A model generated the notes under the pieces. That model was given only the letters and a program-made list of their open reading frames with translations, was not told where the DNA came from and searched no databases. The translations under genes were made by a program, and so were the position numbers. From Candidatus Latescibacterota bacterium (GTDB lineage: Bacteria > Latescibacterota > UBA2968 > UBA8231), in assembly GCA_965242865.1 (NCBI GenBank), contig CBDETK010000013.1, positions 2,272,001-2,336,000 on the forward strand: a DNA stretch of 64,000 nucleotides. The letters are read 5' to 3'. Positions 1-64,000 of the stretch are shown here, piece after piece (position 1 is the first letter of the stretch; every line of letters begins with the position of its first letter).

Positions 1-97
1 ACTTATAGAAGAGGGCTATAATAAACCGGCCGGAGTTATAGGTGCTCGCGGTCCTCAGCCTTGCCGCCGGGCGTACAATGCGCGAAAGAGAGGTGCT

Positions 98-1099
98 ATG
101 GTCAGCGAAGCCGCGCTCATAGACGACATGACGACCCCGACGCCCGAAGTCGTGGCGGCCGTGCGCCAGTTGGACGGGCCGATTCTACTGCTGGGGGTCA
201 GCGGCAAGATGGGACCGACCTTGGCCGAGTTGTTGGTGCGAGCCGGGGCGCGGCAGGTGGTGGGGGTGGCGCGCTTTGCGAATGCGGAAAAGCGGCACTA
301 CCTAGAGCGCGTGGGCGTGCAAACCATCGCCTGTGACTTGCTCGCCGACGCAGCCCTGAAAAAGCTGCCCGACGCGCCCAACGTCCTCTTGCTCGCCGGG
401 TTTAAGTTTGGGGCCACCGGCAATGAAGACGCGACTTGGGCGGTGAATGCCGCGTTGCCCGGCGCGGTGATGGAACGCTATGCCCAGTCGCGGATCGTCT
501 ATGTGAGCTCGGGCAATGTGTATGCCTATACCAAGGCCCCCGGGCCGGGAGCCGCCGAAGACGGGGCTTTGGACCCGGTGGGCGAGTACGCCCAATCGCG
601 CTTGGGCGGGGAGCGAATTGCCCAATACGCGTCGCGGGTGCGGGGGACGCCCTTGCTGATTGTGCGGCTGTTTTACGCGACCGAGCCGCGCTATGGCATC
701 CTCCGCGACCTCGCCGATAAGGTGTGGCAGCAAGAGCCGATTGATCTGACTATGGGCTACGTCAACCAAATTTGGCAGGGCGACGCCAACGCCTATTTGT
801 GCCGTTTCTTCCCCCTGTGCCACAGCCCAGCCGACGTCATCAACCTGACGGGGCCAGCCGCCTTATCCGTGCGCGAGCTCGCCGAACAACTAGGGAAAAT
901 CATGGGCCGGTCGCCCCGCTTTACGGGCGCGGCCGCCCCAGACGCCCTCTTGGGGGATAGTCGGCGCTTGTGCGCGGAATTTGGCCGCCCGTGCGTCGGC
1001 CCGGAGCTTATGCTACGCACGGTGGCCGAGTGGGTCATGGCCAGCGGCCCGAGCTTGGGCAAGCCGACCCGCTACGAATCCCGCAGTGGGCAGTTCTAG
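98..1099 (+). CDS. NAD-dependent epimerase/dehydratase family protein
   Basis: Rossmann GVSGKMG motif, SSGNVY, YAQSR (YxxxK-like); AGAGG RBS upstream. Confidence 0.8.
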   Translation: MVSEAALIDDMTTPTPEVVAAVRQLDGPILLLGVSGKMGPTLAELLVRAGARQVVGVARFANAEKRHYLERVGVQTIACDLLADAALKKLPDAPNVLLLAGFKFGATGNEDATWAVNAALPGAVMERYAQSRIVYVSSGNVYAYTKAPGPGAAEDGALDPVGEYAQSRLGGERIAQYASRVRGTPLLIVRLFYATEPRYGILRDLADKVWQQEPIDLTMGYVNQIWQGDANAYLCRFFPLCHSPADVINLTGPAALSVRELAEQLGKIMGRSPRFTGAAAPDALLGDSRRLCAEFGRPCVGPELMLRTVAEWVMASGPSLGKPTRYESRSGQF

Positions 1100-1101
1100 C
1101 C

Positions 1102-1995
1102 GTGACCGAGCAAATTGCCGCGGCGGCCGCCCAGTCCGTCAAAGCGTTGTTGGCGAGCAGCGCGGGCGCGAGTGTGCGGCGGGACGGTCAGTTGTTGTGG
1201 TCCTTGGCCCATTTGTGGGATCAGCCGCGCTACCGGACGCTGGCCGAACAGGTGGCCGAGGGCCGTGAACGCAGGGTGGCCGACTCGGCCGCGGTCTGCG
1301 ATGTCCTCTCATTGGCCGAAGGGCTAGCGGCCTGTGGATATTGGGAACGGGCGCGGTCGCTCGTGCTGCACAGCTTGGCGCGTTGCGACGCGGCCGAGTA
1401 CAGCGGCGAGTCGCCACGGGGACAGCCCATGCCCCAAGGGGCGCACGGCCTCGGCGAATGGGCGCAAGTGCTCAGTGCGTGTACGCGCCTTTTGCACGCC
1501 CGCGCTGACCGCGCATTGCAAATAGCGGCCGCTCGCGCCGTAGCCGCCATCTTGAACTACCACTACCACCCGGACTTGGGGCTGTTGCTCTTTGCCGTCC
1601 GCCGCGACTTCTTCCGCTTTGACGATGGCTGGGGAACCTGCGTGTATAGCGAAGCGGCCCTCGCCGCGCTGACCGCGCTGTTGGACGAGGCCGGCCGCCG
1701 CGGCGAGCCCCTCCTCTGTGCTGTGGCGGGCCGCTACCTGCGCCAACACGTAGAGGCGGCTTGGGACCCGGTCGCCGGCGGCATCCGCAGCGCGTACCAC
1801 GCCGGCGTCTGGAGCGCGGAAAAGCCCGGGGCGGTCCAAGCCGCCGCCGTAGGAGCCTTGGCGACGTTGTGCCGCTATCAGGAGGGGGCTTGGGAGGCCG
1901 AATGGCTGGAGCGGGTGGGCGCGTACCAAAGGACCTGTCCGAGCGATGCGTTCGCAAAGCTGCGCTGCTTAGTTCGCTGGACGCGAGAAACTTGA
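1102..1995 (+). CDS. Hypothetical protein, possibly degenerate (alpha/alpha)6-barrel of AGE/N-acylglucosamine 2-epimerase type
   Basis: GTG at 1102 directly after upstream stop, in frame with ORF 970..1995; AWDPVAGGI and WLERV segments resemble AGE family. Confidence 0.5.
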   Translation: MTEQIAAAAAQSVKALLASSAGASVRRDGQLLWSLAHLWDQPRYRTLAEQVAEGRERRVADSAAVCDVLSLAEGLAACGYWERARSLVLHSLARCDAAEYSGESPRGQPMPQGAHGLGEWAQVLSACTRLLHARADRALQIAAARAVAAILNYHYHPDLGLLLFAVRRDFFRFDDGWGTCVYSEAALAALTALLDEAGRRGEPLLCAVAGRYLRQHVEAAWDPVAGGIRSAYHAGVWSAEKPGAVQAAAVGALATLCRYQEGAWEAEWLERVGAYQRTCPSDAFAKLRCLVRWTRET

Positions 1996-2040
1996 CATTG
2001 TGCAGTACGCCGCTATTGCTTGAAAGCGACTCAAAGGAGG
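1992..2040 (+). promoter_or_regulatory. Possible sigma70 promoter plus strong RBS
   Basis: TTGACA 1992-1997, weak -10 TATTGC 2014-2019, AAGGAGG 2034-2040. Confidence 0.35.
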
Positions 2041-2045
2041 TTTCT

Positions 2046-3119
2046 ATGATCGTCTATCACGGCACGACGCGCCGCGCTGCCCGCCAGATTGCCCGCGATG
2101 GCTTTCAGCCGCGGTCGCCCTCGCGGCGGGTGTGGCTTTCGCGGAGCAAGAGTTACGCCAAGCAGCGGGCCCACGCCAAATCGCGGCACACGCGCGATCG
2201 CCTCATTGTGCTGGCCGTAGATATTGATTTGAAAACGCTGCGGCAGCGCTACGGCAGTCGGCAGGTGCGCGAAAGCGGCGGGGTCATCTCGATCAACGGG
2301 GCCATCCCCGCGTCCGCATTGCGCAGCCACTACGGGTTGGGCATCCCGGAAAGCGCCGAAGAGATCGCTCGCTGGCTCAACGCCGTCTTGGGCGTCAAGG
2401 CGCACAAAGGCGTCAGCCCGCGCCACGAGGGCGTCTTGCGCTTGGCCTGCTGGATCGACAACCGACTGGCGACCCAGCCCCAAGCGCGCATCGGCGAGAA
2501 GGAGCTGCTCGCACGCGCCGCGCAGTGGATTCCCGACCGCTTTGCCGGCGTGGCGATCGACTTCGAGCACCTGCGGGTCTGGCCCAAGGTCGCACGGGAA
2601 GCGGCGCAACAGGCCGCGCCCGAACAGGTTGCCCCGGTTGACCGCCGCGAGGAAGAGGCCATCGCTTGCTTAGAATCGGACAAGCCGCAGCGGCAGGTGC
2701 GCGGCTTACAGCTCTTGGCCGACCTCGCCGACCCGGACCTGTTCGAGTGGTGCCTATTGCTGCTCGGCGAGGATCAGCAACAAAACGCGGTCGGCATCCT
2801 CAAGGTGATGCGGCGGTGCGAAGACGTTCAGCCGGAGATGCTGACGCCGTATGCGGAGAGCGAGCACAAGGCGGTGCGCGGCGCGGCCATTGAAGTGCTC
2901 GTCCTACGCAGTGGGCAAGAAGCACCGAAGTGGTTTTGGCGCGGCCTGACCGACCCGGTGCCGCACGTGCGGCTGAGCGCGGCCAAATTCCTTGACCGCC
3001 TCGACCCGCGCGCGCATCGCGACAGTTTTGAAGCCGCGCTCTACGACCCCCACCCGCAGGTGGCGCAAGCGGCGCGCAAGCGGACCAAGCGCATGGGGTT
3101 CGAGCCGTTGGCTTGGTAG
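2046..3119 (+). CDS. N-terminal ADP-ribosyltransferase-fold-like (YHGT) domain fused to C-terminal HEAT repeats
   Basis: ATG 2046 after AAGGAGG; VYHGT...I..DGF...VWLS...YA; HEAT-like units DPVPHVRLSAA, DPHPQVAQAA, SEHKAVRGAA. Confidence 0.65.
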   Translation: MIVYHGTTRRAARQIARDGFQPRSPSRRVWLSRSKSYAKQRAHAKSRHTRDRLIVLAVDIDLKTLRQRYGSRQVRESGGVISINGAIPASALRSHYGLGIPESAEEIARWLNAVLGVKAHKGVSPRHEGVLRLACWIDNRLATQPQARIGEKELLARAAQWIPDRFAGVAIDFEHLRVWPKVAREAAQQAAPEQVAPVDRREEEAIACLESDKPQRQVRGLQLLADLADPDLFEWCLLLLGEDQQQNAVGILKVMRRCEDVQPEMLTPYAESEHKAVRGAAIEVLVLRSGQEAPKWFWRGLTDPVPHVRLSAAKFLDRLDPRAHRDSFEAALYDPHPQVAQAARKRTKRMGFEPLAW

Positions 3120-3133
3120 GGGCGCGATTTTTT

Positions 3134-4645
3134 ATGGCTGCTAAACGGCGCGTGGCCTTGGGCGCGATTTTTACCGAGTGCAATCAATTCGGCGGTGAGC
3201 CGATTGATCGGTCGTGGTTTGAGCGCTATGAGTTGCGGCGCGGGCGCGAGGTGCTCGCAGCCGAAGACGGGGTGGTCGGCGGCATGCTCGGCGTACTGGC
3301 AGCGCGCGGCGCAGAGGTCGCGCCCCTGTTGTTTGCCAGCACTTGTCCCGGCGGGCCGCTGACGCGGGCTTGTTACGCCCAGCTCAAGGAAGAGCTTTTG
3401 GCGCGGCTCCACGCGGCCCTCCCGGTCAAGGGCGTCCTCATGCCGCTGCACGGGGCGGCCGCGGTCGAAGGCGGCGTCGATTTAGAAGGGGATTTGCTCG
3501 CGGCCGTGCGGGCGGTCGTCGGCGCCGGCGTGCCCATCGTCGCCACGCTCGATTTACACGCCCATATTTCCGCGCAAATGATGGGCGCGGCCGATGGTTT
3601 GGTGGCTTGGGAAACCTATCCGCACCGCGATGCCTTTTCCACGGGCGAGCGCGGGGCGCGCCTGCTGTGCGATGTGCTCGCCGGCGCGTGCAAACCCGCG
3701 ATGGCCATGGCCAAGGTGCCGGTGCTGACCGGGGCCATTCACGGCTCGACCGAGGGCGACGACCCCTTCGCGCAAGTGATGGCCATGGCCAAGTCCGGCG
3801 AGCAACGCGACGACATCCTCTCGACGAGTGCGATCTTGGTGCATCCCTATCTCGATTTTGCTGGCATGGGCAGCGGCGGGTTGGTGATTGCCGACGGCGA
3901 CTTTGCCGCAGCCGAAGCACTCGCCCGCGCGCTCGCCACCGCGTATTGGGAGCGGCGCTTTGCCTTAGAGCCCGCGTTGTACTCGCCGGCGGATGCCGTG
4001 GGTGCTGGCTTAGCTGTCGAGGGCGGTCCGGTGGTGCTGGTGGAGGCCGCAGACTGCTGTGGCGGCGGGGCAGCGGGCGATAGCGTGGCCGCGCTGGCGG
4101 CACTGGTGCAGGCCGAGGTGGACGGACCGGTGCTGGTGCCCTTGGTCGATGCCCGTGCGGCCGCGGCCTGCCATCAAGCGGGCGTTGGGGCCGAGGTGGA
4201 GCTGGCCTTGGGGCATGGACACGACCCCCGTTGGGGGCCGCCGCTCGCCGTGCGCGGCCGGGTACTGCGGTTGAGCGATGGTCGCTTCCGCTATCGGGGG
4301 GGGATTTGGGAGGGCGTCGAAGGGCAGATGGGACCGGCGGCCGTGCTGGCGTTGGGGCCGATACAGGTCCTGTTGGCGTCGCATCCTACGTACGAGTGGG
4401 AAGGCGAGCAGTTTGCGGCCTTGGAGATGGACGCGGCGCAGGCCCGCTTTATCGTGGCCAAAAACCCCATGAACTACCGCCTCGCCTACGGTGCCATGGC
4501 CCAAGCCATCTTTGTGCTCGACACCCCGGGGCCGACGCCAGCCACAGTGCGGCACCTGCCCTTTGTCCGGCGGGCGCGGCCCTTTTTTCCGCTGGATTCG
4601 GAGATGGAGTTGGAGATGGAGGTTTTGCGCTCGGAGACGCGGTGA
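3134..4645 (+). CDS. M81 family metallopeptidase (MlrC-like)
   Basis: ECNQF, LHGA, DLEGDLL, TLDLHAH, YPHRD motifs. Confidence 0.85.
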   Translation: MAAKRRVALGAIFTECNQFGGEPIDRSWFERYELRRGREVLAAEDGVVGGMLGVLAARGAEVAPLLFASTCPGGPLTRACYAQLKEELLARLHAALPVKGVLMPLHGAAAVEGGVDLEGDLLAAVRAVVGAGVPIVATLDLHAHISAQMMGAADGLVAWETYPHRDAFSTGERGARLLCDVLAGACKPAMAMAKVPVLTGAIHGSTEGDDPFAQVMAMAKSGEQRDDILSTSAILVHPYLDFAGMGSGGLVIADGDFAAAEALARALATAYWERRFALEPALYSPADAVGAGLAVEGGPVVLVEAADCCGGGAAGDSVAALAALVQAEVDGPVLVPLVDARAAAACHQAGVGAEVELALGHGHDPRWGPPLAVRGRVLRLSDGRFRYRGGIWEGVEGQMGPAAVLALGPIQVLLASHPTYEWEGEQFAALEMDAAQARFIVAKNPMNYRLAYGAMAQAIFVLDTPGPTPATVRHLPFVRRARPFFPLDSEMELEMEVLRSETR

Positions 4646-4669
4646 GAGGGTACTCGGGCCGCCAGTAGC

Positions 4670-4790
4670 CCATGACTTCCAGTAAGGCCGTGCTTTAAGA
4701 AGATTCTCGCGGCTATTGAGGACTCCCAGCTAGAGGGTAGATTACTAACCGCGAAGAGACACTGGATTTCGTGCAGCCGCACTTGACAGG
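4670..4790 (+). pseudogene. Possible degenerate 3' remnant of a CCA tRNA nucleotidyltransferase-like gene
   Basis: Reads PCFKKILAAIEDSQLEGRLLT then, after a frameshift, REETLDFV; resembles the C-terminus of CCA-adding enzymes (GPxFKxILxAxEDAQLEGxIxTREEAL). Confidence 0.4.
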
Positions 4791-4955
4791 GTTCAAATGA
4801 TGTATGATGTAATAAACCGGAAGGTTCTGAGATGAGCCTTTTTTCGAGGGCGAGCAGCCCTTATTCGTAGGTTCTTCTTGGTGCGTTAATGGACAGCACG
4901 AAGAATTTAAAACAGTCTCTAAGTGAGCAGCAGAGCACACCGTAAGGATATTTAC

Positions 4956-5711
4956 ATGAGTGATAACTCCTCAATTGAGTGGACCGACGCCACTTGGAAT
5001 CCAGTTACGGGTTGTACGAAGATCAGTACAGGTTGCAAACATTGCTATGCTGAGAGGCTAGCTAAGAGGCTGCAAGCAATAGGTCAAACTAACTATGCCA
5101 ACGGTTTCAACTTAACAATTCAGGATCACATGCTGGAAGTTCCTTTGCGATGGAAGAAGCCACGAAACATCTTTGTCAATTCCATGAGCGACCTCTTTCA
5201 CGACCAAGTGCCACTGGATTACATCCACCAAGTTTTCGACGTGATGACTCGGGCGCGTTGGCATCGGTTTCAGGTGCTGACGAAACGATCTGAGCGCCTT
5301 GCCATGCTGAGTCAAAATCTCAATTGGGCACCGAATGTCTGGATGGGAGTCAGCGTTGAAAACGACGAATATGAGGGTCGGATAGATGATCTTCGGCGAA
5401 CGGGTGCAGGTATAAAATTCCTTTCACTTGAGCCTTTACTAGGGCCGCTATATGGTCTTGATCTAAGGGGGATCGACTGGGTTATCGTAGGAGGGGAATC
5501 AGGACCAAGGAGCCGACCGATGAAAGAGAGTTGGGTACTCAACATCCGCGACCAGTGTCAGAGCGAAAATATTCCCTTCTTCTTCAAGCAATGGGGCGGC
5601 CCGAAGCCGAAATCGGGCGGCCGTCGGCTCGAAGGGATCGAGCACAACGCTATGCCCATTTACCCGATGGCGATGGAGGGAAGAGACTGTGAATTTCAGT
5701 TGGCATCCTAA
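4956..5711 (+). CDS. Phage Gp37/Gp68 family (DUF5131) three-Cys-motif radical-SAM-like protein
   Basis: [55 protein letters not shown]. Confidence 0.9.
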
Positions 5712-6939
5712 CGAACATCCGCCTTTGATCGAGCCACACAGTAAGGCAAAGCTAGATGTTTTGCGTAGCTACCTTCGCGCCTATTTTGACAGGCTGAACG
5801 TCAATCCTAATCGCGAAAAATTTAAACTTGATCTCGTCGATGGGTTTGCTGGGGGTGGCACGTTTTGGGACGACGGAGACATCGTGCTTGGTACGCCTTT
5901 GATCATGCTGGAAGAATTCCAAGAGGCAGTAAAAAGACTAAACCGAAATCGCACCAAGTCCCTGAATTTCGATTGCAAATTCTATTTCGTCGATAAGGAA
6001 GCGGCGCATACGGATCATCTTCGAAAGGTCCTGAAGGAGCGCGAATATGTCGTCGATGATGACAAGATCGTTGTCCGTAACAGCCGATTTGAAGAAGAAG
6101 TGGAAAACATTCTGACGGAAATTAGTCACCGGCAGCCTCGCGCTGGTCGCGCAATTTTTCTTCTCGATCAAACTGGATTTTCGCAAGTGAAACTGGAGCT
6201 TGTCGCTCAGATTTTTCGCAAATTGCCAGCGGTGGAGGTCATATTGACGTTCGCTGCCGATGCGCTCATTAACCATCTCGCAGAAACAACATCGCTAATC
6301 AAGGCAGTTGCTCCGCTCGAGCTAACCGAATCACAGATACATGATCTGATTCAGCATAATGATCGCGATGGTGGAAAAGCACTCGTTCAGAGGACATTGC
6401 GTGATCACATTCGCACCATAACAGATGTGCCTTACGATACGCCTTTTTTTATTCGACCCCATCAGTCGCGCCGCGCTTTGTGGTTCCTGCACCTGTCAAG
6501 GCATCCTACAGCGCGTGACGTAATGATCCAGCGTCATTGGGCTATCCAGAACACTTTTGAACACTACGGCCCCGGAGATTTCAATATGCTGGGATGGGAT
6601 GCCTTAAATTCCGAAACTTTGCCGCTGTTCAATTTTAAGAAATTCGATGCTGAGCAGATGCGTAATCAACTGCTGAACTCAGTGCCGAATGAGCTACTCG
6701 CTTTGGCGTCTGAAAATCCGATTACAGTGGACGTGATGCACCATATGTTTGCAAATAAAACGGCTGCTCGATTTTCTGATCTCGATGAAATCATCCTAAG
6801 ACTCTTTAAGGAAAAGGAATTTGATATTTTAGATCCCGCTGGTAAAAGACGCTCGCGTAACCTGAAACGACTTAGACCTACAGATCAGATTGTGCCTTCT
6901 GCGAAGCTACTATTTCCCGGCTTATCGCGCCTGCACTAA
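5689..6939 (+). CDS. tcmP: Three-Cys-motif partner protein (TcmP-like; methyltransferase-like fold with C-terminal wHTH)
   Basis: [33 protein letters not shown]; overlaps the DUF5131 gene, the known pairing. Confidence 0.75.
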
Positions 6940-6941
6940 CT

Positions 6942-9900
6942 TTAGACAACAATTGTTCGGCCCGTCGTCAGCAACATCGCCCCAACCCTCCTCGTCGTCT
7001 CCGCAAAGTACCGCACTTCCTCCGGCGTCAGCACCCGTCCCAACACAGCGTGCTCGCGGTAGGAGAGCCATTTCTTGAGGACTTGGTAGCCGCCGAGTTT
7101 GTACTGCCAAATTGCGGCGGGCACGTTGCGCCAAAAGGCGCGGTCGTTCAGATACACGTCCAGCGTCTTTTCACCGAATACGGGGATGGAATCTCCCAGC
7201 ACGGCGCGTTCGGCTGGGGTGTAGTCGCGCTCGACGAGGCGGCCTTGACCCGGCATTACGGCGTCGCCCGTTGCGAAATGGCCCCATCCGGCAGTGAGCG
7301 CGAAATCGGCACCGGTCATGTTGCGGCCGTCGGTGGTGGCGGGCACGGCGAGGGCGGCGATCTCGGGGCGCAACGCGCCTTGAGTAACGCCCGGCACGGG
7401 GGCGTCGGGATCGAGCAGGTCGGCCAGTTCGCGGCCTCGCGTCGCTGATGCAGCGAGCGTCTCGGTGGCACTGTCCGCTTGGCCATCGGGCCAGCCCGGC
7501 AGGGGGATGCGCGGCCACTCCATCTTGAGCGCCCCGGCATTGGCCGTGCGGTAAGCAGGATCGTGGAGGACGGCGAGGGTGTGGTAGAAGAGGTCTTCGA
7601 CGGTCGCGCCGAGACGTTGAAGATAGCGTTGAGCGGCGGGCGATAGGTTGGGGCGGGTGCTGGCTTGACCGCCGTTGCCGAGGTCGCCCTCCTCGCGCAG
7701 ATAGGCCGGGAACATGCTCGCGCCGCGTTCAATCAGATGCCCCGAGCCCATAATTTTGGTGAAACAGGCTTGCGGCTCGTGGGCGTCTCGGCGCAGGTGC
7801 TGCGCGGCAGACAGCCACAGATTTTCTTCGAATACATGCGGCTTGTACTGGGGGCGCGGTCGGTCAAGCAGCTTTGAATCGCCTTCCCAATACAGCCAGC
7901 GATTGTCAAAGGGGCGGTAGGTGTGGCGGATGAATCCGGCTGGGTTGGGTCCGCCGCGTGCCAGCAGTTCAGTGCGCACGGCGTCGGCGTCGAACTGCGC
8001 GGAGTTTTTCATAATGGCCGGATGGCGGCGGGCGATGGCGTCGTGGCGCAACTCTGCGTTGAAGTACTCGTCGATCCGCGCCTTGAGGGGGTCGAGGTCA
8101 ATGTCGATGAGGAACCCGTTGCGGCTGGTCTTGACGCCGGGGAACGATACTGGAAACAGGTCGAGCAGGGCCGGCCAGTCGAACCAATCCTTGCTGACGG
8201 CCGTTGGCTTGAATGGCAGGCCGAGGCGAAAATTGGGTTTCAGTGCGGTATAGCCTGCATCAATTTCGCCATCAAGGCTGTCCAACAGGGCTTGTCGTCT
8301 TTCATCCGCTCTGGCCTGATGGAAATCGCGATACAGAATGCGTCTGCGCGTCGATAGATCGGCGGTTCCCGACTTGGAGAGCATGGCGATGCTGGTGCCA
8401 ACCCGGATGCCCGGCGATTGTCCCTGAAGCGCAAACACTGTTTCGCTGGTCCGCCCATCGGGTGCGTATTCCGAGATGATGCGGTCGCCGTGCAGATTGT
8501 CAATCCGAACCGCGTCAAATGTCTCCAGATAGCGTTCCCGCATCCCGGTATGCGACAGCCCATCGAGCCACGAGTAATTGGAAATGAAGCACACCACGCC
8601 TTGGCCGGTCTGAGCAATCCGCCGCTCGGCCATGCGGAAAAAGCGGACGTAAAGATCGTTCAGCCCTTGACCTTCGGGACGACGCACCCGCTTAGTCGTG
8701 CGGTAGGCTTCCGACAGTTCCCGCTCTTCGTCCATCGCCATCCCCGCAAAGCCGTTGTAGGGCGGATTGCCGAGAATTACGAGAATCGGCGTGTCCTGTT
8801 TCACCCGCTCGGCGCGGTCGCGTTCCTCCTCCAGTTCGAGAAACGGCAGCGGCTTGGTCGGACGCGGCTCCCAGCCAGTCAGCGCATTGGTCAGAAACAC
8901 TTGGGCGCGTTCCTTCCCGTCATCGGCCAAGGCCGCGTCGAGTGCTTGCATGGTCAGCCCAACTTGCAGATGGGCGACGACAAACGGCGCCGGCATGATC
9001 TCAAAGCCGAACACGCGCTCGGTCGCCGCTTGTTTGACCCGGGCACCCGTCAGCGCACCCAAGCCTTGATTGTCCAAATTGGCGGCGATGCGGCGCAGCA
9101 CCTCGGCCAGGTACGCCCCGGTGCCGCAGCACGGATCGAGCACATAGACGTTTTCCGCGGCCAGCCCGTCGGCCAAGCCGAGATCGTCCCGCAAAGCCTT
9201 GTCCACGCGAGCGACCATGTAGCGCACCACTTCGGATGGCGTGTACCAGACGCCCAACTGCTTACGTAGTTCGGGATCAAAGGCTTGGAGGAACGGCTCG
9301 TAGAAATACGTGACGGCCTCGCCCTCATTGAAGCGAGCAAAGAAGGCGTCGCTATCCACCCGGTCGAGGGCCACCGATGTCCAGTCCAGCACTTCGACGA
9401 GGCCGAGCGGGTACAGCCGACCGGGCTGCGATAGCTGTTGGAACAGGGCCTGCATGACGGGTGCTCGCAAATGCCAAACTGCCGTGCGCCAGTCAAACCG
9501 AGCGGCCTGTGTCGTGTGCCGCGCCCACAGCACCCAAGCGGAGAACACGCCGTAGAACAGCGTCTGCACCAGCGTTGAACGGAAAAACCGCGCCCCCCGC
9601 TCGCCCTCAAAGCGGACGCCAAGGGCCTCTTCCAACGCCGCCCGCACCGCCGCCAACGCCGGCGCATCGCCCGCCGCTTCGACCCGTGCCAGCGCATCGC
9701 GCGCATGAGACGCCAGCAGCCACGCCAAGTCCTTCGGCTCGGCCAGTCGCGCCCGATGCGACAACACCCGACACAGGTATTCCCCGAACCCCGCGCCCAC
9801 CGCGCGAGCAAAAGTACGCGGACTCTCTAAGCGTTGTGCGAATTCCTCGGCACTTTCGGCCAGCCGGAACGTTTCGAGCGTGGCCGGTCGCCCGGCTGCG

Positions 9901-10307
9901 TCCTCGCCGACCAGCACGAAGTCGCGCGTATTGGTCGCCAGCACCCGCCGATAGCGGCCCCAATAGCGGCTGACCTGATCGCCCGCCGCCGTCAACCAAG
10001 CGTCATCATCAGCCGCTTTCACTTCCACTACACCCCCTTCGGGCACTTGTCCCTGTTTGGGTTGCCCTTTCTGTACCTGATTCGCCGCATACAGCCCAAA
10101 GTCGGGATGCCCCGCGCCCTGATCGGCCAACTCGCCAACGCAAAACACCTTGGGCTTGAGCGTCGCGCCGATGGCATTCAGCAGACCCGCCAGCGGCCCA
10201 TAGCTCGACCGCTCGCCAGTCGCGCCGCCCGATGAACGAATCCGTTGCAGATCGGCGAGATAGGTTTCTACCGCGGCCGTTAGCCGCGCTGTCGTTTTCG
10301 TCGCCAC
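6942..10307 (-). CDS. Single-chain restriction-modification enzyme: PD-(D/E)XK nuclease + N6 adenine MTase + type ISP (LlaBIII-like) C-terminal specificity domain, no helicase
   Basis: HPDF...VEVK, GVWYTP, LDPCCGTG, GNPPY, YRPFDNRWLY, GGYQVLKKWLSYR. Confidence 0.85.
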   Translation of the reverse strand: MATKTTARLTAAVETYLADLQRIRSSGGATGERSSYGPLAGLLNAIGATLKPKVFCVGELADQGAGHPDFGLYAANQVQKGQPKQGQVPEGGVVEVKAADDDAWLTAAGDQVSRYWGRYRRVLATNTRDFVLVGEDAAGRPATLETFRLAESAEEFAQRLESPRTFARAVGAGFGEYLCRVLSHRARLAEPKDLAWLLASHARDALARVEAAGDAPALAAVRAALEEALGVRFEGERGARFFRSTLVQTLFYGVFSAWVLWARHTTQAARFDWRTAVWHLRAPVMQALFQQLSQPGRLYPLGLVEVLDWTSVALDRVDSDAFFARFNEGEAVTYFYEPFLQAFDPELRKQLGVWYTPSEVVRYMVARVDKALRDDLGLADGLAAENVYVLDPCCGTGAYLAEVLRRIAANLDNQGLGALTGARVKQAATERVFGFEIMPAPFVVAHLQVGLTMQALDAALADDGKERAQVFLTNALTGWEPRPTKPLPFLELEEERDRAERVKQDTPILVILGNPPYNGFAGMAMDEERELSEAYRTTKRVRRPEGQGLNDLYVRFFRMAERRIAQTGQGVVCFISNYSWLDGLSHTGMRERYLETFDAVRIDNLHGDRIISEYAPDGRTSETVFALQGQSPGIRVGTSIAMLSKSGTADLSTRRRILYRDFHQARADERRQALLDSLDGEIDAGYTALKPNFRLGLPFKPTAVSKDWFDWPALLDLFPVSFPGVKTSRNGFLIDIDLDPLKARIDEYFNAELRHDAIARRHPAIMKNSAQFDADAVRTELLARGGPNPAGFIRHTYRPFDNRWLYWEGDSKLLDRPRPQYKPHVFEENLWLSAAQHLRRDAHEPQACFTKIMGSGHLIERGASMFPAYLREEGDLGNGGQASTRPNLSPAAQRYLQRLGATVEDLFYHTLAVLHDPAYRTANAGALKMEWPRIPLPGWPDGQADSATETLAASATRGRELADLLDPDAPVPGVTQGALRPEIAALAVPATTDGRNMTGADFALTAGWGHFATGDAVMPGQGRLVERDYTPAERAVLGDSIPVFGEKTLDVYLNDRAFWRNVPAAIWQYKLGGYQVLKKWLSYREHAVLGRVLTPEEVRYFAETTRRVGAMLLTTGRTIVV

Positions 10308-10310
10308 CTG

Positions 10311-10832
10311 TTATAACCTCTCCGGTGCTCCGAGTTTCTCGAGGCGCTCAACCCACGCCTTAAAGTGAGGACACTTGGAGCAGATATTCTCCAAGCCAAT
10401 CTGTTCGGCCATCTGTGGTCCTACCGTTGTTTTCGAGGATTCGTATTCGGGAAATTGGGCGATGATCCGCTTCGATGGAGCCGTGTGTTGCCCGTCGTCG
10501 ATCCGTTCTGGGGGCTGGACATCATGCAAAGCGGAAATTTGGGAATCGGCATTGTCAAAGAAGAAAGCGAACAGGGATACATCACAAAACAAATACGCTT
10601 CAAATTCATGCAACTGAATGACCGACTCCTGCTTGAGACGGCAGTTGATGTCGTTTTGCATCGCTGGGAAATTTCTTCCTCCGCCGCGATGAATTCTTCC
10701 CCTCCTTCGGGAGTGTGCAATCAAGGTCGGCTTCTGCATATAGACGCCGAAATTCGCCAGATGCGGCTTCAAGACCGTATCGGCAAACGTCTGTTCGGTT
10801 AAACCTTCGACGAAGAGAGAAAGCCGCGCCAT
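10311..10832 (-). pseudogene. DUF4276 family protein (TOPRIM-like partner of ABC ATPase) with apparent in-frame internal deletion
   Basis: VEGLTEQTF, QLHEFEAYLF, TAPSKRI, CPHFKAW; ATG overlaps ATPase stop; central acidic segment appears to be missing at KQES|VIQLHE. Confidence 0.7.
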
Positions 10833-11932
10833 CAGTGCGGCCCTCCGCCGATGACGTTTTTCTCCCAGATTTCCCCAAGCGAGTAGTCCTTCAACCATGT
10901 GTTGAGCTTTTCGGCCTCTAGCCGGTTGAACTCCGTAGCTGCATTCTTTAACTCAACGACCACGATGTCCTCCGGCTCAAAGCTATCGAGAAACGCGCTG
11001 GACTGGGTGCTGACGAGAACCTGCGTATGGTGGCTTGCAGCGCGAATCAGCGAGGCAATCACACTGAGCGCGTAAGGGTGTAATCCGAGTTCCGGTTCAT
11101 CCACCACAATCAGATAGGGGAGATTTCCCTTGGGCTGTAATAACAGCGAAATCAGGCAGATGGCCCGCAGTGTGCCGTCCGAGAGTTGATGGGGGCCAAA
11201 AACGAGATCGGACTCGCAATGCCGCCAGTTGAGAATGATGTCTTTAGAATCGGTCGGCTCCAAATCAAAGTCTGCAAAGAACGGTGCCACCTGCCGAATG
11301 GTCCGCACGATCCGGCGATACACCGTTTCTTTGCGGGACTTGAGTTCATGTAGGATCGCGGCCAAATTCGCCGCATCGGGCATCAGCCAGCGATTGTCGC
11401 CGACGTAACAATACTGCCGGACTCTCGAAGCCGGCGAGGTATCGTGGAAGTGATAGACGCGACAGCGGTTCAGCAAATGCCTGAGTGCTTTTGCCGTCGG
11501 TTCGTCCTTTTCAGCCTCGTCGCCAATCCGCGTTTCCTGATGGCCTACCCCCAGCGATACGACCTTGGGGCGCGGAAAATTTGTTTGCTGGAAGGAAAGC
11601 GTCTCTTCGGCAAAAATCATCGAATCACCGGCCGCGTGAAACAGCCGCATCCGATAGGTGTCTGTTCCATTCTCTACCTCAAACGCCAGCTCCGCTTCCA
11701 ATTGAGGAGTTATCCTCGGGCCAAAATGCAGATTGGCCGTGGCCCGTCCGGTCGCCCCAATATGCTGCTGAAGCCGTCCGCCCATTAATTCATTTACTAG
11801 CTTGAAGAAGGCAATCAGATTGCTCTTACCCGCTCCATTGGCCCCGATCAAAACATTGAGCGGCCTAAGTTCCAGCGTCATTTCTTTGATGGACCGAAAG
11901 CCCCTGATCCTGATATTCTTCAATGTTGGCAT
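10832..11932 (-). CDS. ABC-type (AAA_21/AAA_15) ATPase
   Basis: GFRSI, Walker A GANGAGKS, signature LSDGT, Walker B VDEPELGLHP, STQS, SLGEIWEKNVIGG. Confidence 0.9.
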   Translation of the reverse strand: MPTLKNIRIRGFRSIKEMTLELRPLNVLIGANGAGKSNLIAFFKLVNELMGGRLQQHIGATGRATANLHFGPRITPQLEAELAFEVENGTDTYRMRLFHAAGDSMIFAEETLSFQQTNFPRPKVVSLGVGHQETRIGDEAEKDEPTAKALRHLLNRCRVYHFHDTSPASRVRQYCYVGDNRWLMPDAANLAAILHELKSRKETVYRRIVRTIRQVAPFFADFDLEPTDSKDIILNWRHCESDLVFGPHQLSDGTLRAICLISLLLQPKGNLPYLIVVDEPELGLHPYALSVIASLIRAASHHTQVLVSTQSSAFLDSFEPEDIVVVELKNAATEFNRLEAEKLNTWLKDYSLGEIWEKNVIGGGPH

Positions 11933-12077
11933 ATTACTTCCTCGCGGTTGTGAAGGTTCAATCGCAGCGGTTCGTCGTGCCCTCGTTTCGTCATCATTTA
12001 TATTATGGCCTAAAGAAGGCCCCTCCCACCGGCGATGCAAGCGAGGAGGCGGGGCTAGACGACGGACGTGAGAGAGC

Positions 12078-13271
12078 ATGGAGCAACGCCTAATGGAAAA
12101 GTTAATCGCCGCGGTTGACCGAGAATGGGTGGCCGAGCGGACCCGGGAATTGGTCGATGTTTACAGCGTAACCATGGCCGAAGCCGAAGTGTGCCGCGTC
12201 TATGAGGACATGATGCGCGAGGTCGGCTTGGCGGTTGATGTGCGAGAAGTCACCCCGGGGCGCAACAACCTCTACGCGCGCATCGCGGGCCGAGGGGATG
12301 GTCCCGCGCTGATGCTCAACGGTCATCTCGACACCATTCCCGTGGGAGCCTGCCCGCCCGCTCGGCGCGAAGGCAACCGCGTGTACGGACGGGGCGCGAC
12401 CGACATGAAGGGGGGCATGGCCGCGGCCTTGGGCGCGGTCAAGGCGCTCTTGGAAAGCGGGGTGGAACTGCGGGGCGACTTGTGGCTGACGGCCATTGTG
12501 GGGCACGAGGAGATCGAGGCGCGCAAGGACGGGCCGCTGGCCCTAATCGCAGATCGCAACGGCGGCCGGATCGGCGGCGACCGAATTTTGATCGTCGAGG
12601 GCCGCGACGCGCTGTGGGTGATGAGCATGGGGTCCATGGTCTTTACCATCGCGCTCGAATCGGCCGCCGGCGGCCAGCACACCCAGTACGTGCCCTTTGC
12701 GGAGAACCCGCTCCGCTTTGTGGGGGCGCTCATCGAGCAAATCTACCAGTGTCAACGCGCACTCAACGCCGGGCCAGCACATGCGCTAGCCGGCGCCGAG
12801 CGAATCGACTTGGGCATGGTGGCCGGGGGCGATTACTTCAATCGCACGCCCCTGTGCTGTACGCTGACGGGAACTCGGCGTTGGCTGCCGGGGCGCACCG
12901 CGCCGGAGGTATTGGCGGAGTTGGAAGCGCTGGCGCGGCCAGTGGCCGAGGCGGGAAGGTTGGGCCTGCGGGTCGAGATGGAGCACGAGCGCGAGCCTTT
13001 TGAGACGCCGGCCGACGATGCGGCCGTGCAAGCGGTGGGCCGAGCGCACCAGCAGGTGACCGGCCAAGCGGCCGAGCTCGTGGGGATGCGGATTGTGGGG
13101 GACGCCAATTTGTACGTGCATGGGACGGGGGTGCCGACCTTTTACTATGGCCCCTCAAACGAGACGGCGCACGCGGATGTGGAGTGGGTAGAGGTGGACC
13201 GGCTGGAAAGGGCGGCGCAAGTGTACGCGCTGGCCGCCGCCGAGTACTGCGTCGTCGCATCCCCGGATTGA
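12078..13271 (+). CDS. M20 family metallopeptidase (ArgE/DapE-like)
   Basis: NGHLDTI, GRGATDMKGG, HEE, AHADVEWV. Confidence 0.85.
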   Translation: MEQRLMEKLIAAVDREWVAERTRELVDVYSVTMAEAEVCRVYEDMMREVGLAVDVREVTPGRNNLYARIAGRGDGPALMLNGHLDTIPVGACPPARREGNRVYGRGATDMKGGMAAALGAVKALLESGVELRGDLWLTAIVGHEEIEARKDGPLALIADRNGGRIGGDRILIVEGRDALWVMSMGSMVFTIALESAAGGQHTQYVPFAENPLRFVGALIEQIYQCQRALNAGPAHALAGAERIDLGMVAGGDYFNRTPLCCTLTGTRRWLPGRTAPEVLAELEALARPVAEAGRLGLRVEMEHEREPFETPADDAAVQAVGRAHQQVTGQAAELVGMRIVGDANLYVHGTGVPTFYYGPSNETAHADVEWVEVDRLERAAQVYALAAAEYCVVASPD

Positions 13272-13276
13272 ATGCT

Positions 13277-14440
13277 ATGGATGTCCAAGCGATTCGCCGC
13301 GACTTCCCCGCGCTAGACCAGTACACTTGGTTCCAGAATGGCGGGGTGAGCATCACGCCGAGGCCGGTGGCCGCCGAGTACGCGCGGTGGACGGAAGAGA
13401 CGGTGCGGCGGGGGCCTTTGCACATCGTCTATCCAGAAGAGGAGTATCCGCGGCGCAAGGCGGCCATGGACCAGCTCGCGCGGTTTTTTGGGGTGGCGGC
13501 TAGAGAGCTGGCCTTGATGCGAGGAGTCAGCGAGGGGTTTCAGACGGTGGTGCGGGGGATGGACTGGGCGGCTGGAGACGAGATCGTGATCAGCGCGGAC
13601 GAGGAAGCGGCCCTGCTTTTGCCAGCCCTGCACTTGCGGGATGTGCATGGGGTCGAGGTGGTCCGGGTGCCGCTAATTGACGACGACGCTGGACAGGTGC
13701 AGGCCGTGGCGGAGCGGCTGGGGGCGCGGACCAAGCTGGTGGCCCTGAGCCACGTGACGACGGACTTGGGATTCCGCTTACCAGTAGAGCGGATTTGCGC
13801 TGCGGCACGGGCGCGAGGGGTGCGTAGCTTTGTGGATCTGGCGCATTCGGCCGGGCTGTATCCTTTGGACTTGCACGCGCTCGGATGCGACTTTGCCGGT
13901 TTGCTCTCCTACAAGTGGATGTACGCGCCGTATGCGGCGGGGTTGCTCTACGTGCGGCCGGAGGCCCTCGACGCGGTGCAGGTGCGCTATGCCGGCGGCC
14001 GGGCCGAGCAGTGGTTGGACCCGGCGGCGGGCACCTTCGCGCTGCACGAGACAGCCGAGCGCTTTCAGTACGGTCCTTGGTGCTGGCCGCTGGTGCTGGC
14101 TTGGGCTGGTGCGGTCGAGTACTTGTCGGCCATCGGGCTGGAGGCGATCTGGGCGCGGACCGTGGCGTTGGCCGAGCGGCTGAAGGAGGGGCTGGCGCAA
14201 CTTCCGGGCGCGGTGCTCTACACGCCGCGCTCCCCCCAGCGGTCGGCCGCGCTGGTCAGCTTTGGGCTGGCCGGCTGGAAGGGGGAGGAACTAAGCCGCG
14301 TCCTTCGATCAGAGTGGAACATGGTGATCAAGCCGCTGCCGCACGGGCGCGAAGGGTTGCGCGCCAGCATTGCCTTTTTCTTGCTAGAAGCCGAAATCGA
14401 CGCGCTGCTCGCGGCACTGGGCCGCTTGCAAAGGAACTAG
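13277..14440 (+). CDS. Class V PLP-dependent aminotransferase (cysteine desulfurase/isopenicillin epimerase-like)
   Basis: IRRDFPAL, SHVTTDLG, VDLAHSAG, SYKWMYAP, LRASIAFF. Confidence 0.85.
   Translation: MDVQAIRRDFPALDQYTWFQNGGVSITPRPVAAEYARWTEETVRRGPLHIVYPEEEYPRRKAAMDQLARFFGVAARELALMRGVSEGFQTVVRGMDWAAGDEIVISADEEAALLLPALHLRDVHGVEVVRVPLIDDDAGQVQAVAERLGARTKLVALSHVTTDLGFRLPVERICAAARARGVRSFVDLAHSAGLYPLDLHALGCDFAGLLSYKWMYAPYAAGLLYVRPEALDAVQVRYAGGRAEQWLDPAAGTFALHETAERFQYGPWCWPLVLAWAGAVEYLSAIGLEAIWARTVALAERLKEGLAQLPGAVLYTPRSPQRSAALVSFGLAGWKGEELSRVLRSEWNMVIKPLPHGREGLRASIAFFLLEAEIDALLAALGRLQRN
14345..14428 (+). repeat. Direct repeat copy 1 (3' end of aminotransferase gene)
   Basis: gggcgcga..ttgcgcg..cattgcctttttctt..ccgaaat.gacg..tgctcgcggca.tgggccgcttg is also present at 15782-15867. 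Confidence 0.8.
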
Positions 14441-14445
14441 ATAAG

Positions 14446-15738
14446 ATGACCATCGACGAGCTGCTTGACGACGCGCAACAATTCTGGCGGACCGTCCACG
14501 CCGAGGCATTGATCCCGGAGCTTGGGGTACAGGTGGCCGCGGTTCTCGTCGCGCTGGTGATCGGCCTAGTGATCCGAAACCGGGTCCGCGGGTTTGCGGC
14601 TGAGCCGAACGCCGGGCCGCTGAGCTACCTGCGTACCATGCTCTACCGGACGCGCAATCTAGCCGCTCCCGCGCTCAGTGTGCTGCTGTTGGGCGTCGCG
14701 ATTGAGATCTGCGTCGCGTCCGTGGGCCAGAGTTGGCTGGTCCGAATGGCCCAAAGCGTTGCGGTGGTCGTGCTCCTCTATCGCGTCGTCGCAAATTTTG
14801 TTGGGAATCCGCTCGTTGCCGCTCTGTTCAGGTGGCTCGTGATCCCCGTGGCGACGCTTCGCGTCTTAGGTTGGCTCGATGAAGTCAGTGCGTGGCTCGA
14901 TGCGGTTTCCCTCGATATTGGTAGCATCCGAATTTCTCTGCTCGCGCTCGGGCGCACCTTGATTGCGGGCGGGGTGCTGTTTTGGCTCGGCAGCCTCTTA
15001 AACGCATTTGGCAAGGAAGCCATTCGCAACCTGCACACGCTGGGGGTCGGTACGCGTGAGTTGGTCATCAAGTTGTTCCAAATCGGACTGTATGCCGGTA
15101 TCTTCCTGCTGCTGCTTGGGGCGATGGGTATCAATCTCACCGCGCTCGCGGTGTTTGGCGGCGCACTGGGCATCGGGCTTGGGTTCGGCCTGCAAAAGAT
15201 CGCCGCGAATTTTATCTCTGGAATCATCATTCTCTTTGACCGCTCGATCGTACCCGGCGACTACATTGGGTTTGACGACGGACGCGCCGGGACGCTGCGC
15301 GAACTGAATATGCGGTCGGCAACGCTGGAGACCTTTGACGGCAAGGACATCATCATTCCGAATGAACAGTTCATCACGCTGTCCTTTGTCAACTGGACTC
15401 ATAACAAAAAAAAACAGCGCTACTCTCTTGAATTTTCAGTGGCCTATAAGACGGATCTGCGTGCCGTGCTCCAGCTCGTGAAGGAGGCTGTCGCCCGGCA
15501 CCCCAAGGTGCTGTCTGGACCGGAGTTGCCCATTGAGGAGCAGCCGGACGCGGAAATCAGCAGCTTCGGCGATTCGGGCGTCAACATCCTAGTTGAGTTT
15601 TGGATGCTCGGGATTGATGACGGGAAAAACCGAGTCCGCGCCGATTTGCTCCTTATGATTTGGGACGTACTAAAAGAGAACGCCATTGAAATTCCGTTCC
15701 CGCAACGCGACGTCCGGATTGTCCGCGCCGAGCCGTAG
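14446..15738 (+). CDS. Small-conductance mechanosensitive channel (MscS family)
   Basis: GIGLGFGLQKIAANFISGIIIL, IPNEQF, FGDSG, IEIPFPQRDV; several TM helices. Confidence 0.9.
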   Translation: MTIDELLDDAQQFWRTVHAEALIPELGVQVAAVLVALVIGLVIRNRVRGFAAEPNAGPLSYLRTMLYRTRNLAAPALSVLLLGVAIEICVASVGQSWLVRMAQSVAVVVLLYRVVANFVGNPLVAALFRWLVIPVATLRVLGWLDEVSAWLDAVSLDIGSIRISLLALGRTLIAGGVLFWLGSLLNAFGKEAIRNLHTLGVGTRELVIKLFQIGLYAGIFLLLLGAMGINLTALAVFGGALGIGLGFGLQKIAANFISGIIILFDRSIVPGDYIGFDDGRAGTLRELNMRSATLETFDGKDIIIPNEQFITLSFVNWTHNKKKQRYSLEFSVAYKTDLRAVLQLVKEAVARHPKVLSGPELPIEEQPDAEISSFGDSGVNILVEFWMLGIDDGKNRVRADLLLMIWDVLKENAIEIPFPQRDVRIVRAEP

Positions 15739-15781
15739 GGCGTCCTCAGAGGCGTTACCTCGCTTAAATGCCTTGGCTCCT

Positions 15782-15867
15782 GGGCGCGAGAGCTTGCGCG
15801 TCCGCATTGCCTTTTTCTTTTATTTACTACCGAAATTGACGAGTTGCTCGCGGCATTGGGCCGCTTG
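15782..15867 (+). repeat. Direct repeat copy 2: degenerate duplicate of aminotransferase 3' end
   Basis: Imperfect, frameshifted copy of 14345-14428 on the other side of mscS. Confidence 0.8.
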
Positions 15868-15890
15868 GCCGAGAGGAGAAAGCAGACGCG

Positions 15891-16367
15891 ATGACAGATA
15901 CGCACAATAGTAATGGCAAGCCCTCGCGCCGTTCTTGGCTGGCGTCGGTGCTCATGGGCGTCGGCTTGCTGGCCAGTTACGGCACCTTGGCCGGTCAGAC
16001 CCTGAGTTTCCTTTTGCCGACCGGATTGGCCAAACGCAAGCGTCGGATCTTCGTCGGGCCGGTCGCGGCTTTCCCGACGGACGCCGTGCGCCCCATCCGC
16101 GATCTCAAAGGCGACGAAGTGCTGGTCCGGCGCACGAAGGACGGCTTTCGGGCCTTTAGTTCAACCTGTCCTCACTTGGGATGCAAGGTGCGCTGGGAGG
16201 CCGACGCGGCGCGTTTTTTCTGCCCCTGCCACAACGGCGTTTTTAACGCCGACGGCGTCGCGGTCTCGGGGCCGCCGGCCGATGCCGGGCAAAACCTCTA
16301 TCCGGCGCCGCTAATTGTCGATGACAAAAATCAGGTGGTCTATCTGGAGGTCGATGCGCCCGGATGA
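15891..16367 (+). CDS. Rieske 2Fe-2S subunit of a Rieske/cytochrome b complex
   Basis: Tat-like SRRSWL + TM; CPHLGC and CPCHNG boxes; GPP. Confidence 0.9.
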   Translation: MTDTHNSNGKPSRRSWLASVLMGVGLLASYGTLAGQTLSFLLPTGLAKRKRRIFVGPVAAFPTDAVRPIRDLKGDEVLVRRTKDGFRAFSSTCPHLGCKVRWEADAARFFCPCHNGVFNADGVAVSGPPADAGQNLYPAPLIVDDKNQVVYLEVDAPG

Positions 16368-17449
16368 GTGCGCCGAGCGATAGAGCCTCTACCGGCGCGC
16401 GGCGCTGGAGCGAGCTGCTGCCGATTGACTGGGAATGGGTGCGTCATGCCGGGGCCGAGCCAGTGCCCTATCACCTCAAGAAGTGGTGGTTCTGTCTGGG
16501 GGGCACGGTGGCGTACCTGTTTATCGTGCAGGTGCTCACTGGCATCGCGCTGACGTTCTACTACGTGCCCTCGCCCGAAGAAGCGTACGCCAGCGTCGAG
16601 ACGATCACGCGCGACGTGCGCTTTGGCTGGTACATCCGCTCGCTGCACAAGTGGGCGGCCAATCTCATGATCGTCGCCGTGTTCCTGCACCTGCTGCGCG
16701 TTTACTTCACCGCTTCGTACCGGCACCCGCGCCAGCTAAACTGGATGGTGGGCATCGGCCTGCTGCTGACGACGCTCGCGTTCGGGTTCACCGGGTACTC
16801 GCTCATCTACGAGCAACTCAGCTTTTGGGGGGCGACGGTCGCGGCCAACTTGGTTGAAGCGCTGCCCCTCGTGGGGACGGTCGCGGCACACCTGTTGCGC
16901 GGCGGCGAGGCCATCGGGGCGAATACGCTGACGCGGTTTTTCATCCTCCACATCGGCGTGCTGCCCACCATGGCCTTCGCGCTCGTCGGGCTGCACATCG
17001 CGTTGGTGCGAACGCAGGGGGTCACCGAGCAGGTTTTCGACGACGAGGACGCCCGAGCCGAGGGACGCTTCTTTCGCTTCTGGCCCGACCACGCCACGAC
17101 CGAATTGCTAATCGGCGTGTTGCTGATGTACGTGCTGACCGTATTGGCGCTGATTTTTCCGGCCGGCCTCGGCGAACCGGCCAATCCCACGCAAACCCCA
17201 GCCCACATCAAACCGGAGTGGTATTTCTACTTTAGCTTTCGCCTACTCAAGCTGACTTCGCTGCGGCTCAGCGTGTTGCTGATGACGGCCGGGCTAGTGG
17301 TGCTTTTGTTCTGGCCGTTCATCGAAAGCTATCTGCAACGGCGCTTGCGCTTTTCGGACACGGCCTCGGTGTGTCTGGGCGTCATCGCGTTTCTCGGCTT
17401 TCTCGCGCTGACCGTGTGGGAGAGCCTCGATCCCGGCCCCACACCCTGA
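16364..17449 (+). CDS. Cytochrome b (unsplit b6 + subunit IV-like)
   Basis: WWFCLGG, RSLHKW..FLHL, TGYSL, SFWGATV, FILH..GLHI, KPEWYF; ATGA overlap with Rieske gene. Confidence 0.9.
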   Translation: MSAPSDRASTGARRWSELLPIDWEWVRHAGAEPVPYHLKKWWFCLGGTVAYLFIVQVLTGIALTFYYVPSPEEAYASVETITRDVRFGWYIRSLHKWAANLMIVAVFLHLLRVYFTASYRHPRQLNWMVGIGLLLTTLAFGFTGYSLIYEQLSFWGATVAANLVEALPLVGTVAAHLLRGGEAIGANTLTRFFILHIGVLPTMAFALVGLHIALVRTQGVTEQVFDDEDARAEGRFFRFWPDHATTELLIGVLLMYVLTVLALIFPAGLGEPANPTQTPAHIKPEWYFYFSFRLLKLTSLRLSVLLMTAGLVVLLFWPFIESYLQRRLRFSDTASVCLGVIAFLGFLALTVWESLDPGPTP

Positions 17450-17491
17450 GTGGGCACTGGCACTGGACCTAAAATCGGGAGGGTTGCTCAA

Positions 17492-19087
17492 ATGACACTG
17501 ACGGCTAAGCGCTACATCGTGGCGGTGCTTTCGTTTTTGTTCTTGCTGTCGCTGCTCGTGGTTGCCTACCACGAGTCGAGAATGGCCCGCGAGGAGGAGG
17601 ACCCCGGCCCCGTGGTCAAGCAGTCGAGCGCGGCCTGCGTGTCCTGTCATCGCCAAGATAGCCCGGCGTTGGTGATGGAGTGGGAGGAATCGCGCCACGC
17701 CGAATTGGGGGTGGGCTGCTTCGATTGCCACGCGGCCAACAGCACCGACGAGGACGCGTGGAAGCACGAAGGGGTTTGGGTCTCGGCGCTGGTGACGCCC
17801 AAGGACTGCGCCACCTGCCACGTCCGCGAGTTTGAGCAGTTTTCGGTGAGCCACCACGCCCGCGCCGGCGAAATTTTGGCCAGTCTCGACAACGTGCTCG
17901 CCGAGAAAGCGGCCGGCCTACCGGACAACATCGCCGACGCGGTCAACGGCTGTTGGCAGTGCCATGGCAGCATCGTGCGCTTTGAGCGCGACGAAGCGGG
18001 CGAGATCGTGCGCACCGGCAAGGAGAACAAGCCGGTCATCGATGCCGACACTTGGCCCAACAGCGGCATGGGGCGGCTCAATCCCGACGGCTCAAAAGGG
18101 TCGTGCCACGCCTGCCACTCGCGCCACGCCTTCCAAGCCAAGCTGTCGCGCGGCCCGGAAAACTGCGGCAAGTGCCACATGGGGCCTGACCACCCGCAGA
18201 TCGAGATTTACAACGAGTCCAAGCACGGCATTGCCTTCTACGCCAACCGCGACCGCATGGCGCTGGACAAGGACGGCGACTGGGTCCTCGGCCGCGACTA
18301 CTCGGCCGCCCCGACGTGCGCCACCTGTCACATCAGCAGCTACATGACGCCGCAGGGCGTGTACGAAGCCAACAGCCACGACGTGGGCGAGCGCATTAGC
18401 TGGACCTTGCGACCGATTATTAGCACCAAACAGAATCTGGTAATTTTCGCGGATGGCTTTAGGGAAGACTATCCCGATACGCGGGCCTTGCCCGACTCCG
18501 GGGAGGTCGTCGAGACGGTCGAGAAGGTCGTGGAGAACGAACAACTCGTCAGCCAGACGGTTCCGCGGGTGGTCCAAAAAATCGTCACTTGGCAGGAGCG
18601 GCGCGAGAAGATGAAAGGGGCCTGTCTCAACTGCCACAGCGACACGTACGTCGATAATTTCTACAAGCAGTTCGACGACTTGGTCGTCCTTTACAACGAG
18701 AAGTTCGCCCGGCCGGCCAAGCTTATGATGGACGAGCTCAAGGCCGACGGGGTATTAAAGCCGGACGCTCCGTTTGAACACGAGGTCCAGTGGGTGTTCT
18801 GGGAGCTTTGGCATCACGAAGGCCGCCGCGCCCGCCACGGCGCCAGCATGATGGGCCCGGACTACACGCATTGGCACGGCATGTACGAAGTGGCCAAGCA
18901 CTACTACGTGAAGTTCCTGCCAGCCGTGGTCAAAGCGGCCGCGAGCAAGAGCGAGGCTATGGAGCACAAGTACCACGCCAAGGTGGAGGCGTTGCTGGCC
19001 GAGGAAGAGCACGCTTGGATGAAGGGGCTCGATCCCAAAGAGGCCGAAGCCCTCCGGGCGATGTACCGGGATCGCTACAACCAGTAG
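17492..19087 (+). CDS. Octaheme cytochrome c, hydroxylamine oxidoreductase (HAO) family, epsilonHao-like
   Basis: Eight CxxCH motifs; CGKCHMGPDHPQIEIYNESKHG; ARHGASMMGPDYTHWHG; N-terminal TM anchor; GGGAGG RBS. Confidence 0.9.
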   Translation: MTLTAKRYIVAVLSFLFLLSLLVVAYHESRMAREEEDPGPVVKQSSAACVSCHRQDSPALVMEWEESRHAELGVGCFDCHAANSTDEDAWKHEGVWVSALVTPKDCATCHVREFEQFSVSHHARAGEILASLDNVLAEKAAGLPDNIADAVNGCWQCHGSIVRFERDEAGEIVRTGKENKPVIDADTWPNSGMGRLNPDGSKGSCHACHSRHAFQAKLSRGPENCGKCHMGPDHPQIEIYNESKHGIAFYANRDRMALDKDGDWVLGRDYSAAPTCATCHISSYMTPQGVYEANSHDVGERISWTLRPIISTKQNLVIFADGFREDYPDTRALPDSGEVVETVEKVVENEQLVSQTVPRVVQKIVTWQERREKMKGACLNCHSDTYVDNFYKQFDDLVVLYNEKFARPAKLMMDELKADGVLKPDAPFEHEVQWVFWELWHHEGRRARHGASMMGPDYTHWHGMYEVAKHYYVKFLPAVVKAAASKSEAMEHKYHAKVEALLAEEEHAWMKGLDPKEAEALRAMYRDRYNQ

Positions 19088-19194
19088 GCGGCCCTCGTTT
19101 TGTCTGCTCCTCAGTACGCGACCGCAGCGACCCGCCTGCCGAGGATCGAGGGCATCTTGCCCTCGGTCCCAGACTCATTGCAAAGGAGAAATCC

Positions 19195-20271
19195 ATGAAA
19201 ATCACCAAAGTAGAAACCATTCAGATAGAGACCCCGCGCTACTACGGCCACGTCTCCGGGCACGTGCTGGTCCAAGTCTTTGTCGAGGACGGCCCGGTCG
19301 GCTGGGGCGAGGCGTCCGACAGCCGCGCCGAGGATTTGGCGGCCATTGCCCGGCAGTACAACGAGCTGTTGGTGGGGCGGGACGCCGGCGCCATTACCGA
19401 GATCAACGAGCTGTTGCTCGGCCACGCCTTCCACAGCTCGGTGACCGACCTCCACCTCGCCTCGGCCATTGATCTGGCCCTCTACGATCTCAATGGCAAG
19501 GCCCAAGGGGTGCCGGCCTATCGGCTTTTGGGCGGCAAGATGCGGGAGAAGCTCTATTGCTGCTATCCGATCTTTGGCTGGCAGGTAAAAGACGACTTCG
19601 AGCGCACGCTGGGCTATCTCCAGCGGCTGCTCGCCTTGGGGCATCACCTGTTCCGCTACTACGTGTCGGGCGATAGCGCGCTCGACGACCGCTTCTTGGG
19701 CGAGGCCCAGTGCCGCTTTGACGACCGGCTCAAGCTCAAGTCCATTGACTTTTCCGGGCGTTTCGCCGATTGGGAGACGGCCGTCCGCTACGCCGATGTC
19801 CTCCGCCACCACGCGCCGTATCACTTTGAGCAGCCCTCGGGCAATCTGCGGGTCTCGGCCGAATTTGTGCGGCGCGTTGACCTGCCGGTGAGTTGGCACA
19901 TCAACGGCCTCGCCTTGGGCATGGAAGCCATTGAAAAACGGGCCTGTACGGCCTTTAATCTCGCCTGCGTCTGCGGCGGCCCAACGCACATCCGCCGGCT
20001 TTTCGCCCTCGCGGAGGCGGCCGGGTTCCGCTGCCTAATCGGCACGGATCAGGAATCGACGCTGGGGGTTTCAGCGCAAGTTAGCCTTGGCATTGCCATG
20101 CCCAACACCAACTTGCCCTGCGACCCCATGGGGCCGGTGCTGTACACGGCCTCGCCGGCCGCAGAACGGGTGCGGGCCGAGGGCAGCTACTTGTATCCGT
20201 TTGAAAAGCCGGGGCTGGGAGTGGAAATCGACGCGGACAAGCTGCGGGCCATAACCGTAGCGCAAGCCTAG
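19195..20271 (+). CDS. Mandelate racemase/muconate lactonizing enzyme (enolase superfamily) protein
   Basis: MKITKVE, GWGEA, SAIDLALYDLNGK, LLGG, EQP, PGLGVEID; AAGGAG RBS. Confidence 0.85.
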   Translation: MKITKVETIQIETPRYYGHVSGHVLVQVFVEDGPVGWGEASDSRAEDLAAIARQYNELLVGRDAGAITEINELLLGHAFHSSVTDLHLASAIDLALYDLNGKAQGVPAYRLLGGKMREKLYCCYPIFGWQVKDDFERTLGYLQRLLALGHHLFRYYVSGDSALDDRFLGEAQCRFDDRLKLKSIDFSGRFADWETAVRYADVLRHHAPYHFEQPSGNLRVSAEFVRRVDLPVSWHINGLALGMEAIEKRACTAFNLACVCGGPTHIRRLFALAEAAGFRCLIGTDQESTLGVSAQVSLGIAMPNTNLPCDPMGPVLYTASPAAERVRAEGSYLYPFEKPGLGVEIDADKLRAITVAQA

Positions 20272-20369
20272 ACCGGGCTGGGGTTGGTTTGACCTTGTGC
20301 CGGTCGCGCCGCAGTATATCGTTATATCGTTCCGACAATACTTGATTTACAACCAACGAGGAGAGGGCA

Positions 20370-21362
20370 ATGAGCGAGGCAAACCGAGCAACTTGGGCCG
20401 ACAATTGGCTCGGGTATCGGGAGGAAATCAAGGTCGTTGATGTCACCATCCGCGATGGCGGCCTGATGAACGACCATTGGTTTGAAGACAGCGTAGTCAA
20501 AGGCGTGTACGAGTCCTGCATCGAGGCCGGGATCGACTACATGGAGATCGGGTACATCAACTCGCGGGCGCAGTTTCCGCCGGGCGAGTTTGGGCCGTGG
20601 AAGCACTGCCTCGAAGAGGACATGCGCCGCATCGTCGGCAGCAACGACACCCCGCTGAAGTTGGCGGCTATGGCCGACGCCGAAAAAAGCGATTACAAAA
20701 CCGACATCCTGCCGGCGTCTGAAAGCGTGTTGGACATGATCCGCGTGGCCACCTATATCCACCAGATGCCGCTGGCATTGGACATGATCAAGGACGCCAG
20801 CGACAAGGGCTACGAGACGACCTTAAACTTAATGGCCGTTTCCACCGTGCCGGAGTCCGAGGTCAAAAGTGCGCTGGAGATGCTGGTGCGCTCAGACGTG
20901 GGGGCCGTGTACGTGGTCGATAGCTTTGGCTCGCTCTACAGCGAGCAGATTCGCGCGCTTTGCACCATGTTTCTCGAATACTGCGAGGGCACCCCGATAG
21001 AGGTCGGCATCCACGCTCACAACAATCGGCAACTGGCTTTTGCCAACACCATCGACGCCGCGATACTGGGGGCCAATTGCGTGGATGCGAGTTTTGCCGG
21101 CTTAGGCCGCGGCGCCGGCAATTGCCAGATGGAGCTTTTGCTGGGCTTTTTGCACAACCCGAAATTTCGCTTGCGTCCCGTGCTCAAGTGCATTGAGCAA
21201 TACATTGAGCCGCTCCGCTCCAAGCTGCTATGGGGCTACGACTATCCCTACATGATCACCGGCCTGCTCAACCAACACCCGCGGGCCGGCATGGCGTTCA
21301 ACGCCTCTGAAAATCGGGGCAAGATCGTCCAGTTCTACGACCAGATGGAAGAGCAGGAGTGA
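20370..21362 (+). CDS. HMGL-like DRE-TIM aldolase (4-hydroxy-2-oxovalerate aldolase-like)
   Basis: DVTIRDGG, VDSFGS, HAHNN, GLGRGAGN. Confidence 0.85.
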   Translation: MSEANRATWADNWLGYREEIKVVDVTIRDGGLMNDHWFEDSVVKGVYESCIEAGIDYMEIGYINSRAQFPPGEFGPWKHCLEEDMRRIVGSNDTPLKLAAMADAEKSDYKTDILPASESVLDMIRVATYIHQMPLALDMIKDASDKGYETTLNLMAVSTVPESEVKSALEMLVRSDVGAVYVVDSFGSLYSEQIRALCTMFLEYCEGTPIEVGIHAHNNRQLAFANTIDAAILGANCVDASFAGLGRGAGNCQMELLLGFLHNPKFRLRPVLKCIEQYIEPLRSKLLWGYDYPYMITGLLNQHPRAGMAFNASENRGKIVQFYDQMEEQE

Positions 21363-21394
21363 GTCGGACGGATCGGTGCAAAAGCGGGTAGGAC

Positions 21395-22252
21395 ATGCGT
21401 CGCACGAGCACGACCGCCTCGTTGGCCGCCGGGATCCGCGCCCATCACTGGCAGTGGAATCCAGTGCCGATTTTTGCCGACGAGTACGCGGTGGATATGC
21501 TGTCGCTGGGGTGGCGTCTCATCGTCAAAAATCGCTTGCTCAACTGGCTGGTGGTCAATAAGCTGCTCGCTCCGTTCCATCCCATCCACACCGAGAACAT
21601 CCTCCGCGTCCGCTACGCCGAAGACTGTCTCAATGAGGCCATAAAAGCGGGCCTCGTGCAGTACGTGATTCTCGGGGCTGGTTTCGACACCTTTGCCCTG
21701 CGCGGTCGCGAGTTGGCAGATCAGGTGCAGGTGTTTGAAGTGGATCATCCCGCGACCCAGCGGATCAAGCGCGAGCGCGTGGGCCGGGTCGCCGGGCACA
21801 TCCCACCCAACGTGGCATTCGTGCCGGTTGACTTTGAGACCGAGCGGTTGGACGAGGTGCTTAGGAGCAGCCGGTTCGACGCCGGGCAACCCGCATTTTT
21901 TTCGTGGCTGGGGACGACTTACTACCTGACCCAGGACGCCATCAGGGAGACGCTTGGTTGTATTGCGGCGGTTGCGGCCCCGGGTAGCCGCCTCGTCTGC
22001 GATTACAAGCTGCCGCTAGCCCCCGAACAGAGTGTACCCCTCAACGACAAGCTAGAACGCCTCGTGAAGCGGCTGGGCGAGCCGATGCGGTCCGAGTTTG
22101 CGCCCGAAGATCTCAAGGCCGAAATGGCGCGCATCGGCTGGGCCGAGTTGGAAAGCCTGCTGCCGCCCGCGCAGGCGCGGCACTACCTGCAAAATCGGAG
22201 CGATATCGTCGCGCCGCCGCCGAATTTCGCCTTTGCCCTGTTTGGCTGCTAA
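21395..22252 (+). CDS. Class I SAM-dependent methyltransferase (leucine carboxyl methyltransferase-like family)
   Basis: QYVILGAGFDT, FEVDHPATQ, VPVDFE, WLGTTYYL. Confidence 0.85.
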   Translation: MRRTSTTASLAAGIRAHHWQWNPVPIFADEYAVDMLSLGWRLIVKNRLLNWLVVNKLLAPFHPIHTENILRVRYAEDCLNEAIKAGLVQYVILGAGFDTFALRGRELADQVQVFEVDHPATQRIKRERVGRVAGHIPPNVAFVPVDFETERLDEVLRSSRFDAGQPAFFSWLGTTYYLTQDAIRETLGCIAAVAAPGSRLVCDYKLPLAPEQSVPLNDKLERLVKRLGEPMRSEFAPEDLKAEMARIGWAELESLLPPAQARHYLQNRSDIVAPPPNFAFALFGC

Positions 22253-22977
22253 TGTACCACCTAAGCGATAAAGAGAAACAACGCTTAGTCGAAGCCATCC
22301 GTGCAGTTTACGCGATTCCTTTTGTCGATGATATAGAGGATTATATCTGGGAAGCCATATTTACGTATGTCAAAGATATTCCATCGGTTGATCCTCTCTC
22401 GCATACTAGGAGCAAAAATCTATTCGATGTAGTTGATGAAAAAAGCAAAATTGGCTGGTCAATTAAGGCGGCTCAAGTAAATCAAAATGCAATCATTCTG
22501 CCTTGTGAGTTTGAGGTCGTCATACAGCGAGCAGATATTTTTGCAAAAGCCGAGAAGCTTGGCTTTGGTACGCTCTCTACTGAGTCGCCTACTGAACGGC
22601 TTGGAGCTGCTCTGCTCAAGCATTGGTACAGCGAGAAAGTTCGGCAAGATGCAGGAATTCAGGGAGTAAAAGAAAAGCGAGTATCCATTTTGCTAAAATC
22701 AAAAAACAGAAAGCATTACGTTTATTTTGAAGAGAAATTGATTGAATATAAGGAGAACGACCTGAAATGGGCCTGGACCGATGGGAACAAAAAGGGCCTA
22801 CAGGCGAGACGCATTAAAGACAATGTGCTGGTTTTTCGGTGGTATCCGAATCAAAAACAATTTTTTGAACGCTTTATTTTTCCTAAAGATGCATACGAGT
22901 TTTGTATTGAACCGCAGCGTCTCGCAGCAGACGATGTTGTTGCGATTCTTTTGGCAAAACTCGAAGGCAGACTTTAA
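22252..22977 (+). CDS. Putative type II restriction endonuclease
   Basis: AT-rich; WE...LFDVV...GWSIK resembles a PD-(D/E)XK variant; convergent with a C5 MTase. Confidence 0.55.
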   Translation: MYHLSDKEKQRLVEAIRAVYAIPFVDDIEDYIWEAIFTYVKDIPSVDPLSHTRSKNLFDVVDEKSKIGWSIKAAQVNQNAIILPCEFEVVIQRADIFAKAEKLGFGTLSTESPTERLGAALLKHWYSEKVRQDAGIQGVKEKRVSILLKSKNRKHYVYFEEKLIEYKENDLKWAWTDGNKKGLQARRIKDNVLVFRWYPNQKQFFERFIFPKDAYEFCIEPQRLAADDVVAILLAKLEGRL

Positions 22978-24070
22978 TGTTCGTCGCCATATTTTGCATT
23001 ATTAGAGGAGGAACAGCATTTCCCACTTGATGAGATTTTTCAATATAAGTACCCGTAAATCTAAAATCATCAGAAAAAGACTGAAGCCTCGCCGCTTCTC
23101 GGATAGTTAGCAATCTAGCTTCCCGAGGATGACAGAAGCGCCCGGATCCAGGATGGAATACCCACCTAGTAATTGTTGGCGCAATCATTTCAAAATCAAG
23201 TCTTCCATAAGCACCACTATATCCCGATTTTGGTCTGATTTTCTTTGGTAAATTTTTTATTCCTTGGCCTGGTCCCAAAGACGAAATTCGAGTAAATTGT
23301 TTTTCATTTAACGCTCGTGTAAGGTGATCGTAGAGAATACGCGAATCTTCTCTCATATCTACTTGATATTCGTTTTGCGGCTGAAGACTGTACTCCATAG
23401 GCTCATACCCTTCACCATTTTCCAAAACGGGCAAATCTGAGATTGCCTCCCAAGCGGAATGGTACTGCTTTACGGTGCCGAATAAGACGTTTACATGATC
23501 GGGACCAAAAGTAGGCGGTGGAAGTGCGGGTTTGATCTCCGTTCTCGAAGCGAAGAAAAAGCAACGCCTTCTGCGCTGTGGGACACCATAGTCTGGGGCG
23601 TATAAAATAGCGGTATCTATTTCATAGCCAAACTGTCGTAAGCTATTGATAATTTCTGCCCGTACGGATCCGTCGTACGCCCTATAAATCTCCGCAACAT
23701 TTTCCATAACGACAACTTTGGGCAACATGGCCTCAACGAAGCGCAAAAAATCGCGGAATAATTGATTGCGCGGATCTCTGAGAAAACGATAGGCCGCTGG
23801 CACATTTTTTGAAAACCCTTGGCAAGGAGGGCCGCCAATGAGGCAATCAAGAGTACCTTTTTCTAATTTTAGCATTGACATTAACGAATATGGGTCCAAG
23901 TCGGCTATATCTGCTTTTATCGTGCTAGCAGTCGGATGATTAAAGTGAAATGTTTCTAAGGCTCTGCTCCATATATCAACGCCAGCTAGCACACTGAAAC
24001 CCGCTTTATGTAACCCCCAAGACATTCCTCCGCACCCGCTGAATAAATCTATAACCGTTGGCTTTTGCAT
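22883..24070 (-). CDS. DNA (cytosine-5)-methyltransferase
   Basis: DLFSGCGG, GGPPCQGFS, MENV, PQRRRR, REAARLQSF, QVGNAVPP. Confidence 0.95.
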   Translation of the reverse strand: MQKPTVIDLFSGCGGMSWGLHKAGFSVLAGVDIWSRALETFHFNHPTASTIKADIADLDPYSLMSMLKLEKGTLDCLIGGPPCQGFSKNVPAAYRFLRDPRNQLFRDFLRFVEAMLPKVVVMENVAEIYRAYDGSVRAEIINSLRQFGYEIDTAILYAPDYGVPQRRRRCFFFASRTEIKPALPPPTFGPDHVNVLFGTVKQYHSAWEAISDLPVLENGEGYEPMEYSLQPQNEYQVDMREDSRILYDHLTRALNEKQFTRISSLGPGQGIKNLPKKIRPKSGYSGAYGRLDFEMIAPTITRWVFHPGSGRFCHPREARLLTIREAARLQSFSDDFRFTGTYIEKSHQVGNAVPPLIMQNMATNIKVCLRVLPKESQQHRLLRDAAVQYKTRMHL

Positions 24071-24292
24071 TAGTTGCTCCTAACTCTATTCTAATAGTAA
24101 CTATGGTATTCTTTTGTCTTTGTCAAGACAAGCAAAAGCAAATTTTGGTTAGCTTATGGAAGGGATGGCGGCCTATCGCGCCTCCGGCTTTTTCAGAGAG
24201 CTCAACCGGGGCAGAAATCAGTCTCTTGTCTTGGTCAACGAAAACCCTTAGCCTACATTATAATATGCTTTATACTTTGCCGCGCCCGCTCT

Positions 24293-24895
24293 TCAGTACC
24301 ACAGATAGCTGGCGTTGAAGGCGAGGCCCAAGCCCGTGACGTCGGCTTTGATCGCTTGGTCGTCGATGGTAGCCTCTGCGCTTGGTGCGCCCCAGCCGAT
24401 GGTGCCTTTGATCATCCAGTGCTTGTGTACCTCGTAGCCTATGCTGCCGGCCAGCCCGAGGCCATCGAGAATGTTGGCTCCGCCGTCGTCCCAGCGGGCA
24501 GTGCCGATGACGGCCTCGACAAAGGGCGATGGAGCGCGTTTTTTGAAGAAATAGGTCGCGCTAAAGCCGTCGATCTCAAAGCGGGTACTGCCCCTTTCAA
24601 CCGCGGTGCCGAGGAGCTTGATCGCGTCGTCATCCGTGCCGCTGCCCAAGTCCAAGACCCAGCCTAGGACGAGGTGCTTGGTGAGGCCGTAGCCGAACCG
24701 GAGCGCGGTGCCAAAGGTCGGGTCGCGGTCTTCGCGCTGGGATCGCTCGTCGTCGATGAGCCACTCCTGCTCGATAAACTGGTAGCCCGGCCCGAGGCTA
24801 AAACCGAACAGAAAGCCTTCGCGGTTTCCATCAAAGGCGTAGGTGGCCAGCGGCAGCCCTAGCAAGAGGGCGAGAAGCGACAAGGCGCGTTGCAT
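24293..24895 (-). CDS. Outer-membrane beta-barrel protein (OmpA/OmpW-like 8-strand type)
   Basis: Signal peptide, alternating amphipathic strands, terminal aromatic YLWY. Confidence 0.65.
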   Translation of the reverse strand: MQRALSLLALLLGLPLATYAFDGNREGFLFGFSLGPGYQFIEQEWLIDDERSQREDRDPTFGTALRFGYGLTKHLVLGWVLDLGSGTDDDAIKLLGTAVERGSTRFEIDGFSATYFFKKRAPSPFVEAVIGTARWDDGGANILDGLGLAGSIGYEVHKHWMIKGTIGWGAPSAEATIDDQAIKADVTGLGLAFNASYLWY

Positions 24896-25021
24896 GATGA
24901 AGATCCGTCCGTTTAGAAGTTGAGGTTGGATGCCAAAAAAGCCAAACATAAGCGGGCTGTCAAATTATCCAACGCCGCTACCGACAAAGCGCACCACAGC
25001 CCCCCACCGAGAGGAGACGCT

Positions 25022-26881
25022 ATGCACCCTTTTCCTGACCGCCATCTGGCGGTACAACCCGCACTGACCCGCTCGTCCCGCACCCACTACGCCCTCGACG
25101 GTCCGTTGGCGGCCTACTTGCTTGCGGTCACCGAGCAGTGGCTGCTCATCGCGCCCGCGGCCAATCCGGCCATGTTGGCCATGTTTGCCGACCGCGACCG
25201 CAAGCCCTATCGCGATCAGATGCCGTGGGCCGGAGAATTTGCCGGCAAGTACCTGACGAGTGCCGTGCAAATCCTGCGGCTGACCGGCGACCCAACGCTA
25301 AAAAGGCACCTCAAAGCCTTCGTCGCTCAACTCATCGCCCACCAAGACGCAGACGGCTATCTCGGCCCTTGGCCGCACCGCCACCGCCTGACCGGGTACG
25401 CGCCCAACGTCGCGAACAAGCGCGGCGCCACGTGGGACGCTTGGGGGCATTATCACGCCATGCTGGGCTTGTTGCTCTGGTACGAGGAAAGCCGCGATTC
25501 ACAGGTCTTGCACTGCGTCGAGGCCATGGCCGCGCTCTTGGGCCGGAAGTTTGGGGGCAAAAAGCGTCCGCGGCTGGTCGATACCGGCAGTACGGAGATG
25601 AACCTAGCCCCGGTCCACGTCCTGTGCCTCCTCCACCGTCAGACCGGCCAAGATCGCTATCTCGCCTTGGCCTTGCAGTGGGTCGATGAGTTCGCCGCGC
25701 TAGACGCGGACGGGCAGCCGCTCGCGGGCGATTATCTCAATCGAGCCTTGGCCGGCCAGCCCTTCTTCCAAACGCCCAAGCCGCGCTGGGAAAGCCTGCA
25801 TCCGATCATGGCCTTGGCCGAGTTGTACTGGATCACCGGCGAGGCCCCCTACCGCCGGGCTTTTGAGCAGATCTGGTGGAGCATCGTCGAGCTCGACCGG
25901 CACAACAACGGCGGCTTTTCTTCGGGCGAAGCCGCCCAAGGCAACCCCTACCACCAAGGCGCGATCGAGACCTGCTGCACCATCGCTTGGGTGGCTGCGA
26001 GCGTGGAGATGCTCAAGCTGACCGGCAACTCGATTGTGGCCGACGAGCTCGAGCTCTCCACCCTCAACTCCATCCTCGGCCTGCACTCGGCGAGCGGTCG
26101 CTGGGTCACGTACAACACGCCGATGGACGGAGTGCGCAAGGCGAGTGCCCACGACATAGTCTTTCAGGCGCGCGAAGGCAGCCCCGAGTTGAACTGCTGC
26201 AGCGTCAATGGAGCGCGCGGGTTGGGCATGGTCGCGGACTGGGCGCTCATGCGCGACGCGGACGGGCTGGTACTCAATTGGTACGGCCCGGGCCGGATGC
26301 AGACCGAGCTGGAACGCGGCGTGGTCGTGGTGCTGACCCAACAGACGGAGTACCCCCGTAGCGGGCGCGTGCGCATTCGCGTCGATCCGGCCGAGGCCGC
26401 GGAGTTTGCGCTCAAATTGCGAGTGCCCTACTGGTCGCAGCAAACGAAGGTGCGAGTAAACGGCGAGGCCGCCAGCACAGCGGACGCGGGGGCGTACCGG
26501 ACGCTGACGCGGCACTGGCAGCCCGGGGATACCATTGACCTCAACTTGGACATGTCCCTGCACTACTGGCGCGGCGAACGGGAGTGCCGCGGTACGGTCT
26601 CGATTTTTCGGGGGCCGGTGCTCTTGACCTACGACCGCCGGCTCAACGCCATAGACCCGGCCGAGGTGCCGGCACTCAACGCGGTAGCCCTGCAAGGGGA
26701 TTTGGTGGAGGCTGAGGCGATGGTGGCGCTGGATGTGGGGGCCGCAGACGGCCGCACGCTGCGCTTGTGCGACTTTGCCAGCGCCGGGGAAGGCGGCTCG
26801 CCGTATCGCTCTTGGCTGCGCGTGACCAACGCCCCCCAAACGCCTTTTTCCCGCGAAAACCCGCTCCGCAGCGGGCGGTAA
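25022..26881 (+). CDS. Glycoside hydrolase family 127/146 (beta-L-arabinofuranosidase-like)
   Basis: GEFAGKYL, QDADGYLG, ETCCT, NCCSVN, TEYP, LRVPYWS, RGPVLL; GGAG RBS. Confidence 0.85.
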   Translation: MHPFPDRHLAVQPALTRSSRTHYALDGPLAAYLLAVTEQWLLIAPAANPAMLAMFADRDRKPYRDQMPWAGEFAGKYLTSAVQILRLTGDPTLKRHLKAFVAQLIAHQDADGYLGPWPHRHRLTGYAPNVANKRGATWDAWGHYHAMLGLLLWYEESRDSQVLHCVEAMAALLGRKFGGKKRPRLVDTGSTEMNLAPVHVLCLLHRQTGQDRYLALALQWVDEFAALDADGQPLAGDYLNRALAGQPFFQTPKPRWESLHPIMALAELYWITGEAPYRRAFEQIWWSIVELDRHNNGGFSSGEAAQGNPYHQGAIETCCTIAWVAASVEMLKLTGNSIVADELELSTLNSILGLHSASGRWVTYNTPMDGVRKASAHDIVFQAREGSPELNCCSVNGARGLGMVADWALMRDADGLVLNWYGPGRMQTELERGVVVVLTQQTEYPRSGRVRIRVDPAEAAEFALKLRVPYWSQQTKVRVNGEAASTADAGAYRTLTRHWQPGDTIDLNLDMSLHYWRGERECRGTVSIFRGPVLLTYDRRLNAIDPAEVPALNAVALQGDLVEAEAMVALDVGAADGRTLRLCDFASAGEGGSPYRSWLRVTNAPQTPFSRENPLRSGR

Positions 26882-26900
26882 GGCAACAGGAGCTTGTATC

Positions 26901-28232
26901 ATGCGAGAACATTCGGTGCGCCGCTCGTTGCAAATCTACGAGCGCGCCAAAGCACTCATCCCCGGCACCACCCAGCTCATCAGCCGGCGGCCAACCCGGG
27001 CCGCGCTCGGCGTCAGCCCCATCTACGCCGAGCGCGCCCAAGGCTGTCGCATCTGGGATGTGGATGGCAACGAATACATCGATTGGACCAGCGCGGTGGG
27101 GCCGGTGATCTTGGGCTATGCCGACGAGGTCGTCGATGCCGCGGTCCGCGCCCAGATCGACCGGGGGGCGATCTATAGCATCGTCCAAGAATCGGCCGTG
27201 GAACTGGCCGAAGTGCTGGTGCGGATCGTGCCCTCGGCCGAGATGGTGCGCTACTGCAAGGGCGGGGGCGAGGCCTGCGCCATTGCCGTGCGGATCGCGC
27301 GCGGAGTCACCGGCCGCGACAAGGTGCTGTTTTGCGGGTATCACGGCTGGCACGACTGGTATCAAGCGGCCAACCTCGGGGCAGAGCGGCTGGCCGCTCA
27401 TCTCTTTAATGGCATTGAGCCGATTGGGGTGCCCCGCTGTCTGGAGGGCACGGCCCTGCCTTTTGCGTACGGCGATCTCCATGAACTAACGGCCCTGCTC
27501 GAAAGACATGCTGGCGAGTTGGCCTGTATCATCATGGAGCCGATGCGCTCGGACGAGCCGCCGCCGGGCTATCTCGAAAAGGTGCGGGAGTTGGCGTCGC
27601 ACTACGGGGTGGTGCTCATTTTTGACGAGGTCTCGTCCGGGTTCCGGGTGGCCTTGGGCGGCGCGCAGGAATACGCGAGCGTGACGCCGGACCTCTCTGT
27701 TTTTGCCAAGGCCATCTCCAATGGCTATCCCATGGGCGCGGTGGTCGGCAAGCGGGAGTTTATGGCCTTAGCCGAGCAGATGTTTATCTCCAGCGCTTAT
27801 TGGGACGACAACATTGGCGTGGCGGCCTCGCTGGCGACCTTACGAGAGTTGGAGCGCCGCGACGCAGTGGGCCACTTCGAGCGCATCGGCGCCTCGTTTA
27901 AGGAGCAGGTAAACGCCGCGGCCGCGGCCGTTGGGCTTGACGCGTGCTGCGAGGGGGTGGCGGCGCATCCCCGCATCCACTTCGGCGCGGCCGATGCCGC
28001 AACAGCGGCCCAGGTCCACACCCTGTTCATCCAAGAGAACGCCCGCCGCGGCGTGATCTTGGCGGCTGGGTTCATGTTCAACTGCGCCCACGGCGAGCCC
28101 GAAGTCGAACAGACCGCGGCCGTGGTGCGGCAGAGTTTTGCGGTTATTGCCGAGGGGTTGGAGCGCGGGACCTTGGACGACCTGCTCGCCGCCCCGCCCC
28201 AGCAAGAGCTTTTCCGGCGGTTGGTGCGCTAG
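26901..28232 (+). CDS. Class III aminotransferase (glutamate-1-semialdehyde aminomutase-like)
   Basis: WDVDGNEYID, GYHGWHD, IFDEVSSGFR, FAKAISNGYP. Confidence 0.85.
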   Translation: MREHSVRRSLQIYERAKALIPGTTQLISRRPTRAALGVSPIYAERAQGCRIWDVDGNEYIDWTSAVGPVILGYADEVVDAAVRAQIDRGAIYSIVQESAVELAEVLVRIVPSAEMVRYCKGGGEACAIAVRIARGVTGRDKVLFCGYHGWHDWYQAANLGAERLAAHLFNGIEPIGVPRCLEGTALPFAYGDLHELTALLERHAGELACIIMEPMRSDEPPPGYLEKVRELASHYGVVLIFDEVSSGFRVALGGAQEYASVTPDLSVFAKAISNGYPMGAVVGKREFMALAEQMFISSAYWDDNIGVAASLATLRELERRDAVGHFERIGASFKEQVNAAAAAVGLDACCEGVAAHPRIHFGAADAATAAQVHTLFIQENARRGVILAAGFMFNCAHGEPEVEQTAAVVRQSFAVIAEGLERGTLDDLLAAPPQQELFRRLVR

Positions 28233-28815
28233 GGCTGCGGCCCAAATCCCCCGTGGTGCAAGAGCGGGCTGAGGACGAGGTGGTAGCTGACTTGGCGGGT
28301 GCCGAAATAGGCTTCGACGTCGCCGGTGGGATCGGCCCCGGCGAGGGCCTCGCGGAGGCTCGTCGCCAAGCGTTGATAGAGCGTTTGGCTGTGGGCAAAG
28401 AAGTGGTTGAACTGGGCTGGCGCGCAAAGGCGCGCAACGCTCGGACGAAGCGCGTAAAGTTTTCCTCGTTGCGGAAGGCGCGGTAGAGGTGGGGGGGAAT
28501 GGGTTGGGTTGGTTCTAATGCGGGCGGGTCCGACAGGTAGAGCATGGCGGTTGGGTAGGCGTCAGACCACCCGCTGTCCGCGCTCAGGCTGCGGAAAAAG
28601 GCCACGGCCTGCTGGGGGGGATAGCGCGAGAAGTGCGCGACGAGGTCGGCGGCGTAATCCACTCGATAGGGCGTCAGATAGCGATACTGGCTGAGGAGTT
28701 GGACCGCGGTGAGCAGCTCGATGCGCGGGTCCGCGCCGATGTGCAGGCGTTGCTCGGCGCGGACCCCAGCGGCGAGCAGCAGGGCAAGCCCCAGATATAT
28801 GCGATGAGAATTTCC
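28229..28815 (-). pseudogene. DUF4932-like exported protein, frameshifted and truncated
   Basis: DPRIELLTAVQLL start; frameshift near 28420 into AQFNHFF..YFG..HGGFGPQP*; no clear start codon. Confidence 0.6.
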
Positions 28816-28820
28816 AACGA

Positions 28821-29147
28821 TTAGGAGTCCCAAGCGTCGTCGGGGTCTGGGGCCGAGCGGGTGTCGTGCAGGGCTTCTTTGAGTTGTTTGCCCGGCTTGA
28901 AGTGCGTCTTGCGGCGGGCGGGCACGTACACGACCTCGCCGGTGCGCGGGTTGCGCGCCGCGGGCTTGGGTTTGGTGTCTTTGACTTCGAGTACGCCGAA
29001 TCCCCTGATTTCAATGCGGTTGCCTTCGATAAGCGTTTCGCGCATGGCCTCGAAAAGGCTATTGACCATTTCCAACGTCAGATTGTTTTTGCAGCCGAGC
29101 GTATCGGCCACTGATTTTGCTAGATCCTTCTTGGTTATCGTGGGCAC
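28821..29147 (-). CDS. Integration host factor beta / HU family DNA-binding protein
   Basis: TKKDL, RIEIRGFG, ARNPRTGE, FKPGKQLK. Confidence 0.9.
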   Translation of the reverse strand: MPTITKKDLAKSVADTLGCKNNLTLEMVNSLFEAMRETLIEGNRIEIRGFGVLEVKDTKPKPAARNPRTGEVVYVPARRKTHFKPGKQLKEALHDTRSAPDPDDAWDS

Positions 29148-29203
29148 TAAAACCTCGCTAGATGAGGAGTTAAACCGGCTCTGATTTTGTGCTAAGTGCT
29201 TGT

Positions 29204-29231
29204 ATTATACGAAATTCTGAAACTCAATCAA
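29204..29231 (-). promoter_or_regulatory. Probable sigma70 promoter of the IHF/HU gene
   Basis: Minus strand TTGATT-16 nt-TATAAT. Confidence 0.5.
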
Positions 29232-29271
29232 GAGAAAAGTAACCTATAAAAGAAACAGCGACATAAGCGCG

Positions 29272-30279
29272 TCACCGGGCCTGTAATTGAGGGTCGGAAA
29301 GGGTTTTCAAAAAGGCGACGAGCGCGTCTTGGTCGGCCCGGTTGAGGTCGAGGTTGGGCCGGACGAGCAACAGGGGGTCGGTCAGGACCGTGCGGTGAAA
29401 GCCGGCGTCGTAGTGCGCGACGACCTCGGCCAAGGTCTGAAAGCGACCGTCGTGCATGTACGGCGCGGTGTACTCTACGTTGCGCAGGGTGGGCGTCTTG
29501 AATTTGCCGCGGTCGAGGCGTTTCCCGCTGAGCGCGGCCAGCCCCTCATCGCGGGGGTCGAGCTCCAGCCCGGTGTTGTGGAACTCGTTGTCCGTGAAAA
29601 GCGGGGCGACGTGGCAGTGGAAGCAGTCGCCGGCCTCGGTGTGAAAGAGGATGAAGCCGCGTTCCTCGGTTGGCGTAAAGGCCGCTTGGCCAGCCAACCA
29701 GCGGTCGTATTTGCTGTCCGCCGAAATCAGGGTGCGCTCAAACTGGGCGATGGCTTGGACGACCCGCCGCCGGCTGATGAGCGCGTCGCCAAAGGCGCGG
29801 GCGAAGAGCGCGGGATACTCGGCATGCCGCTCCAGTTTGGCCACCACGCGGTCCCAGTCCTCGCCCATTTCTACGGCCTGCTGCACCGGTTCGAGTGCTT
29901 GCTCTTCGAGGCTGGCCGCGCGTCCGTCCCAGAAAAAGGACCGGCTCCAGAGCGCGTTAAAAAGCGGCATGGAGTGGCGGCTGGTGGGGCCGCCGACGCC
30001 TTGGCTAAAGGGCCGGGGATCGGAGAAGGCGTGTTCGGGCAGGTGGCACGAGGCGCAGGCTATGGTGCTATCGACCGATAGGATGGGATCGGCAAAGAGC
30101 CGCTCGCCCAAGGCAATGCCTTCAACGGTCAGGGGATTGTCCGGCGGGATGGTCGGCGCGGGAAATCCCGCCGGCACCGCGAGCTCGTAGGGGGTTGGCC
30201 TCGGCGGATGCGCAGGGGGTACGGCCGCGTCTTGGCCGCAGGCGACTAGCCCCAGCAGGAGCAAGGCTCCGAGCACCAT
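29272..30279 (-). CDS. Di-heme cytochrome c peroxidase/MauG family lipoprotein (MbnH-like)
   Basis: CASCH and CFHCH, FFWDGRA, FKTPTLRNV, PYMHDGRF; lipobox LVAC. Confidence 0.85.
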   Translation of the reverse strand: MVLGALLLLGLVACGQDAAVPPAHPPRPTPYELAVPAGFPAPTIPPDNPLTVEGIALGERLFADPILSVDSTIACASCHLPEHAFSDPRPFSQGVGGPTSRHSMPLFNALWSRSFFWDGRAASLEEQALEPVQQAVEMGEDWDRVVAKLERHAEYPALFARAFGDALISRRRVVQAIAQFERTLISADSKYDRWLAGQAAFTPTEERGFILFHTEAGDCFHCHVAPLFTDNEFHNTGLELDPRDEGLAALSGKRLDRGKFKTPTLRNVEYTAPYMHDGRFQTLAEVVAHYDAGFHRTVLTDPLLLVRPNLDLNRADQDALVAFLKTLSDPQLQAR

Positions 30280-30283
30280 GGCG

Positions 30284-31015
30284 TTAGGCCCCTCGGTCGC
30301 GGTCGAGTCGCCCGATGGCCCCTAGGGAAAAGACTGTGACGCCGTTTTCCCGCAAGGTCTGTTGCGCGTCGGCATTGCCCATAATCCCGGCGCGGCCATT
30401 AAAGTCGTACAGCGCGTCGTACCACTCGTTGAGGTCCATCACCACGGCGATGGCCCACTCGTCGCCGCTCACGGTGAGGGCGAGCGGCAGGGAGACGGCA
30501 AACGAAAAATCTGCGCGGCCGGCCGGGCCGGTGTGCGTGAGAAAGGCGCCGGTGCCGTCGACCGTGCGAAAAAGGCCCTCCAAGCGCATGTAGTGGTAGC
30601 CGCCGCCCATGGGCACCGGCCAAGCCATGTTGTTGAAGGAATCGACGCTGGGCAGCGCCCCGGTTTTGTTTCGCGCCTCGTCGAGGCCAAAGGTAAAGTG
30701 CAGGGCCGTATAGGTGCCCCCGGGCACTTGGGCCGCAAGGCTGCGGGTCGCACCCTCAAAGGCGTTGCGATAGTGGAAGGCGGCCAGTTCCACGCGCTGA
30801 CCGCCGGCCGTCTCTAAGGCGATATCCGAGACGATGTACTCCAGCCGGGTGACGCCGTATTCGTTGCCAGCGGCATTGGTGTAGAGGATTTCCTCTCGTT
30901 TGAGATCGGCCGCGGCCACGGTGTGGTCAAAGTGAACGGTCACCGCGCCTTGGTCGTCATCGGCCGTGCCGCAGGCGGCCAGCGCGCCACAGGCGACTAA
31001 GATGAGGTATTTCAC
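30284..31015 (-). CDS. MbnP family lipoprotein
   Basis: Lipobox LAAC; LEYIVSDI, GTYTALHFTFGLD, MAW..GYHYMRLEG; directly upstream of MbnH-like gene. Confidence 0.7.
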   Translation of the reverse strand: MKYLILVACGALAACGTADDDQGAVTVHFDHTVAAADLKREEILYTNAAGNEYGVTRLEYIVSDIALETAGGQRVELAAFHYRNAFEGATRSLAAQVPGGTYTALHFTFGLDEARNKTGALPSVDSFNNMAWPVPMGGGYHYMRLEGLFRTVDGTGAFLTHTGPAGRADFSFAVSLPLALTVSGDEWAIAVVMDLNEWYDALYDFNGRAGIMGNADAQQTLRENGVTVFSLGAIGRLDRDRGA

Positions 31016-31113
31016 GGGGCATTCCCTTTTTTTAGCCAGTCAGCGAGAACTATTACTCGGCTTGTTGGTCTTTTTTTAAGACGGTACATTATCAAAATCA
31101 AGTAGGATGTAGG

Positions 31114-32583
31114 ATGCGCCAAGTTGTCGAGTCCGTCCAAGGGGGCGAGCGTCCGCGGACGCGGATTGGCCACAAGCTGATCCTCAGTTTCGTGTTGCTA
31201 GTCATGGTCGTCGTCGGCCTGTCGGGTTGGGTGCTCTTCGAGTTGACGGACCGCAGCTTGGAGCGGCAGATGCGCGACCATCTCGTATCGGTTGCCACGC
31301 TGGTGAGCACCAATCTGTCCGGCAATGTGCTGCGCTACTTGCACCCAGGCCGCGAGCACTCCAATCTTTACCGAACCCTAGTAAGCAAATTGCAGCGCGC
31401 CGAACAAGGGGTCGGTGCTCGGCAGATTTTCGTTTTCGACCGCCAGTACCGCTCGCTGCTCGACACCGATGGGCTGATGCCCATTGGCCGCGAGTACCCC
31501 AAGCGAATTTTGCACCGCCGAGAGTTGGAAAAGGTTTGGCAGGGCCGTACCGCACATTCGGTATTTTTTTATGACGGCGATGTTCCATACATGACAGGGT
31601 ACGCCCCCATTTTTGACCGCGGCGAGGTCGTCGCAATCGTCGGAGTCGAGATCGGCGCTCGGTTTGTGGACTCCATCCGCGTCTTCGGACGGTCCGTGCT
31701 GATTTTTGCCGGACTGAGTGCGTTGCTCACGGTCGGGGTGGCCTGGGGGTTGGCGCGGACCCTGACGCGGCCCATCCAAAAGCTGGTCGAGGCGGCACGC
31801 GCCATCGGCCGCGGCAACTTGGCCCAAGAGGTGGTCACCGCGTCCGACGACGAAATCGGCTACTTGGGCGAGGCCATGGAGGAGATGCGGCGCAAGCTGA
31901 GTGCCCGCGACGCCCAGCTGCGCCTCATGCTGGGCGGCGTGGCCCATGAGATCCGCAATCCGCTGGGCAGTATTGAGCTGTACGCCGGCCTGATCGCCGG
32001 CGACTTGCCCGCCAGCGACGAGCGCAAGCAGCACATCGAGAAGGTCATTGAGGAAGTGCGCCGGCTCAACGGCGTAATTACCGAGTTTCTCGAATTTGCT
32101 CGGCCCGCACCGGCCAAGCCGCAGCCCACGGCGCTGGCCCCACTCGTGGCGGACGTGGCCTTTTTGCTCGCCCCGGAAATGCAGGCGGCCGGCATCCGCT
32201 ACGAGGCACACATCGCGCCCGACTTGGCGTGCTACATCGACGCCGAGCAGCTGGAGCGGGCACTGCTCAACCTGATGAAGAACGCCGTTCAAGCCATGCG
32301 CGACGGCGGGCACTTGACCGTGCGGGCCACGGCCACGGGCGGGGACGTCGTCGTCGAGGTGGCCGACGATGGCCCAGGGATGTCCGAGGAGGTGCAGGCG
32401 CGCCTTTTTGAGCCGTTCTTTACGACCAAGGAGAAAGGGTCCGGCCTAGGGATGGCGTTGGTGGCGCGGGCGGTCGAGGAAAACCGCGGCCGGATCGAAC
32501 TAGACAGTCGGCCAGGCCAAGGCACGGTGTGCCGCCTGCGCCTGCCGCAGTCCAAGGATGGAGGGCCATGGGCCGGATTCTGA
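31114..32583 (+). CDS. HAMP-domain sensor histidine kinase
   Basis: Two TM helices, HAMP DEIGYL, H-box AHEIRNPL, NLMKNA, DDGPG, PFFTTK, GSGLG. Confidence 0.9.
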   Translation: MRQVVESVQGGERPRTRIGHKLILSFVLLVMVVVGLSGWVLFELTDRSLERQMRDHLVSVATLVSTNLSGNVLRYLHPGREHSNLYRTLVSKLQRAEQGVGARQIFVFDRQYRSLLDTDGLMPIGREYPKRILHRRELEKVWQGRTAHSVFFYDGDVPYMTGYAPIFDRGEVVAIVGVEIGARFVDSIRVFGRSVLIFAGLSALLTVGVAWGLARTLTRPIQKLVEAARAIGRGNLAQEVVTASDDEIGYLGEAMEEMRRKLSARDAQLRLMLGGVAHEIRNPLGSIELYAGLIAGDLPASDERKQHIEKVIEEVRRLNGVITEFLEFARPAPAKPQPTALAPLVADVAFLLAPEMQAAGIRYEAHIAPDLACYIDAEQLERALLNLMKNAVQAMRDGGHLTVRATATGGDVVVEVADDGPGMSEEVQARLFEPFFTTKEKGSGLGMALVARAVEENRGRIELDSRPGQGTVCRLRLPQSKDGGPWAGF

Positions 32584-34022
32584 TTATCGACGACAACCAA
32601 AGCCTCGGCGACGGGCTGGTGCTGAGCTTGAACAAGATGGGGCATCGCGCCGTGGCCGTGGGCAGCGGGCGCGAAGGATTGGCCCGGATGAAGGACCAGC
32701 CCTTTGACTTGGTCCTCACCGATTACCGCATGGAGGAGATGGACGGCTTGGCGGTGATAGAGGCGGTGCAGCGCCAAGCCCCCGACACCGACGTGATGAT
32801 GATGACGGCCTACGACACCCGGAAGTTGGCGGTAGAGGCCATGGAGCGGGGGGCAATCGACTTCATCGTCAAACCCTTCCTCCCAGACGAACTGTGGATG
32901 AAGGTCAACAAGCGGCTCGACTATCGAGCCAAGCTGCGGGAAGCCCAAGCCAAGCTGCGGGAAGCCCAAACCCTCCGCCGCGAAGCCGAGGCCAAACTGC
33001 GCGACTGGGAACACTTATTCGAGCAAAACCGCTATTTGCGCGAAGAGATTGACAGCCGCTACAACTTCGGCGAAATCGTCGGCCAATCCCCGCGGATCAA
33101 GGCCGTGCGCGAGCGCGTACGCAAGGTGGCGTCGTCGTCGTCGTCGGTGCTCATCTACGGAGAAAGCGGCACCGGCAAGGAGCTCGTGGCCCGCGCTGTC
33201 CACTACCAGAGCAGCCGCAGCAAAGGTCCGTTCGTCAAGGTCAACTGCGGCGCGCTGCCGGCCGGATTGGTCGAAAGCGAGTTGTTTGGCCACGAGCGCG
33301 GGGCCTTTACCAGCGCCGTGCGTCGCAAAAAGGGCAAGTTTGAACTGGCCGAGGGGGGGACGATTTTTTTGGACGAGATCGGCGATGTCCCGCTGGAGAC
33401 CCAAGTTCGGTTGTTGCGGGTGTTGCAGGAAAAGCAGTTCGACCGCGTGGGGGGCGAGCAGCCGCTCGACGTGGATGCGCGGGTGGTGGTGGCCACCAAC
33501 CGGCCGCTCAAGCGCATGGTCGAACAGGGAACCTTCCGCGAGGACCTCTTCTATCGGCTGGAGGTCATCCCCCTCACCTTGCCGCCGCTGCGGGACCGGC
33601 GCGAGGACATCGAGCTATTGGTGCAGCACTTTACCGAAAAAAAATGCGGGGAAATGAACATTCCGCCGAAGCGTCTAACCGAAGAAGCCCTGACCAGCCT
33701 AAAAAGCTACCCGTGGCCGGGCAATGTGCGCGAACTGGAAAACATCATCGAGCGCACCATGGTGTTGGTCGACGGGGAGGAAATCGGCTACCACGATTTA
33801 CCGCTGGCTTTTGACGAGGCGGCCGAGGAGGGGGTGGCGGCGGAAGCGGCGGACGACGGGAGCTTGCTACTCAACGAGCACCTCGACGAGCTGGAGCGGG
33901 ACCTAATCGCTCGGGCCCTCGAAGAAGCGCAGCACGTCAAGACCAAGGCGGCTTCGCTCTTGGGCATCAAGACGAGTGCCCTGTACTACAAACTCGACAA
34001 ATACGGCCTAGATTCGCGATGA
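32568..34022 (+). CDS. Sigma-54-dependent response regulator (NtrC family)
   Basis: REC domain, GESGTGKE, ESELFGHERGAFT, FLDEI, WPGNVREL, Fis-type HTH. Confidence 0.92.
   Translation: MGRILIIDDNQSLGDGLVLSLNKMGHRAVAVGSGREGLARMKDQPFDLVLTDYRMEEMDGLAVIEAVQRQAPDTDVMMMTAYDTRKLAVEAMERGAIDFIVKPFLPDELWMKVNKRLDYRAKLREAQAKLREAQTLRREAEAKLRDWEHLFEQNRYLREEIDSRYNFGEIVGQSPRIKAVRERVRKVASSSSSVLIYGESGTGKELVARAVHYQSSRSKGPFVKVNCGALPAGLVESELFGHERGAFTSAVRRKKGKFELAEGGTIFLDEIGDVPLETQVRLLRVLQEKQFDRVGGEQPLDVDARVVVATNRPLKRMVEQGTFREDLFYRLEVIPLTLPPLRDRREDIELLVQHFTEKKCGEMNIPPKRLTEEALTSLKSYPWPGNVRELENIIERTMVLVDGEEIGYHDLPLAFDEAAEEGVAAEAADDGSLLLNEHLDELERDLIARALEEAQHVKTKAASLLGIKTSALYYKLDKYGLDSR
32928..32969 (+). repeat. Perfect 21-bp tandem duplication in regulator linker (AKLREAQ x2)
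   Basis: gccaagctgcgggaagcccaa at 32928-32948 and 32949-32969. Confidence 0.9.
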
Positions 34023-34906
34023 GAAGCTCATTCATTCTTTGGTTTGTTTTGGGATCGGCCCTGCCCGGCGTCGTGCGCGGGGATTCGGTCCAGTTGGGCC
34101 TGCTAAAGGCCCAGTACCGCGCCTTGGAAAGCCAACTCGACTCCCTCGCCGGCCAGCGCTTGGGGGTTGCGGCCGAAGCCGAGGTGCTGTCCGCCCGCAT
34201 CGACAGCCTGAAGCGGAGCGCCGCGGATTCGGCCGAGCTGGGCAACGCCCTGCGCTCCTCGCTCAAATTGGTGCAGCGCACGGTCGAAATCGACTGGAAG
34301 TTGGTGGCGTTGGAGGCGCGGCAGGACAGTTTAGCCGAGCGCTTGTGCCTCGCCTACGACTGGGAAATCAGCGTCCTCATCCAGAAGTTGGCCCAGCAAC
34401 CCGACCGGGGCCTGTCGGCCCAACTCATGCTCTATCAGGAGGCGCGGGAGCGGCTCGGGGTCGGGCTGTACAGCGCGAACCTGCACTACAGCGAGCAGAT
34501 GAAGATCGAGGCGGACGACGGGCCGGACGAAATTCAGCAAAAGCAAGAGCTATTGGAAGACATCGCCGACCGCCTCGAAGCCGAATGGAGCGCCAACGCG
34601 GACCTGATGGGCCGCTTGGAAGTCGAGCACCGGCTGTGCGCCGAGGCGGAACAGGCCCAGGCCAAAGCGCGGCGGCCCGAGGAGCGGGTTTTGGTGAGCG
34701 GGGCGCCGCGGGCGCCAGTGCGATTTTTCAGGCGCGACGGGTCCTTGGCCGAATTTGATCTCGGCTCGTCGGTTGCCGAAGTCGCCTTGAAAATTCACAA
34801 GTTGAAGGCCCGCCAGCAGGAACTCCTCGAGCTGCGGGCCGTGGTTGCAGGCCGCTCCGAGGAGTTCGAGTGCTACTTGCGCTGCATGTTAGAAGGCGCG
34901 GAATAG
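34019..34906 (+). CDS. Exported coiled-coil hypothetical protein
   Basis: Signal-peptide-like N-terminus, heptad-rich; 4-nt overlap with regulator. Confidence 0.6.
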   Translation: MRSSFILWFVLGSALPGVVRGDSVQLGLLKAQYRALESQLDSLAGQRLGVAAEAEVLSARIDSLKRSAADSAELGNALRSSLKLVQRTVEIDWKLVALEARQDSLAERLCLAYDWEISVLIQKLAQQPDRGLSAQLMLYQEARERLGVGLYSANLHYSEQMKIEADDGPDEIQQKQELLEDIADRLEAEWSANADLMGRLEVEHRLCAEAEQAQAKARRPEERVLVSGAPRAPVRFFRRDGSLAEFDLGSSVAEVALKIHKLKARQQELLELRAVVAGRSEEFECYLRCMLEGAE

Positions 34907-35265
34907 CGATCGCCAACCGCGTCCAACCCCCGGCTGACCTCCACTACATTGTCCCGCATTGCACCGAAGGCGTCCTTGAGCCGTTGGTAGGCGGCCCAGG
35001 GGTCGGTCTGGTGGCCGCAGGTAAAAAGGTCGAGGGCGGCATACCCGCGCTCGGGCCAGGTGTGGACGGCCAAGTGGCTCTCTTGGACGATGAGGACGCC
35101 GGTGACGCCCCCGGGACTAAAGCGATGGAACGCAGTGCCCAAGACGCGGGCGCCGGCCGCCGTGGCCGCGGCCTGTAACTCGGCCGCGATGTAATCGGGG
35201 TCGTCGAGCCGCTCGCGGTCGCAATCGTACAGATCGACGAGCAGATGGCGGCCTAGGGCCTGCAT
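34873..35265 (-). CDS. speD: S-adenosylmethionine decarboxylase proenzyme
   Basis: LGRHLLVDLY, FSPGGVTG, ESH cleavage motif, HTWPE, DLFTCG. Confidence 0.9.
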   Translation of the reverse strand: MQALGRHLLVDLYDCDRERLDDPDYIAAELQAAATAAGARVLGTAFHRFSPGGVTGVLIVQESHLAVHTWPERGYAALDLFTCGHQTDPWAAYQRLKDAFGAMRDNVVEVSRGLDAVGDRYSAPSNMQRK

Positions 35266-35295
35266 TGGGGGCCAACGGCACCGAGGACGAGGCCC

Positions 35296-35484
35296 TCAGA
35301 CATACTCGACGATGTCGGTGGGCAGGCACTTGAGATCGCGGCATATATTGGACAGGGTGTACGGGTCCATGCCCTCTGTGCCTTGGTCGATGGCCTTTTT
35401 GATGTGCTGATAGGTGGTCAGGTTGATTTCGGGTTTGCGGTCTTCGAGCATCTGCTCAATCACTTCTCTCTTAAAGCGGATCAT
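35296..35484 (-). CDS. Small Cro/C1-like protein
   Basis: 62 aa; TLSNICRDLKCLPTDIVEYV resembles the C-terminal half of HTH_26; GAGGAAG RBS. Confidence 0.6.
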   Translation of the reverse strand: MIRFKREVIEQMLEDRKPEINLTTYQHIKKAIDQGTEGMDPYTLSNICRDLKCLPTDIVEYV

Positions 35485-35574
35485 GCGGCTTCCTCTTCCT
35501 CTCGTGCGGGTGAGTTGTGGGCTGTGGGCTAATAAGTAAGGAACGCGGCGGCTAGCGTCAAAAGGCTAGCCGGG

Positions 35575-36816
35575 CTATTCGTAGCGCAGGGCGTCAATGG
35601 GGTTGAGCAGGGCGGCTTGGCGGGCCGGGTAGATGCCAAAACCAATGCCGACCGCGGCCGAGACCCCAAAGGCGAGGGCAATGGTCCAAGGCTGGACAAT
35701 GGTGCGCCAGCCCGCGTACAGGGTGATCAATTCCGGGATGGCGTACCCCAGCACCACGCCAATCAGGCCGCCGATTAGACTGACCAACAGGGACTCGACC
35801 AAAAATTGCGCGAGGATGTCGCGCCGCCGGGCGCCCAAGGCGCGGCGGATGCCGATTTCGCGCGTGCGCTCCAGCACCGAGGCCAGCATGATATTCATGA
35901 TGCCGATGCCGCCGACCAATAGGGAGATGCCGGCGATGCAGCCCATGACGATGTTGAAAATCTGCTGGGTTTTCTGGCTCTGGCGCAACAGCTCTTCGGG
36001 AATGGCGATCTTGAAGTCCTCAACGCCGCGATGCCGCCGGTTGAGGATGGTGCGCACGATGGCCGCGGCCTCTGGCAATTGGTCCGAGTTGGGGATTTTG
36101 ACGGTGATTTGGGTCAGCTCGGGCTCGCCCGGCGCGCGGTGGAAGCGGTTGAGCAGCACCGTCAGCGGGACGTAGAGGTCCTCGTCCGTGTTGCGCACTT
36201 CGAGTACGCCGCCGATTTTGCCGCCGGCCGCGCCCTTGTCTTCGAGTACGCCGATGACCGTAAACCACTGGTTGCGGATTTTGACCCGGCCGCCGAGGGG
36301 ATCGTCCAAAAAGAACAGGGCGCGCTTGGCGTCCGCGCCCAACACGCATACGCGCTTGGCGTCGCGCATGTCCGCGGCCGAGAAGAACGCGCCGCTTTTC
36401 ATGCGGGCGTCGATCACGGTCTGATAGTCGGGCGTGGTGCCCACCGCCATGGTGTGAAAGGTGTTGCCTTGGGCTTGGGCCTTGACCTTGACCTCGCGCT
36501 GCGGGGTCGCGTAATCGGCCAACAGGCATATCGCGGCGATCGAGCGGGCGTCGTCCCAGGTCAGGCCGGCCGAGCGGTTGTGGTCCGCGTCCGGGGCGTT
36601 GCCGGCTTGGTCTTTTGCCCAGTGCTGGACGATGATGTTGCTAATGCCCATCTGGCGAATTTGTTCGAGGGATTCTTGCTTGGCCCCCTCGCCGATGGAC
36701 AGCATGGCGATGACCGCGGCCACGCCAAAGACGATGCCGAGCATGGTCAGCATGGTCCGCAGCTTGTGCGAGAGCAGCCCGACCCAGCTCAAGGCGGCTG
36801 TTTCGCGCAGGTCCAT
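35575..36816 (-). CDS. ABC transporter permease (MacB/FtsX family)
   Basis: LTMLGIVFGVAAVI, GGIGIMNIML, ERTREIGIRRALGA, PARQAA. Confidence 0.92.
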   Translation of the reverse strand: MDLRETAALSWVGLLSHKLRTMLTMLGIVFGVAAVIAMLSIGEGAKQESLEQIRQMGISNIIVQHWAKDQAGNAPDADHNRSAGLTWDDARSIAAICLLADYATPQREVKVKAQAQGNTFHTMAVGTTPDYQTVIDARMKSGAFFSAADMRDAKRVCVLGADAKRALFFLDDPLGGRVKIRNQWFTVIGVLEDKGAAGGKIGGVLEVRNTDEDLYVPLTVLLNRFHRAPGEPELTQITVKIPNSDQLPEAAAIVRTILNRRHRGVEDFKIAIPEELLRQSQKTQQIFNIVMGCIAGISLLVGGIGIMNIMLASVLERTREIGIRRALGARRRDILAQFLVESLLVSLIGGLIGVVLGYAIPELITLYAGWRTIVQPWTIALAFGVSAAVGIGFGIYPARQAALLNPIDALRYE

Positions 36817-36819
36817 GGA

Positions 36820-38163
36820 TTACCGCACGGCGGGCGCGTTCGCCTCCGGGGCCGCGTCCATGCCGCCGATGGGATCCACCGCTTGGGTGGGGTCGCGCAG
36901 GGCGACGCGATCGTCCGGGGTCAGCCCGTGCTGGACGATGACGAAGTCCTCGTTTTTCTGGCCCAACGTCACGGCCCGCTCCTCGGGCTGGCCCCGGACG
37001 AGGCAATAGACGAGGGCGCGGCCGTCCTTTTCAAAAACCGCGTCTAAGGGGATGTACAGGGGGAGGGGGGCAGCCGCGGCCACCTCGCCGGCTTCGGTTT
37101 GCACGGAGTCGGGCGCGGCCACGGGCCGGGGCGGGATGGTCTCGACGATGACTTCGGCGGTCGCGGTCATCCCGGGCTTGAGCCGGGCGTCTTGTTCCTC
37201 TATGGAGAGCACCACGTCAAAGACCTTGACGTTTTTTTCGCCCTCCTTTTCGCGGCCAAGCGAGGCAATGCTCTTGATGCGGCCGTGGAAGGTGGGGCCG
37301 GGCAGGGCGTCGAGCTGGATGAGCGCCACTTGGCCGGTGTCGAGCTTATCGACCTCGACCTCATTGACATAGGTCTTGACCTGCATCTGGGAGAGGTCCG
37401 GCAGGGAGAGGACGTTGACTCCGCCCCAGATTTCGTCGCCGACGCGCACCTTTTCTGGCCGCTCGCCCTTCCACACCTTGCCGTACACCACCAAGCCGGG
37501 CTTTTCGGCCTGAATGGTCGTGCTCGCCAACTCTTGGCGGGCCTTGTCTAGCTCGCGCTCGTTGCGCTCGATTTCGAGCTGACGCTTCCTGACCTCGGCG
37601 TTGTTGACCACCTGTTGCGACGCTAGTTTCTCAACGGCTTGCTGGTAGCCCAGCTCGGCTTTGTGGGCCTCGATTTGGGCCTCTTCCTTTTGGATGGTGG
37701 CTTCAAAGGCCATGCGCTCGACCGTGAGCTCGGCCAGCCGCAAGTTGGCCTCTTGGTTTTTGATATCGGCTTCGAGCTTGGCGATTTCGACCTTTTGGGT
37801 GGCCCGCGTTTTCTCCAAGTCGGCCCGGGCGACCTCGACTTGCTGCTCGGCGTCCATGACCCGCTTCTGAAAATCGGTCTGCTCAAACTGGACGAGCAAA
37901 TCCCCCACGGCCACTTGCTCGCCTTCGGGAAAGAGCTCGACGATCTTGAGCTGACCGCGGACCCGGGGCGCGACGATGTTTTCGGCCTTTACGGCTTCGA
38001 GCTCGCCGCCTTTGAGCGCCAAGGAGATGACGAATTCGCCCTGCTGGACGGGGTAGGAGGGGACGGAGGACGCGGCGTCGGGCTTGTGCCGCAAGGCGAC
38101 AACCGCCCCGACCCCAACCGCGACCGCGCCCAGCCCGGCGATCCACCACTGGCGGCGGGTCAA
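36820..38163 (-). CDS. Efflux periplasmic adaptor (MacA/HlyD-like)
   Basis: N-terminal TM, barrel-sandwich, coiled-coil hairpin, LPDLSQM, LKPGMTA. Confidence 0.85.
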   Translation of the reverse strand: MTRRQWWIAGLGAVAVGVGAVVALRHKPDAASSVPSYPVQQGEFVISLALKGGELEAVKAENIVAPRVRGQLKIVELFPEGEQVAVGDLLVQFEQTDFQKRVMDAEQQVEVARADLEKTRATQKVEIAKLEADIKNQEANLRLAELTVERMAFEATIQKEEAQIEAHKAELGYQQAVEKLASQQVVNNAEVRKRQLEIERNERELDKARQELASTTIQAEKPGLVVYGKVWKGERPEKVRVGDEIWGGVNVLSLPDLSQMQVKTYVNEVEVDKLDTGQVALIQLDALPGPTFHGRIKSIASLGREKEGEKNVKVFDVVLSIEEQDARLKPGMTATAEVIVETIPPRPVAAPDSVQTEAGEVAAAAPLPLYIPLDAVFEKDGRALVYCLVRGQPEERAVTLGQKNEDFVIVQHGLTPDDRVALRDPTQAVDPIGGMDAAPEANAPAVR

Positions 38164-38170
38164 GACAGCC

Positions 38171-39355
38171 TCATCGGGGGGCCGTGGGGTCTTTGAGGGC
38201 GACGATGTCGCCTTCGGCTAGGCCGGAAGCCACCACGGCGGCCGTGGCGTTTTGCGCGGCCAATTCGACCGCTACTTCGGCGAACTCGTCGCCTTGGAGC
38301 CGATAGGCAACCCAGCGGTCGGCGCGGACAAAGACGGCGTTTAGCGGCACGGAGAGGACGTCCGGGAGGGACTGGAGGACGATCTCGACTTCGGCGGACA
38401 TACCGGGCTTGAGCCGGGCGTCCTGTTCGTCGATGTCGATGATCAGCTCAAAGACGTGGATGTCGGGCGCGCCGGGCTGGGGGGAGGCCATGGGCGCGAT
38501 GTCGGCTACGACGCCGTTGAAGACCGGCCCGGGGAAGGCTTCGAGGCGGATGAAGGCGCGCTGGCCGACGCGCATGCGCTCAATGTCCATTTCGCCGATC
38601 AGGCACAGCACCTGCATCTTGCTCATGTCTGGGATTTCGAGCAGGGCGCGGCCTCCCCAAACTTGGTCGCCGATCGCGACTTTGCCCTCCTCGTCGGTGC
38701 CCGGTTTCCAGATTTTGCGATAGACCACGATCCCCGGTTTGGCCGCATAGACGCTGGTGCGCTCGTAATCGCGCCGGGCCTTTTCGTAGCGCTCCTGCCG
38801 GCGGGAGATACTCAGCTCGTGCTTGCGAAAATCCACGCGGTTGACCACTTCTTGGGCGACGGATTCTTGGTGCGCTTCCGCCATGGCGCGCCGGGCCTTG
38901 GCCAAATTGATGCGCCCCTGCTCTTGGTCGATGATCGAGGCAAACTGCTGGCGCTCTTGGTTGATCGCGGCGAGCTGGAGATCGGCCCGCCGCTGCTGGA
39001 TCGTGCGCTTGATGTCGGCGAGGCGTTGCCCGTGCCAAGCCTTGGCCTTGGCAAAGTCGGATTGGGCCTGTTCGAGCCGGCCCTCGCGGTCGAGCATCTC
39101 CCGTTCAAAATCGGCCGGGTCGAACTGGAGGATCAAATCGCCGACATCCACTTGCTCGCCTTCGGGCCAGAGGTGGATGATCTTGAGCCGGCCGCCGATC
39201 CGCGGCGACATCACCACTTCGCCGCTGGCCGTGGCCACCTCGCCCGCTTCAAAATGCGTCACCGCAAAATCGCCGCGCACGACCTCGGCCGTGGGCAAGT
39301 CCGGCGACGCCCCCTGACAGGCGCCCAGCACTAGGGCGCAAAAGACCGCTTTCAC
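38171..39355 (-). CDS. Efflux periplasmic adaptor (MacA/HlyD-like), lipoprotein
   Basis: Lipobox LGAC; [21 protein letters not shown]. Confidence 0.85.
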
Positions 39356-40062
39356 TCGGCCGCCTCCTCGGCTGGGCGATCGCTTTCGATGCGGCCATCG
39401 CGGAAGCGGACGATGCGGCGGCTGCGGCGGGCGAGGTGCTCTTCGTGCGTCACTAGGAGCACGGTGTTGCCGGCCGCGTGCATTTGGTCAAACAGCTCCA
39501 TGATCTCGTCGCCGGTGCGCGAGTCCAAGGCGCCGGTCGGCTCGTCGGCGAGGATGATGGAGGGGTCGTTGACGAGGGCGCGGGCAATGGCCACGCGCTG
39601 CCGCTGGCCGCCGGACAGCTCGTTGGGCCGGTGGTCGATGCGCTCGGCCAAGCCCACGGACGCGAGGGCGCGGGCGGCCCGCTCGCGGCGTTGGCGCGCT
39701 GGCAGGCCGCTGTAAATCAGGGGCAGTTCGACATTGCCCAAGGCGTTGGCGCGGGGCAGGAGGTTAAAGGTTTGAAAGACGAAGCCGATTTGTCGATTGC
39801 GGATGCGCGCCAAGTCGTCGTCGTCCATTTCGCTGACGAGGACTTGGCCGAGCGCGTAGCGGCCCGAGGTGGGCACATCGAGGCAGCCGAGGATGTTGAG
39901 CAAGGTGCTCTTGCCCGACCCCGAAGGCCCCATGATGGCCACGTATTCGCCAGCCGCCACGCAGAGATCGACCTCGCTGAGGGCGTGGACCGCCGTCGCC
40001 CCCATGTCGTAGGTCTTGGTCAGGTTGCGTATTTCAATGATTGGGTCCACGGGCTGTTCCAA
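39352..40062 (-). CDS. ABC transporter ATP-binding protein (MacB/LolD family)
   Basis: [30 protein letters not shown]. Confidence 0.95.
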
Positions 40063-40699
40063 TCGCTCGCACTTGCCCGCGCTCTAGCCACCCGGCCGCC
40101 TTGGCGGGCGGCTGCCGGACGCGCACGTAGCCAGCCTGCTCTTCTTCGACGAGCAGGACCGCACCCGCCTCGACGCGGGCTAGCATGGGAGCACTCGGAG
40201 CGGGGGCGGTGCGCAGGACGCCGCCGGTGGGCGCGTACACCATGCGCTCGATAAAGCCATCGACGGTGGCTCTAAACACGGCCAAGGCGTCGCCAGCCAA
40301 GGCGCTGTGGGGCGCGACCTGCGGAGCCGCTAGCTTGCTGTACCGCCAAGTGATCTCGGCCGCGGTTGGGCGGTGGGGGCGGAGGTGGGCTAGTTCGGGC
40401 GCGGGCGCGGGCGCCTTGGGGCCGGCGGCGGTAAAGATGGCGGTGACTAAGGTCTCGGTTTCGGGGTTGTAGGGGCTGGGCCGGGCCTGCCAGCGGACCA
40501 GTTGGCCGCTGTCGTATGCTTGCAGGATGTAAGCGCGGGTCAGTTCGTCGAAGCGCGCCACAATGCCTTGGTATTCGCACTCGGCGCGTTGCAAGCCGTC
40601 GATGTCGCGGGCCATATCGCGCACGACGCTTGGGTTGGGGGTGGGGAGCAAGACGAGGACGGGTGCGAGCACCGTCTTGAGGATGCGGGTAGCTACCAT
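40034..40699 (-). CDS. Hypothetical protein with C-terminal SH3b-like domain
   Basis: [18 protein letters not shown]...YVRVR...GWL; likely ATG 40699. Confidence 0.55.
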
Positions 40700-40718
40700 G
40701 GCGTTGGGGTCTGTAAGG

Positions 40719-40747
40719 ATGCTAGCGCATCGGGGTATCCTTGTCAA
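40719..40747 (-). promoter_or_regulatory. Sigma70-type promoter for SH3/ABC exporter operon
   Basis: Minus strand TTGACA-17 nt-TAGCAT. Confidence 0.55.
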
Positions 40748-40781
40748 GAAACGCAGGGGGCAAAGACGCGGGCTAGGCTTT

Positions 40782-40808
40782 GTCTTTCCCGCGAAAGCGG
40801 GAATCCAG
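40782..40808. repeat. REP-like palindrome (GTCwTTCCCGCG-N-GCGGGAATCCAG type)
   Basis: gtctttcccgcgaaagcgggaatccag; similar copy at 61337-61362. Confidence 0.7.
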
Positions 40809-40880
40809 AGCGGCTGCGTCCTCGCATGCGGAAATACGGGTTGCGCTCCTAAAGGATTTTTTAGTCCATATCCTGCTTTT

Positions 40881-40896
40881 TGGCACGCAATTTGCA
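40881..40896 (+). promoter_or_regulatory. Sigma-54 (-24/-12) promoter
   Basis: TGGCACG-CAAT-TTGCA, exact consensus; AAGGAGG and ATG (40940) downstream. Confidence 0.8.
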
Positions 40897-41020
40897 TACA
40901 TAATCGTAGAAGCAAGGCCGATACGAAAGAAAGGAGGGGATGCGAACTCGTATCGGCTGTCTTTCAACCCTCACTTCCAGCACCATAGCAGTATCGGGCC
41001 GCTGGCGTACTGGGCAACAT

Positions 41021-41300
41021 AGAGCGTATACGAAAATTGCTTTTCTGTTGATAAAAAGGTCTTGGCAACCTACACTTTCCGTAGCATTTGACCCCAATTT
41101 AGAGGAGGAAAGTCATGGTCACCAAGCCTCATTCCCAAGCCCCGCTTTGGCATACCCCAGACGCCTTGTGGAATCAGATCGCGCCGATACTGGGAGCGGA
41201 CAAACAACCCGGCACGGTCGGACGCCCAGCCACCCCCAACCGCGTTATTTTCGACGCCCTGATCGTTGTGTTGCACAGCGGCTGCCCGTGGCAAGCTCGC
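41021..41300 (+). mobile_element. Truncated IS5-family element (left end + N-terminal DUF4096-like transposase fragment from ATG 41115)
   Basis: PDALWNQIAPIL...GRP..NRVIFDALIVVLHSGCPW; GGAGG RBS; putative IR AGAGCGTATACGAAAA at 41021. Confidence 0.75.
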
Positions 41301-41580
41301 GAGGATGCACAACCTATCTATCGGAAAAGCATCCTCCCGCAATGCTGCGATTGTGCCTCTTTTGACAGCAATGTCCGAACTCCCAACCCCAGAGATTGTT
41401 AAATTGCTCGAGTCGATGGACAGAACAGGTCCCAGTGATCGCAGTTTGGAGAGTTGGCGCAATCTGATTGTCAAGCCGCGGTTTTTGGCGGAACCAGCGC
41501 ACGAAGAGTCAAAGTAATTGTACATAGATCGGCATACTTTATGGGTTTATGGGCGCGGCATTGATGTTTTGTTTATGTCC

Positions 41581-44500
41581 ATGCGGCTATTCCTCCTCTT
41601 CTCGCTTTTGTCCGCGCCCTCTTTGGGGTTGGCCGCCGAGTTTGCCTGCGCGGCGTTGAAGGCGGCGGCGCAGCCGGTTGCCCAGACGCCGGAGCAGCTG
41701 AGCGCGTTGGTCATCTTCGCGCAGTTTGCCGACGAGAAGGCCAGCGACTCAGCCCCCGCATGGGCAAACGACCTGTTCGACGACGACCTACCCGGCAGCT
41801 TTGCCCATTTCTACCGCGAGATGTCGGCCGGCCAGCTCCACGTGGGAGGCCAAGTGTTGCCGCGACGCTATCGCTCTCGGGCGGCCGCCGAGGCCTATTT
41901 GGCCGAGGCCGCCGGGGCCTTGGGCCAGTTTGGCCGCTTCAATCTGGAAATTCTCGCGGCCGCCGACGCGGACATTGACTTGGGGCTCTTTGACAACGAT
42001 GGCCCCGACGGAGTGCCCAACTCCGGCGACGACGACGGGTACGTCGATATCGTCTTTATCAACCTGCACACCGCGCCCCGCGACTTTTTTCTCGGCGTGG
42101 CCACGGGCATCGCCAGTCTGGGGCTAGACGCCGATTACATCAGCGGCGACGCAGCGGCCGGCGGCGGCTTTGTGCGGGTGCGGAGTCGCTTCGCAGGTTT
42201 TGGCGGGACCACGCAGCGGGGCCACACCTTCAGCATCACGGCCTCGTCGATGTGCCACGAGTTCGCGCACGTGTTGGGCTTGCCCGATCTCTTCGATCAG
42301 ACCGCATTGACTGTGGCCGAGTTGGACCCGGAGGACGATTCGGCCGGCATTGGCAAGTGGGGGATCATGGGCCGGGGGACGCTCGGTTGGAATGCGGGCG
42401 ATGGCCCCAACGCATTTTCAGCTTGGTCGCTGGCGACCCTCGGTTGGGTGGAGGTGGTGGAAGTGCAAGGGAGCGTCGAGGGGCTGGCAATCGGGGAGAT
42501 CTTCAGCGACCGGAAGGCGTACAAAATTCCCCTGACCCAAGACGAGTATTTCCTGCTGGAGCACCGGCGGGCCGACGGCTCGTACTACAACCGCAATATC
42601 CCGCAAGACGGCCTGCTCATTTGGCACATAGACGAGCGGGCCGACAACGACGAGGAACGCCACAAACGGGTCGATTTAGTCTGCGCCGATGGGCTTTTTG
42701 CCGACCGGGGGTTTCCCAACGGCACCCCCGATGTAGTGGAAGGCCGCGACAATCTCGACTTTTGGGCGCGAGACTCCGCGTACTCTGCGGCGCACAACGG
42801 CAATGAAGGCGACGCGACCGACCCTTTTGACGGCGTGCGCTTCCGCCGCTTTGCTTGGGACACAAATCCAGCCCTCAGCGGGTACACGGGGTTTGCGCGG
42901 AATGTGCCGTTGGGCGTGGCCCTAGACAGCATCTGCCCGCACGGCACCGCGATGGTCGTCGACGTGGTCCGGTCGCCCCGCCCCGGCCACCTCGTCGGCG
43001 CTGCAACGTGGACGGGCCGAGTGGATTTAGACGGAGACGTGGTCGTGACGCCGGGCGCGACCCTGACCATTGACGCCGGGGCGGAGATCCGCTTTGCCCG
43101 CGGCGATGCACACGGCACGGGGTTTGATCCAGACCGCAGCGAGCTGATCGTCTATGGCGATCTCACCATCGGGCAGGGGGCTTCTTTTGCGTCGAGTGCA
43201 TCGCGCACCGGCCCGTTGGATTGGTCGGGCATTTACCTGCTCAACGGCCAAGCGGTCGATCCCTCGGCGCTGGCGGTCGAGCACGCCCATCGCGGGGTGG
43301 TTGATTTCCGCCTCCCGCCGGGGCGGACTCAGTGGTGGGGCGAGCGGGCCGTGCATGCGGATTTGCTGGTGCCGGCCGGGTCCGAACTGCACATTGGCCC
43401 GAGCACCGTGTCTTTTGCCCGCTTTGATCTCAGCCGGCGCGGCGCGTCCCCGGACTTCGCCGAGCTGATCGTGGAAGGCGCGTTGACGATTGAAGGGGGG
43501 GCCGGACAGCGGGCGCAGCTAACGACCGATCCCGGGCCAGACAACGACGGCTTGTGGTACGGCATTCGCGTACGGCCGGGGGCCCGAGTCAAAGTGCAGC
43601 ACGCCGAGCTAACGCGCACGGCTTTTGCCTTTGCCGGCGAGATTGACGAGGCGACGACCCTGCGCATCGCGGACTCCGCAGTGCGCGAAAGCGGCGGCAA
43701 TGGCCTGCGGCTGACGCTCAATGGCCGTGCCCAAGTAGATCGGAGCGAGTTTACCACCATTGCCGGCCCGGCCGTGCTCGTGGCCGGCCGCGGCCACCTC
43801 GCGTTGCGCAACACCACCATTGAGGGCAACGGCCAAGAGGGCATTCTGCTCAACAGCGCGTCCTTAGAGGCCATCCGCGTCGCCGTCATCGACAACGGGC
43901 GCCTCAACCCGGACGACCCCCGGGCTGGGGTGCGGGCCTTGGGCGGGCGCGGCCAACGCCTTGAGCTGTGGAAGTCGCAAATTGAGCAAAACACCGGGCA
44001 CGGCCTGGATTTGACGGCGTGGCTGGGGGAGGTGGAATTGCACGACAGCCGCCTCGTCGGCAACCAAGGCGATGGGTTGCGGGCCGAGGGCGCGGCGCGT
44101 TTGGCCTTGGCGCAGGTGCTCGTTGAGCGCAACTTGCGCGCCGGGGCCGAAATCGCCGGGTCGCTGGTGGAGATATGGAACTCGACGTTCCGGGCGCATA
44201 TTGACGCGGGCCTGCGCTTGGGGCCGGGGACGCACGGATTGATTGAGCAGGGCGCGTTTGTCGGGGGCCGAGGTTTGGAGCTAACCGGCGTGGAGTCGCT
44301 GGAGATTCGCGCCAGCGAGTTTGTCCGCGGGACGCCCGCGCTTCAATCCGTAGATGCTGCGCCGCATATCGTCGGCAACCGCTTTGCGGACAACCCCGTC
44401 GCCATCCGGGTCGAAGGCCCCCGGGTGCCAACGGCGATCCGCGACAACACCTTTGCCAACAACGCCACGGCCATTGAGAACCGGAGTGCCGACGCGCTAA

Positions 44501-44889
44501 ACGCCCAAGGCAACCACTGGAGCGCGGCCGACAGCGCGGCCATTGCCGCCCAGATTGAGGGCGCGGTCGCGTGGACGGGCGAGGGGGGGGCCAAGGCGGC
44601 GGTCCTGCCCGCCGACTTTGCGCTGCATCCGGCCTATCCCAACCCCTTCAACGCCGAGGTCGCGCTGTCGTTTGACCTGCCCCAAGCCGCGTCGGTCGCG
44701 CTGGTGCTCTACGATGCGTTGGGCCGGCCCGTGCGCCAGCTCGTGGATGGGCCGCTGGCGGCGGGCCGCTACCGATTCGGCTGGGACGGCCGCGACCAAC
44801 GCGGGACAGCCGTGGCTTCGGGGATTTACCTTTATCGCTTGGTGGCGGATTCGTTTGTCGCGGTGGGCCGCTTGGCCTTGGTGCGCTGA
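41581..44889 (+). CDS. Secreted M6 (immune inhibitor A-like) metalloprotease with right-handed beta-helix and FlgD-Ig/T9SS-like C-terminal domain
   Basis: Signal peptide; [14 protein letters not shown]; [12 protein letters not shown]; EYFLLEHR; GLLIWHID; beta-helix repeats; [21 protein letters not shown]. Confidence 0.85.
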
Positions 44890-45173
44890 TACGTTTGCCA
44901 AGCGGGCACGTGAGCCGTCAGCAAGGCTTTGAAGAGCTTGCCGTGGTTGGGTACGCGCAGGTGCAGCAACTCGTGGACAATGACGAAGTCTTGGAAGCCT
45001 AAGTCCTGATCGGCGAGGTCCGCGGCGAGGGTGACGACGCCAGCGGTCGAACACGAGCCCCACTTGCGCGTCATGCACTGCACACGCACCTGCCGGGGCT
45101 GGACGTTCAGCCGCCGCGCCCAAGATGCGACGCGCTCGCGCATTACTTGGCGTCGTTGGTCAGGCGTCCGCAT
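44832..45173 (-). CDS. YgjP/DUF45 (M48-like) metal-dependent hydrolase, short form
   Basis: [21 protein letters not shown]; follows hsdR as is common. Confidence 0.8.
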
Positions 45174-48096
45174 CGGTGCTTACTCCCAAAATGCCGAGGA
45201 TGCGCTCTACGACGCGGGTCCGCTCGTCCTTTTGCAGGCGCAGTAGCGGAATATAGAGGGCCGTGCGCAGCCGCCGTTGCTCATCGGCGTTGACGGGCGC
45301 GTTGGGGAAGCGGTCGAGCAGCGTTTCCGCTCGTCGTGCCAACTCCAAGGTGTCGATGCCAGCGATGTCCAGCTTGGCGTCGTCCTTGAGTGCCCAATGG
45401 ACGGCGAATGCTCGCGGCGCTAGCCCGCTAGCTCGCTCGGCCCGGATGGCTGCATCCTTTTCCGCGGCGAGGTTCGCTAACCAGTCCATGGCTTCCTGCG
45501 CGGTTGTCGTGCGATTTTCCAGTTCCTTCAGGATGCTTTCGGCGCGTTGCTTTAAGGGCCGCAGCACGGCCTCTTTGTCTGGGTTGCTCTCGATTTCCTG
45601 CCGGAAGCCGCGCACGAGATTGAACACTTTGGCCGCGGCCAAGCCCGGCTCGCTTTGCAGCGTTTTAAGGGTGGATACGTCAAACGGCACGGTCTTGGTC
45701 AGCCGGCCGAGCCCTTCTTGAGTCGCATTCTCTTGTACCAGAAGCCGCGTTTTATTAGCCAAGTCTGCCGTGTAGTTGGTGCCGCGGGTATAGGCGTTGC
45801 GGACGGCCGCGTAGAGTCGCGCCAGCCGCCTGAAGGTGTCGATGCGGTCGCGCAATGCTGGCGAAGGCGACAAGATCTCCCACAGGGCCTCGATCTCCTT
45901 GTAGGCTGCAAAGAACGCCTTGCGCGACTCGAGTGCTAGAAAACGCCCATAGACGAGCTGCTCCAGTTGTTCATCCGCGCCACCGCTTTCCCCATCGGCG
46001 AGGTAAGTAGCTGCCGCTCGCCCGAGCTTGTCAAGCAAATCGCTCAGCAGGAGATCGAGGTCCTCCAAGGCACCGCTGACATCGGATGCGTCGAACTGCA
46101 ACGCCTTTTTTAATTCGCGCAGGACGCCGACAAAATCGACGACGAGGCCGATCCGTTTTTGGCGGCCGCAAGGGCGGTTCACGCGCGCGATGGCTTGGAG
46201 GAGCACGTGGTCGCGCATGGGCTTGTCGAGATACAAGCAGTAGAGGAGCGGCGCGTCGTAGCCTGTGAGCAGTTTGTCGGTGACGATGAGGATCTGGGGA
46301 TTTGCATCCGCTTTCTTGAACATCAGGCGGGTATCGGCCTCGCGGTCTGGCGAAAGCTGGTACTGCGCAACGAGCGGGCGGTTGACGCTGTCGGCGGCGT
46401 TCTCGGTGTAGACCGGCGTAGTCCATTCGGGAGGCAGCAACTCGTCGAGTGCCTGCTTGTACTGGGCACAGGCTTCGCGGTTCACGCCGACGAGGAACGC
46501 CTTGTAATGGAGCGGTGCCACGTTGTCGCGGAAATGCTGGGCGACGAACGCGGCAACTTTTTTGATGCGGTCGGCGGCGGTGAGGAAGGTGCGCAGGCCG
46601 ATGGCTCGATCGAGGACCTTGTTGAGCTCATCCACATCGGCGACTCCCTCTGTCTCGGCGAGGGCGAAGAACTCTTGGTCGAGCCGCTCTGCCGGCACCA
46701 TCATCTCGCTGGGGGCCATAGTGTGGCAGATCGGCAGCGTTGTTTCGTCCGCAATCGACTCGGCGATGGAGTACTTGTCGAGGTAGCCCAACTCGTCACC
46801 GGCCCCGAATATCTTGAAGGTGCCTTCTCCGTACGCAGTTTGGTCAATGGGGGTGCCGGTGAAGCCGATGATCGTTGCATTGGGCACGGCCGCCATTAGA
46901 TAGGTGCCCAATTCCTTGGCGACCGAGCGGTGCGCCTCGTCGATGAACACGTACACATTGTTGCGCGTATTGGCCTGCTGCTCTAGCCCCTCAAACTTGT
47001 GGATCATGGACAAGATCAGGCCGCGCTTGTCGGTTTTGAGCATATCCCGCAACTCGGCCTTGGAGTTGGCACGCCATACCGCGATGTCCTGCTGCTGCAT
47101 CTCCCCGAGCAGCCGCTCGACCCAGCCCTTGAGTTGCCCTTCGAGTTCCGTCCGGTCCACGACCACTAGGACCGTCGGCGTCTGGAATTCATCCTTGCGT
47201 TCCAAAATCAGCCGTGCGGCCGTGAGCAGAGTGAAGGTCTTGCCGGAGCCTTGGGTGTGCCATATAAGTCCGCGCTGTTTTGCCGGCTCGGCACAGCGCT
47301 CGACGATGCGGTCCACAGCCCGGCGTTGGTGCTGGCGCAGCACGGACTTTTGCGTCTCGCCGTCCTCGACGTAAAACAGAATCCAGTCGCGCAGGGTGCG
47401 CAGGAAATCGGTCGGCTCAAAGAACGATTGGACGGCGAAGCGGTAGCTTTCCTGTGGCTGTTCCTTCCACCGCGCCATGGACCGGCGCACTACGTTCCAA
47501 GTGACGCCATACCAATAGTCGAGGAGGTGTGTAACGTTGAAGAGCTGCGCCGTTCCCATCAGTTCCGGCGTCTCCTGCTCGTAGCGTCGCAACTGGGTGA
47601 CGCCCCGCTCAATGGCGTCGGCGTCCTTTGGGTTCTTATGCTCGACAATGGCGACCGGCACGCCGTTGACCACAAACATCACGTCCGCCCGATTGCCCTT
47701 GCGCGCCGGTGGCTTGAGCTTCCATTCCCAAGTGACGTGGAAGGTGTTGTTGCTCGGTGCATCAAAATCGACGAGTTGGACTGGTCTGGATCGATTTTCG
47801 GCTTCGTCGTACCACGGCCGTTCCCCGCGCAGCCAAGCGAGCATTTCGCGGTTGCCCTCAATCGTCGGCGCGATCGCTTCGAGTCGTTCGACGACGGCGC
47901 GGATGGAATCGTCTGTCATCCAAGGGTTGAACCGCCCGAGTGCGCCTTCAAGCTCATCGCGGAATAGCAGCCCGGCCTCGCCGCCGCGTTTGTGGAGGGC
48001 GTCTTGTGGTGCCAGTGGCTTCCAGCCGATCTCGGCCGCGTGGCGGACCATGGGGAACTGGACGGTGGTGGCTTCGGTGATGTTGAAGGGGGTCAC
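45160..48096 (-). CDS. hsdR: Type I restriction endonuclease subunit R
   Basis: RAD..NGVP..VEHK nuclease motif, [36 protein letters not shown]; GTG 48096 after GGAG (alternative TTG 48117). Confidence 0.92.
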
Positions 48097-48168
48097 AAAC
48101 GGCTCTCCAGTTGCCAAGCTCCTCGATTAGCTACATTTTTCGCTAACTTCATTCTCAAGGAATTGGCG

Positions 48169-48402
48169 ATGGTAACAGTGAATGTCCATGAGGCGAAGAC
48201 CAACCTGTCGCGCTTGCTTGCCAAAGTTGAGGCCGGGGAGGAGGTCGTCATTGTCCGCAGCGGTACGCCGGTGGCCCAGCTCGTGCGCGTCCAAAAGCAG
48301 GGCAAGCGGCAATTCGGCTCCATGAAGGGCCAGATAAAACTCGACGACCGCTTCTTTGACCCGCTGCCAGAAGAGGAATTGGCCGCTTGGGAGGGCAATT
48401 GA
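48169..48402 (+). CDS. Phd/YefM family antitoxin
   Basis: VNVHEAKTNLSRLL..VEAGEEVVI..G.PVAQL; AAGGA RBS. Confidence 0.9.
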   Translation: MVTVNVHEAKTNLSRLLAKVEAGEEVVIVRSGTPVAQLVRVQKQGKRQFGSMKGQIKLDDRFFDPLPEEELAAWEGN

Positions 48403-48562
48403 GCGTTGCGCCTTAGAGCACGCGGTGCGCGCTGGATCCTTGCCGGGTCCGCACCGAGACCCTTTCGACCGAATGCTCATCGCCCAAGCATTGTCCGGCA
48501 ATTTGGTCCTCGTTTCCATTGAATCGCTCTTCGATAGGTATGGTGTTCGCCGCCTTTGGTGA
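48399..48562 (+). pseudogene. VapC (PIN) toxin remnant, N-terminal part deleted
   Basis: Only HRDPFDRMLIAQA...FDRYGVRRLW remains; no LLDT motif. Confidence 0.8.
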
Positions 48563-48678
48563 TCTTGGCCAGATCGGATCACTGTACACTTTTGGATAGG
48601 CTAGCCTGACGAGAATGAGACATAATAGCATCCCTATAAGACCCCCTTAAAACTCTCTTTAAAGTCCTGACTTGGCTG

Positions 48679-49899
48679 TCATAGCTTTTCAAATATGACG
48701 ATACTCTCTCGGGCTGCTGTGCGCCCGTACTTTCCCATCTGCTGTGCACTATTTCCACGCCAACGCACTGCTCGTATTTCCTTGCAGGTGAGACCAGCCT
48801 GTTCCCCGATTTCTGCCGTAAATTCGTCAACAAGAATAGCCGTGCCATCGTATTGTGTATTCCCTACGACGAACCCAGCCTTCGCACCTTTGCGACAAAC
48901 ACGGGCAACTTCGCAAAGACACAGATACATATCTAGAAAATATCCGTCCAACATGCGCTGCATACGCTTGTCACTTAGACTGCGGATACTACTATCCAAA
49001 GCCTCCGGGGGCTTATATTCTTTAGCCAACGGTCGACTCGGACGAGCTTCCGGGTGGGAATGGAACGTCTGATATCTAAGTGCTCGATTTGCTTCCCAGT
49101 TATGGAAGGCGAACATCAATTCAACGCCAAAGATGCGTGTATAGTCGTGACGATTCGGATACGGTGGAGAAGTAATCACGGCTGAGTACACTGCATCAGG
49201 TGTCGGCATGGCACGCGCATCCGCTATACGAGCTTCCCAATATCTATCGCTATCGCCTTCGGACTCTGTGACACAAACGTCCGACAACATCATTTCAATC
49301 TGCTTCTGAAAAAAAATCGTAACACTATCGGCACTAGCACCTTGGTTCAACCACCTCAACCAACCTCCATTTGCGACTGCATAGCTAAAACGCGGTATGA
49401 TAGAAAGCAGTGCTAATCGAAAGAAGTCCCGTTCCGAAGACGAACAATCAATGTTCTCAATGCCCACCGCGACTGCATTTAGTGCCTCAAGCCGTCCCTC
49501 CGGGAGTGCCTTGTGAACCAGTTCTGGATATACACGGTCCATGGGCGGCGTGCTATCGTGAATCAATGTACGTTCGAGTATTTGCCATGCTGCTTCCAAC
49601 CGTTGTCTGGAGAAAGTAGCGGTCTTGGTATTGGATGCGAGAACAGCAAGAGGGGAGAGATCAAAGCCGTTACCCGGAACACCCATTTCTTTAGCGGCCA
49701 ATAGCGTTGTACCTGCACCTACGAAGGGGTCAAGGATCTTGTCTTGGTCGTTAAGGTCCCATTCATCTATCAATGCGTGGACGAGATCGTCAGCAAAGCT
49801 GTGAGGAAATAGATACCAACGGTGGACTGCCTTTTCTCTAACACCCCTCGGTGTTACCCAGTGTTTCCATGCACTCCATTCAGTAACTTGCCACTTCAT
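48679..49899 (-). CDS. Amino-DNA methyltransferase (SPPY; probably N4-cytosine)
   Basis: HRWY, ILDPFVGAGTT, ADAR, ITSPPYPNRHDY, FVVGN, RESIVIF. Confidence 0.88.
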   Translation of the reverse strand: MKWQVTEWSAWKHWVTPRGVREKAVHRWYLFPHSFADDLVHALIDEWDLNDQDKILDPFVGAGTTLLAAKEMGVPGNGFDLSPLAVLASNTKTATFSRQRLEAAWQILERTLIHDSTPPMDRVYPELVHKALPEGRLEALNAVAVGIENIDCSSSERDFFRLALLSIIPRFSYAVANGGWLRWLNQGASADSVTIFFQKQIEMMLSDVCVTESEGDSDRYWEARIADARAMPTPDAVYSAVITSPPYPNRHDYTRIFGVELMFAFHNWEANRALRYQTFHSHPEARPSRPLAKEYKPPEALDSSIRSLSDKRMQRMLDGYFLDMYLCLCEVARVCRKGAKAGFVVGNTQYDGTAILVDEFTAEIGEQAGLTCKEIRAVRWRGNSAQQMGKYGRTAARESIVIFEKL

Positions 49900-49914
49900 G
49901 ATGAACTATCAGCT

Positions 49915-50679
49915 CTAGGACACATGCAATTGCGGCTTAATCGAACCTCTGTCAGTGACCGTGTGAGCACTCGGCAACTCAACATCATCGGCATTTCCAA
50001 GTATAATCCGTCCGACGATCTCTCGGAGTTGCTGCTTAATTCCTTCATAGTGAGGTTCACCACGGATATGGTTTATGGTATTCTTAAAGTATTCGTCCGA
50101 AGTCAAAATGTAATCCGCCTGAACTACTAATGCATTCGCACAAATAATACTATCCATGGCATCCATATAAACCAGCCCGTTGATATCCTTTGCCAACTCT
50201 AGTACATCGCTCGCTTGGTCGCTTCGGCTCGTCTTGACAGCGATACCAAGCTTTCCTAACACGGAGGTTAGCCCGTCAATTCTATCCTTGATAGCCGCCA
50301 AGTCGGTGGGGCCGACTCGATCACGAATCTCTTTTTCCCTAAAGCGCGACCAAGTTCTATCTGACACTCCTTCTTTAGCCGCACTCAGAATTGCTTTTCC
50401 TTTTGCTCTTCCAGTGAGTAATTCAAGCTCTGAAATGGGTGCATATTGGACTTGTACATCCTGCTTCAAAAGGAAATCGATAGTTTCTAGACCCTTTTTA
50501 AGACTTTTTTGTAGATTGGCTTCAGAAAGGTTGTTTACCTTCGCTATCGCTGCCTCCTTTGTTTTGAGGTCTTGAGGATATAGATCATCCTTCTTGGCGT
50601 ATTCTAGGTAAATTTCGATGTAATGTAGTGTATTTGTGTCTAGAAACGCTACTTTCCGAAAGAATTGCGTCTTTTTCAT
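49915..50679 (-). CDS. PIN-domain-like protein
   Basis: AFLDTN, SELE, DAMDSIICANA, ILTSD: the four acidic PIN positions. Confidence 0.65.
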   Translation of the reverse strand: MKKTQFFRKVAFLDTNTLHYIEIYLEYAKKDDLYPQDLKTKEAAIAKVNNLSEANLQKSLKKGLETIDFLLKQDVQVQYAPISELELLTGRAKGKAILSAAKEGVSDRTWSRFREKEIRDRVGPTDLAAIKDRIDGLTSVLGKLGIAVKTSRSDQASDVLELAKDINGLVYMDAMDSIICANALVVQADYILTSDEYFKNTINHIRGEPHYEGIKQQLREIVGRIILGNADDVELPSAHTVTDRGSIKPQLHVS

Positions 50680-51860
50680 AGCTTTGTATTCTCACTGATA
50701 GTCGAGTTGGGATAAAGTTCCTCTTCGATTTTGTGAAGATAATTCTCGGTAAATGGTAGCTGCACGTCAGAATCCGCTTTTGCAATCGCTCGGAAACATG
50801 TCTTTACGAGCCGTCTAGGATTCGAGTACGTGTTGGGACGGAAGACAATATCATCAGGAAACGGGAAAAGGTCTCCCATTGATTCGTCCTGTTCTCCTGA
50901 CCTAGCAGCAGCTATCCGTGACCTCATTAAGGCTAACGCTTCCTCACTCGCTAGAGACTCGATATCTAATATTTGGTCAGAAATGCGCTCAATTAACGAG
51001 GGCTCAAGCTCCTTGGTCGTCTCATAAGCATCGGGGGTCATCGACAAGACGATCCAGAAGTCAACCTGCTCGCTTTGAGCGAGGTTAATCAAACGTTTCA
51101 GTGTCGCCAAGTAATCGTGTGCCGCCCGTTTAGTAAGCCGCTTCTGAAGACCTATTTCCTCGAATTCGTCTATAAGAAACGCAATGGCTTTAGCACTCGT
51201 CCCTTGTGAGATCGTTTTCAGTATTGCGCGAAAGTAAGGTGCTTCCTCGCCTTCCGGGACCATGCTGCCCGTCTGTCGGGGTATGAAATCCCGATATTCA
51301 AAATATGGTTTCTTTACGATCTCAGTAACGATTCTGGTGAGACAGTTTGCGATTTGTTCGTCGGTCGTGACATCCGCATTTATAATGGCCTCTTGGAGGT
51401 GGCTTGTCATATCCTGTTGTCGCCTCTGACGGAACGAACGAAACAAGTACTCCTCATAACCTTCTTGAAAAAGGTTTCCCTGATATGAATTAGACACATG
51501 TGAGCTAGCAAGCTCCCAGATGAATTTGGCAAAATCCTTACGGCCGACAGTGCGCAACAATGTATTAGCAAGATCATAAAATTGCACTCCTGGGTTATCA
51601 AAATAGAACGACTTGATTTGGCGGTTTGGAAAGATCTCGCTATGAAGCCATTGCAGGAGGCAGGTCTTTCCGGTACCGTACTCGCCGACGATGACGATGG
51701 CCTTTACTCCTTGGCCCATCTGATGGACATCGAGAAGTCCCATCGTATCTTCGCCTAGTTTATTCGGAGGAGCCAGCGTACCCAAGAGAGGTGCGCCTGT
51801 CGCAGAAGGCTCGAAAGGATTGGAATCAAGCCGGAGTTTTTGCAGGATGTTGGGTATCAT
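50676..51860 (-). CDS. P-loop AAA+ ATPase (BrxD/DUF2791- or Orc1/Cdc6-like)
   Basis: NPF N-terminus, Walker A GEYGTGKT, Walker B FLIDEFEE, LIER, NPRRLV. Confidence 0.8.
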   Translation of the reverse strand: MIPNILQKLRLDSNPFEPSATGAPLLGTLAPPNKLGEDTMGLLDVHQMGQGVKAIVIVGEYGTGKTCLLQWLHSEIFPNRQIKSFYFDNPGVQFYDLANTLLRTVGRKDFAKFIWELASSHVSNSYQGNLFQEGYEEYLFRSFRQRRQQDMTSHLQEAIINADVTTDEQIANCLTRIVTEIVKKPYFEYRDFIPRQTGSMVPEGEEAPYFRAILKTISQGTSAKAIAFLIDEFEEIGLQKRLTKRAAHDYLATLKRLINLAQSEQVDFWIVLSMTPDAYETTKELEPSLIERISDQILDIESLASEEALALMRSRIAAARSGEQDESMGDLFPFPDDIVFRPNTYSNPRRLVKTCFRAIAKADSDVQLPFTENYLHKIEEELYPNSTISENTKL

Positions 51861-52905
51861 AATCTGTGAACTCCATAGGTTTGAGAGTTATGTCTCTGTG
51901 TATGCGAATATGGGAAATATAGGGACCATTTGAAGCCTTATAATATCTTTTCAGCTCTAGATTTTCCCTTAGCGGAGATGTCGTCGTCAGCGTCGCGAGG
52001 GCACGAGAAGTGGGAATCAGGAAGATGTGATGGGGCCACTCGTGAATTAGCCAGTCGATCGCACTATAGAGCACACGGATCGGTTGTCTTTGTTCTTCGC
52101 AGCAACATGCGATGAGATCAAAAACAGAGAATGACGTCCATTCACCGGGCGTACGTAGTGAAAGAATGAAGCGTATAGTCTGAAGTACAGCGGTATCGAT
52201 TCCTTTCTCGGATAAGTTAGTCTGCAACACGGGAAACATGATCGTACTACCGCCAGATCGTTGACAGTATTCATCAATGAGCCCTAACTCATCACGCGCC
52301 CAGTAGCGTACACCATATAAAATCGCAGCCACGCTTGCGTGGGACGTAAGCCACGCTGTACGTCCCGTTATGCTATTTTGAAAAATGACCTCTCTCGTGT
52401 GAGAGGAACGGGGTCGGAACCACTTAACGGGAACACCGTTTTGCCGGAAACTGGAAACTGAATCGAAACTTGCGTCCGAGGACATAAAAAGATCAAAAAA
52501 AAGTGATCTGCATTGTTCGTTTTTCAAAACTAGTGCTGCAAAAGGGGCTTTCGCGGCATCACATAGCACCTGATCTCCGTTGGCTGGGATCGGCTGACGT
52601 AGCAGTTTGCAGACAATAGGATCATCATAGTTGACACGCAATATCCGTCCATCTCTTTGGAGTACGCCTAAGTGAATCAAGGTATTCCGATAGTGGTAAA
52701 GAGTGGTAGGTGCAGGAGGTGAACTACGCCGATTAATCGGGATGTTATTCTCCTGAACCAACTTATTGATCTCACTAGCCATTAGCCCGTTCGGAAAGTC
52801 TGCTACGGCTTTCAAGATACGATGTAGTCCAGCAAACGAGATGGTATGCATCCAGTATTCGCTCTGTCTCACGGGATATGGATGTTTATTGACCATTGTT
52901 TTCAT
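51826..52905 (-). CDS. Hypothetical protein, probable tandem winged-helix DNA-binding protein
   Basis: wHTH-like segments TTLYHYRNTLIHLGVL and YWARDELGLIDE; overlaps hsdS stop and ATPase start. Confidence 0.6.
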   Translation of the reverse strand: MKTMVNKHPYPVRQSEYWMHTISFAGLHRILKAVADFPNGLMASEINKLVQENNIPINRRSSPPAPTTLYHYRNTLIHLGVLQRDGRILRVNYDDPIVCKLLRQPIPANGDQVLCDAAKAPFAALVLKNEQCRSLFFDLFMSSDASFDSVSSFRQNGVPVKWFRPRSSHTREVIFQNSITGRTAWLTSHASVAAILYGVRYWARDELGLIDEYCQRSGGSTIMFPVLQTNLSEKGIDTAVLQTIRFILSLRTPGEWTSFSVFDLIACCCEEQRQPIRVLYSAIDWLIHEWPHHIFLIPTSRALATLTTTSPLRENLELKRYYKASNGPYISHIRIHRDITLKPMEFTDYDTQHPAKTPA

Positions 52906-54175
52906 TTAGCTCTCGCTTTAGAGACGAATCGTAAACCAACGATAGGTCGAGAACATCAACCCGCATCTCCCACGTCATCAGCTTGTACAGCAGCGTCTTG
53001 AACAAATCGTCGAGCACCGCTCGTTTTCTTCGGTGTAAGTCAATTTTGCGGTCAATAGCGGCGAGAATGGCGACGATTTCGCATTGTTCATTCAAGGACG
53101 GCACCGGAACTAACTGTTCCTTGACAATCCGATCCGTCACTGCCGGGTAGCTAGCGCCGGTCTCAATCATAGCGAGTTGTTGAACAAACTGCTCCCGTTG
53201 GACGACATAGCGGATGAAGTCTTCAACGGCCCTCTTAGGCTCCCGACGCAGGACACAGAACGCTGTAGAACAGACTTGATTATTGAGTTGTTCGGGAACG
53301 ACAGCAGTACGCAACAAAGTTGGCCGGACCGTAGCGAAAATCACATCACCCTTCAAGATGCGTTTCCGGGCTCGTCCGGGTGCTTTTCTGAGTTTGAAAC
53401 GGGACGTTGACTCGATCTGTAAGGACTCTCGGGATACCGAAGAGACATCTACATACTCAATTACTCTCTCGCCTTCACGCCGAAGGTCAACTGTTTCTGT
53501 TTTTTTGCAGAGCGTTCCGAGCGGTCTCAAATTCCAACTCTCCGGCACTGAGCCAATCTCGGTTTCCCTCTGCGCTTCGCCCCTGAGTCCACGACTGAAG
53601 AGCGTCTGCATCGCGGCGCGTTTCAAATCCCGCGCAAGTTCGACGCTCTGAGCATGGGTCTTGATCGCTTTCCGAATCCGCGAAAGGGCGGCGACTATCG
53701 CTAGCTGCTCGTCGATCGTTGGCTGCGGGACCTCAAGCCCTGCCAATCGACTACGCGACAGGTTTGGAATCGTGGTCTTGTTGCCCGCGCCTTCGAATAT
53801 GCCAAGCTGTGTAAAGGCGGATTGCAGGAAGTACACGTAAAAACGCGGCTCGACCTCCTCGACAATGGGCCGCAGCCGATGTAAGTGATTCTGAAACGAC
53901 ATGGTTTCGACTGCGCCGTTCCAGATTGCGGCCCGCCCGATCTCGCCGCCCTCGCACACAAGCAGGTCGCCCCGGCACAACAGCTTGGCTCGTAGCTCGC
54001 GGTCTGGAATCGCCATCTCATCTACAGACGACAAGTCAATTTCATCCCAGAGGACATTCGATGTCCGAAGGAATGGAGTCTTGTCAGGACCGTTGCGAGC
54101 GGCGGCGGACATGGTTTTTCCCGCGCCAATTTCGAATAGCTCCCCGAGAGGACGCCATGTCCACGCTCCATTCAT
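52886..54175 (-). CDS. hsdS: Type I restriction-modification specificity subunit
   Basis: Two TRDs with WTWRPLGE/WNLRPLG, EQLAIV/EQCEIV, ETEIGSVPESW, LLYKLMT. Confidence 0.92.
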   Translation of the reverse strand: MNGAWTWRPLGELFEIGAGKTMSAAARNGPDKTPFLRTSNVLWDEIDLSSVDEMAIPDRELRAKLLCRGDLLVCEGGEIGRAAIWNGAVETMSFQNHLHRLRPIVEEVEPRFYVYFLQSAFTQLGIFEGAGNKTTIPNLSRSRLAGLEVPQPTIDEQLAIVAALSRIRKAIKTHAQSVELARDLKRAAMQTLFSRGLRGEAQRETEIGSVPESWNLRPLGTLCKKTETVDLRREGERVIEYVDVSSVSRESLQIESTSRFKLRKAPGRARKRILKGDVIFATVRPTLLRTAVVPEQLNNQVCSTAFCVLRREPKRAVEDFIRYVVQREQFVQQLAMIETGASYPAVTDRIVKEQLVPVPSLNEQCEIVAILAAIDRKIDLHRRKRAVLDDLFKTLLYKLMTWEMRVDVLDLSLVYDSSLKRELNENNGQ

Positions 54176-54552
54176 TGCAGGCGCACCAACCCCTTGAGCC
54201 GCACGGCTGGCAACCTCTTCAACCGCTGATTCAGTGGGTCCACTTCTATACCGACGGATTCCAACGCCGTCACGCCCAGCAATGGCTCGGCGTCGGCCTC
54301 GCCGAATAGGATCGTCCCGCCAACGATCTCGCCCATAAACTCAATGTCAGCAGTGGTCACGTCCAGAACAAGGTCGCTCCCATCGGCCAGTTGGTATATC
54401 CTGCGGCCCTTCGGCTCCAGGCCGATGGCCTCTAGGTAAGGCCGGGGCACCAGGGAATCGGTGGCCCCTGTATCAACCAGAAACAGACCCTCCCAAAACC
54501 GGCCCGGCTGTGCGGGGTTGGTAATCCTAGCCGTTACATGCGTCGCTCCCAT
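54172..54552 (-). CDS. Clan AA (retropepsin-like) aspartic protease
   Basis: LVDTGATDS, LADGS, PLLGVTALES; GGAGG RBS. Confidence 0.85.
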   Translation of the reverse strand: MGATHVTARITNPAQPGRFWEGLFLVDTGATDSLVPRPYLEAIGLEPKGRRIYQLADGSDLVLDVTTADIEFMGEIVGGTILFGEADAEPLLGVTALESVGIEVDPLNQRLKRLPAVRLKGLVRLQ

Positions 54553-54587
54553 GCTTTCCTACCTCCTTCGATCCTGAATATCCGCGT

Positions 54588-56408
54588 CTATTGCAATCGT
54601 GCCAACATATCTGATAGGTGTGCATCCACCTCTCGGGCCTCTTCATCGAGGCACTGCATCTCGGTAATGATCTCCGAGATCGGCCGTTGAACTACCTCGT
54701 CAGCCTGCCCTACCCACCGGCTCGGACTCAAGTTGTAGTCCGCCTGCTCCGCCTGCTCTCGCGTAATCACCGCAATCTCGCCCTCCACCGGCTCACCCTT
54801 CACAAATGCCGTTGCAATCAGCCGAATGTCCTCTTGTGGAATGAAGTTCTTGGGCCGTCCCTTGCGAACTCGCCGACTGGCGTTGAGCAGCACGATCTTG
54901 CCCTGCCGGGCCTCTGGCTTGCGCTTCGACAACACCACGACCACGCCAGCGGCACTGGTGTTGTAGAACAGGTTGTCGGGCAACAGGATCACGCCGTCGA
55001 TCAAGTCGCGGTCCACGAACCATTTGCGGATGTTGCGTTCCCGGTCCTCGTGTTTGGCGCCTGCGCCGCGCGTCACCGCGCCGGTGTCGAGCACGACCGC
55101 GGCCCGCCCGCGCTCGTTCAGGCAGGCGAGCGTGTACTGAAGCCAAGCCCAATCGCCCTTGCCGGTGGTGACGCCGCCTTGGGGGCGGAAGCGATCAAAG
55201 GGGTCGTTGGCGAAGAGCGCCGGGCTGAATGGCTGATTCCACATGGGATTGGCGACCACGATGTCGTGGGTGGAAATCTGGCCAGTCGCGGTCTTGAACT
55301 TGGGATTGATCATAGTGTCGCCGCGCTCAATTGCCATCTCCATGTCGTGGATGATCCCGTTCATGCAGGCGACGGCGTAGCTCTCGGCTTGCAGTTCTTG
55401 GCCGTAGAGCTTGAGCGGTACGCGGCTGGTGGGGTCGAGCTCGCGGGCGACGAGTTGGAGCTTGACGAGCAAACCTGCCGAGCCGCAGGCGTAGTCGTGG
55501 CAATCCTCGCCGGGCCTCGGGCGCATGAGGTGCGCCATGAGGAAGCCGACTTCAGTGGGCGTGAAGAACTCGCCGGCACTTTGGCCCGAGCCTTCGGCGA
55601 ACTTGCGCAGCAGATACTCGTAGGCGCGGCCGAGGAAGTCGGGCTGCACATCGGCGAGGCCGAGCCGGTAGCGCGGGTCGGAAAAAGTCTCGATGACTTG
55701 GGTGAGCTTGGCCGGATTGATGTCGCGCTCGCCATTGCGCTCGGAGGCAAAATCGACAAAATCGATGACCCCCGAAAGCGAGGGATTCTGCCGCACGACC
55801 CCCCGCACGGCCCGTGTCAAATGCTCGCCGACATCTCGCGGCCGCATGCTGAGCGACCACTCGTAACCTTCGCGACCGCTGATGACGCCCCAACGAGCTT
55901 CCGGCGGCAGGTAGAATCGCAGCAGGGCGTGGTCGCTCTCGGCGATTTCCAGCGCAGTCGCCCGATCCCCGAACTCCTCGGCCAAGCGTTCAATCTCGTC
56001 GTCGAACACATCGGATAATCGCTTGAGGAATAGAAGCGGCAGCAGGTAGTCCTTGAATTTTGCCGCATCCTGCTCGCCGCGAATGGAGCAGGCCGCGTCC
56101 CACAGCATCTGTTCCATGGGCTTGGTCGAAGGCACGGCCGCACGGCCTTTGCCTGTCCGTCGCCGCGTCGCCCGCACGGCGGCTTCGGTTGCAGCCAACT
56201 CCATTGTGTCGATGCCCGATTCGGTAGCGAGTGCAGCGATGGCTTCTTGCGCGGCCTTCTGTGGCTTGATTGCGCCGCCTTCCCAGCGGTTGATGCTAGC
56301 GAAAGAGACGCCAAGCCGCTCGGCAAGCTGCTCTTGGGTGAGGTCGAGGCGGACGCGGATGGCGCGTAATGCAGCCGGAATATCGGATAATTCTGCTATA
56401 TTTGACAT
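54588..56408 (-). CDS. hsdM: Type I RM methyltransferase subunit with N-terminal XRE HTH fusion
   Basis: [21 protein letters not shown]; [10 protein letters not shown]; GEFFTP; DYACGSAG; ANPMW; LFYNT; YNLSPSRWV. Confidence 0.92.
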
Positions 56409-56444
56409 AGATGTCAATATAACAGAATACCGATTGCACGTCAA
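56402..56444 (-). promoter_or_regulatory. Leaderless-type promoter with palindromic operator over the hsdM start codon
   Basis: Minus strand TTGACG-17-TATATT, 7 nt before ATG; palindrome TTGACAT-ag-ATGTCAA at 56402-56417. Confidence 0.6.
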
Positions 56445-56462
56445 TAGTGCTGCATTGTTTTT

Positions 56463-56497
56463 GTAGTATATTCGGATGTACATTCCGAATATACTAC
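56463..56497. repeat. Perfect 14-bp inverted repeat
   Basis: gtagtatattcgga-tgtacat-tccgaatatactac. Confidence 0.85.
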
Positions 56498-56627
56498 GAT
56501 CTAGGATGTGGATTCAGCGGCCTCACCTGTTCAGCCAGATTGGAGTACCCGCTCGCGCCGAATATAACGGCCCTGCCGCTAAAGAAAGTTGGCGGTCTCG
56601 CGCTGTCGGCGACGAGGAGTTGACTGT

Positions 56628-58058
56628 TTAGATCGCCAACTGCTTGCGCAACAATTCTTGCACGAGCTGGGGATTGGCCTTGCCCCGCGTCGCCCGCATC
56701 ACTTGACCCATCAGAAATTGCACGGTTTTGTGGTGGCCGCCCTTGATTTTGGCGACCGCGTCGGGATGCGCGGCGATCACGTCGGCTACCGCTTGGTCGA
56801 GTGCCTCGCTGTCGGAGATTTGCCCAAGGCCGCGTGCGGCGACGATCTCGGCCGGCGAGCCGCCCTGCTCCCACAATTGGCCAAAGACTTCGCGGGCCGC
56901 GTTTTGGTTGATCGCGCCCTTGTTGACTAAAGCGAGCAACTCGACGAGCGCGGCGGGCGGGACCGCAACGGCCTCAATGGACCGGCCCTCGGCGTTGAGG
57001 CGGCGAAAAATTTCCCCGGTGATCCAGTGGCCCACCTGTTTGGGGTCTGCGCCTTGTATCTGGGCGGCCTCTTCAAAATACGCGGCCACGGCTCGGTCTT
57101 CGACCAAAGCGGCGGTCTCCTGTGGAGTGAGGCCGTAGGCCACAACAAAGCGCGCGGCTTTGGCGGCAGGTAGCTCGGGCAAGCGGACGCGGACTTTGGC
57201 GATCCACTCGTCGTCGAGCTCGGCGACGAGCAGGTCGGGCTCGGGGAAGTAGCGGTAGTCGTCCGAGGTTTCTTTGCTGCGCTGCGGACGAGTGATCTGG
57301 GCGCGTTCGTCCCAACCCATCGTCTCTTGCTCGACGTGGCCGCCAGCTTCGACGATGCGCTGCTGGCGCTCGGCTTCATAGGCGATGGCGCTGCGCACGG
57401 CGCGGAAGGAATTGAGGTTTTTAACCTCGACCTTGGTGCCCAAGGCGCGGGTGCCGGCCGGCCGGATCGAGATGTTGGCCTCGCAGCGCATGGCCCCTTT
57501 CTCCATGTCGCCCGAGGACGCGCCTAGGTAGCGGACCATCTGGCGGATCTGGGTCAAGTACGCATAGCTCTCGTCGGCCGAGCGGAGCGCGGAGTCGGTG
57601 ACGATTTCCATCAGGGGGACGCCGGCGCGGTTGTAGTCTATCAAGCTGGCGCGGTCGGCGTGCTGGAGCTTGCCGGTGTCCTCCTCGAGATGGACGCGGA
57701 CGACGCCGATTGGCTTGGGGCCGTTCTCGCCGCTGATTGCGATCCAGCCGCTCTCGCACAGGGGTTGCTCGTATTGCGAGATTTGGTAGCCCTTGGGCAA
57801 GTCGGGATAGACGTAGTTTTTGCGCGCAAAGACGCTGCGGGGTTTGATCTGGCAGTTGAGTGCCATGCCGGTCATAACCGTCAGCTCGAGGGCGCGGCCG
57901 TTGATGGCGGGCAAGGCCCCGGGTTGGCCGGTACACACCGGGCAGATGTGGGCGTTGGCCGCCACCTGAAAGTGATCGGCCGGGCAGGCGCAAAACATCT
58001 TGGAAGCGGTTTGCAACTCGACGTGGACTTCCATGCCGATGACGGTTTCGTAGCGCAA
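56628..58058 (-). CDS. gatB: Asp-tRNA(Asn)/Glu-tRNA(Gln) amidotransferase subunit B
   Basis: IGMEVHVEL, YPDLPKGYQISQ, HLEEDTGK, DYNRAGVPLMEIV, YRYFPEPDL, GQVMRATRGKANP; TTG start after AAGGAG. Confidence 0.95.
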   Translation of the reverse strand: MRYETVIGMEVHVELQTASKMFCACPADHFQVAANAHICPVCTGQPGALPAINGRALELTVMTGMALNCQIKPRSVFARKNYVYPDLPKGYQISQYEQPLCESGWIAISGENGPKPIGVVRVHLEEDTGKLQHADRASLIDYNRAGVPLMEIVTDSALRSADESYAYLTQIRQMVRYLGASSGDMEKGAMRCEANISIRPAGTRALGTKVEVKNLNSFRAVRSAIAYEAERQQRIVEAGGHVEQETMGWDERAQITRPQRSKETSDDYRYFPEPDLLVAELDDEWIAKVRVRLPELPAAKAARFVVAYGLTPQETAALVEDRAVAAYFEEAAQIQGADPKQVGHWITGEIFRRLNAEGRSIEAVAVPPAALVELLALVNKGAINQNAAREVFGQLWEQGGSPAEIVAARGLGQISDSEALDQAVADVIAAHPDAVAKIKGGHHKTVQFLMGQVMRATRGKANPQLVQELLRKQLAI

Positions 58059-58080
58059 GGGATGCTCCTTGGGGCGAGCT

Positions 58081-59958
58081 TCAGGCGAAGAGGACGTGCT
58101 GGCGGAGGAAGGCTTCGCAGGCTTGGTAGAAGGCCCGCACGGTCTCGGGTTTGCGCCAGCCATGGCCCTCGCCTTCGTACAGATGATAGACGTGCGGTAT
58201 GTTGCGGCGGCGCAACGAGGCCGCGATCTCCTCGGCTTGGGCCGGCGGCACCACTTGGTCGTCGGTCCCCTGAAAGAGAGCGAGCGGGTCGCGCAGTTGG
58301 TCGGCCGCGTAAATCGGCGAGCGCTCGCGATAGACCGCCGCCGCTTCGGGCAGCGGGCCGAGCATGGAGTCGAGGTAGCGGGATTCAAATTTGTGGGTGT
58401 CTGCGGCGAGCGCGAAGAGGTTGGCCACGCCGTAGAGGCAGATGCCAGCGCGGAAAAAGCCCGGCCGCGTAGTCAGCGCCCGCAAGACCGTGTAGCCACC
58501 AGCGCTGCCGCCCATGATGACGAGGCGCTCCGGGTCGGCCAAGCCGCGGGCGACGAGGTGCTGGGCACCGCCGATGGCATCTTCGACATCGAGGACGCCC
58601 CAGCGAGTGCGTAGGGCCTTCATGTACTCCCGACCGCGCCCGGTGCTCCCTCGGTAGTCCACGTCGAGGACGGCAAAGCCGCGAGTGGCAAAAAACTGCT
58701 GGGTCGGCTCAAAGCCGGTCTCGATCTGGCCGGTGGGGCCGCCGTGAATCAGGACGATCAGCGGCGGCCGGCCCCGGCCGGCAAAGCGGCGGTGGGCCGG
58801 AGGATAGTACAGCCCATAGACTTGCGCGGCATCCTCGCTGGCCCAAGAAACCGGCTCGGGCGTGGAGAGGTCGGCGGGGGCCAGCGACTCGCTGGCCGAG
58901 CGAGCGCGGACGGCTACTCGGCTCGCCGTACCGGCGACGATGCGCGCGGGAATCGCGCTGGCCACGGCAATGCAGGCCAAGCCCTGGCCGCGCGGGGCCG
59001 CAGCGAGCTGTTCGATGTGGGTGTACGCGGCCAGCCCTTCAACCGGGGCGACCGCCCCGCTGGCAAAGTCGAGGGCGTAGGCCCGGCGCTGGGCGTTCTC
59101 GCTGCGCACGAAATACAAGGTGCGGCTATCGGCGGCCCACGAGAACGTCCGCAGGCCCTGTACCCAAGCCGGAGTGGCGACGTCGTTGGCGTCCTCGCAC
59201 AAGCAGCGCGTGGCACCGCGGGCGAGGTCGTAGCACCAGAGGTTGCTGTAACCGCGCTCGTCCGAGGCATAGACCAGATAGCGGCCGTCGGGAGAAAAGC
59301 AAGGTTGGGCAATGGCCGTGTCTGCGCCGCCGGCGAGCACCTCGGTGGTACGCAGGCTGGGCAGCCCGCGCCGGCTGCGCGCAAGCTGGCCCAGCACGAG
59401 GCGGGTGCCGTCCCAAGGCATTTGCGGATGATCCCACTCAACCCAAGCCAAGCGGTCACCTCTGGGGTGCCAAGCCGGCTGCATGTAGAAGTCGGCACCT
59501 TCGGCGAGAATTTGCGGCCAAAAGCTCCCGGCCGCATCGACGATGGCCAATACATCGCGGCCTTCGTAACTGTGGACGTACGCGAGGTGACGCCCGGTTG
59601 GCGACGGCGTAGGAGACGCAGCGTGGCCAAACTGGGGCGTGATGGGCTGGGCGGGGCCGCGGGCTAGCGGCTGGCGGTAGAGGCGACCGTCGTGCTCGGC
59701 AAAGTACGCGTGGCCGTGGGCTACGGCAAAATCGCCGCCGCCGTAGCCGACTTGAGCGCGCACTGAGAGCGCGGCGTTGAGGTCGCGCGGGGCACCGCCC
59801 GGCTCTTGGCAGACGAGCACACCCTGCGGCCCGCGCCCCTCCAGCCAGACGAGGGTGCGGCCGTCGGCATCCCAAGCCACATCGCGGAGGCGCGTGGAAT
59901 GGGCCAACTCGTCGGGCGAGAGGGGGCTGGGCCACGAGCCAAAGGGGCGGACCTCCAT
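58081..59958 (-). CDS. S9 family peptidase (prolyl oligopeptidase/acylaminoacyl peptidase)
   Basis: PFGSWPSP, HGGPT, YRGSTG, GGSAGG, QGTDD, EGHG. Confidence 0.92.
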   Translation of the reverse strand: MEVRPFGSWPSPLSPDELAHSTRLRDVAWDADGRTLVWLEGRGPQGVLVCQEPGGAPRDLNAALSVRAQVGYGGGDFAVAHGHAYFAEHDGRLYRQPLARGPAQPITPQFGHAASPTPSPTGRHLAYVHSYEGRDVLAIVDAAGSFWPQILAEGADFYMQPAWHPRGDRLAWVEWDHPQMPWDGTRLVLGQLARSRRGLPSLRTTEVLAGGADTAIAQPCFSPDGRYLVYASDERGYSNLWCYDLARGATRCLCEDANDVATPAWVQGLRTFSWAADSRTLYFVRSENAQRRAYALDFASGAVAPVEGLAAYTHIEQLAAAPRGQGLACIAVASAIPARIVAGTASRVAVRARSASESLAPADLSTPEPVSWASEDAAQVYGLYYPPAHRRFAGRGRPPLIVLIHGGPTGQIETGFEPTQQFFATRGFAVLDVDYRGSTGRGREYMKALRTRWGVLDVEDAIGGAQHLVARGLADPERLVIMGGSAGGYTVLRALTTRPGFFRAGICLYGVANLFALAADTHKFESRYLDSMLGPLPEAAAVYRERSPIYAADQLRDPLALFQGTDDQVVPPAQAEEIAASLRRRNIPHVYHLYEGEGHGWRKPETVRAFYQACEAFLRQHVLFA

Positions 59959-59959
59959 C

Positions 59960-60337
59960 CTACTGCTCCATCAGCTCGATCTTGACATTATCTGGGCCGT
60001 TGATAAAGACGATGCGGCGGCCGTCGTCGAGCGTCACAGGCCCCATCCAGATCTCGACGCCGTGCTCGTCGATGGCGGCGAGGGTTTGATCGAAGTCGTC
60101 GGAGACGAGGGCGAGGTGGTCGTAGCCTTGGTAGCGGCCCAATTCCATCGGGGCAAACTCGCGGTCCGTGACGGTGATTTGCACCGCGCCGATGTGGACT
60201 GGAACCCAAGTCGCTCCGCCGCGCTCAAAGGGCGGGTCGCTGGTGGCGCCAAAGAGCTTTTTGTACCAAGCGACGGCCGCGTGGACGTCGGCGGCCTCGT
60301 GGTGGACGTGGTCGAAGGTGTAGTTAGGCATGAGCAA
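59960..60337 (-). CDS. VOC (glyoxalase) family protein
   Basis: DHVH, DHLAL, FINGPDNVKIELM. Confidence 0.85.
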   Translation of the reverse strand: MLMPNYTFDHVHHEAADVHAAVAWYKKLFGATSDPPFERGGATWVPVHIGAVQITVTDREFAPMELGRYQGYDHLALVSDDFDQTLAAIDEHGVEIWMGPVTLDDGRRIVFINGPDNVKIELMEQ

Positions 60338-60402
60338 TCCTTTCTGTTGAGTGCCCGAAAGTTCGCAAAAAGGGCCTTGCTGTCAAGGGAAGTAGGCTCG
60401 CG

Positions 60403-61221
60403 TCACAGCGCGGCGGTTAGGCCCTTTAGGTAGTGCAAACTCCCTGCGGCAATGGTGCGCGGATCCGGGCTGAAATCGAATACCTCCACGGAGACGTAGC
60501 GCGAATAATCCAACTGCTTTAGCGTCCGCATGACGCTGGCGAAGTCGGTGGAGCCAAAGCCGGGGCCGCGCTTGTTGGCGTCGTTGACGTGGACGTGGTA
60601 GAGGTGCTGACCGGAGTCGCGCAAGAGCTGGGCCACGGGCATGGTCTCGGTCGAGCCGGAGCACACGTCGACCATGGTCTGGAAGTGCGGGTGGTTGATC
60701 TCGGCGACCATTTTGCGCGCTTGCGCGCAGGTGGAGATGATGTTCGTCTGGTCCTTGCTCAGCGCTTCTATGCAGAGATAGACGCCGTGCTGCTGGGCCA
60801 ACGCCAGGCTGTCTTCAAACGCCCCGCGCATGCGGCTCCAGCACGCTTGGTAATCCCACCCCTCTTGCACGTTGCGCTGCATGGGGGAGCCAATGATCAT
60901 CACTTGGCCGCCGAGGTCGCCGCAGAATTGGACGAGCTCCTTGAAATACGCGCAGGTGCGCTGGTAGATGGCCGGGTCGGGGTGGGTGATGTACAGCCCG
61001 TCGGGGCTGGCCAAAAGCCAGTGCAGGCCGGCGATTTCCACGCCGGTGCGCTCGGCGGCCGCACGGATTTGGGTGCGCCGCGCCGCGGAGATGTCTTCGA
61101 CGCTGTCGGCGAGGGTAAAGGGGGCGATTTCTACGGCGTCGTATCCGAGGTCGGCCGCATAGTCAAAGACCGCTTCGATGGGCCAGTCGGTAAAGTACTC
61201 GTTACAGGTGGCGAATTTCAT
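60403..61221 (-). CDS. Sugar phosphate isomerase/epimerase (tagatose/psicose 3-epimerase-like TIM barrel)
   Basis: GYDAVEIAPF, GLHWLL, IEAL, HVHVND, GPGFG, SVEVF. Confidence 0.85.
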   Translation of the reverse strand: MKFATCNEYFTDWPIEAVFDYAADLGYDAVEIAPFTLADSVEDISAARRTQIRAAAERTGVEIAGLHWLLASPDGLYITHPDPAIYQRTCAYFKELVQFCGDLGGQVMIIGSPMQRNVQEGWDYQACWSRMRGAFEDSLALAQQHGVYLCIEALSKDQTNIISTCAQARKMVAEINHPHFQTMVDVCSGSTETMPVAQLLRDSGQHLYHVHVNDANKRGPGFGSTDFASVMRTLKQLDYSRYVSVEVFDFSPDPRTIAAGSLHYLKGLTAAL

Positions 61222-61336
61222 GGTTCATTCCTTAACTAAGGGTGGATTAGAGGTAGCTTGCGTCTTGCCGTTATAGCCGTCCTAAATGACTTGAAAGCAT
61301 GGAATGTTCAGCGGCCCTGTTTTTTGCATATAGGAA

Positions 61337-61362
61337 TCATTCCCGCGCACGCGGGAATCCAG
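61337..61362. repeat. REP-like palindrome, second copy
   Basis: tcattcccgcgcacgcgggaatccag. Confidence 0.7.
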
Positions 61363-61404
61363 TCTTGAACGATGTAGGATTACTATATCTCTGTGTCGGA
61401 TTTC

Positions 61405-61656
61405 TCAACGGCGTGCGTTGAGCGAGAGCATCTCCCACTCATCCCCGAAATCAGTATGAACGATGTCGCCGTGGATAGTCATCCGGCCACGCAGTTTGCC
61501 GAGTGCTCTGCTTGAGTGGCTTTCTTCGCGGCAGGGGTTGACCGTGGCTATGGGCCGTTTGTTCAGGGTCACGAGGAGTGGTTCCCCCGTCTGTTGCACC
61601 TTCTTCAATTCGTCGATGCACTTCGCCTTGAATTCGGAAATACTCATTTCCTTCAT
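61405..61656 (-). CDS. Orphan Phd/YefM family antitoxin
   Basis: SISEFKAKC..L..V..TGEPLLVT...PIATV, IHGDIV; no toxin ORF downstream. Confidence 0.8.
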   Translation of the reverse strand: MKEMSISEFKAKCIDELKKVQQTGEPLLVTLNKRPIATVNPCREESHSSRALGKLRGRMTIHGDIVHTDFGDEWEMLSLNARR

Positions 61657-61754
61657 CGCGATCCTCCGAGGTCTAGATGGTTAAGATAGGGGTTGGGCGA
61701 GATGTAGTGCAAAGGAGACAAACAGGTGTGGTGGCGGGTGCGCGGACGATAAGT

Positions 61755-62570
61755 TTACTCGCAGACCATGCCGTCGCCATCGCCGTCGCGCATGAACGGA
61801 TACGCCGGATGGTTGCGCGATACCGGCGCGATGGCGTGGCGGCGGGCCTCCGCGCACGTGATGCGGCCGTTGCCGTTGTCGTCCCACAGGCTAAGCGCGT
61901 CGATCTCCGAAGGCATAGGCGGCGGTTCCTCGGGTTCAACAGCCGCACCCTCCGGCCCGATCATGGCCGTAGAATGGCAGGCGGCCAACACGCGCTCTAA
62001 GGCGTCGGCTTCGCGGCGGTCGATGGTGAGGTGGTACTTGCGGCGCACCGCGACGACGCGGTCGGCAAACCAACATTGGTTCAGCCGCGGTAGCCATTCG
62101 GCCGCGTCTTGGGCGCATTTGCCACCCGTTTTACAGCCGTTTACCTCCGGGCTGGCCAAGGTCAGGTTGAGCAGATCGGCCGCAAAGGCGCGTCGCGTCG
62201 AATCCGGGGCCGCGCACAGGCCGCTGTCGTGGGCTTCGGACATGGCGACGATATGCTCAATGTGCGTCTGCTTCAGGTCCGTAAAAACCTGCCCGGTATA
62301 GGGGCTGTAGATACGGCCGAGCGTTTTGACGATGCGCGGCTCAAGCGATTGCGCGTAGGGATAGTCGCGCCGGCTGTAAGGGGCGCAACGTTGCTCGGGC
62401 GCGACCGTTAGCCCGCGCCATGTTTCGGCTTGGGCGCGCTTTAGCCGGTCATTTTCCTCTTTCAGTTGGACGTACTGCTGTACAAAGAAAAGGCCGCAGA
62501 CGACGGCAATAAACGCGCCAATCATCAACCAAACCCTAGCCTTCTTGTGACGCGAGTGATTAGTCGGCAT
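61755..62570 (-). CDS. Membrane-anchored HNH-like (DUF1524-type) nuclease with C-terminal Excalibur Ca-binding domain
   Basis: TM; IEHIVAMSEAHDSG, NLTLASPEVN, DAAEWLP; CAEAR..DGDGDGMVCE. Confidence 0.8.
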   Translation of the reverse strand: MPTNHSRHKKARVWLMIGAFIAVVCGLFFVQQYVQLKEENDRLKRAQAETWRGLTVAPEQRCAPYSRRDYPYAQSLEPRIVKTLGRIYSPYTGQVFTDLKQTHIEHIVAMSEAHDSGLCAAPDSTRRAFAADLLNLTLASPEVNGCKTGGKCAQDAAEWLPRLNQCWFADRVVAVRRKYHLTIDRREADALERVLAACHSTAMIGPEGAAVEPEEPPPMPSEIDALSLWDDNGNGRITCAEARRHAIAPVSRNHPAYPFMRDGDGDGMVCE

Positions 62571-62600
62571 TGCAAGGGCTTCTGTTTTAGGTATGGCCTA

Positions 62601-62685
62601 AGAGCCTGCACGAAAACTATCTGAGGTTGAGTCAAATGGATAAGGAAGTGTAGGGCGTCAAGACCTTCTTATCAACAGGAAATCA
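62601..62685 (-). mobile_element. MITE-like remnant related to the IS5 left end at 41021-41105
   Basis: Reverse complement ttcctgttgataagaaggtcttgacgccctacacttcc..catttgac matches 41042-41092; IR-like AGAGCCTGCACGAAAA at 62601. Confidence 0.7.
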
Positions 62686-63915
62686 ATCCGATTCGTCGAG
62701 CGCAGCCGCACCCTCTGGCCCGATCAGGGCCGTAGAATGGCAGGCGGCCAACACGCGCTCTAAGGCGTCGGCTTCTCGGCGGTCGATGGTGAGGTGGTAC
62801 TTGCGGCGCACCGCAACGACGCGGTCGGCAAACCAGCATTGGTTCAGCCGCGGTAGCCATTCGGCCGCGTCATAGGCGCATTTGCCGCCCGGTTTACATC
62901 CGCTTACTTCGGGGCTGGCCAAGGTCAGGTTCAGCAGATCGGCCGCAAAGGCGCGGCGGGTCTCAGCGGTGGCCGCGCATAGACCGCTGTCGTGGGCTTC
63001 GGATGTGGCGACGATGCGATTGATGTGAGTCTGCTTTAGGTCCGCGAAGACTTGCCCGGTATAGGGGCTATAGATGCTACCGAGCGTTTTGACGATGCGC
63101 GGCTCAAGCGATTGCGACGAGTAGGGATAGTCGCGTCGTCGGTTGTAGGGAGCACAGCGTTGCTCGGGCGCGACCGTTAGTCCACGCCATGTTCCGGCAG
63201 GTGGAGGAGACTGCTGCGGAGTGCCGGGATCGGGTTTCGCACGAGATTGTGTCGTCTCCGGCGGCGCATTGCTTGAAGGCGACGGTTTCGCAGGGACTTG
63301 GCGTTGCTCGGTTTCAGGCGGTGTGCTACTCGGCGGTGCCGGTTGCTCAGATTGTGTCGTCTCCGGCGGCGCATTGCTTGAAGGCGGCGGTTTCACAGGG
63401 GCTTGGCGTTGCTCGGTTTCAGGCGGTGTGTTGCTTGGCGGCGCCGGTTGCTCAGACTGTGTCGTCTCCGGTGGCGCATTGCTTGAAGGTGGCGGTTTCA
63501 CAGGGATTTGGCGTTGCTCGGTTTCAGGCAGCGCATTGCTTGAAGACGATGGTTGCTCAGACTGTGTCGTCTCCGGCGGCGCACTGCTTGAAGGCGATGG
63601 TTTCACAGGGATTTGGCGTTGCTCGGTTTCAGGCGGCGCATTGCCTGAAGGCGATGGTTGCTCAGATTGTGTCGTCTCCGGCGGCGCACTGCTTGAAGGC
63701 GGCGGTTTCACAGGGACTTGGCGTTGCTCGGTTTCAGGCGGTGTGCTGCTTGGCGGCGACGGTTGCTCAGATGGCTGCTTTGACGTTTGAAGAGAGAAGA
63801 AGGCCGCAGATGACGCGGCGACAATAAGGGCGACAATAAGTACGCCTACGCCGATCACAATCCGAGGCCACTTCTTCTTATCTGTATTGACAGGTGGCTT
63901 TCTGTCAGATGGCAT
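62683..63915 (-). CDS. Paralogous membrane-anchored HNH-like protein with Pro/Ser/Thr repeat stalk, no Excalibur domain
   Basis: TM, 5 x 35-aa repeats, nuclease-like domain closely matching 61755..62570 but with HINRIV in place of HIEHIV. Confidence 0.75.
   Translation of the reverse strand: MPSDRKPPVNTDKKKWPRIVIGVGVLIVALIVAASSAAFFSLQTSKQPSEQPSPPSSTPPETEQRQVPVKPPPSSSAPPETTQSEQPSPSGNAPPETEQRQIPVKPSPSSSAPPETTQSEQPSSSSNALPETEQRQIPVKPPPSSNAPPETTQSEQPAPPSNTPPETEQRQAPVKPPPSSNAPPETTQSEQPAPPSSTPPETEQRQVPAKPSPSSNAPPETTQSRAKPDPGTPQQSPPPAGTWRGLTVAPEQRCAPYNRRRDYPYSSQSLEPRIVKTLGSIYSPYTGQVFADLKQTHINRIVATSEAHDSGLCAATAETRRAFAADLLNLTLASPEVSGCKPGGKCAYDAAEWLPRLNQCWFADRVVAVRRKYHLTIDRREADALERVLAACHSTALIGPEGAAALDESD
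63245..63770 (-). repeat. Five coding tandem repeats of 105 bp (35 aa)
   Basis: ggttgctcag recurs at 63341, 63446, 63551, 63656, 63761. Confidence 0.9.
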
Positions 63916-64000
63916 TTCCGGATCGGAATGAATTTCTGTCGTCTGAGGTCTCTCGCCATTCTTTATAGTAATCTCGAGCCTTTCCGGGTCTATGGGCGGT

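Follow-up and report, generated by a model that had tools for sequence, protein, structure and literature searches.

Among the described systems closest to the locus analysed here, MANTIS relies, according to the preprint that presents it, on an ORC/Cdc6 AAA+ ATPase and a cofactor, which load a methylase of the alpha class and set off a nuclease (bioRxiv 10.64898/2026.09.23.753747). In the account given in PMC10853773, the ORC/Cdc6 ATPase SspC pairs with SspB, a reader with a triple winged-helix (wHTH) module, and this same module constitutes the DNA-binding domain of FokI. A pair formed by an ABC ATPase and a PIN protein, HEC-03, is reported as a tested anti-phage defence embedded in Hma (10.1101/2024.01.29.577857). 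Here we describe a four-gene cassette that was not found in the literature searched and that probably represents a hitherto undescribed immune system based on methylation, since it occupies known anti-phage hotspots of many uncultured bacteria.

The cassette is located in a 64,000-nt stretch of DNA, referred to as the window, where it fills the gap between hsdS and hsdR (Table 1). Judging from their Pfam and PADLOC matches, the genes around it are those of a real type I restriction-modification (RM) system. An earlier note made from the sequence had reported four AT-richer, co-oriented genes in this gap, and the coordinates, junctions and motifs it gave were all verified. Gene 2 overlaps gene 1 by 35 nt, gene 3 overlaps gene 2 by 4 nt (ATGA), an arrangement seen again in many loci, and a spacer of 15 nt separates gene 3 from gene 4. 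Taking the annotated start, gene 1 overlaps hsdS by 20 nt; its relatives align only from around residue 12-19, and the invariant M19 is the start in some of them, so that the true start of gene 1, and hence the overlap, are uncertain. The GC content of the cassette is 0.471, versus 0.598 in the hsd genes and 0.620 in the remaining window, and it was below that of the flanks in 31 of the 33 loci compared.

Table 1. Genes of the cassette and of the type I RM operon around it.
Feature	Position	Strand	Length	Assignment or matches	Remarks
gene 1	51826..52905	(-)	359 aa	multi-winged-helix DNA-binding protein (predicted)	
gene 2	50676..51860	(-)	394 aa	ORC/Cdc6-type AAA+ ATPase	
gene 3	49915..50679	(-)	254 aa	PIN-fold nuclease (predicted)	large helical insertions
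gene 4	48679..49899	(-)	406 aa	alpha-class N6-adenine/N4-cytosine DNA methyltransferase	motif I before motif IV
hsdS	52886..54175	(-)		Pfam Methylase_S 2.3e-25; PADLOC Specificity_I 1.4e-132	upstream border of cargo slot
hsdM	54588..56483	(-)		N6_Mtase 7.1e-72, HsdM_N 3.7e-24, HTH_3 1.6e-8	N-terminal Xre-type HTH
hsdR	45160..48117	(-)		SWI2_SNF2 4.7e-55, HSDR_N 3.2e-26, ResIII 1.1e-25; PADLOC REase_I 5.5e-90	downstream border of cargo slot

The product of gene 1 has no match in Pfam, PADLOC, NCBIfam or PHROGs. Its AlphaFold model (pLDDT 81) has an N-terminal wHTH at residues 20-117, and the best multi-domain fold match was the FokI recognition domain 2fok_A (Z 9.3, rmsd 3.3, 168 residues aligned, model residues 15-228). 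The top match in Foldseek was SspB (6juf_A, E 0.028), which was outside the top 50 in the second VIA fold comparison, and sequence comparison revealed no kinship with SspB/DUF4007 (hhalign probability 0.2%; no match in Pfam). The wHTH-like character previously attributed to this protein is in agreement with its N-terminal winged helix and with the FokI/SspB-type multi-wHTH look it has in fold comparison. The family is compact, with 206 representatives at E<=1e-3 among 1.84 billion, and conserved over its full length (mean column identity 57%), in contrast to the specificity subunits of RM systems, which change fast. Residues 230-340, to which none of the searches made assigned a fold, include the invariant H332, H336 and C269 and the near-invariant H293. 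Signatures of PD-(D/E)XK, HNH, GIY-YIG or PLD nucleases were absent in the Pfam search, and there were no nuclease chains among the fold matches. In three lineages genes 1 and 2 form a single ORF (739 aa in L010/L077, 731 aa in L042 and 712 aa in P0477), the ATPase part of which is 85%, 51% and 36% identical, respectively, to gene 2 of the window. Gene 1 probably provides a target-recognition or sensor subunit.

The ATPase encoded by gene 2 carries the motifs GEYGTGKT (residues 59-66) and IDEFEE (230-235), and its Walker A K65, Walker B D231/E232, T275, R292, R315 and R349 are invariant in 32/32 cassettes. It matches Pfam AAA_22 (2.5e-10) and, under the cut-off, the NCBIfam Sll1717 family (1.2e-10), while PADLOC returned mad8 (2e-5) and P-loop-only matches to DpdH, BrxD and SspC. 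The nearest Atlas clusters are BrxC_BrxD (PF10923)/AAA_22 (0.98), and many relatives of gene 2 bear Pfam BrxC_BrxD. This protein had been called BrxD-like, a description that holds as far as the ORC/Cdc6 / BrxC_BrxD superfamily is concerned; it does not extend to orthology with BrxD, because the scores against Pfam PF10923 (6e-4, 19.3 bits, cut-off 22.2) and the NCBIfam BrxD equivalog (16.6 bits, cut-off 350) are both too low. Gene 2 is related at the superfamily level to AAA_22 and ExeA and, at that level only, to BrxC/BrxD.

The two remaining proteins also correspond to what had been suspected, a PIN-like protein and a DNA methylase. In the fold search with the gene 3 model (pLDDT 91), the top 17 VIA-wide rows were all PIN/VapC chains (Z 11.1-9.2), with 130/130 residues aligned in the case of 2fe1_A, and sub-threshold Pfam PIN matches were obtained for 11 of 34 family members; no PADLOC model matched, that of HEC-03B included. 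The motifs are DTN (14-16), E86, D176 and TSD (193-195), and D14, E86, D176 and D195 are invariant in 32/32 cassettes. This is the fastest-evolving of the four proteins (mean pairwise identity 42%, versus 55-65% for the other three); between loci L038 and L039, for instance, identity is 93% for the ATPase and 53% for the PIN protein. It is probably the effector. VapC-type PIN domains are best known as RNases and we know of no restriction enzyme with a PIN fold, which favours an effector of the abortive-infection kind over DNA restriction. Gene 4, for its part, matches Pfam N6_N4_Mtase (4.8e-8, over the cut-off), PADLOC MTase_II (PDLC03224, 1.8e-60) and PHROGs 18146, DNA methyltransferase (3.6e-35). 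It has the motifs DPFVGAGTT (57-65) and TSPPY (243-247), with D57-P-F-x-G-x-G and S244-P-P invariant in 32/32 cassettes, and its distant relatives (23-28% identity) belong to plasmid-borne type II RM pairs of the classic kind. A self-marking role is probable for this putative enzyme.

A search seeded with gene 1 gave 47 genome loci, all of them in metagenome-assembled records. The four genes are intact and colinear in 31, with every ORF at least 89% of the length of the window protein, and these loci span around ten phyla, as named in the records; recurrence of the same order in 31/47 independent loci shows that the arrangement is not due to chance. The type I operon found here hosts the cassette in only 5 loci and is absent from the other 42. 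The module is self-contained, as the earlier note had proposed, and in most cases its genes co-occur away from hsd genes. Two new loci, with genes 2-3-4 or 3-4 up to the contig ends, came from a metagenome scan seeded with gene 3, the other two loci it returned being duplicates of L002 and L027. Linkage is strict, and the four proteins diverge together, their pairwise identities being correlated (Spearman 0.81-0.90; 496 pairs, 32 cassettes). Within the same genus, orthologous hsdR (85-90% identity) was present in 15 of 30 other genomes and gene 1 in one of the 30; gene 1 was absent from the 72,556 plasmids and 50,697 phage records searched. The cassette is a horizontally mobile unit whose genes travel together.

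Loci in which the cassette is decaying are few and related to each other. Three of them keep the methylase with gene 2 or gene 3 broken, by a Mutator-family IS inside gene 3 (L013), by ISL3 inside gene 2 (L035) or by deletions (L030). Five loci have a lost or truncated methylase (L008, L015, L025, L033 and L036), and genes 2 and 3 are missing from all of them; in L008, L025 and L033 gene 1 alone persists intact. In locus L042 the fused genes 1 and 2 and gene 3, all apparently intact, are followed by GUN4, EngA and CbiQ genes, with the methylase absent at the locus; the best relative of gene 4 elsewhere in that genome has only 29% identity. Since genes 1-3 are kept there without it, the methylase may not be strictly needed as an antidote.

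The view of the hsdS–hsdR gap as a hotspot for defence cargo received direct support from sister genomes, where the gap of eight operons is filled by other defence genes instead: Avs1b-like (3e-45), OLD/AriA-like plus AbiU (5e-50), PDC-S09, pAgo_II (3e-127) plus SIR2 and AbiU, AriAB-like (PARIS-like) and TIR-like genes. In at least six other loci the cassette adjoins HmaC/DUF499, accompanied by Septu PtuAB, HEC-01B or IetAS; in L045, HmaB and HmaC flank it on either side. Its presence beside a real Hma system in six loci indicates that it is distinct from Hma, and PADLOC Hma models match none of the four proteins. No PADLOC v2.0.0 model was matched by gene 1 or gene 3, in line with the earlier view of the cassette as a candidate undescribed module.

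These facts lead us to favour, at somewhat better than even chances, a mobile, self-contained, methylation-based anti-phage system, with RM-like and BREX-related logic, that landed here in a type I RM cargo slot. Points on the other side are the methylase-free L042, the conservation of gene 1 over its full length, the VapC-type fold of gene 3, the lack of a sequence match between gene 1 and SspB/DUF4007, and the small number of decaying loci. The nature of gene 3 could also fit a system of the abortive-infection or toxin type, in which the wHTH protein and the ATPase would detect a signal of the phage, after which the PIN domain, as an RNase, would shut down the infected cell, the methylase being an accessory, for example in epigenetic control or protection against an unrelated nuclease, and not a self mark. 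The closest folds of gene 3 are VapC-type RNase toxins, its rapid divergence is as expected for an effector under antagonism, in L042 genes 1-3 have no methylase linked to them, and ATPase-PIN pairs such as HEC-03 are reported to be anti-phage (10.1101/2024.01.29.577857). We consider this possible, if doubtful, given that the methylase is present with intact catalytic residues in 31 of the 32 loci with intact genes 1-3, co-diverges with the other proteins and is lost along with genes 2 and 3 in five loci, and that gene 1 resembles a DNA reader. If gene 1 were instead a restriction enzyme, with FokI-like recognition and an unrecognised catalytic C-terminal domain, it would form a type II-like pair with gene 4, with genes 2 and 3 in accessory roles. 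The FokI recognition domain is its only multi-domain structural match, residues 230-340 have invariant H332, H336 and C269 without an assigned fold, and relatives of gene 4 partner type II enzymes; yet neither Pfam nor the fold matches revealed a nuclease in gene 1, its solitary persistence after methylase loss is unexpected for an active endonuclease, and its three fusions to the ATPase suit a recognition subunit, all of which makes this reading unlikely.

A functional tie to the surrounding operon had been put forward in the earlier note as one of two options, with the cassette firing upon inhibition of the type I system. Nesting in this operon here and in 5/47 loci, with gene 1 abutting hsdS, would agree with such a guard, and embedded systems that sense anti-restriction are known, PARIS being the case described in PMC12839542. 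Nonetheless, the proposal appears highly improbable and is not upheld by the distribution of the cassette: the operon is missing from 42/47 loci while 31 cassettes are intact in all, unrelated cargo fills the same slot in sister operons, the cassette also occurs inside Hma systems, and its own methylase makes it self-sufficient. Quite unlikely too is a non-immune role, in which the cassette would be a selfish module causing addiction, or would serve mobile islands in epigenetics or DNA maintenance. RM-like logic is equally compatible with post-segregational killing, and low GC, patchy presence (one in 30 genomes of the genus) and frequent IS insertions and deletions could be viewed in that light, but the cassette resides repeatedly within bona fide defence operons and islands, and gene 1 is absent from the plasmid and phage records searched.

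In the methylation-based system that we favour, the alpha-class methylase would tag a short motif in host DNA as self, and methylation would be protective. Genes 1 and 2 would constitute one ATP-driven unit that recognises and scans DNA, with gene 1 reading the target of the methylase, and that perhaps also loads this enzyme. On meeting unmarked DNA, this unit, whose ATPase would control the PIN protein, would license the latter to cut nucleic acid, whether DNA or RNA.

With regard to known systems, PrrC, TgvAB and other type I RM cargo are reported at the same site between hsd genes (PMC11411939; 10.1101/2024.01.29.577857), but the cassette proteins are unrelated to them and most cassette loci are outside type I operons. 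HEC-03 also consists of an ATPase and a VapC-like PIN effector within a larger defence operon, as described in 10.1101/2024.01.29.577857, whereas the cassette ATPase is of the ORC/Cdc6 and not the ABC type, no PADLOC match to HEC-03 was obtained, and the cassette includes a methylase and a wHTH protein of its own. BrxD of BREX type 2, in the account of PMC12839542, is a stand-alone ORC/Cdc6 AAA+ ATPase similar in size to gene 2 and part of a methylation-based system; the cassette lacks PglZ, BrxC, PglX, PglW and BrxHI, and the absence of PglZ, a helicase, a large BrxC or a recognisable restriction enzyme domain, remarked on in the earlier note, was confirmed with Pfam, PADLOC, NCBIfam and PHROGs. 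A classical type II RM system, such as the pair on plasmid pBspH1, shares the methylase family (23-28% identity), the compact mobile unit and the presumed methylase antidote, while in the cassette three genes, for a DNA reader, a AAA+ ATPase and a PIN nuclease, replace the single endonuclease. MANTIS (Gao_RL / Hma / BR type 2; MtsA-MtsB-MtsC-MtsD) is likewise presented as a four-gene system that marks self by methylation (bioRxiv 10.64898/2026.09.23.753747), from which the cassette differs in an ATPase of 394 aa without a DUF499 match, a methylase of 406 aa with SPPY and not DPPY, the lack of an SF2 helicase and a PLD nuclease, and an effector with a PIN fold. SspABCD, according to PMC10853773, has a DNA-modifying enzyme preceded by a FokI/DndG-type multi-wHTH reader and a AAA+ ATPase of the Cdc6/Orc clade. 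The cassette shares this layout but lacks SspA and SspD, with a methylase as the modification enzyme and a PIN nuclease as an extra component. The cassette is best read as a minimal system that is RM-like, follows the BREX/MANTIS/Ssp style and uses a PIN protein as its effector; its proposed gene 1-gene 2 unit would resemble SspB-SspC of Ssp and MtsA/MtsB of MANTIS.

The four genes of the cassette lie between hsdS and hsdR of a type I restriction-modification (RM) operon, and encode a protein with several winged helices (wHTH), an AAA+ ATPase, a PIN-fold protein and a DNA methylase (genes 1 to 4, respectively). The module is real and mobile. All the junctions described in the earlier note were recovered, namely overlaps of 20 nt between hsdS and gene 1, 35 nt between genes 1 and 2 and 4 nt (ATGA) between genes 2 and 3, followed by a 15 nt spacer between genes 3 and 4, as were every protein motif quoted there and the AT-richness of the inner genes, with a GC content of 0.471 versus 0.598 in the hsd genes and 0.620 in the rest of the window. 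Translation of gene 1 possibly starts at an invariant methionine, M19, and not at the first ATG. To judge from their sequences, the hsd genes around the cassette are a standard type I system. A promoter scan returned 12 promoter-like sites versus 6.6 expected, and the count of the terminator scan was at chance level, so that neither gave a usable signal.

Positions in the window of the cassette genes and the surrounding operon
Feature	Position	Strand	Remarks
hsdM	54588-56483	-	host type I operon
small clan-AA aspartic protease gene	54172-54552	-	126 aa, retropepsin-like; TIGR03698 1.5e-21
hsdS	52886-54175	-	host type I operon
gene 1	51826-52905	-	359 aa
gene 2	50676-51860	-	394 aa
gene 3	49915-50679	-	254 aa
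gene 4	48679-49899	-	406 aa
Phd/YefM antitoxin gene and following 68-aa ORF	48166-48562	+	between gene 4 and hsdR, antisense to the operon; antitoxin 78 aa, 2.5e-10
hsdR	45160-48117	-	host type I operon

Other features of the operon were also recorded. The aspartic protease gene is 79-84% identical in the orthologous operons L001, L002, L010, L018, L069, L071, L073 and L076, and the HsdM of the window has an N-terminal Xre-type HTH (residues 38-85; HTH_3 1.6e-8, HTH_31 2.1e-8) ahead of HsdM_N. The Phd/YefM gene is followed by a 68-aa ORF matching only the last third of a PIN profile, below threshold (74-117 of 120, E 0.0046), and the two appear to be what is left of a Phd-VapC toxin-antitoxin pair whose toxin is truncated.

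With the gene 1 alignment as seed, a scan covering a single genome of each species yielded 47 loci, all in metagenome-assembled records, which by their titles we take to belong to Nitrospirota, Latescibacterota, Acidobacteriota, Binatia, Thermodesulfobacteriota, Rhodothermaceae, Gammaproteobacteria, Longimicrobiales, Spirochaetia, Planctomycetota and Chloroflexota. The co-occurrence of the four genes apart from hsd genes, on which the earlier proposal of a self-contained module depended, was confirmed: they were found together, intact and in the order 1-2-3-4, in 31 of the 47 loci, and only five of the 47 are in this type I operon. Among the remaining loci, in two a transposase gene had split one of the four (gene 3 of L013, Mutator family; gene 2 of L035, ISL3), four were interrupted by a contig end (L004, L024, L044, L047), nine were decayed (L008, L015, L025, L030, L033, L036, L040, L041, L043) and one, L042, had genes 1-3 and no methylase. 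Conversely, a metagenome scan that started from gene 3 yielded four loci, two of them duplicates of L002 and L027 and the two new ones short, with genes 2-3-4 or 3-4 reaching the contig ends. The four proteins correlate with one another in pairwise identity (Spearman 0.81-0.90 over 496 pairs, which are not mutually independent). When 1045 neighbouring ORFs were clustered, no fifth gene was common to the 31 complete loci, the only recurrent neighbours being lineage-specific (hsd genes, HmaC/Septu). Relatives of gene 1 were absent from 72,556 plasmid and 50,697 phage records. In 31 of 33 loci the cassette has a lower GC content than the flanking DNA, but its GC content follows the host (r = 0.83), the pattern to be expected from repeated transfers and later amelioration. 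Two rearranged copies were seen: in L028 a 3.6-kb insertion (11010-14670) with ORFs of 550 and 206 aa lacking a Pfam family separates genes 1 and 2, the cassette genes on either side being apparently intact, and in the decayed copy at L040:10001-14187 an inversion covers the segment with gene 3 and the 3' part of gene 2, and both gene 1 and gene 4 have frameshifts.

The five loci in which the cassette lies between orthologues of the hsdS and hsdR of the window (L001, L002, L007, L010, L018; hsdR 75-88% identical) span three phyla by title, so that the composite operon is also mobile as a unit. Orthologous hsdR genes (85-90% identity) were present in 15 of 30 other genomes of the genus, and gene 1 in only one of the 30. 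Ten of these hsdR-bearing operons were examined; that of genome G014 is the cassette-bearing L010 again, in G019 neither hsdM nor hsdS lies within 13 kb, and in the other eight (L069-L076) hsdM/hsdS are followed by a gap of 2.1-9.9 kb before hsdR, without the cassette. PADLOC was run on 37 of the 54 gap ORFs of at least 80 aa, the 17 omitted being mostly of 101 aa or less or at the far end of L068. The gaps contained an Avs1b-like protein of 2038 aa (3e-45) in G010, an OLD/AriA-like ATPase and AbiU (5e-50) in G001, PDC-S09 (6e-23) in G011, a short pAgo (pAgo_II, 3e-127) with SIR2 (1e-121) and AbiU in G023, AriAB-like and TIR-like genes in G009, TIR-like genes in G007, and weaker matches only in G012 and G013. 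Because sister genomes carry such varied defence genes in the same slot, the hsdS-hsdR gap is a hotspot of defence cargo, as the earlier note had stated. Embedding has been used as a predictor of new defences (10.1101/2024.01.29.577857; TgvAB, PMC11411939), and the locus, with eight different cargos in one slot of the orthologous type I operon of a single genus, is a natural case of 'guilt by embedding'. DUF3800 genes were also seen among the cargo of L069-L076, several of whose gap ORFs of 200-530 aa had no PADLOC match and could be further defence genes. Additional cargo flanks the cassette itself in the composite type I operons from other phyla (L001, L002, L007 and L018), on the hsdS side before gene 1 and on the hsdR side after gene 4. 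L018 has a gene for an HNH endonuclease there and L007 one for Fic/DOC, and several further ORFs of 180-363 aa match no Pfam family.

The cassette is also the cargo of a second, unrelated host system, Hma. A neighbour cluster present in seven cassette loci corresponds to the DUF499 ATPase HmaC, confirmed in six of them by Pfam (L017, L020, L021, L037) or PADLOC (L021, L031, L045; 1e-95 to 1e-99); the single ORF scanned in L029 had no match. In L045 the cassette sits between HmaB and HmaC, and in Hma-associated loci Septu PtuA/PtuB directly adjoin it, with HEC-01B or IetA/IetS near. Genes for DUF4007 (SspB-like) proteins were found in 45 of 168 genomes searched in the phylum of the window, in 13 of 30 in the genus and not at all in the window's own genome; Ssp-type systems and the cassette may be alternatives in these bacteria.

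Gene 1 had no match in Pfam, PADLOC, NCBIfam or PHROGs, either alone or as 28 single family members, and its profile had none among the sequences of solved structures. The family is small and closed: a search of 1.84 billion sequences yielded 206 representatives at E<=1e-3, nearly all of 320-360 aa. The wHTH assignment held, since the predicted structure (pLDDT 81) has a winged helix near its N-terminus (residues 20-117); the comparison with DUF4007/SspB that the earlier note had suggested revealed no relation in sequence, with an hhalign probability of 0.2% against 14 DUF4007 proteins and no match to PF13182 in Pfam at E<=1 for any of the 28 members. In structure, SspB was the first Foldseek match (E 0.028, TM 0.30) and was outside the best 50 matches of a second look; the only multi-domain match was the DNA-recognition domain of FokI (2fok_A; Z 9.3, rmsd 3.3, 168 residues, model residues 15-228). 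Searches with the whole model gave no fold match over residues 230-340. It has been described that the DNA-binding domain of FokI, SspB and DndG have a triple-wHTH module in common, and that SspB partners SspC, an ATPase of the Cdc6/Orc clade (PMC10853773). One lead from the Atlas was DpdG (score 0.84). The strongest evidence that the putative DNA reader works with the ATPase as a single unit is the fusion of genes 1 and 2 into one ORF, which occurs three times in cassettes of widely differing divergence (L010/L077, L042 and P0477).

By its profile matches and conserved residues, gene 2 is an AAA+ ATPase of the ORC/Cdc6 or AAA_22 kind, with invariant Walker A, Walker B, sensor and arginine residues. 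Its earlier description as 'BrxD-like' is right at the superfamily level, its nearest neighbours in the protein-language-model Atlas being BrxC_BrxD/AAA_22 clusters (0.98), and does not extend to BrxD itself: PF10923 scores 19.3 bits versus a cut-off of 22.2 and covers only the P-loop, and the BrxD equivalog NF033438 scores 16.6 bits (E 0.0031) versus a curated cut-off of 350. Against sequences of solved structures, gene 2 gave only P-loop matches to small GTPases. Prediction of a complex between the products of genes 2 and 3 gave a score of 0.08, with a mark of 0.32.

That gene 3 encodes a PIN-like protein was corroborated by a predicted PIN domain with long helical insertions (pLDDT 91), by a Foldseek-independent fold search in which PIN/VapC chains took the first 17 rows (Z 11.1-9.2, aligned over the full target length), and by four acidic residues (D14, E86, D176, D195) that are invariant in 32 of 32 cassettes. 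Sequence profiles remained below threshold, with PF01850 reaching at best 23.1 versus a cut-off of 23.6 and HhH-GPD 22.5 bits versus 26.2, each in 11 of 34 family members, and profile matches of gene 3 to solved structures were all at chance level (e.g. BsoBI, E 0.041). The helical insert might bind DNA. Gene 3 is the fastest-evolving gene of the cassette and at times is out of step with its partners: L038 and L039 are 93% identical in the ATPase, 91% in the methylase, 85% in gene 1 and 53% in the PIN protein, and between the window and L010 the PIN protein is 49% identical, versus 85/83/84% for the partner genes. This suggests either replacement of an effector gene or fast diversifying change, perhaps under pressure from inhibitors.

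Gene 4 is recognizable as an N6/N4 DNA methylase of the alpha arrangement, with motif I (57-63) before motif IV (244-247), ~180 residues apart; PF01555 (N6_N4_Mtase) scores 33.6 bits versus a cut-off of 26.7 and PADLOC MTase_II 1.8e-60, and sequences of solved structures gave weak motif I matches. Its distant plasmid relatives (23-28% identity) are in ordinary type II RM pairs. One, on plasmid pBspH1, lies next to a small HTH gene and to an unnamed gene in convergent orientation and is presumably M.BspHI, going by the plasmid name; another is beside an annotated type II endonuclease.

The decay of the cassette is lopsided. A disrupted gene 2 or gene 3 leaves the methylase in place (L013, L035, L030), and where the methylase is truncated or gone (L008, L015, L025, L033, L036) genes 2 and 3 are gone too, gene 1 often being intact. 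Small as these numbers are, this would be the residue expected of an RM-like unit whose gene 2/3 part is harmful. A counter-example is L042, where a distant cassette (L042:10001-12895) has an apparently intact gene 1-gene 2 fusion and gene 3, followed by GUN4-like, EngA and CbiQ genes, and no methylase in the locus; outside it, the closest gene 4 relative in that genome has 29% identity.

We therefore lean, with slightly better than even confidence, towards an undescribed, minimal methylation-based defence, in which a PIN effector would be guided by the wHTH-plus-AAA+ unit. An alternative is that gene 1 is itself the endonuclease. Its fold resembles the part of FokI that recognizes DNA, and its frequent persistence intact after loss of genes 2 and 3 and truncation or loss of the methylase argues that gene 1 alone is harmless; we consider this alternative quite unlikely. 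A cassette acting by abortive infection is improbable, if worth keeping in mind: the effector candidate has the fold of VapC toxins, and its gene is coupled to that of an ATPase. Mobility and transposase-split copies could be accommodated by a non-immune or selfish module, to which we give very little credit given the defence hotspot and Hma loci where the cassette resides. A role as guard of the type I system, within whose operon the window copy is nested, is hardly credible, the cassette being found in this operon in so few loci.

The preferred reading of a methylation-based defence can be taken further, as a tentative proposal for which the chances are well below even, to a new minimal class of immunity. 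An ORC/Cdc6-type AAA+ ATPase joined to a multi-winged-helix reader of the FokI/SspB type would scan DNA for an unmethylated motif; on such a motif, this unit would switch on the PIN-fold nuclease, and the DNA of the invader would be cut. If so, PIN would represent a new catalytic fold for restriction, adding a nuclease fold to the repertoire of restriction enzymes and possibly a new specificity tool, and the cassette would be the smallest system in the style of BREX or MANTIS, without helicase or PglZ. BREX, DISARM, MADS and MANTIS are methylation-based defences beyond classical RM that are large and difficult to dissect. A 4.2-kb version with four genes (small ATPase, DNA reader, methylase and nuclease), two of whose products (those of genes 1 and 3) fall into no family of Pfam, NCBIfam, PHROGs or PADLOC, would make a tractable model and could reveal how ORC/Cdc6-type ATPases link self-marking to attack.

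In line with the earlier view of the cassette as undescribed, the PADLOC models (v2.0.0) matched neither gene 1 nor gene 3. The gene set was not described in the literature searched; the large supplementary gene tables of surveys, outside that search, could list it unnamed. With respect to type II RM, the cassette has a methylase of the N6_N4_Mtase family, and no PD-(D/E)XK, HNH, GIY-YIG, PLD or half-pipe endonuclease was detected in Pfam, PADLOC and NCBIfam or in whole-model fold searches with genes 1 and 3. Gene 3 shares the PIN fold of VapBC, whose small adjacent VapB-type antitoxin is absent from the cassette. HEC-03 combines an ABC ATPase (HEC-03A) with a PIN protein (HEC-03B), whereas gene 2 is of the AAA_22/ORC type, and genes 2 and 3 have no PADLOC match to that system. 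From the eight genes of MADS (mad1-mad8), the cassette gives only a weak mad8 match, by gene 2 (2e-5, 22 bits); the mad2 and mad5 matches come from the ordinary HsdM and HsdS, for which type I models give far better scores.

BREX (types 1-6) differs in having PglZ, absent from all four cassette proteins by Pfam and PADLOC, and a large BrxC/PglY ATPase of ~1200 aa, while the sole ATPase of the cassette has 394 aa. A survey of BREX presents BrxD as a stand-alone ORC/Cdc6 ATPase, and defines BR systems by DUF499, a methylase and a helicase (PMC12839542); the cassette matches neither definition. Gene 2 has no match to PF04465 (DUF499) or to HmaC in PADLOC, although the same search scores true HmaC neighbours (L021, L031, L045) at 1e-95 to 1e-99, and no helicase domain corresponds in the cassette to the SF2 (Swi2/Snf2-type) helicase-nuclease effector of BR/Hma/MANTIS. 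Gene 4, like theirs, is an alpha-class methylase with a central TRD, yet does not match the HmaB/DUF1156 models. The cassette falls outside BREX, BrxD, Hma/MANTIS, DUF4007, HEC-03 and MADS. In MANTIS/Gao_RL, as reported in a preprint, an ORC/Cdc6 AAA+ ATPase acts with a cofactor to load an alpha-class methylase and to trigger a nuclease (bioRxiv 10.64898/2026.09.23.753747); this system and the SspB-SspC pair are the nearest to the cassette in logic.
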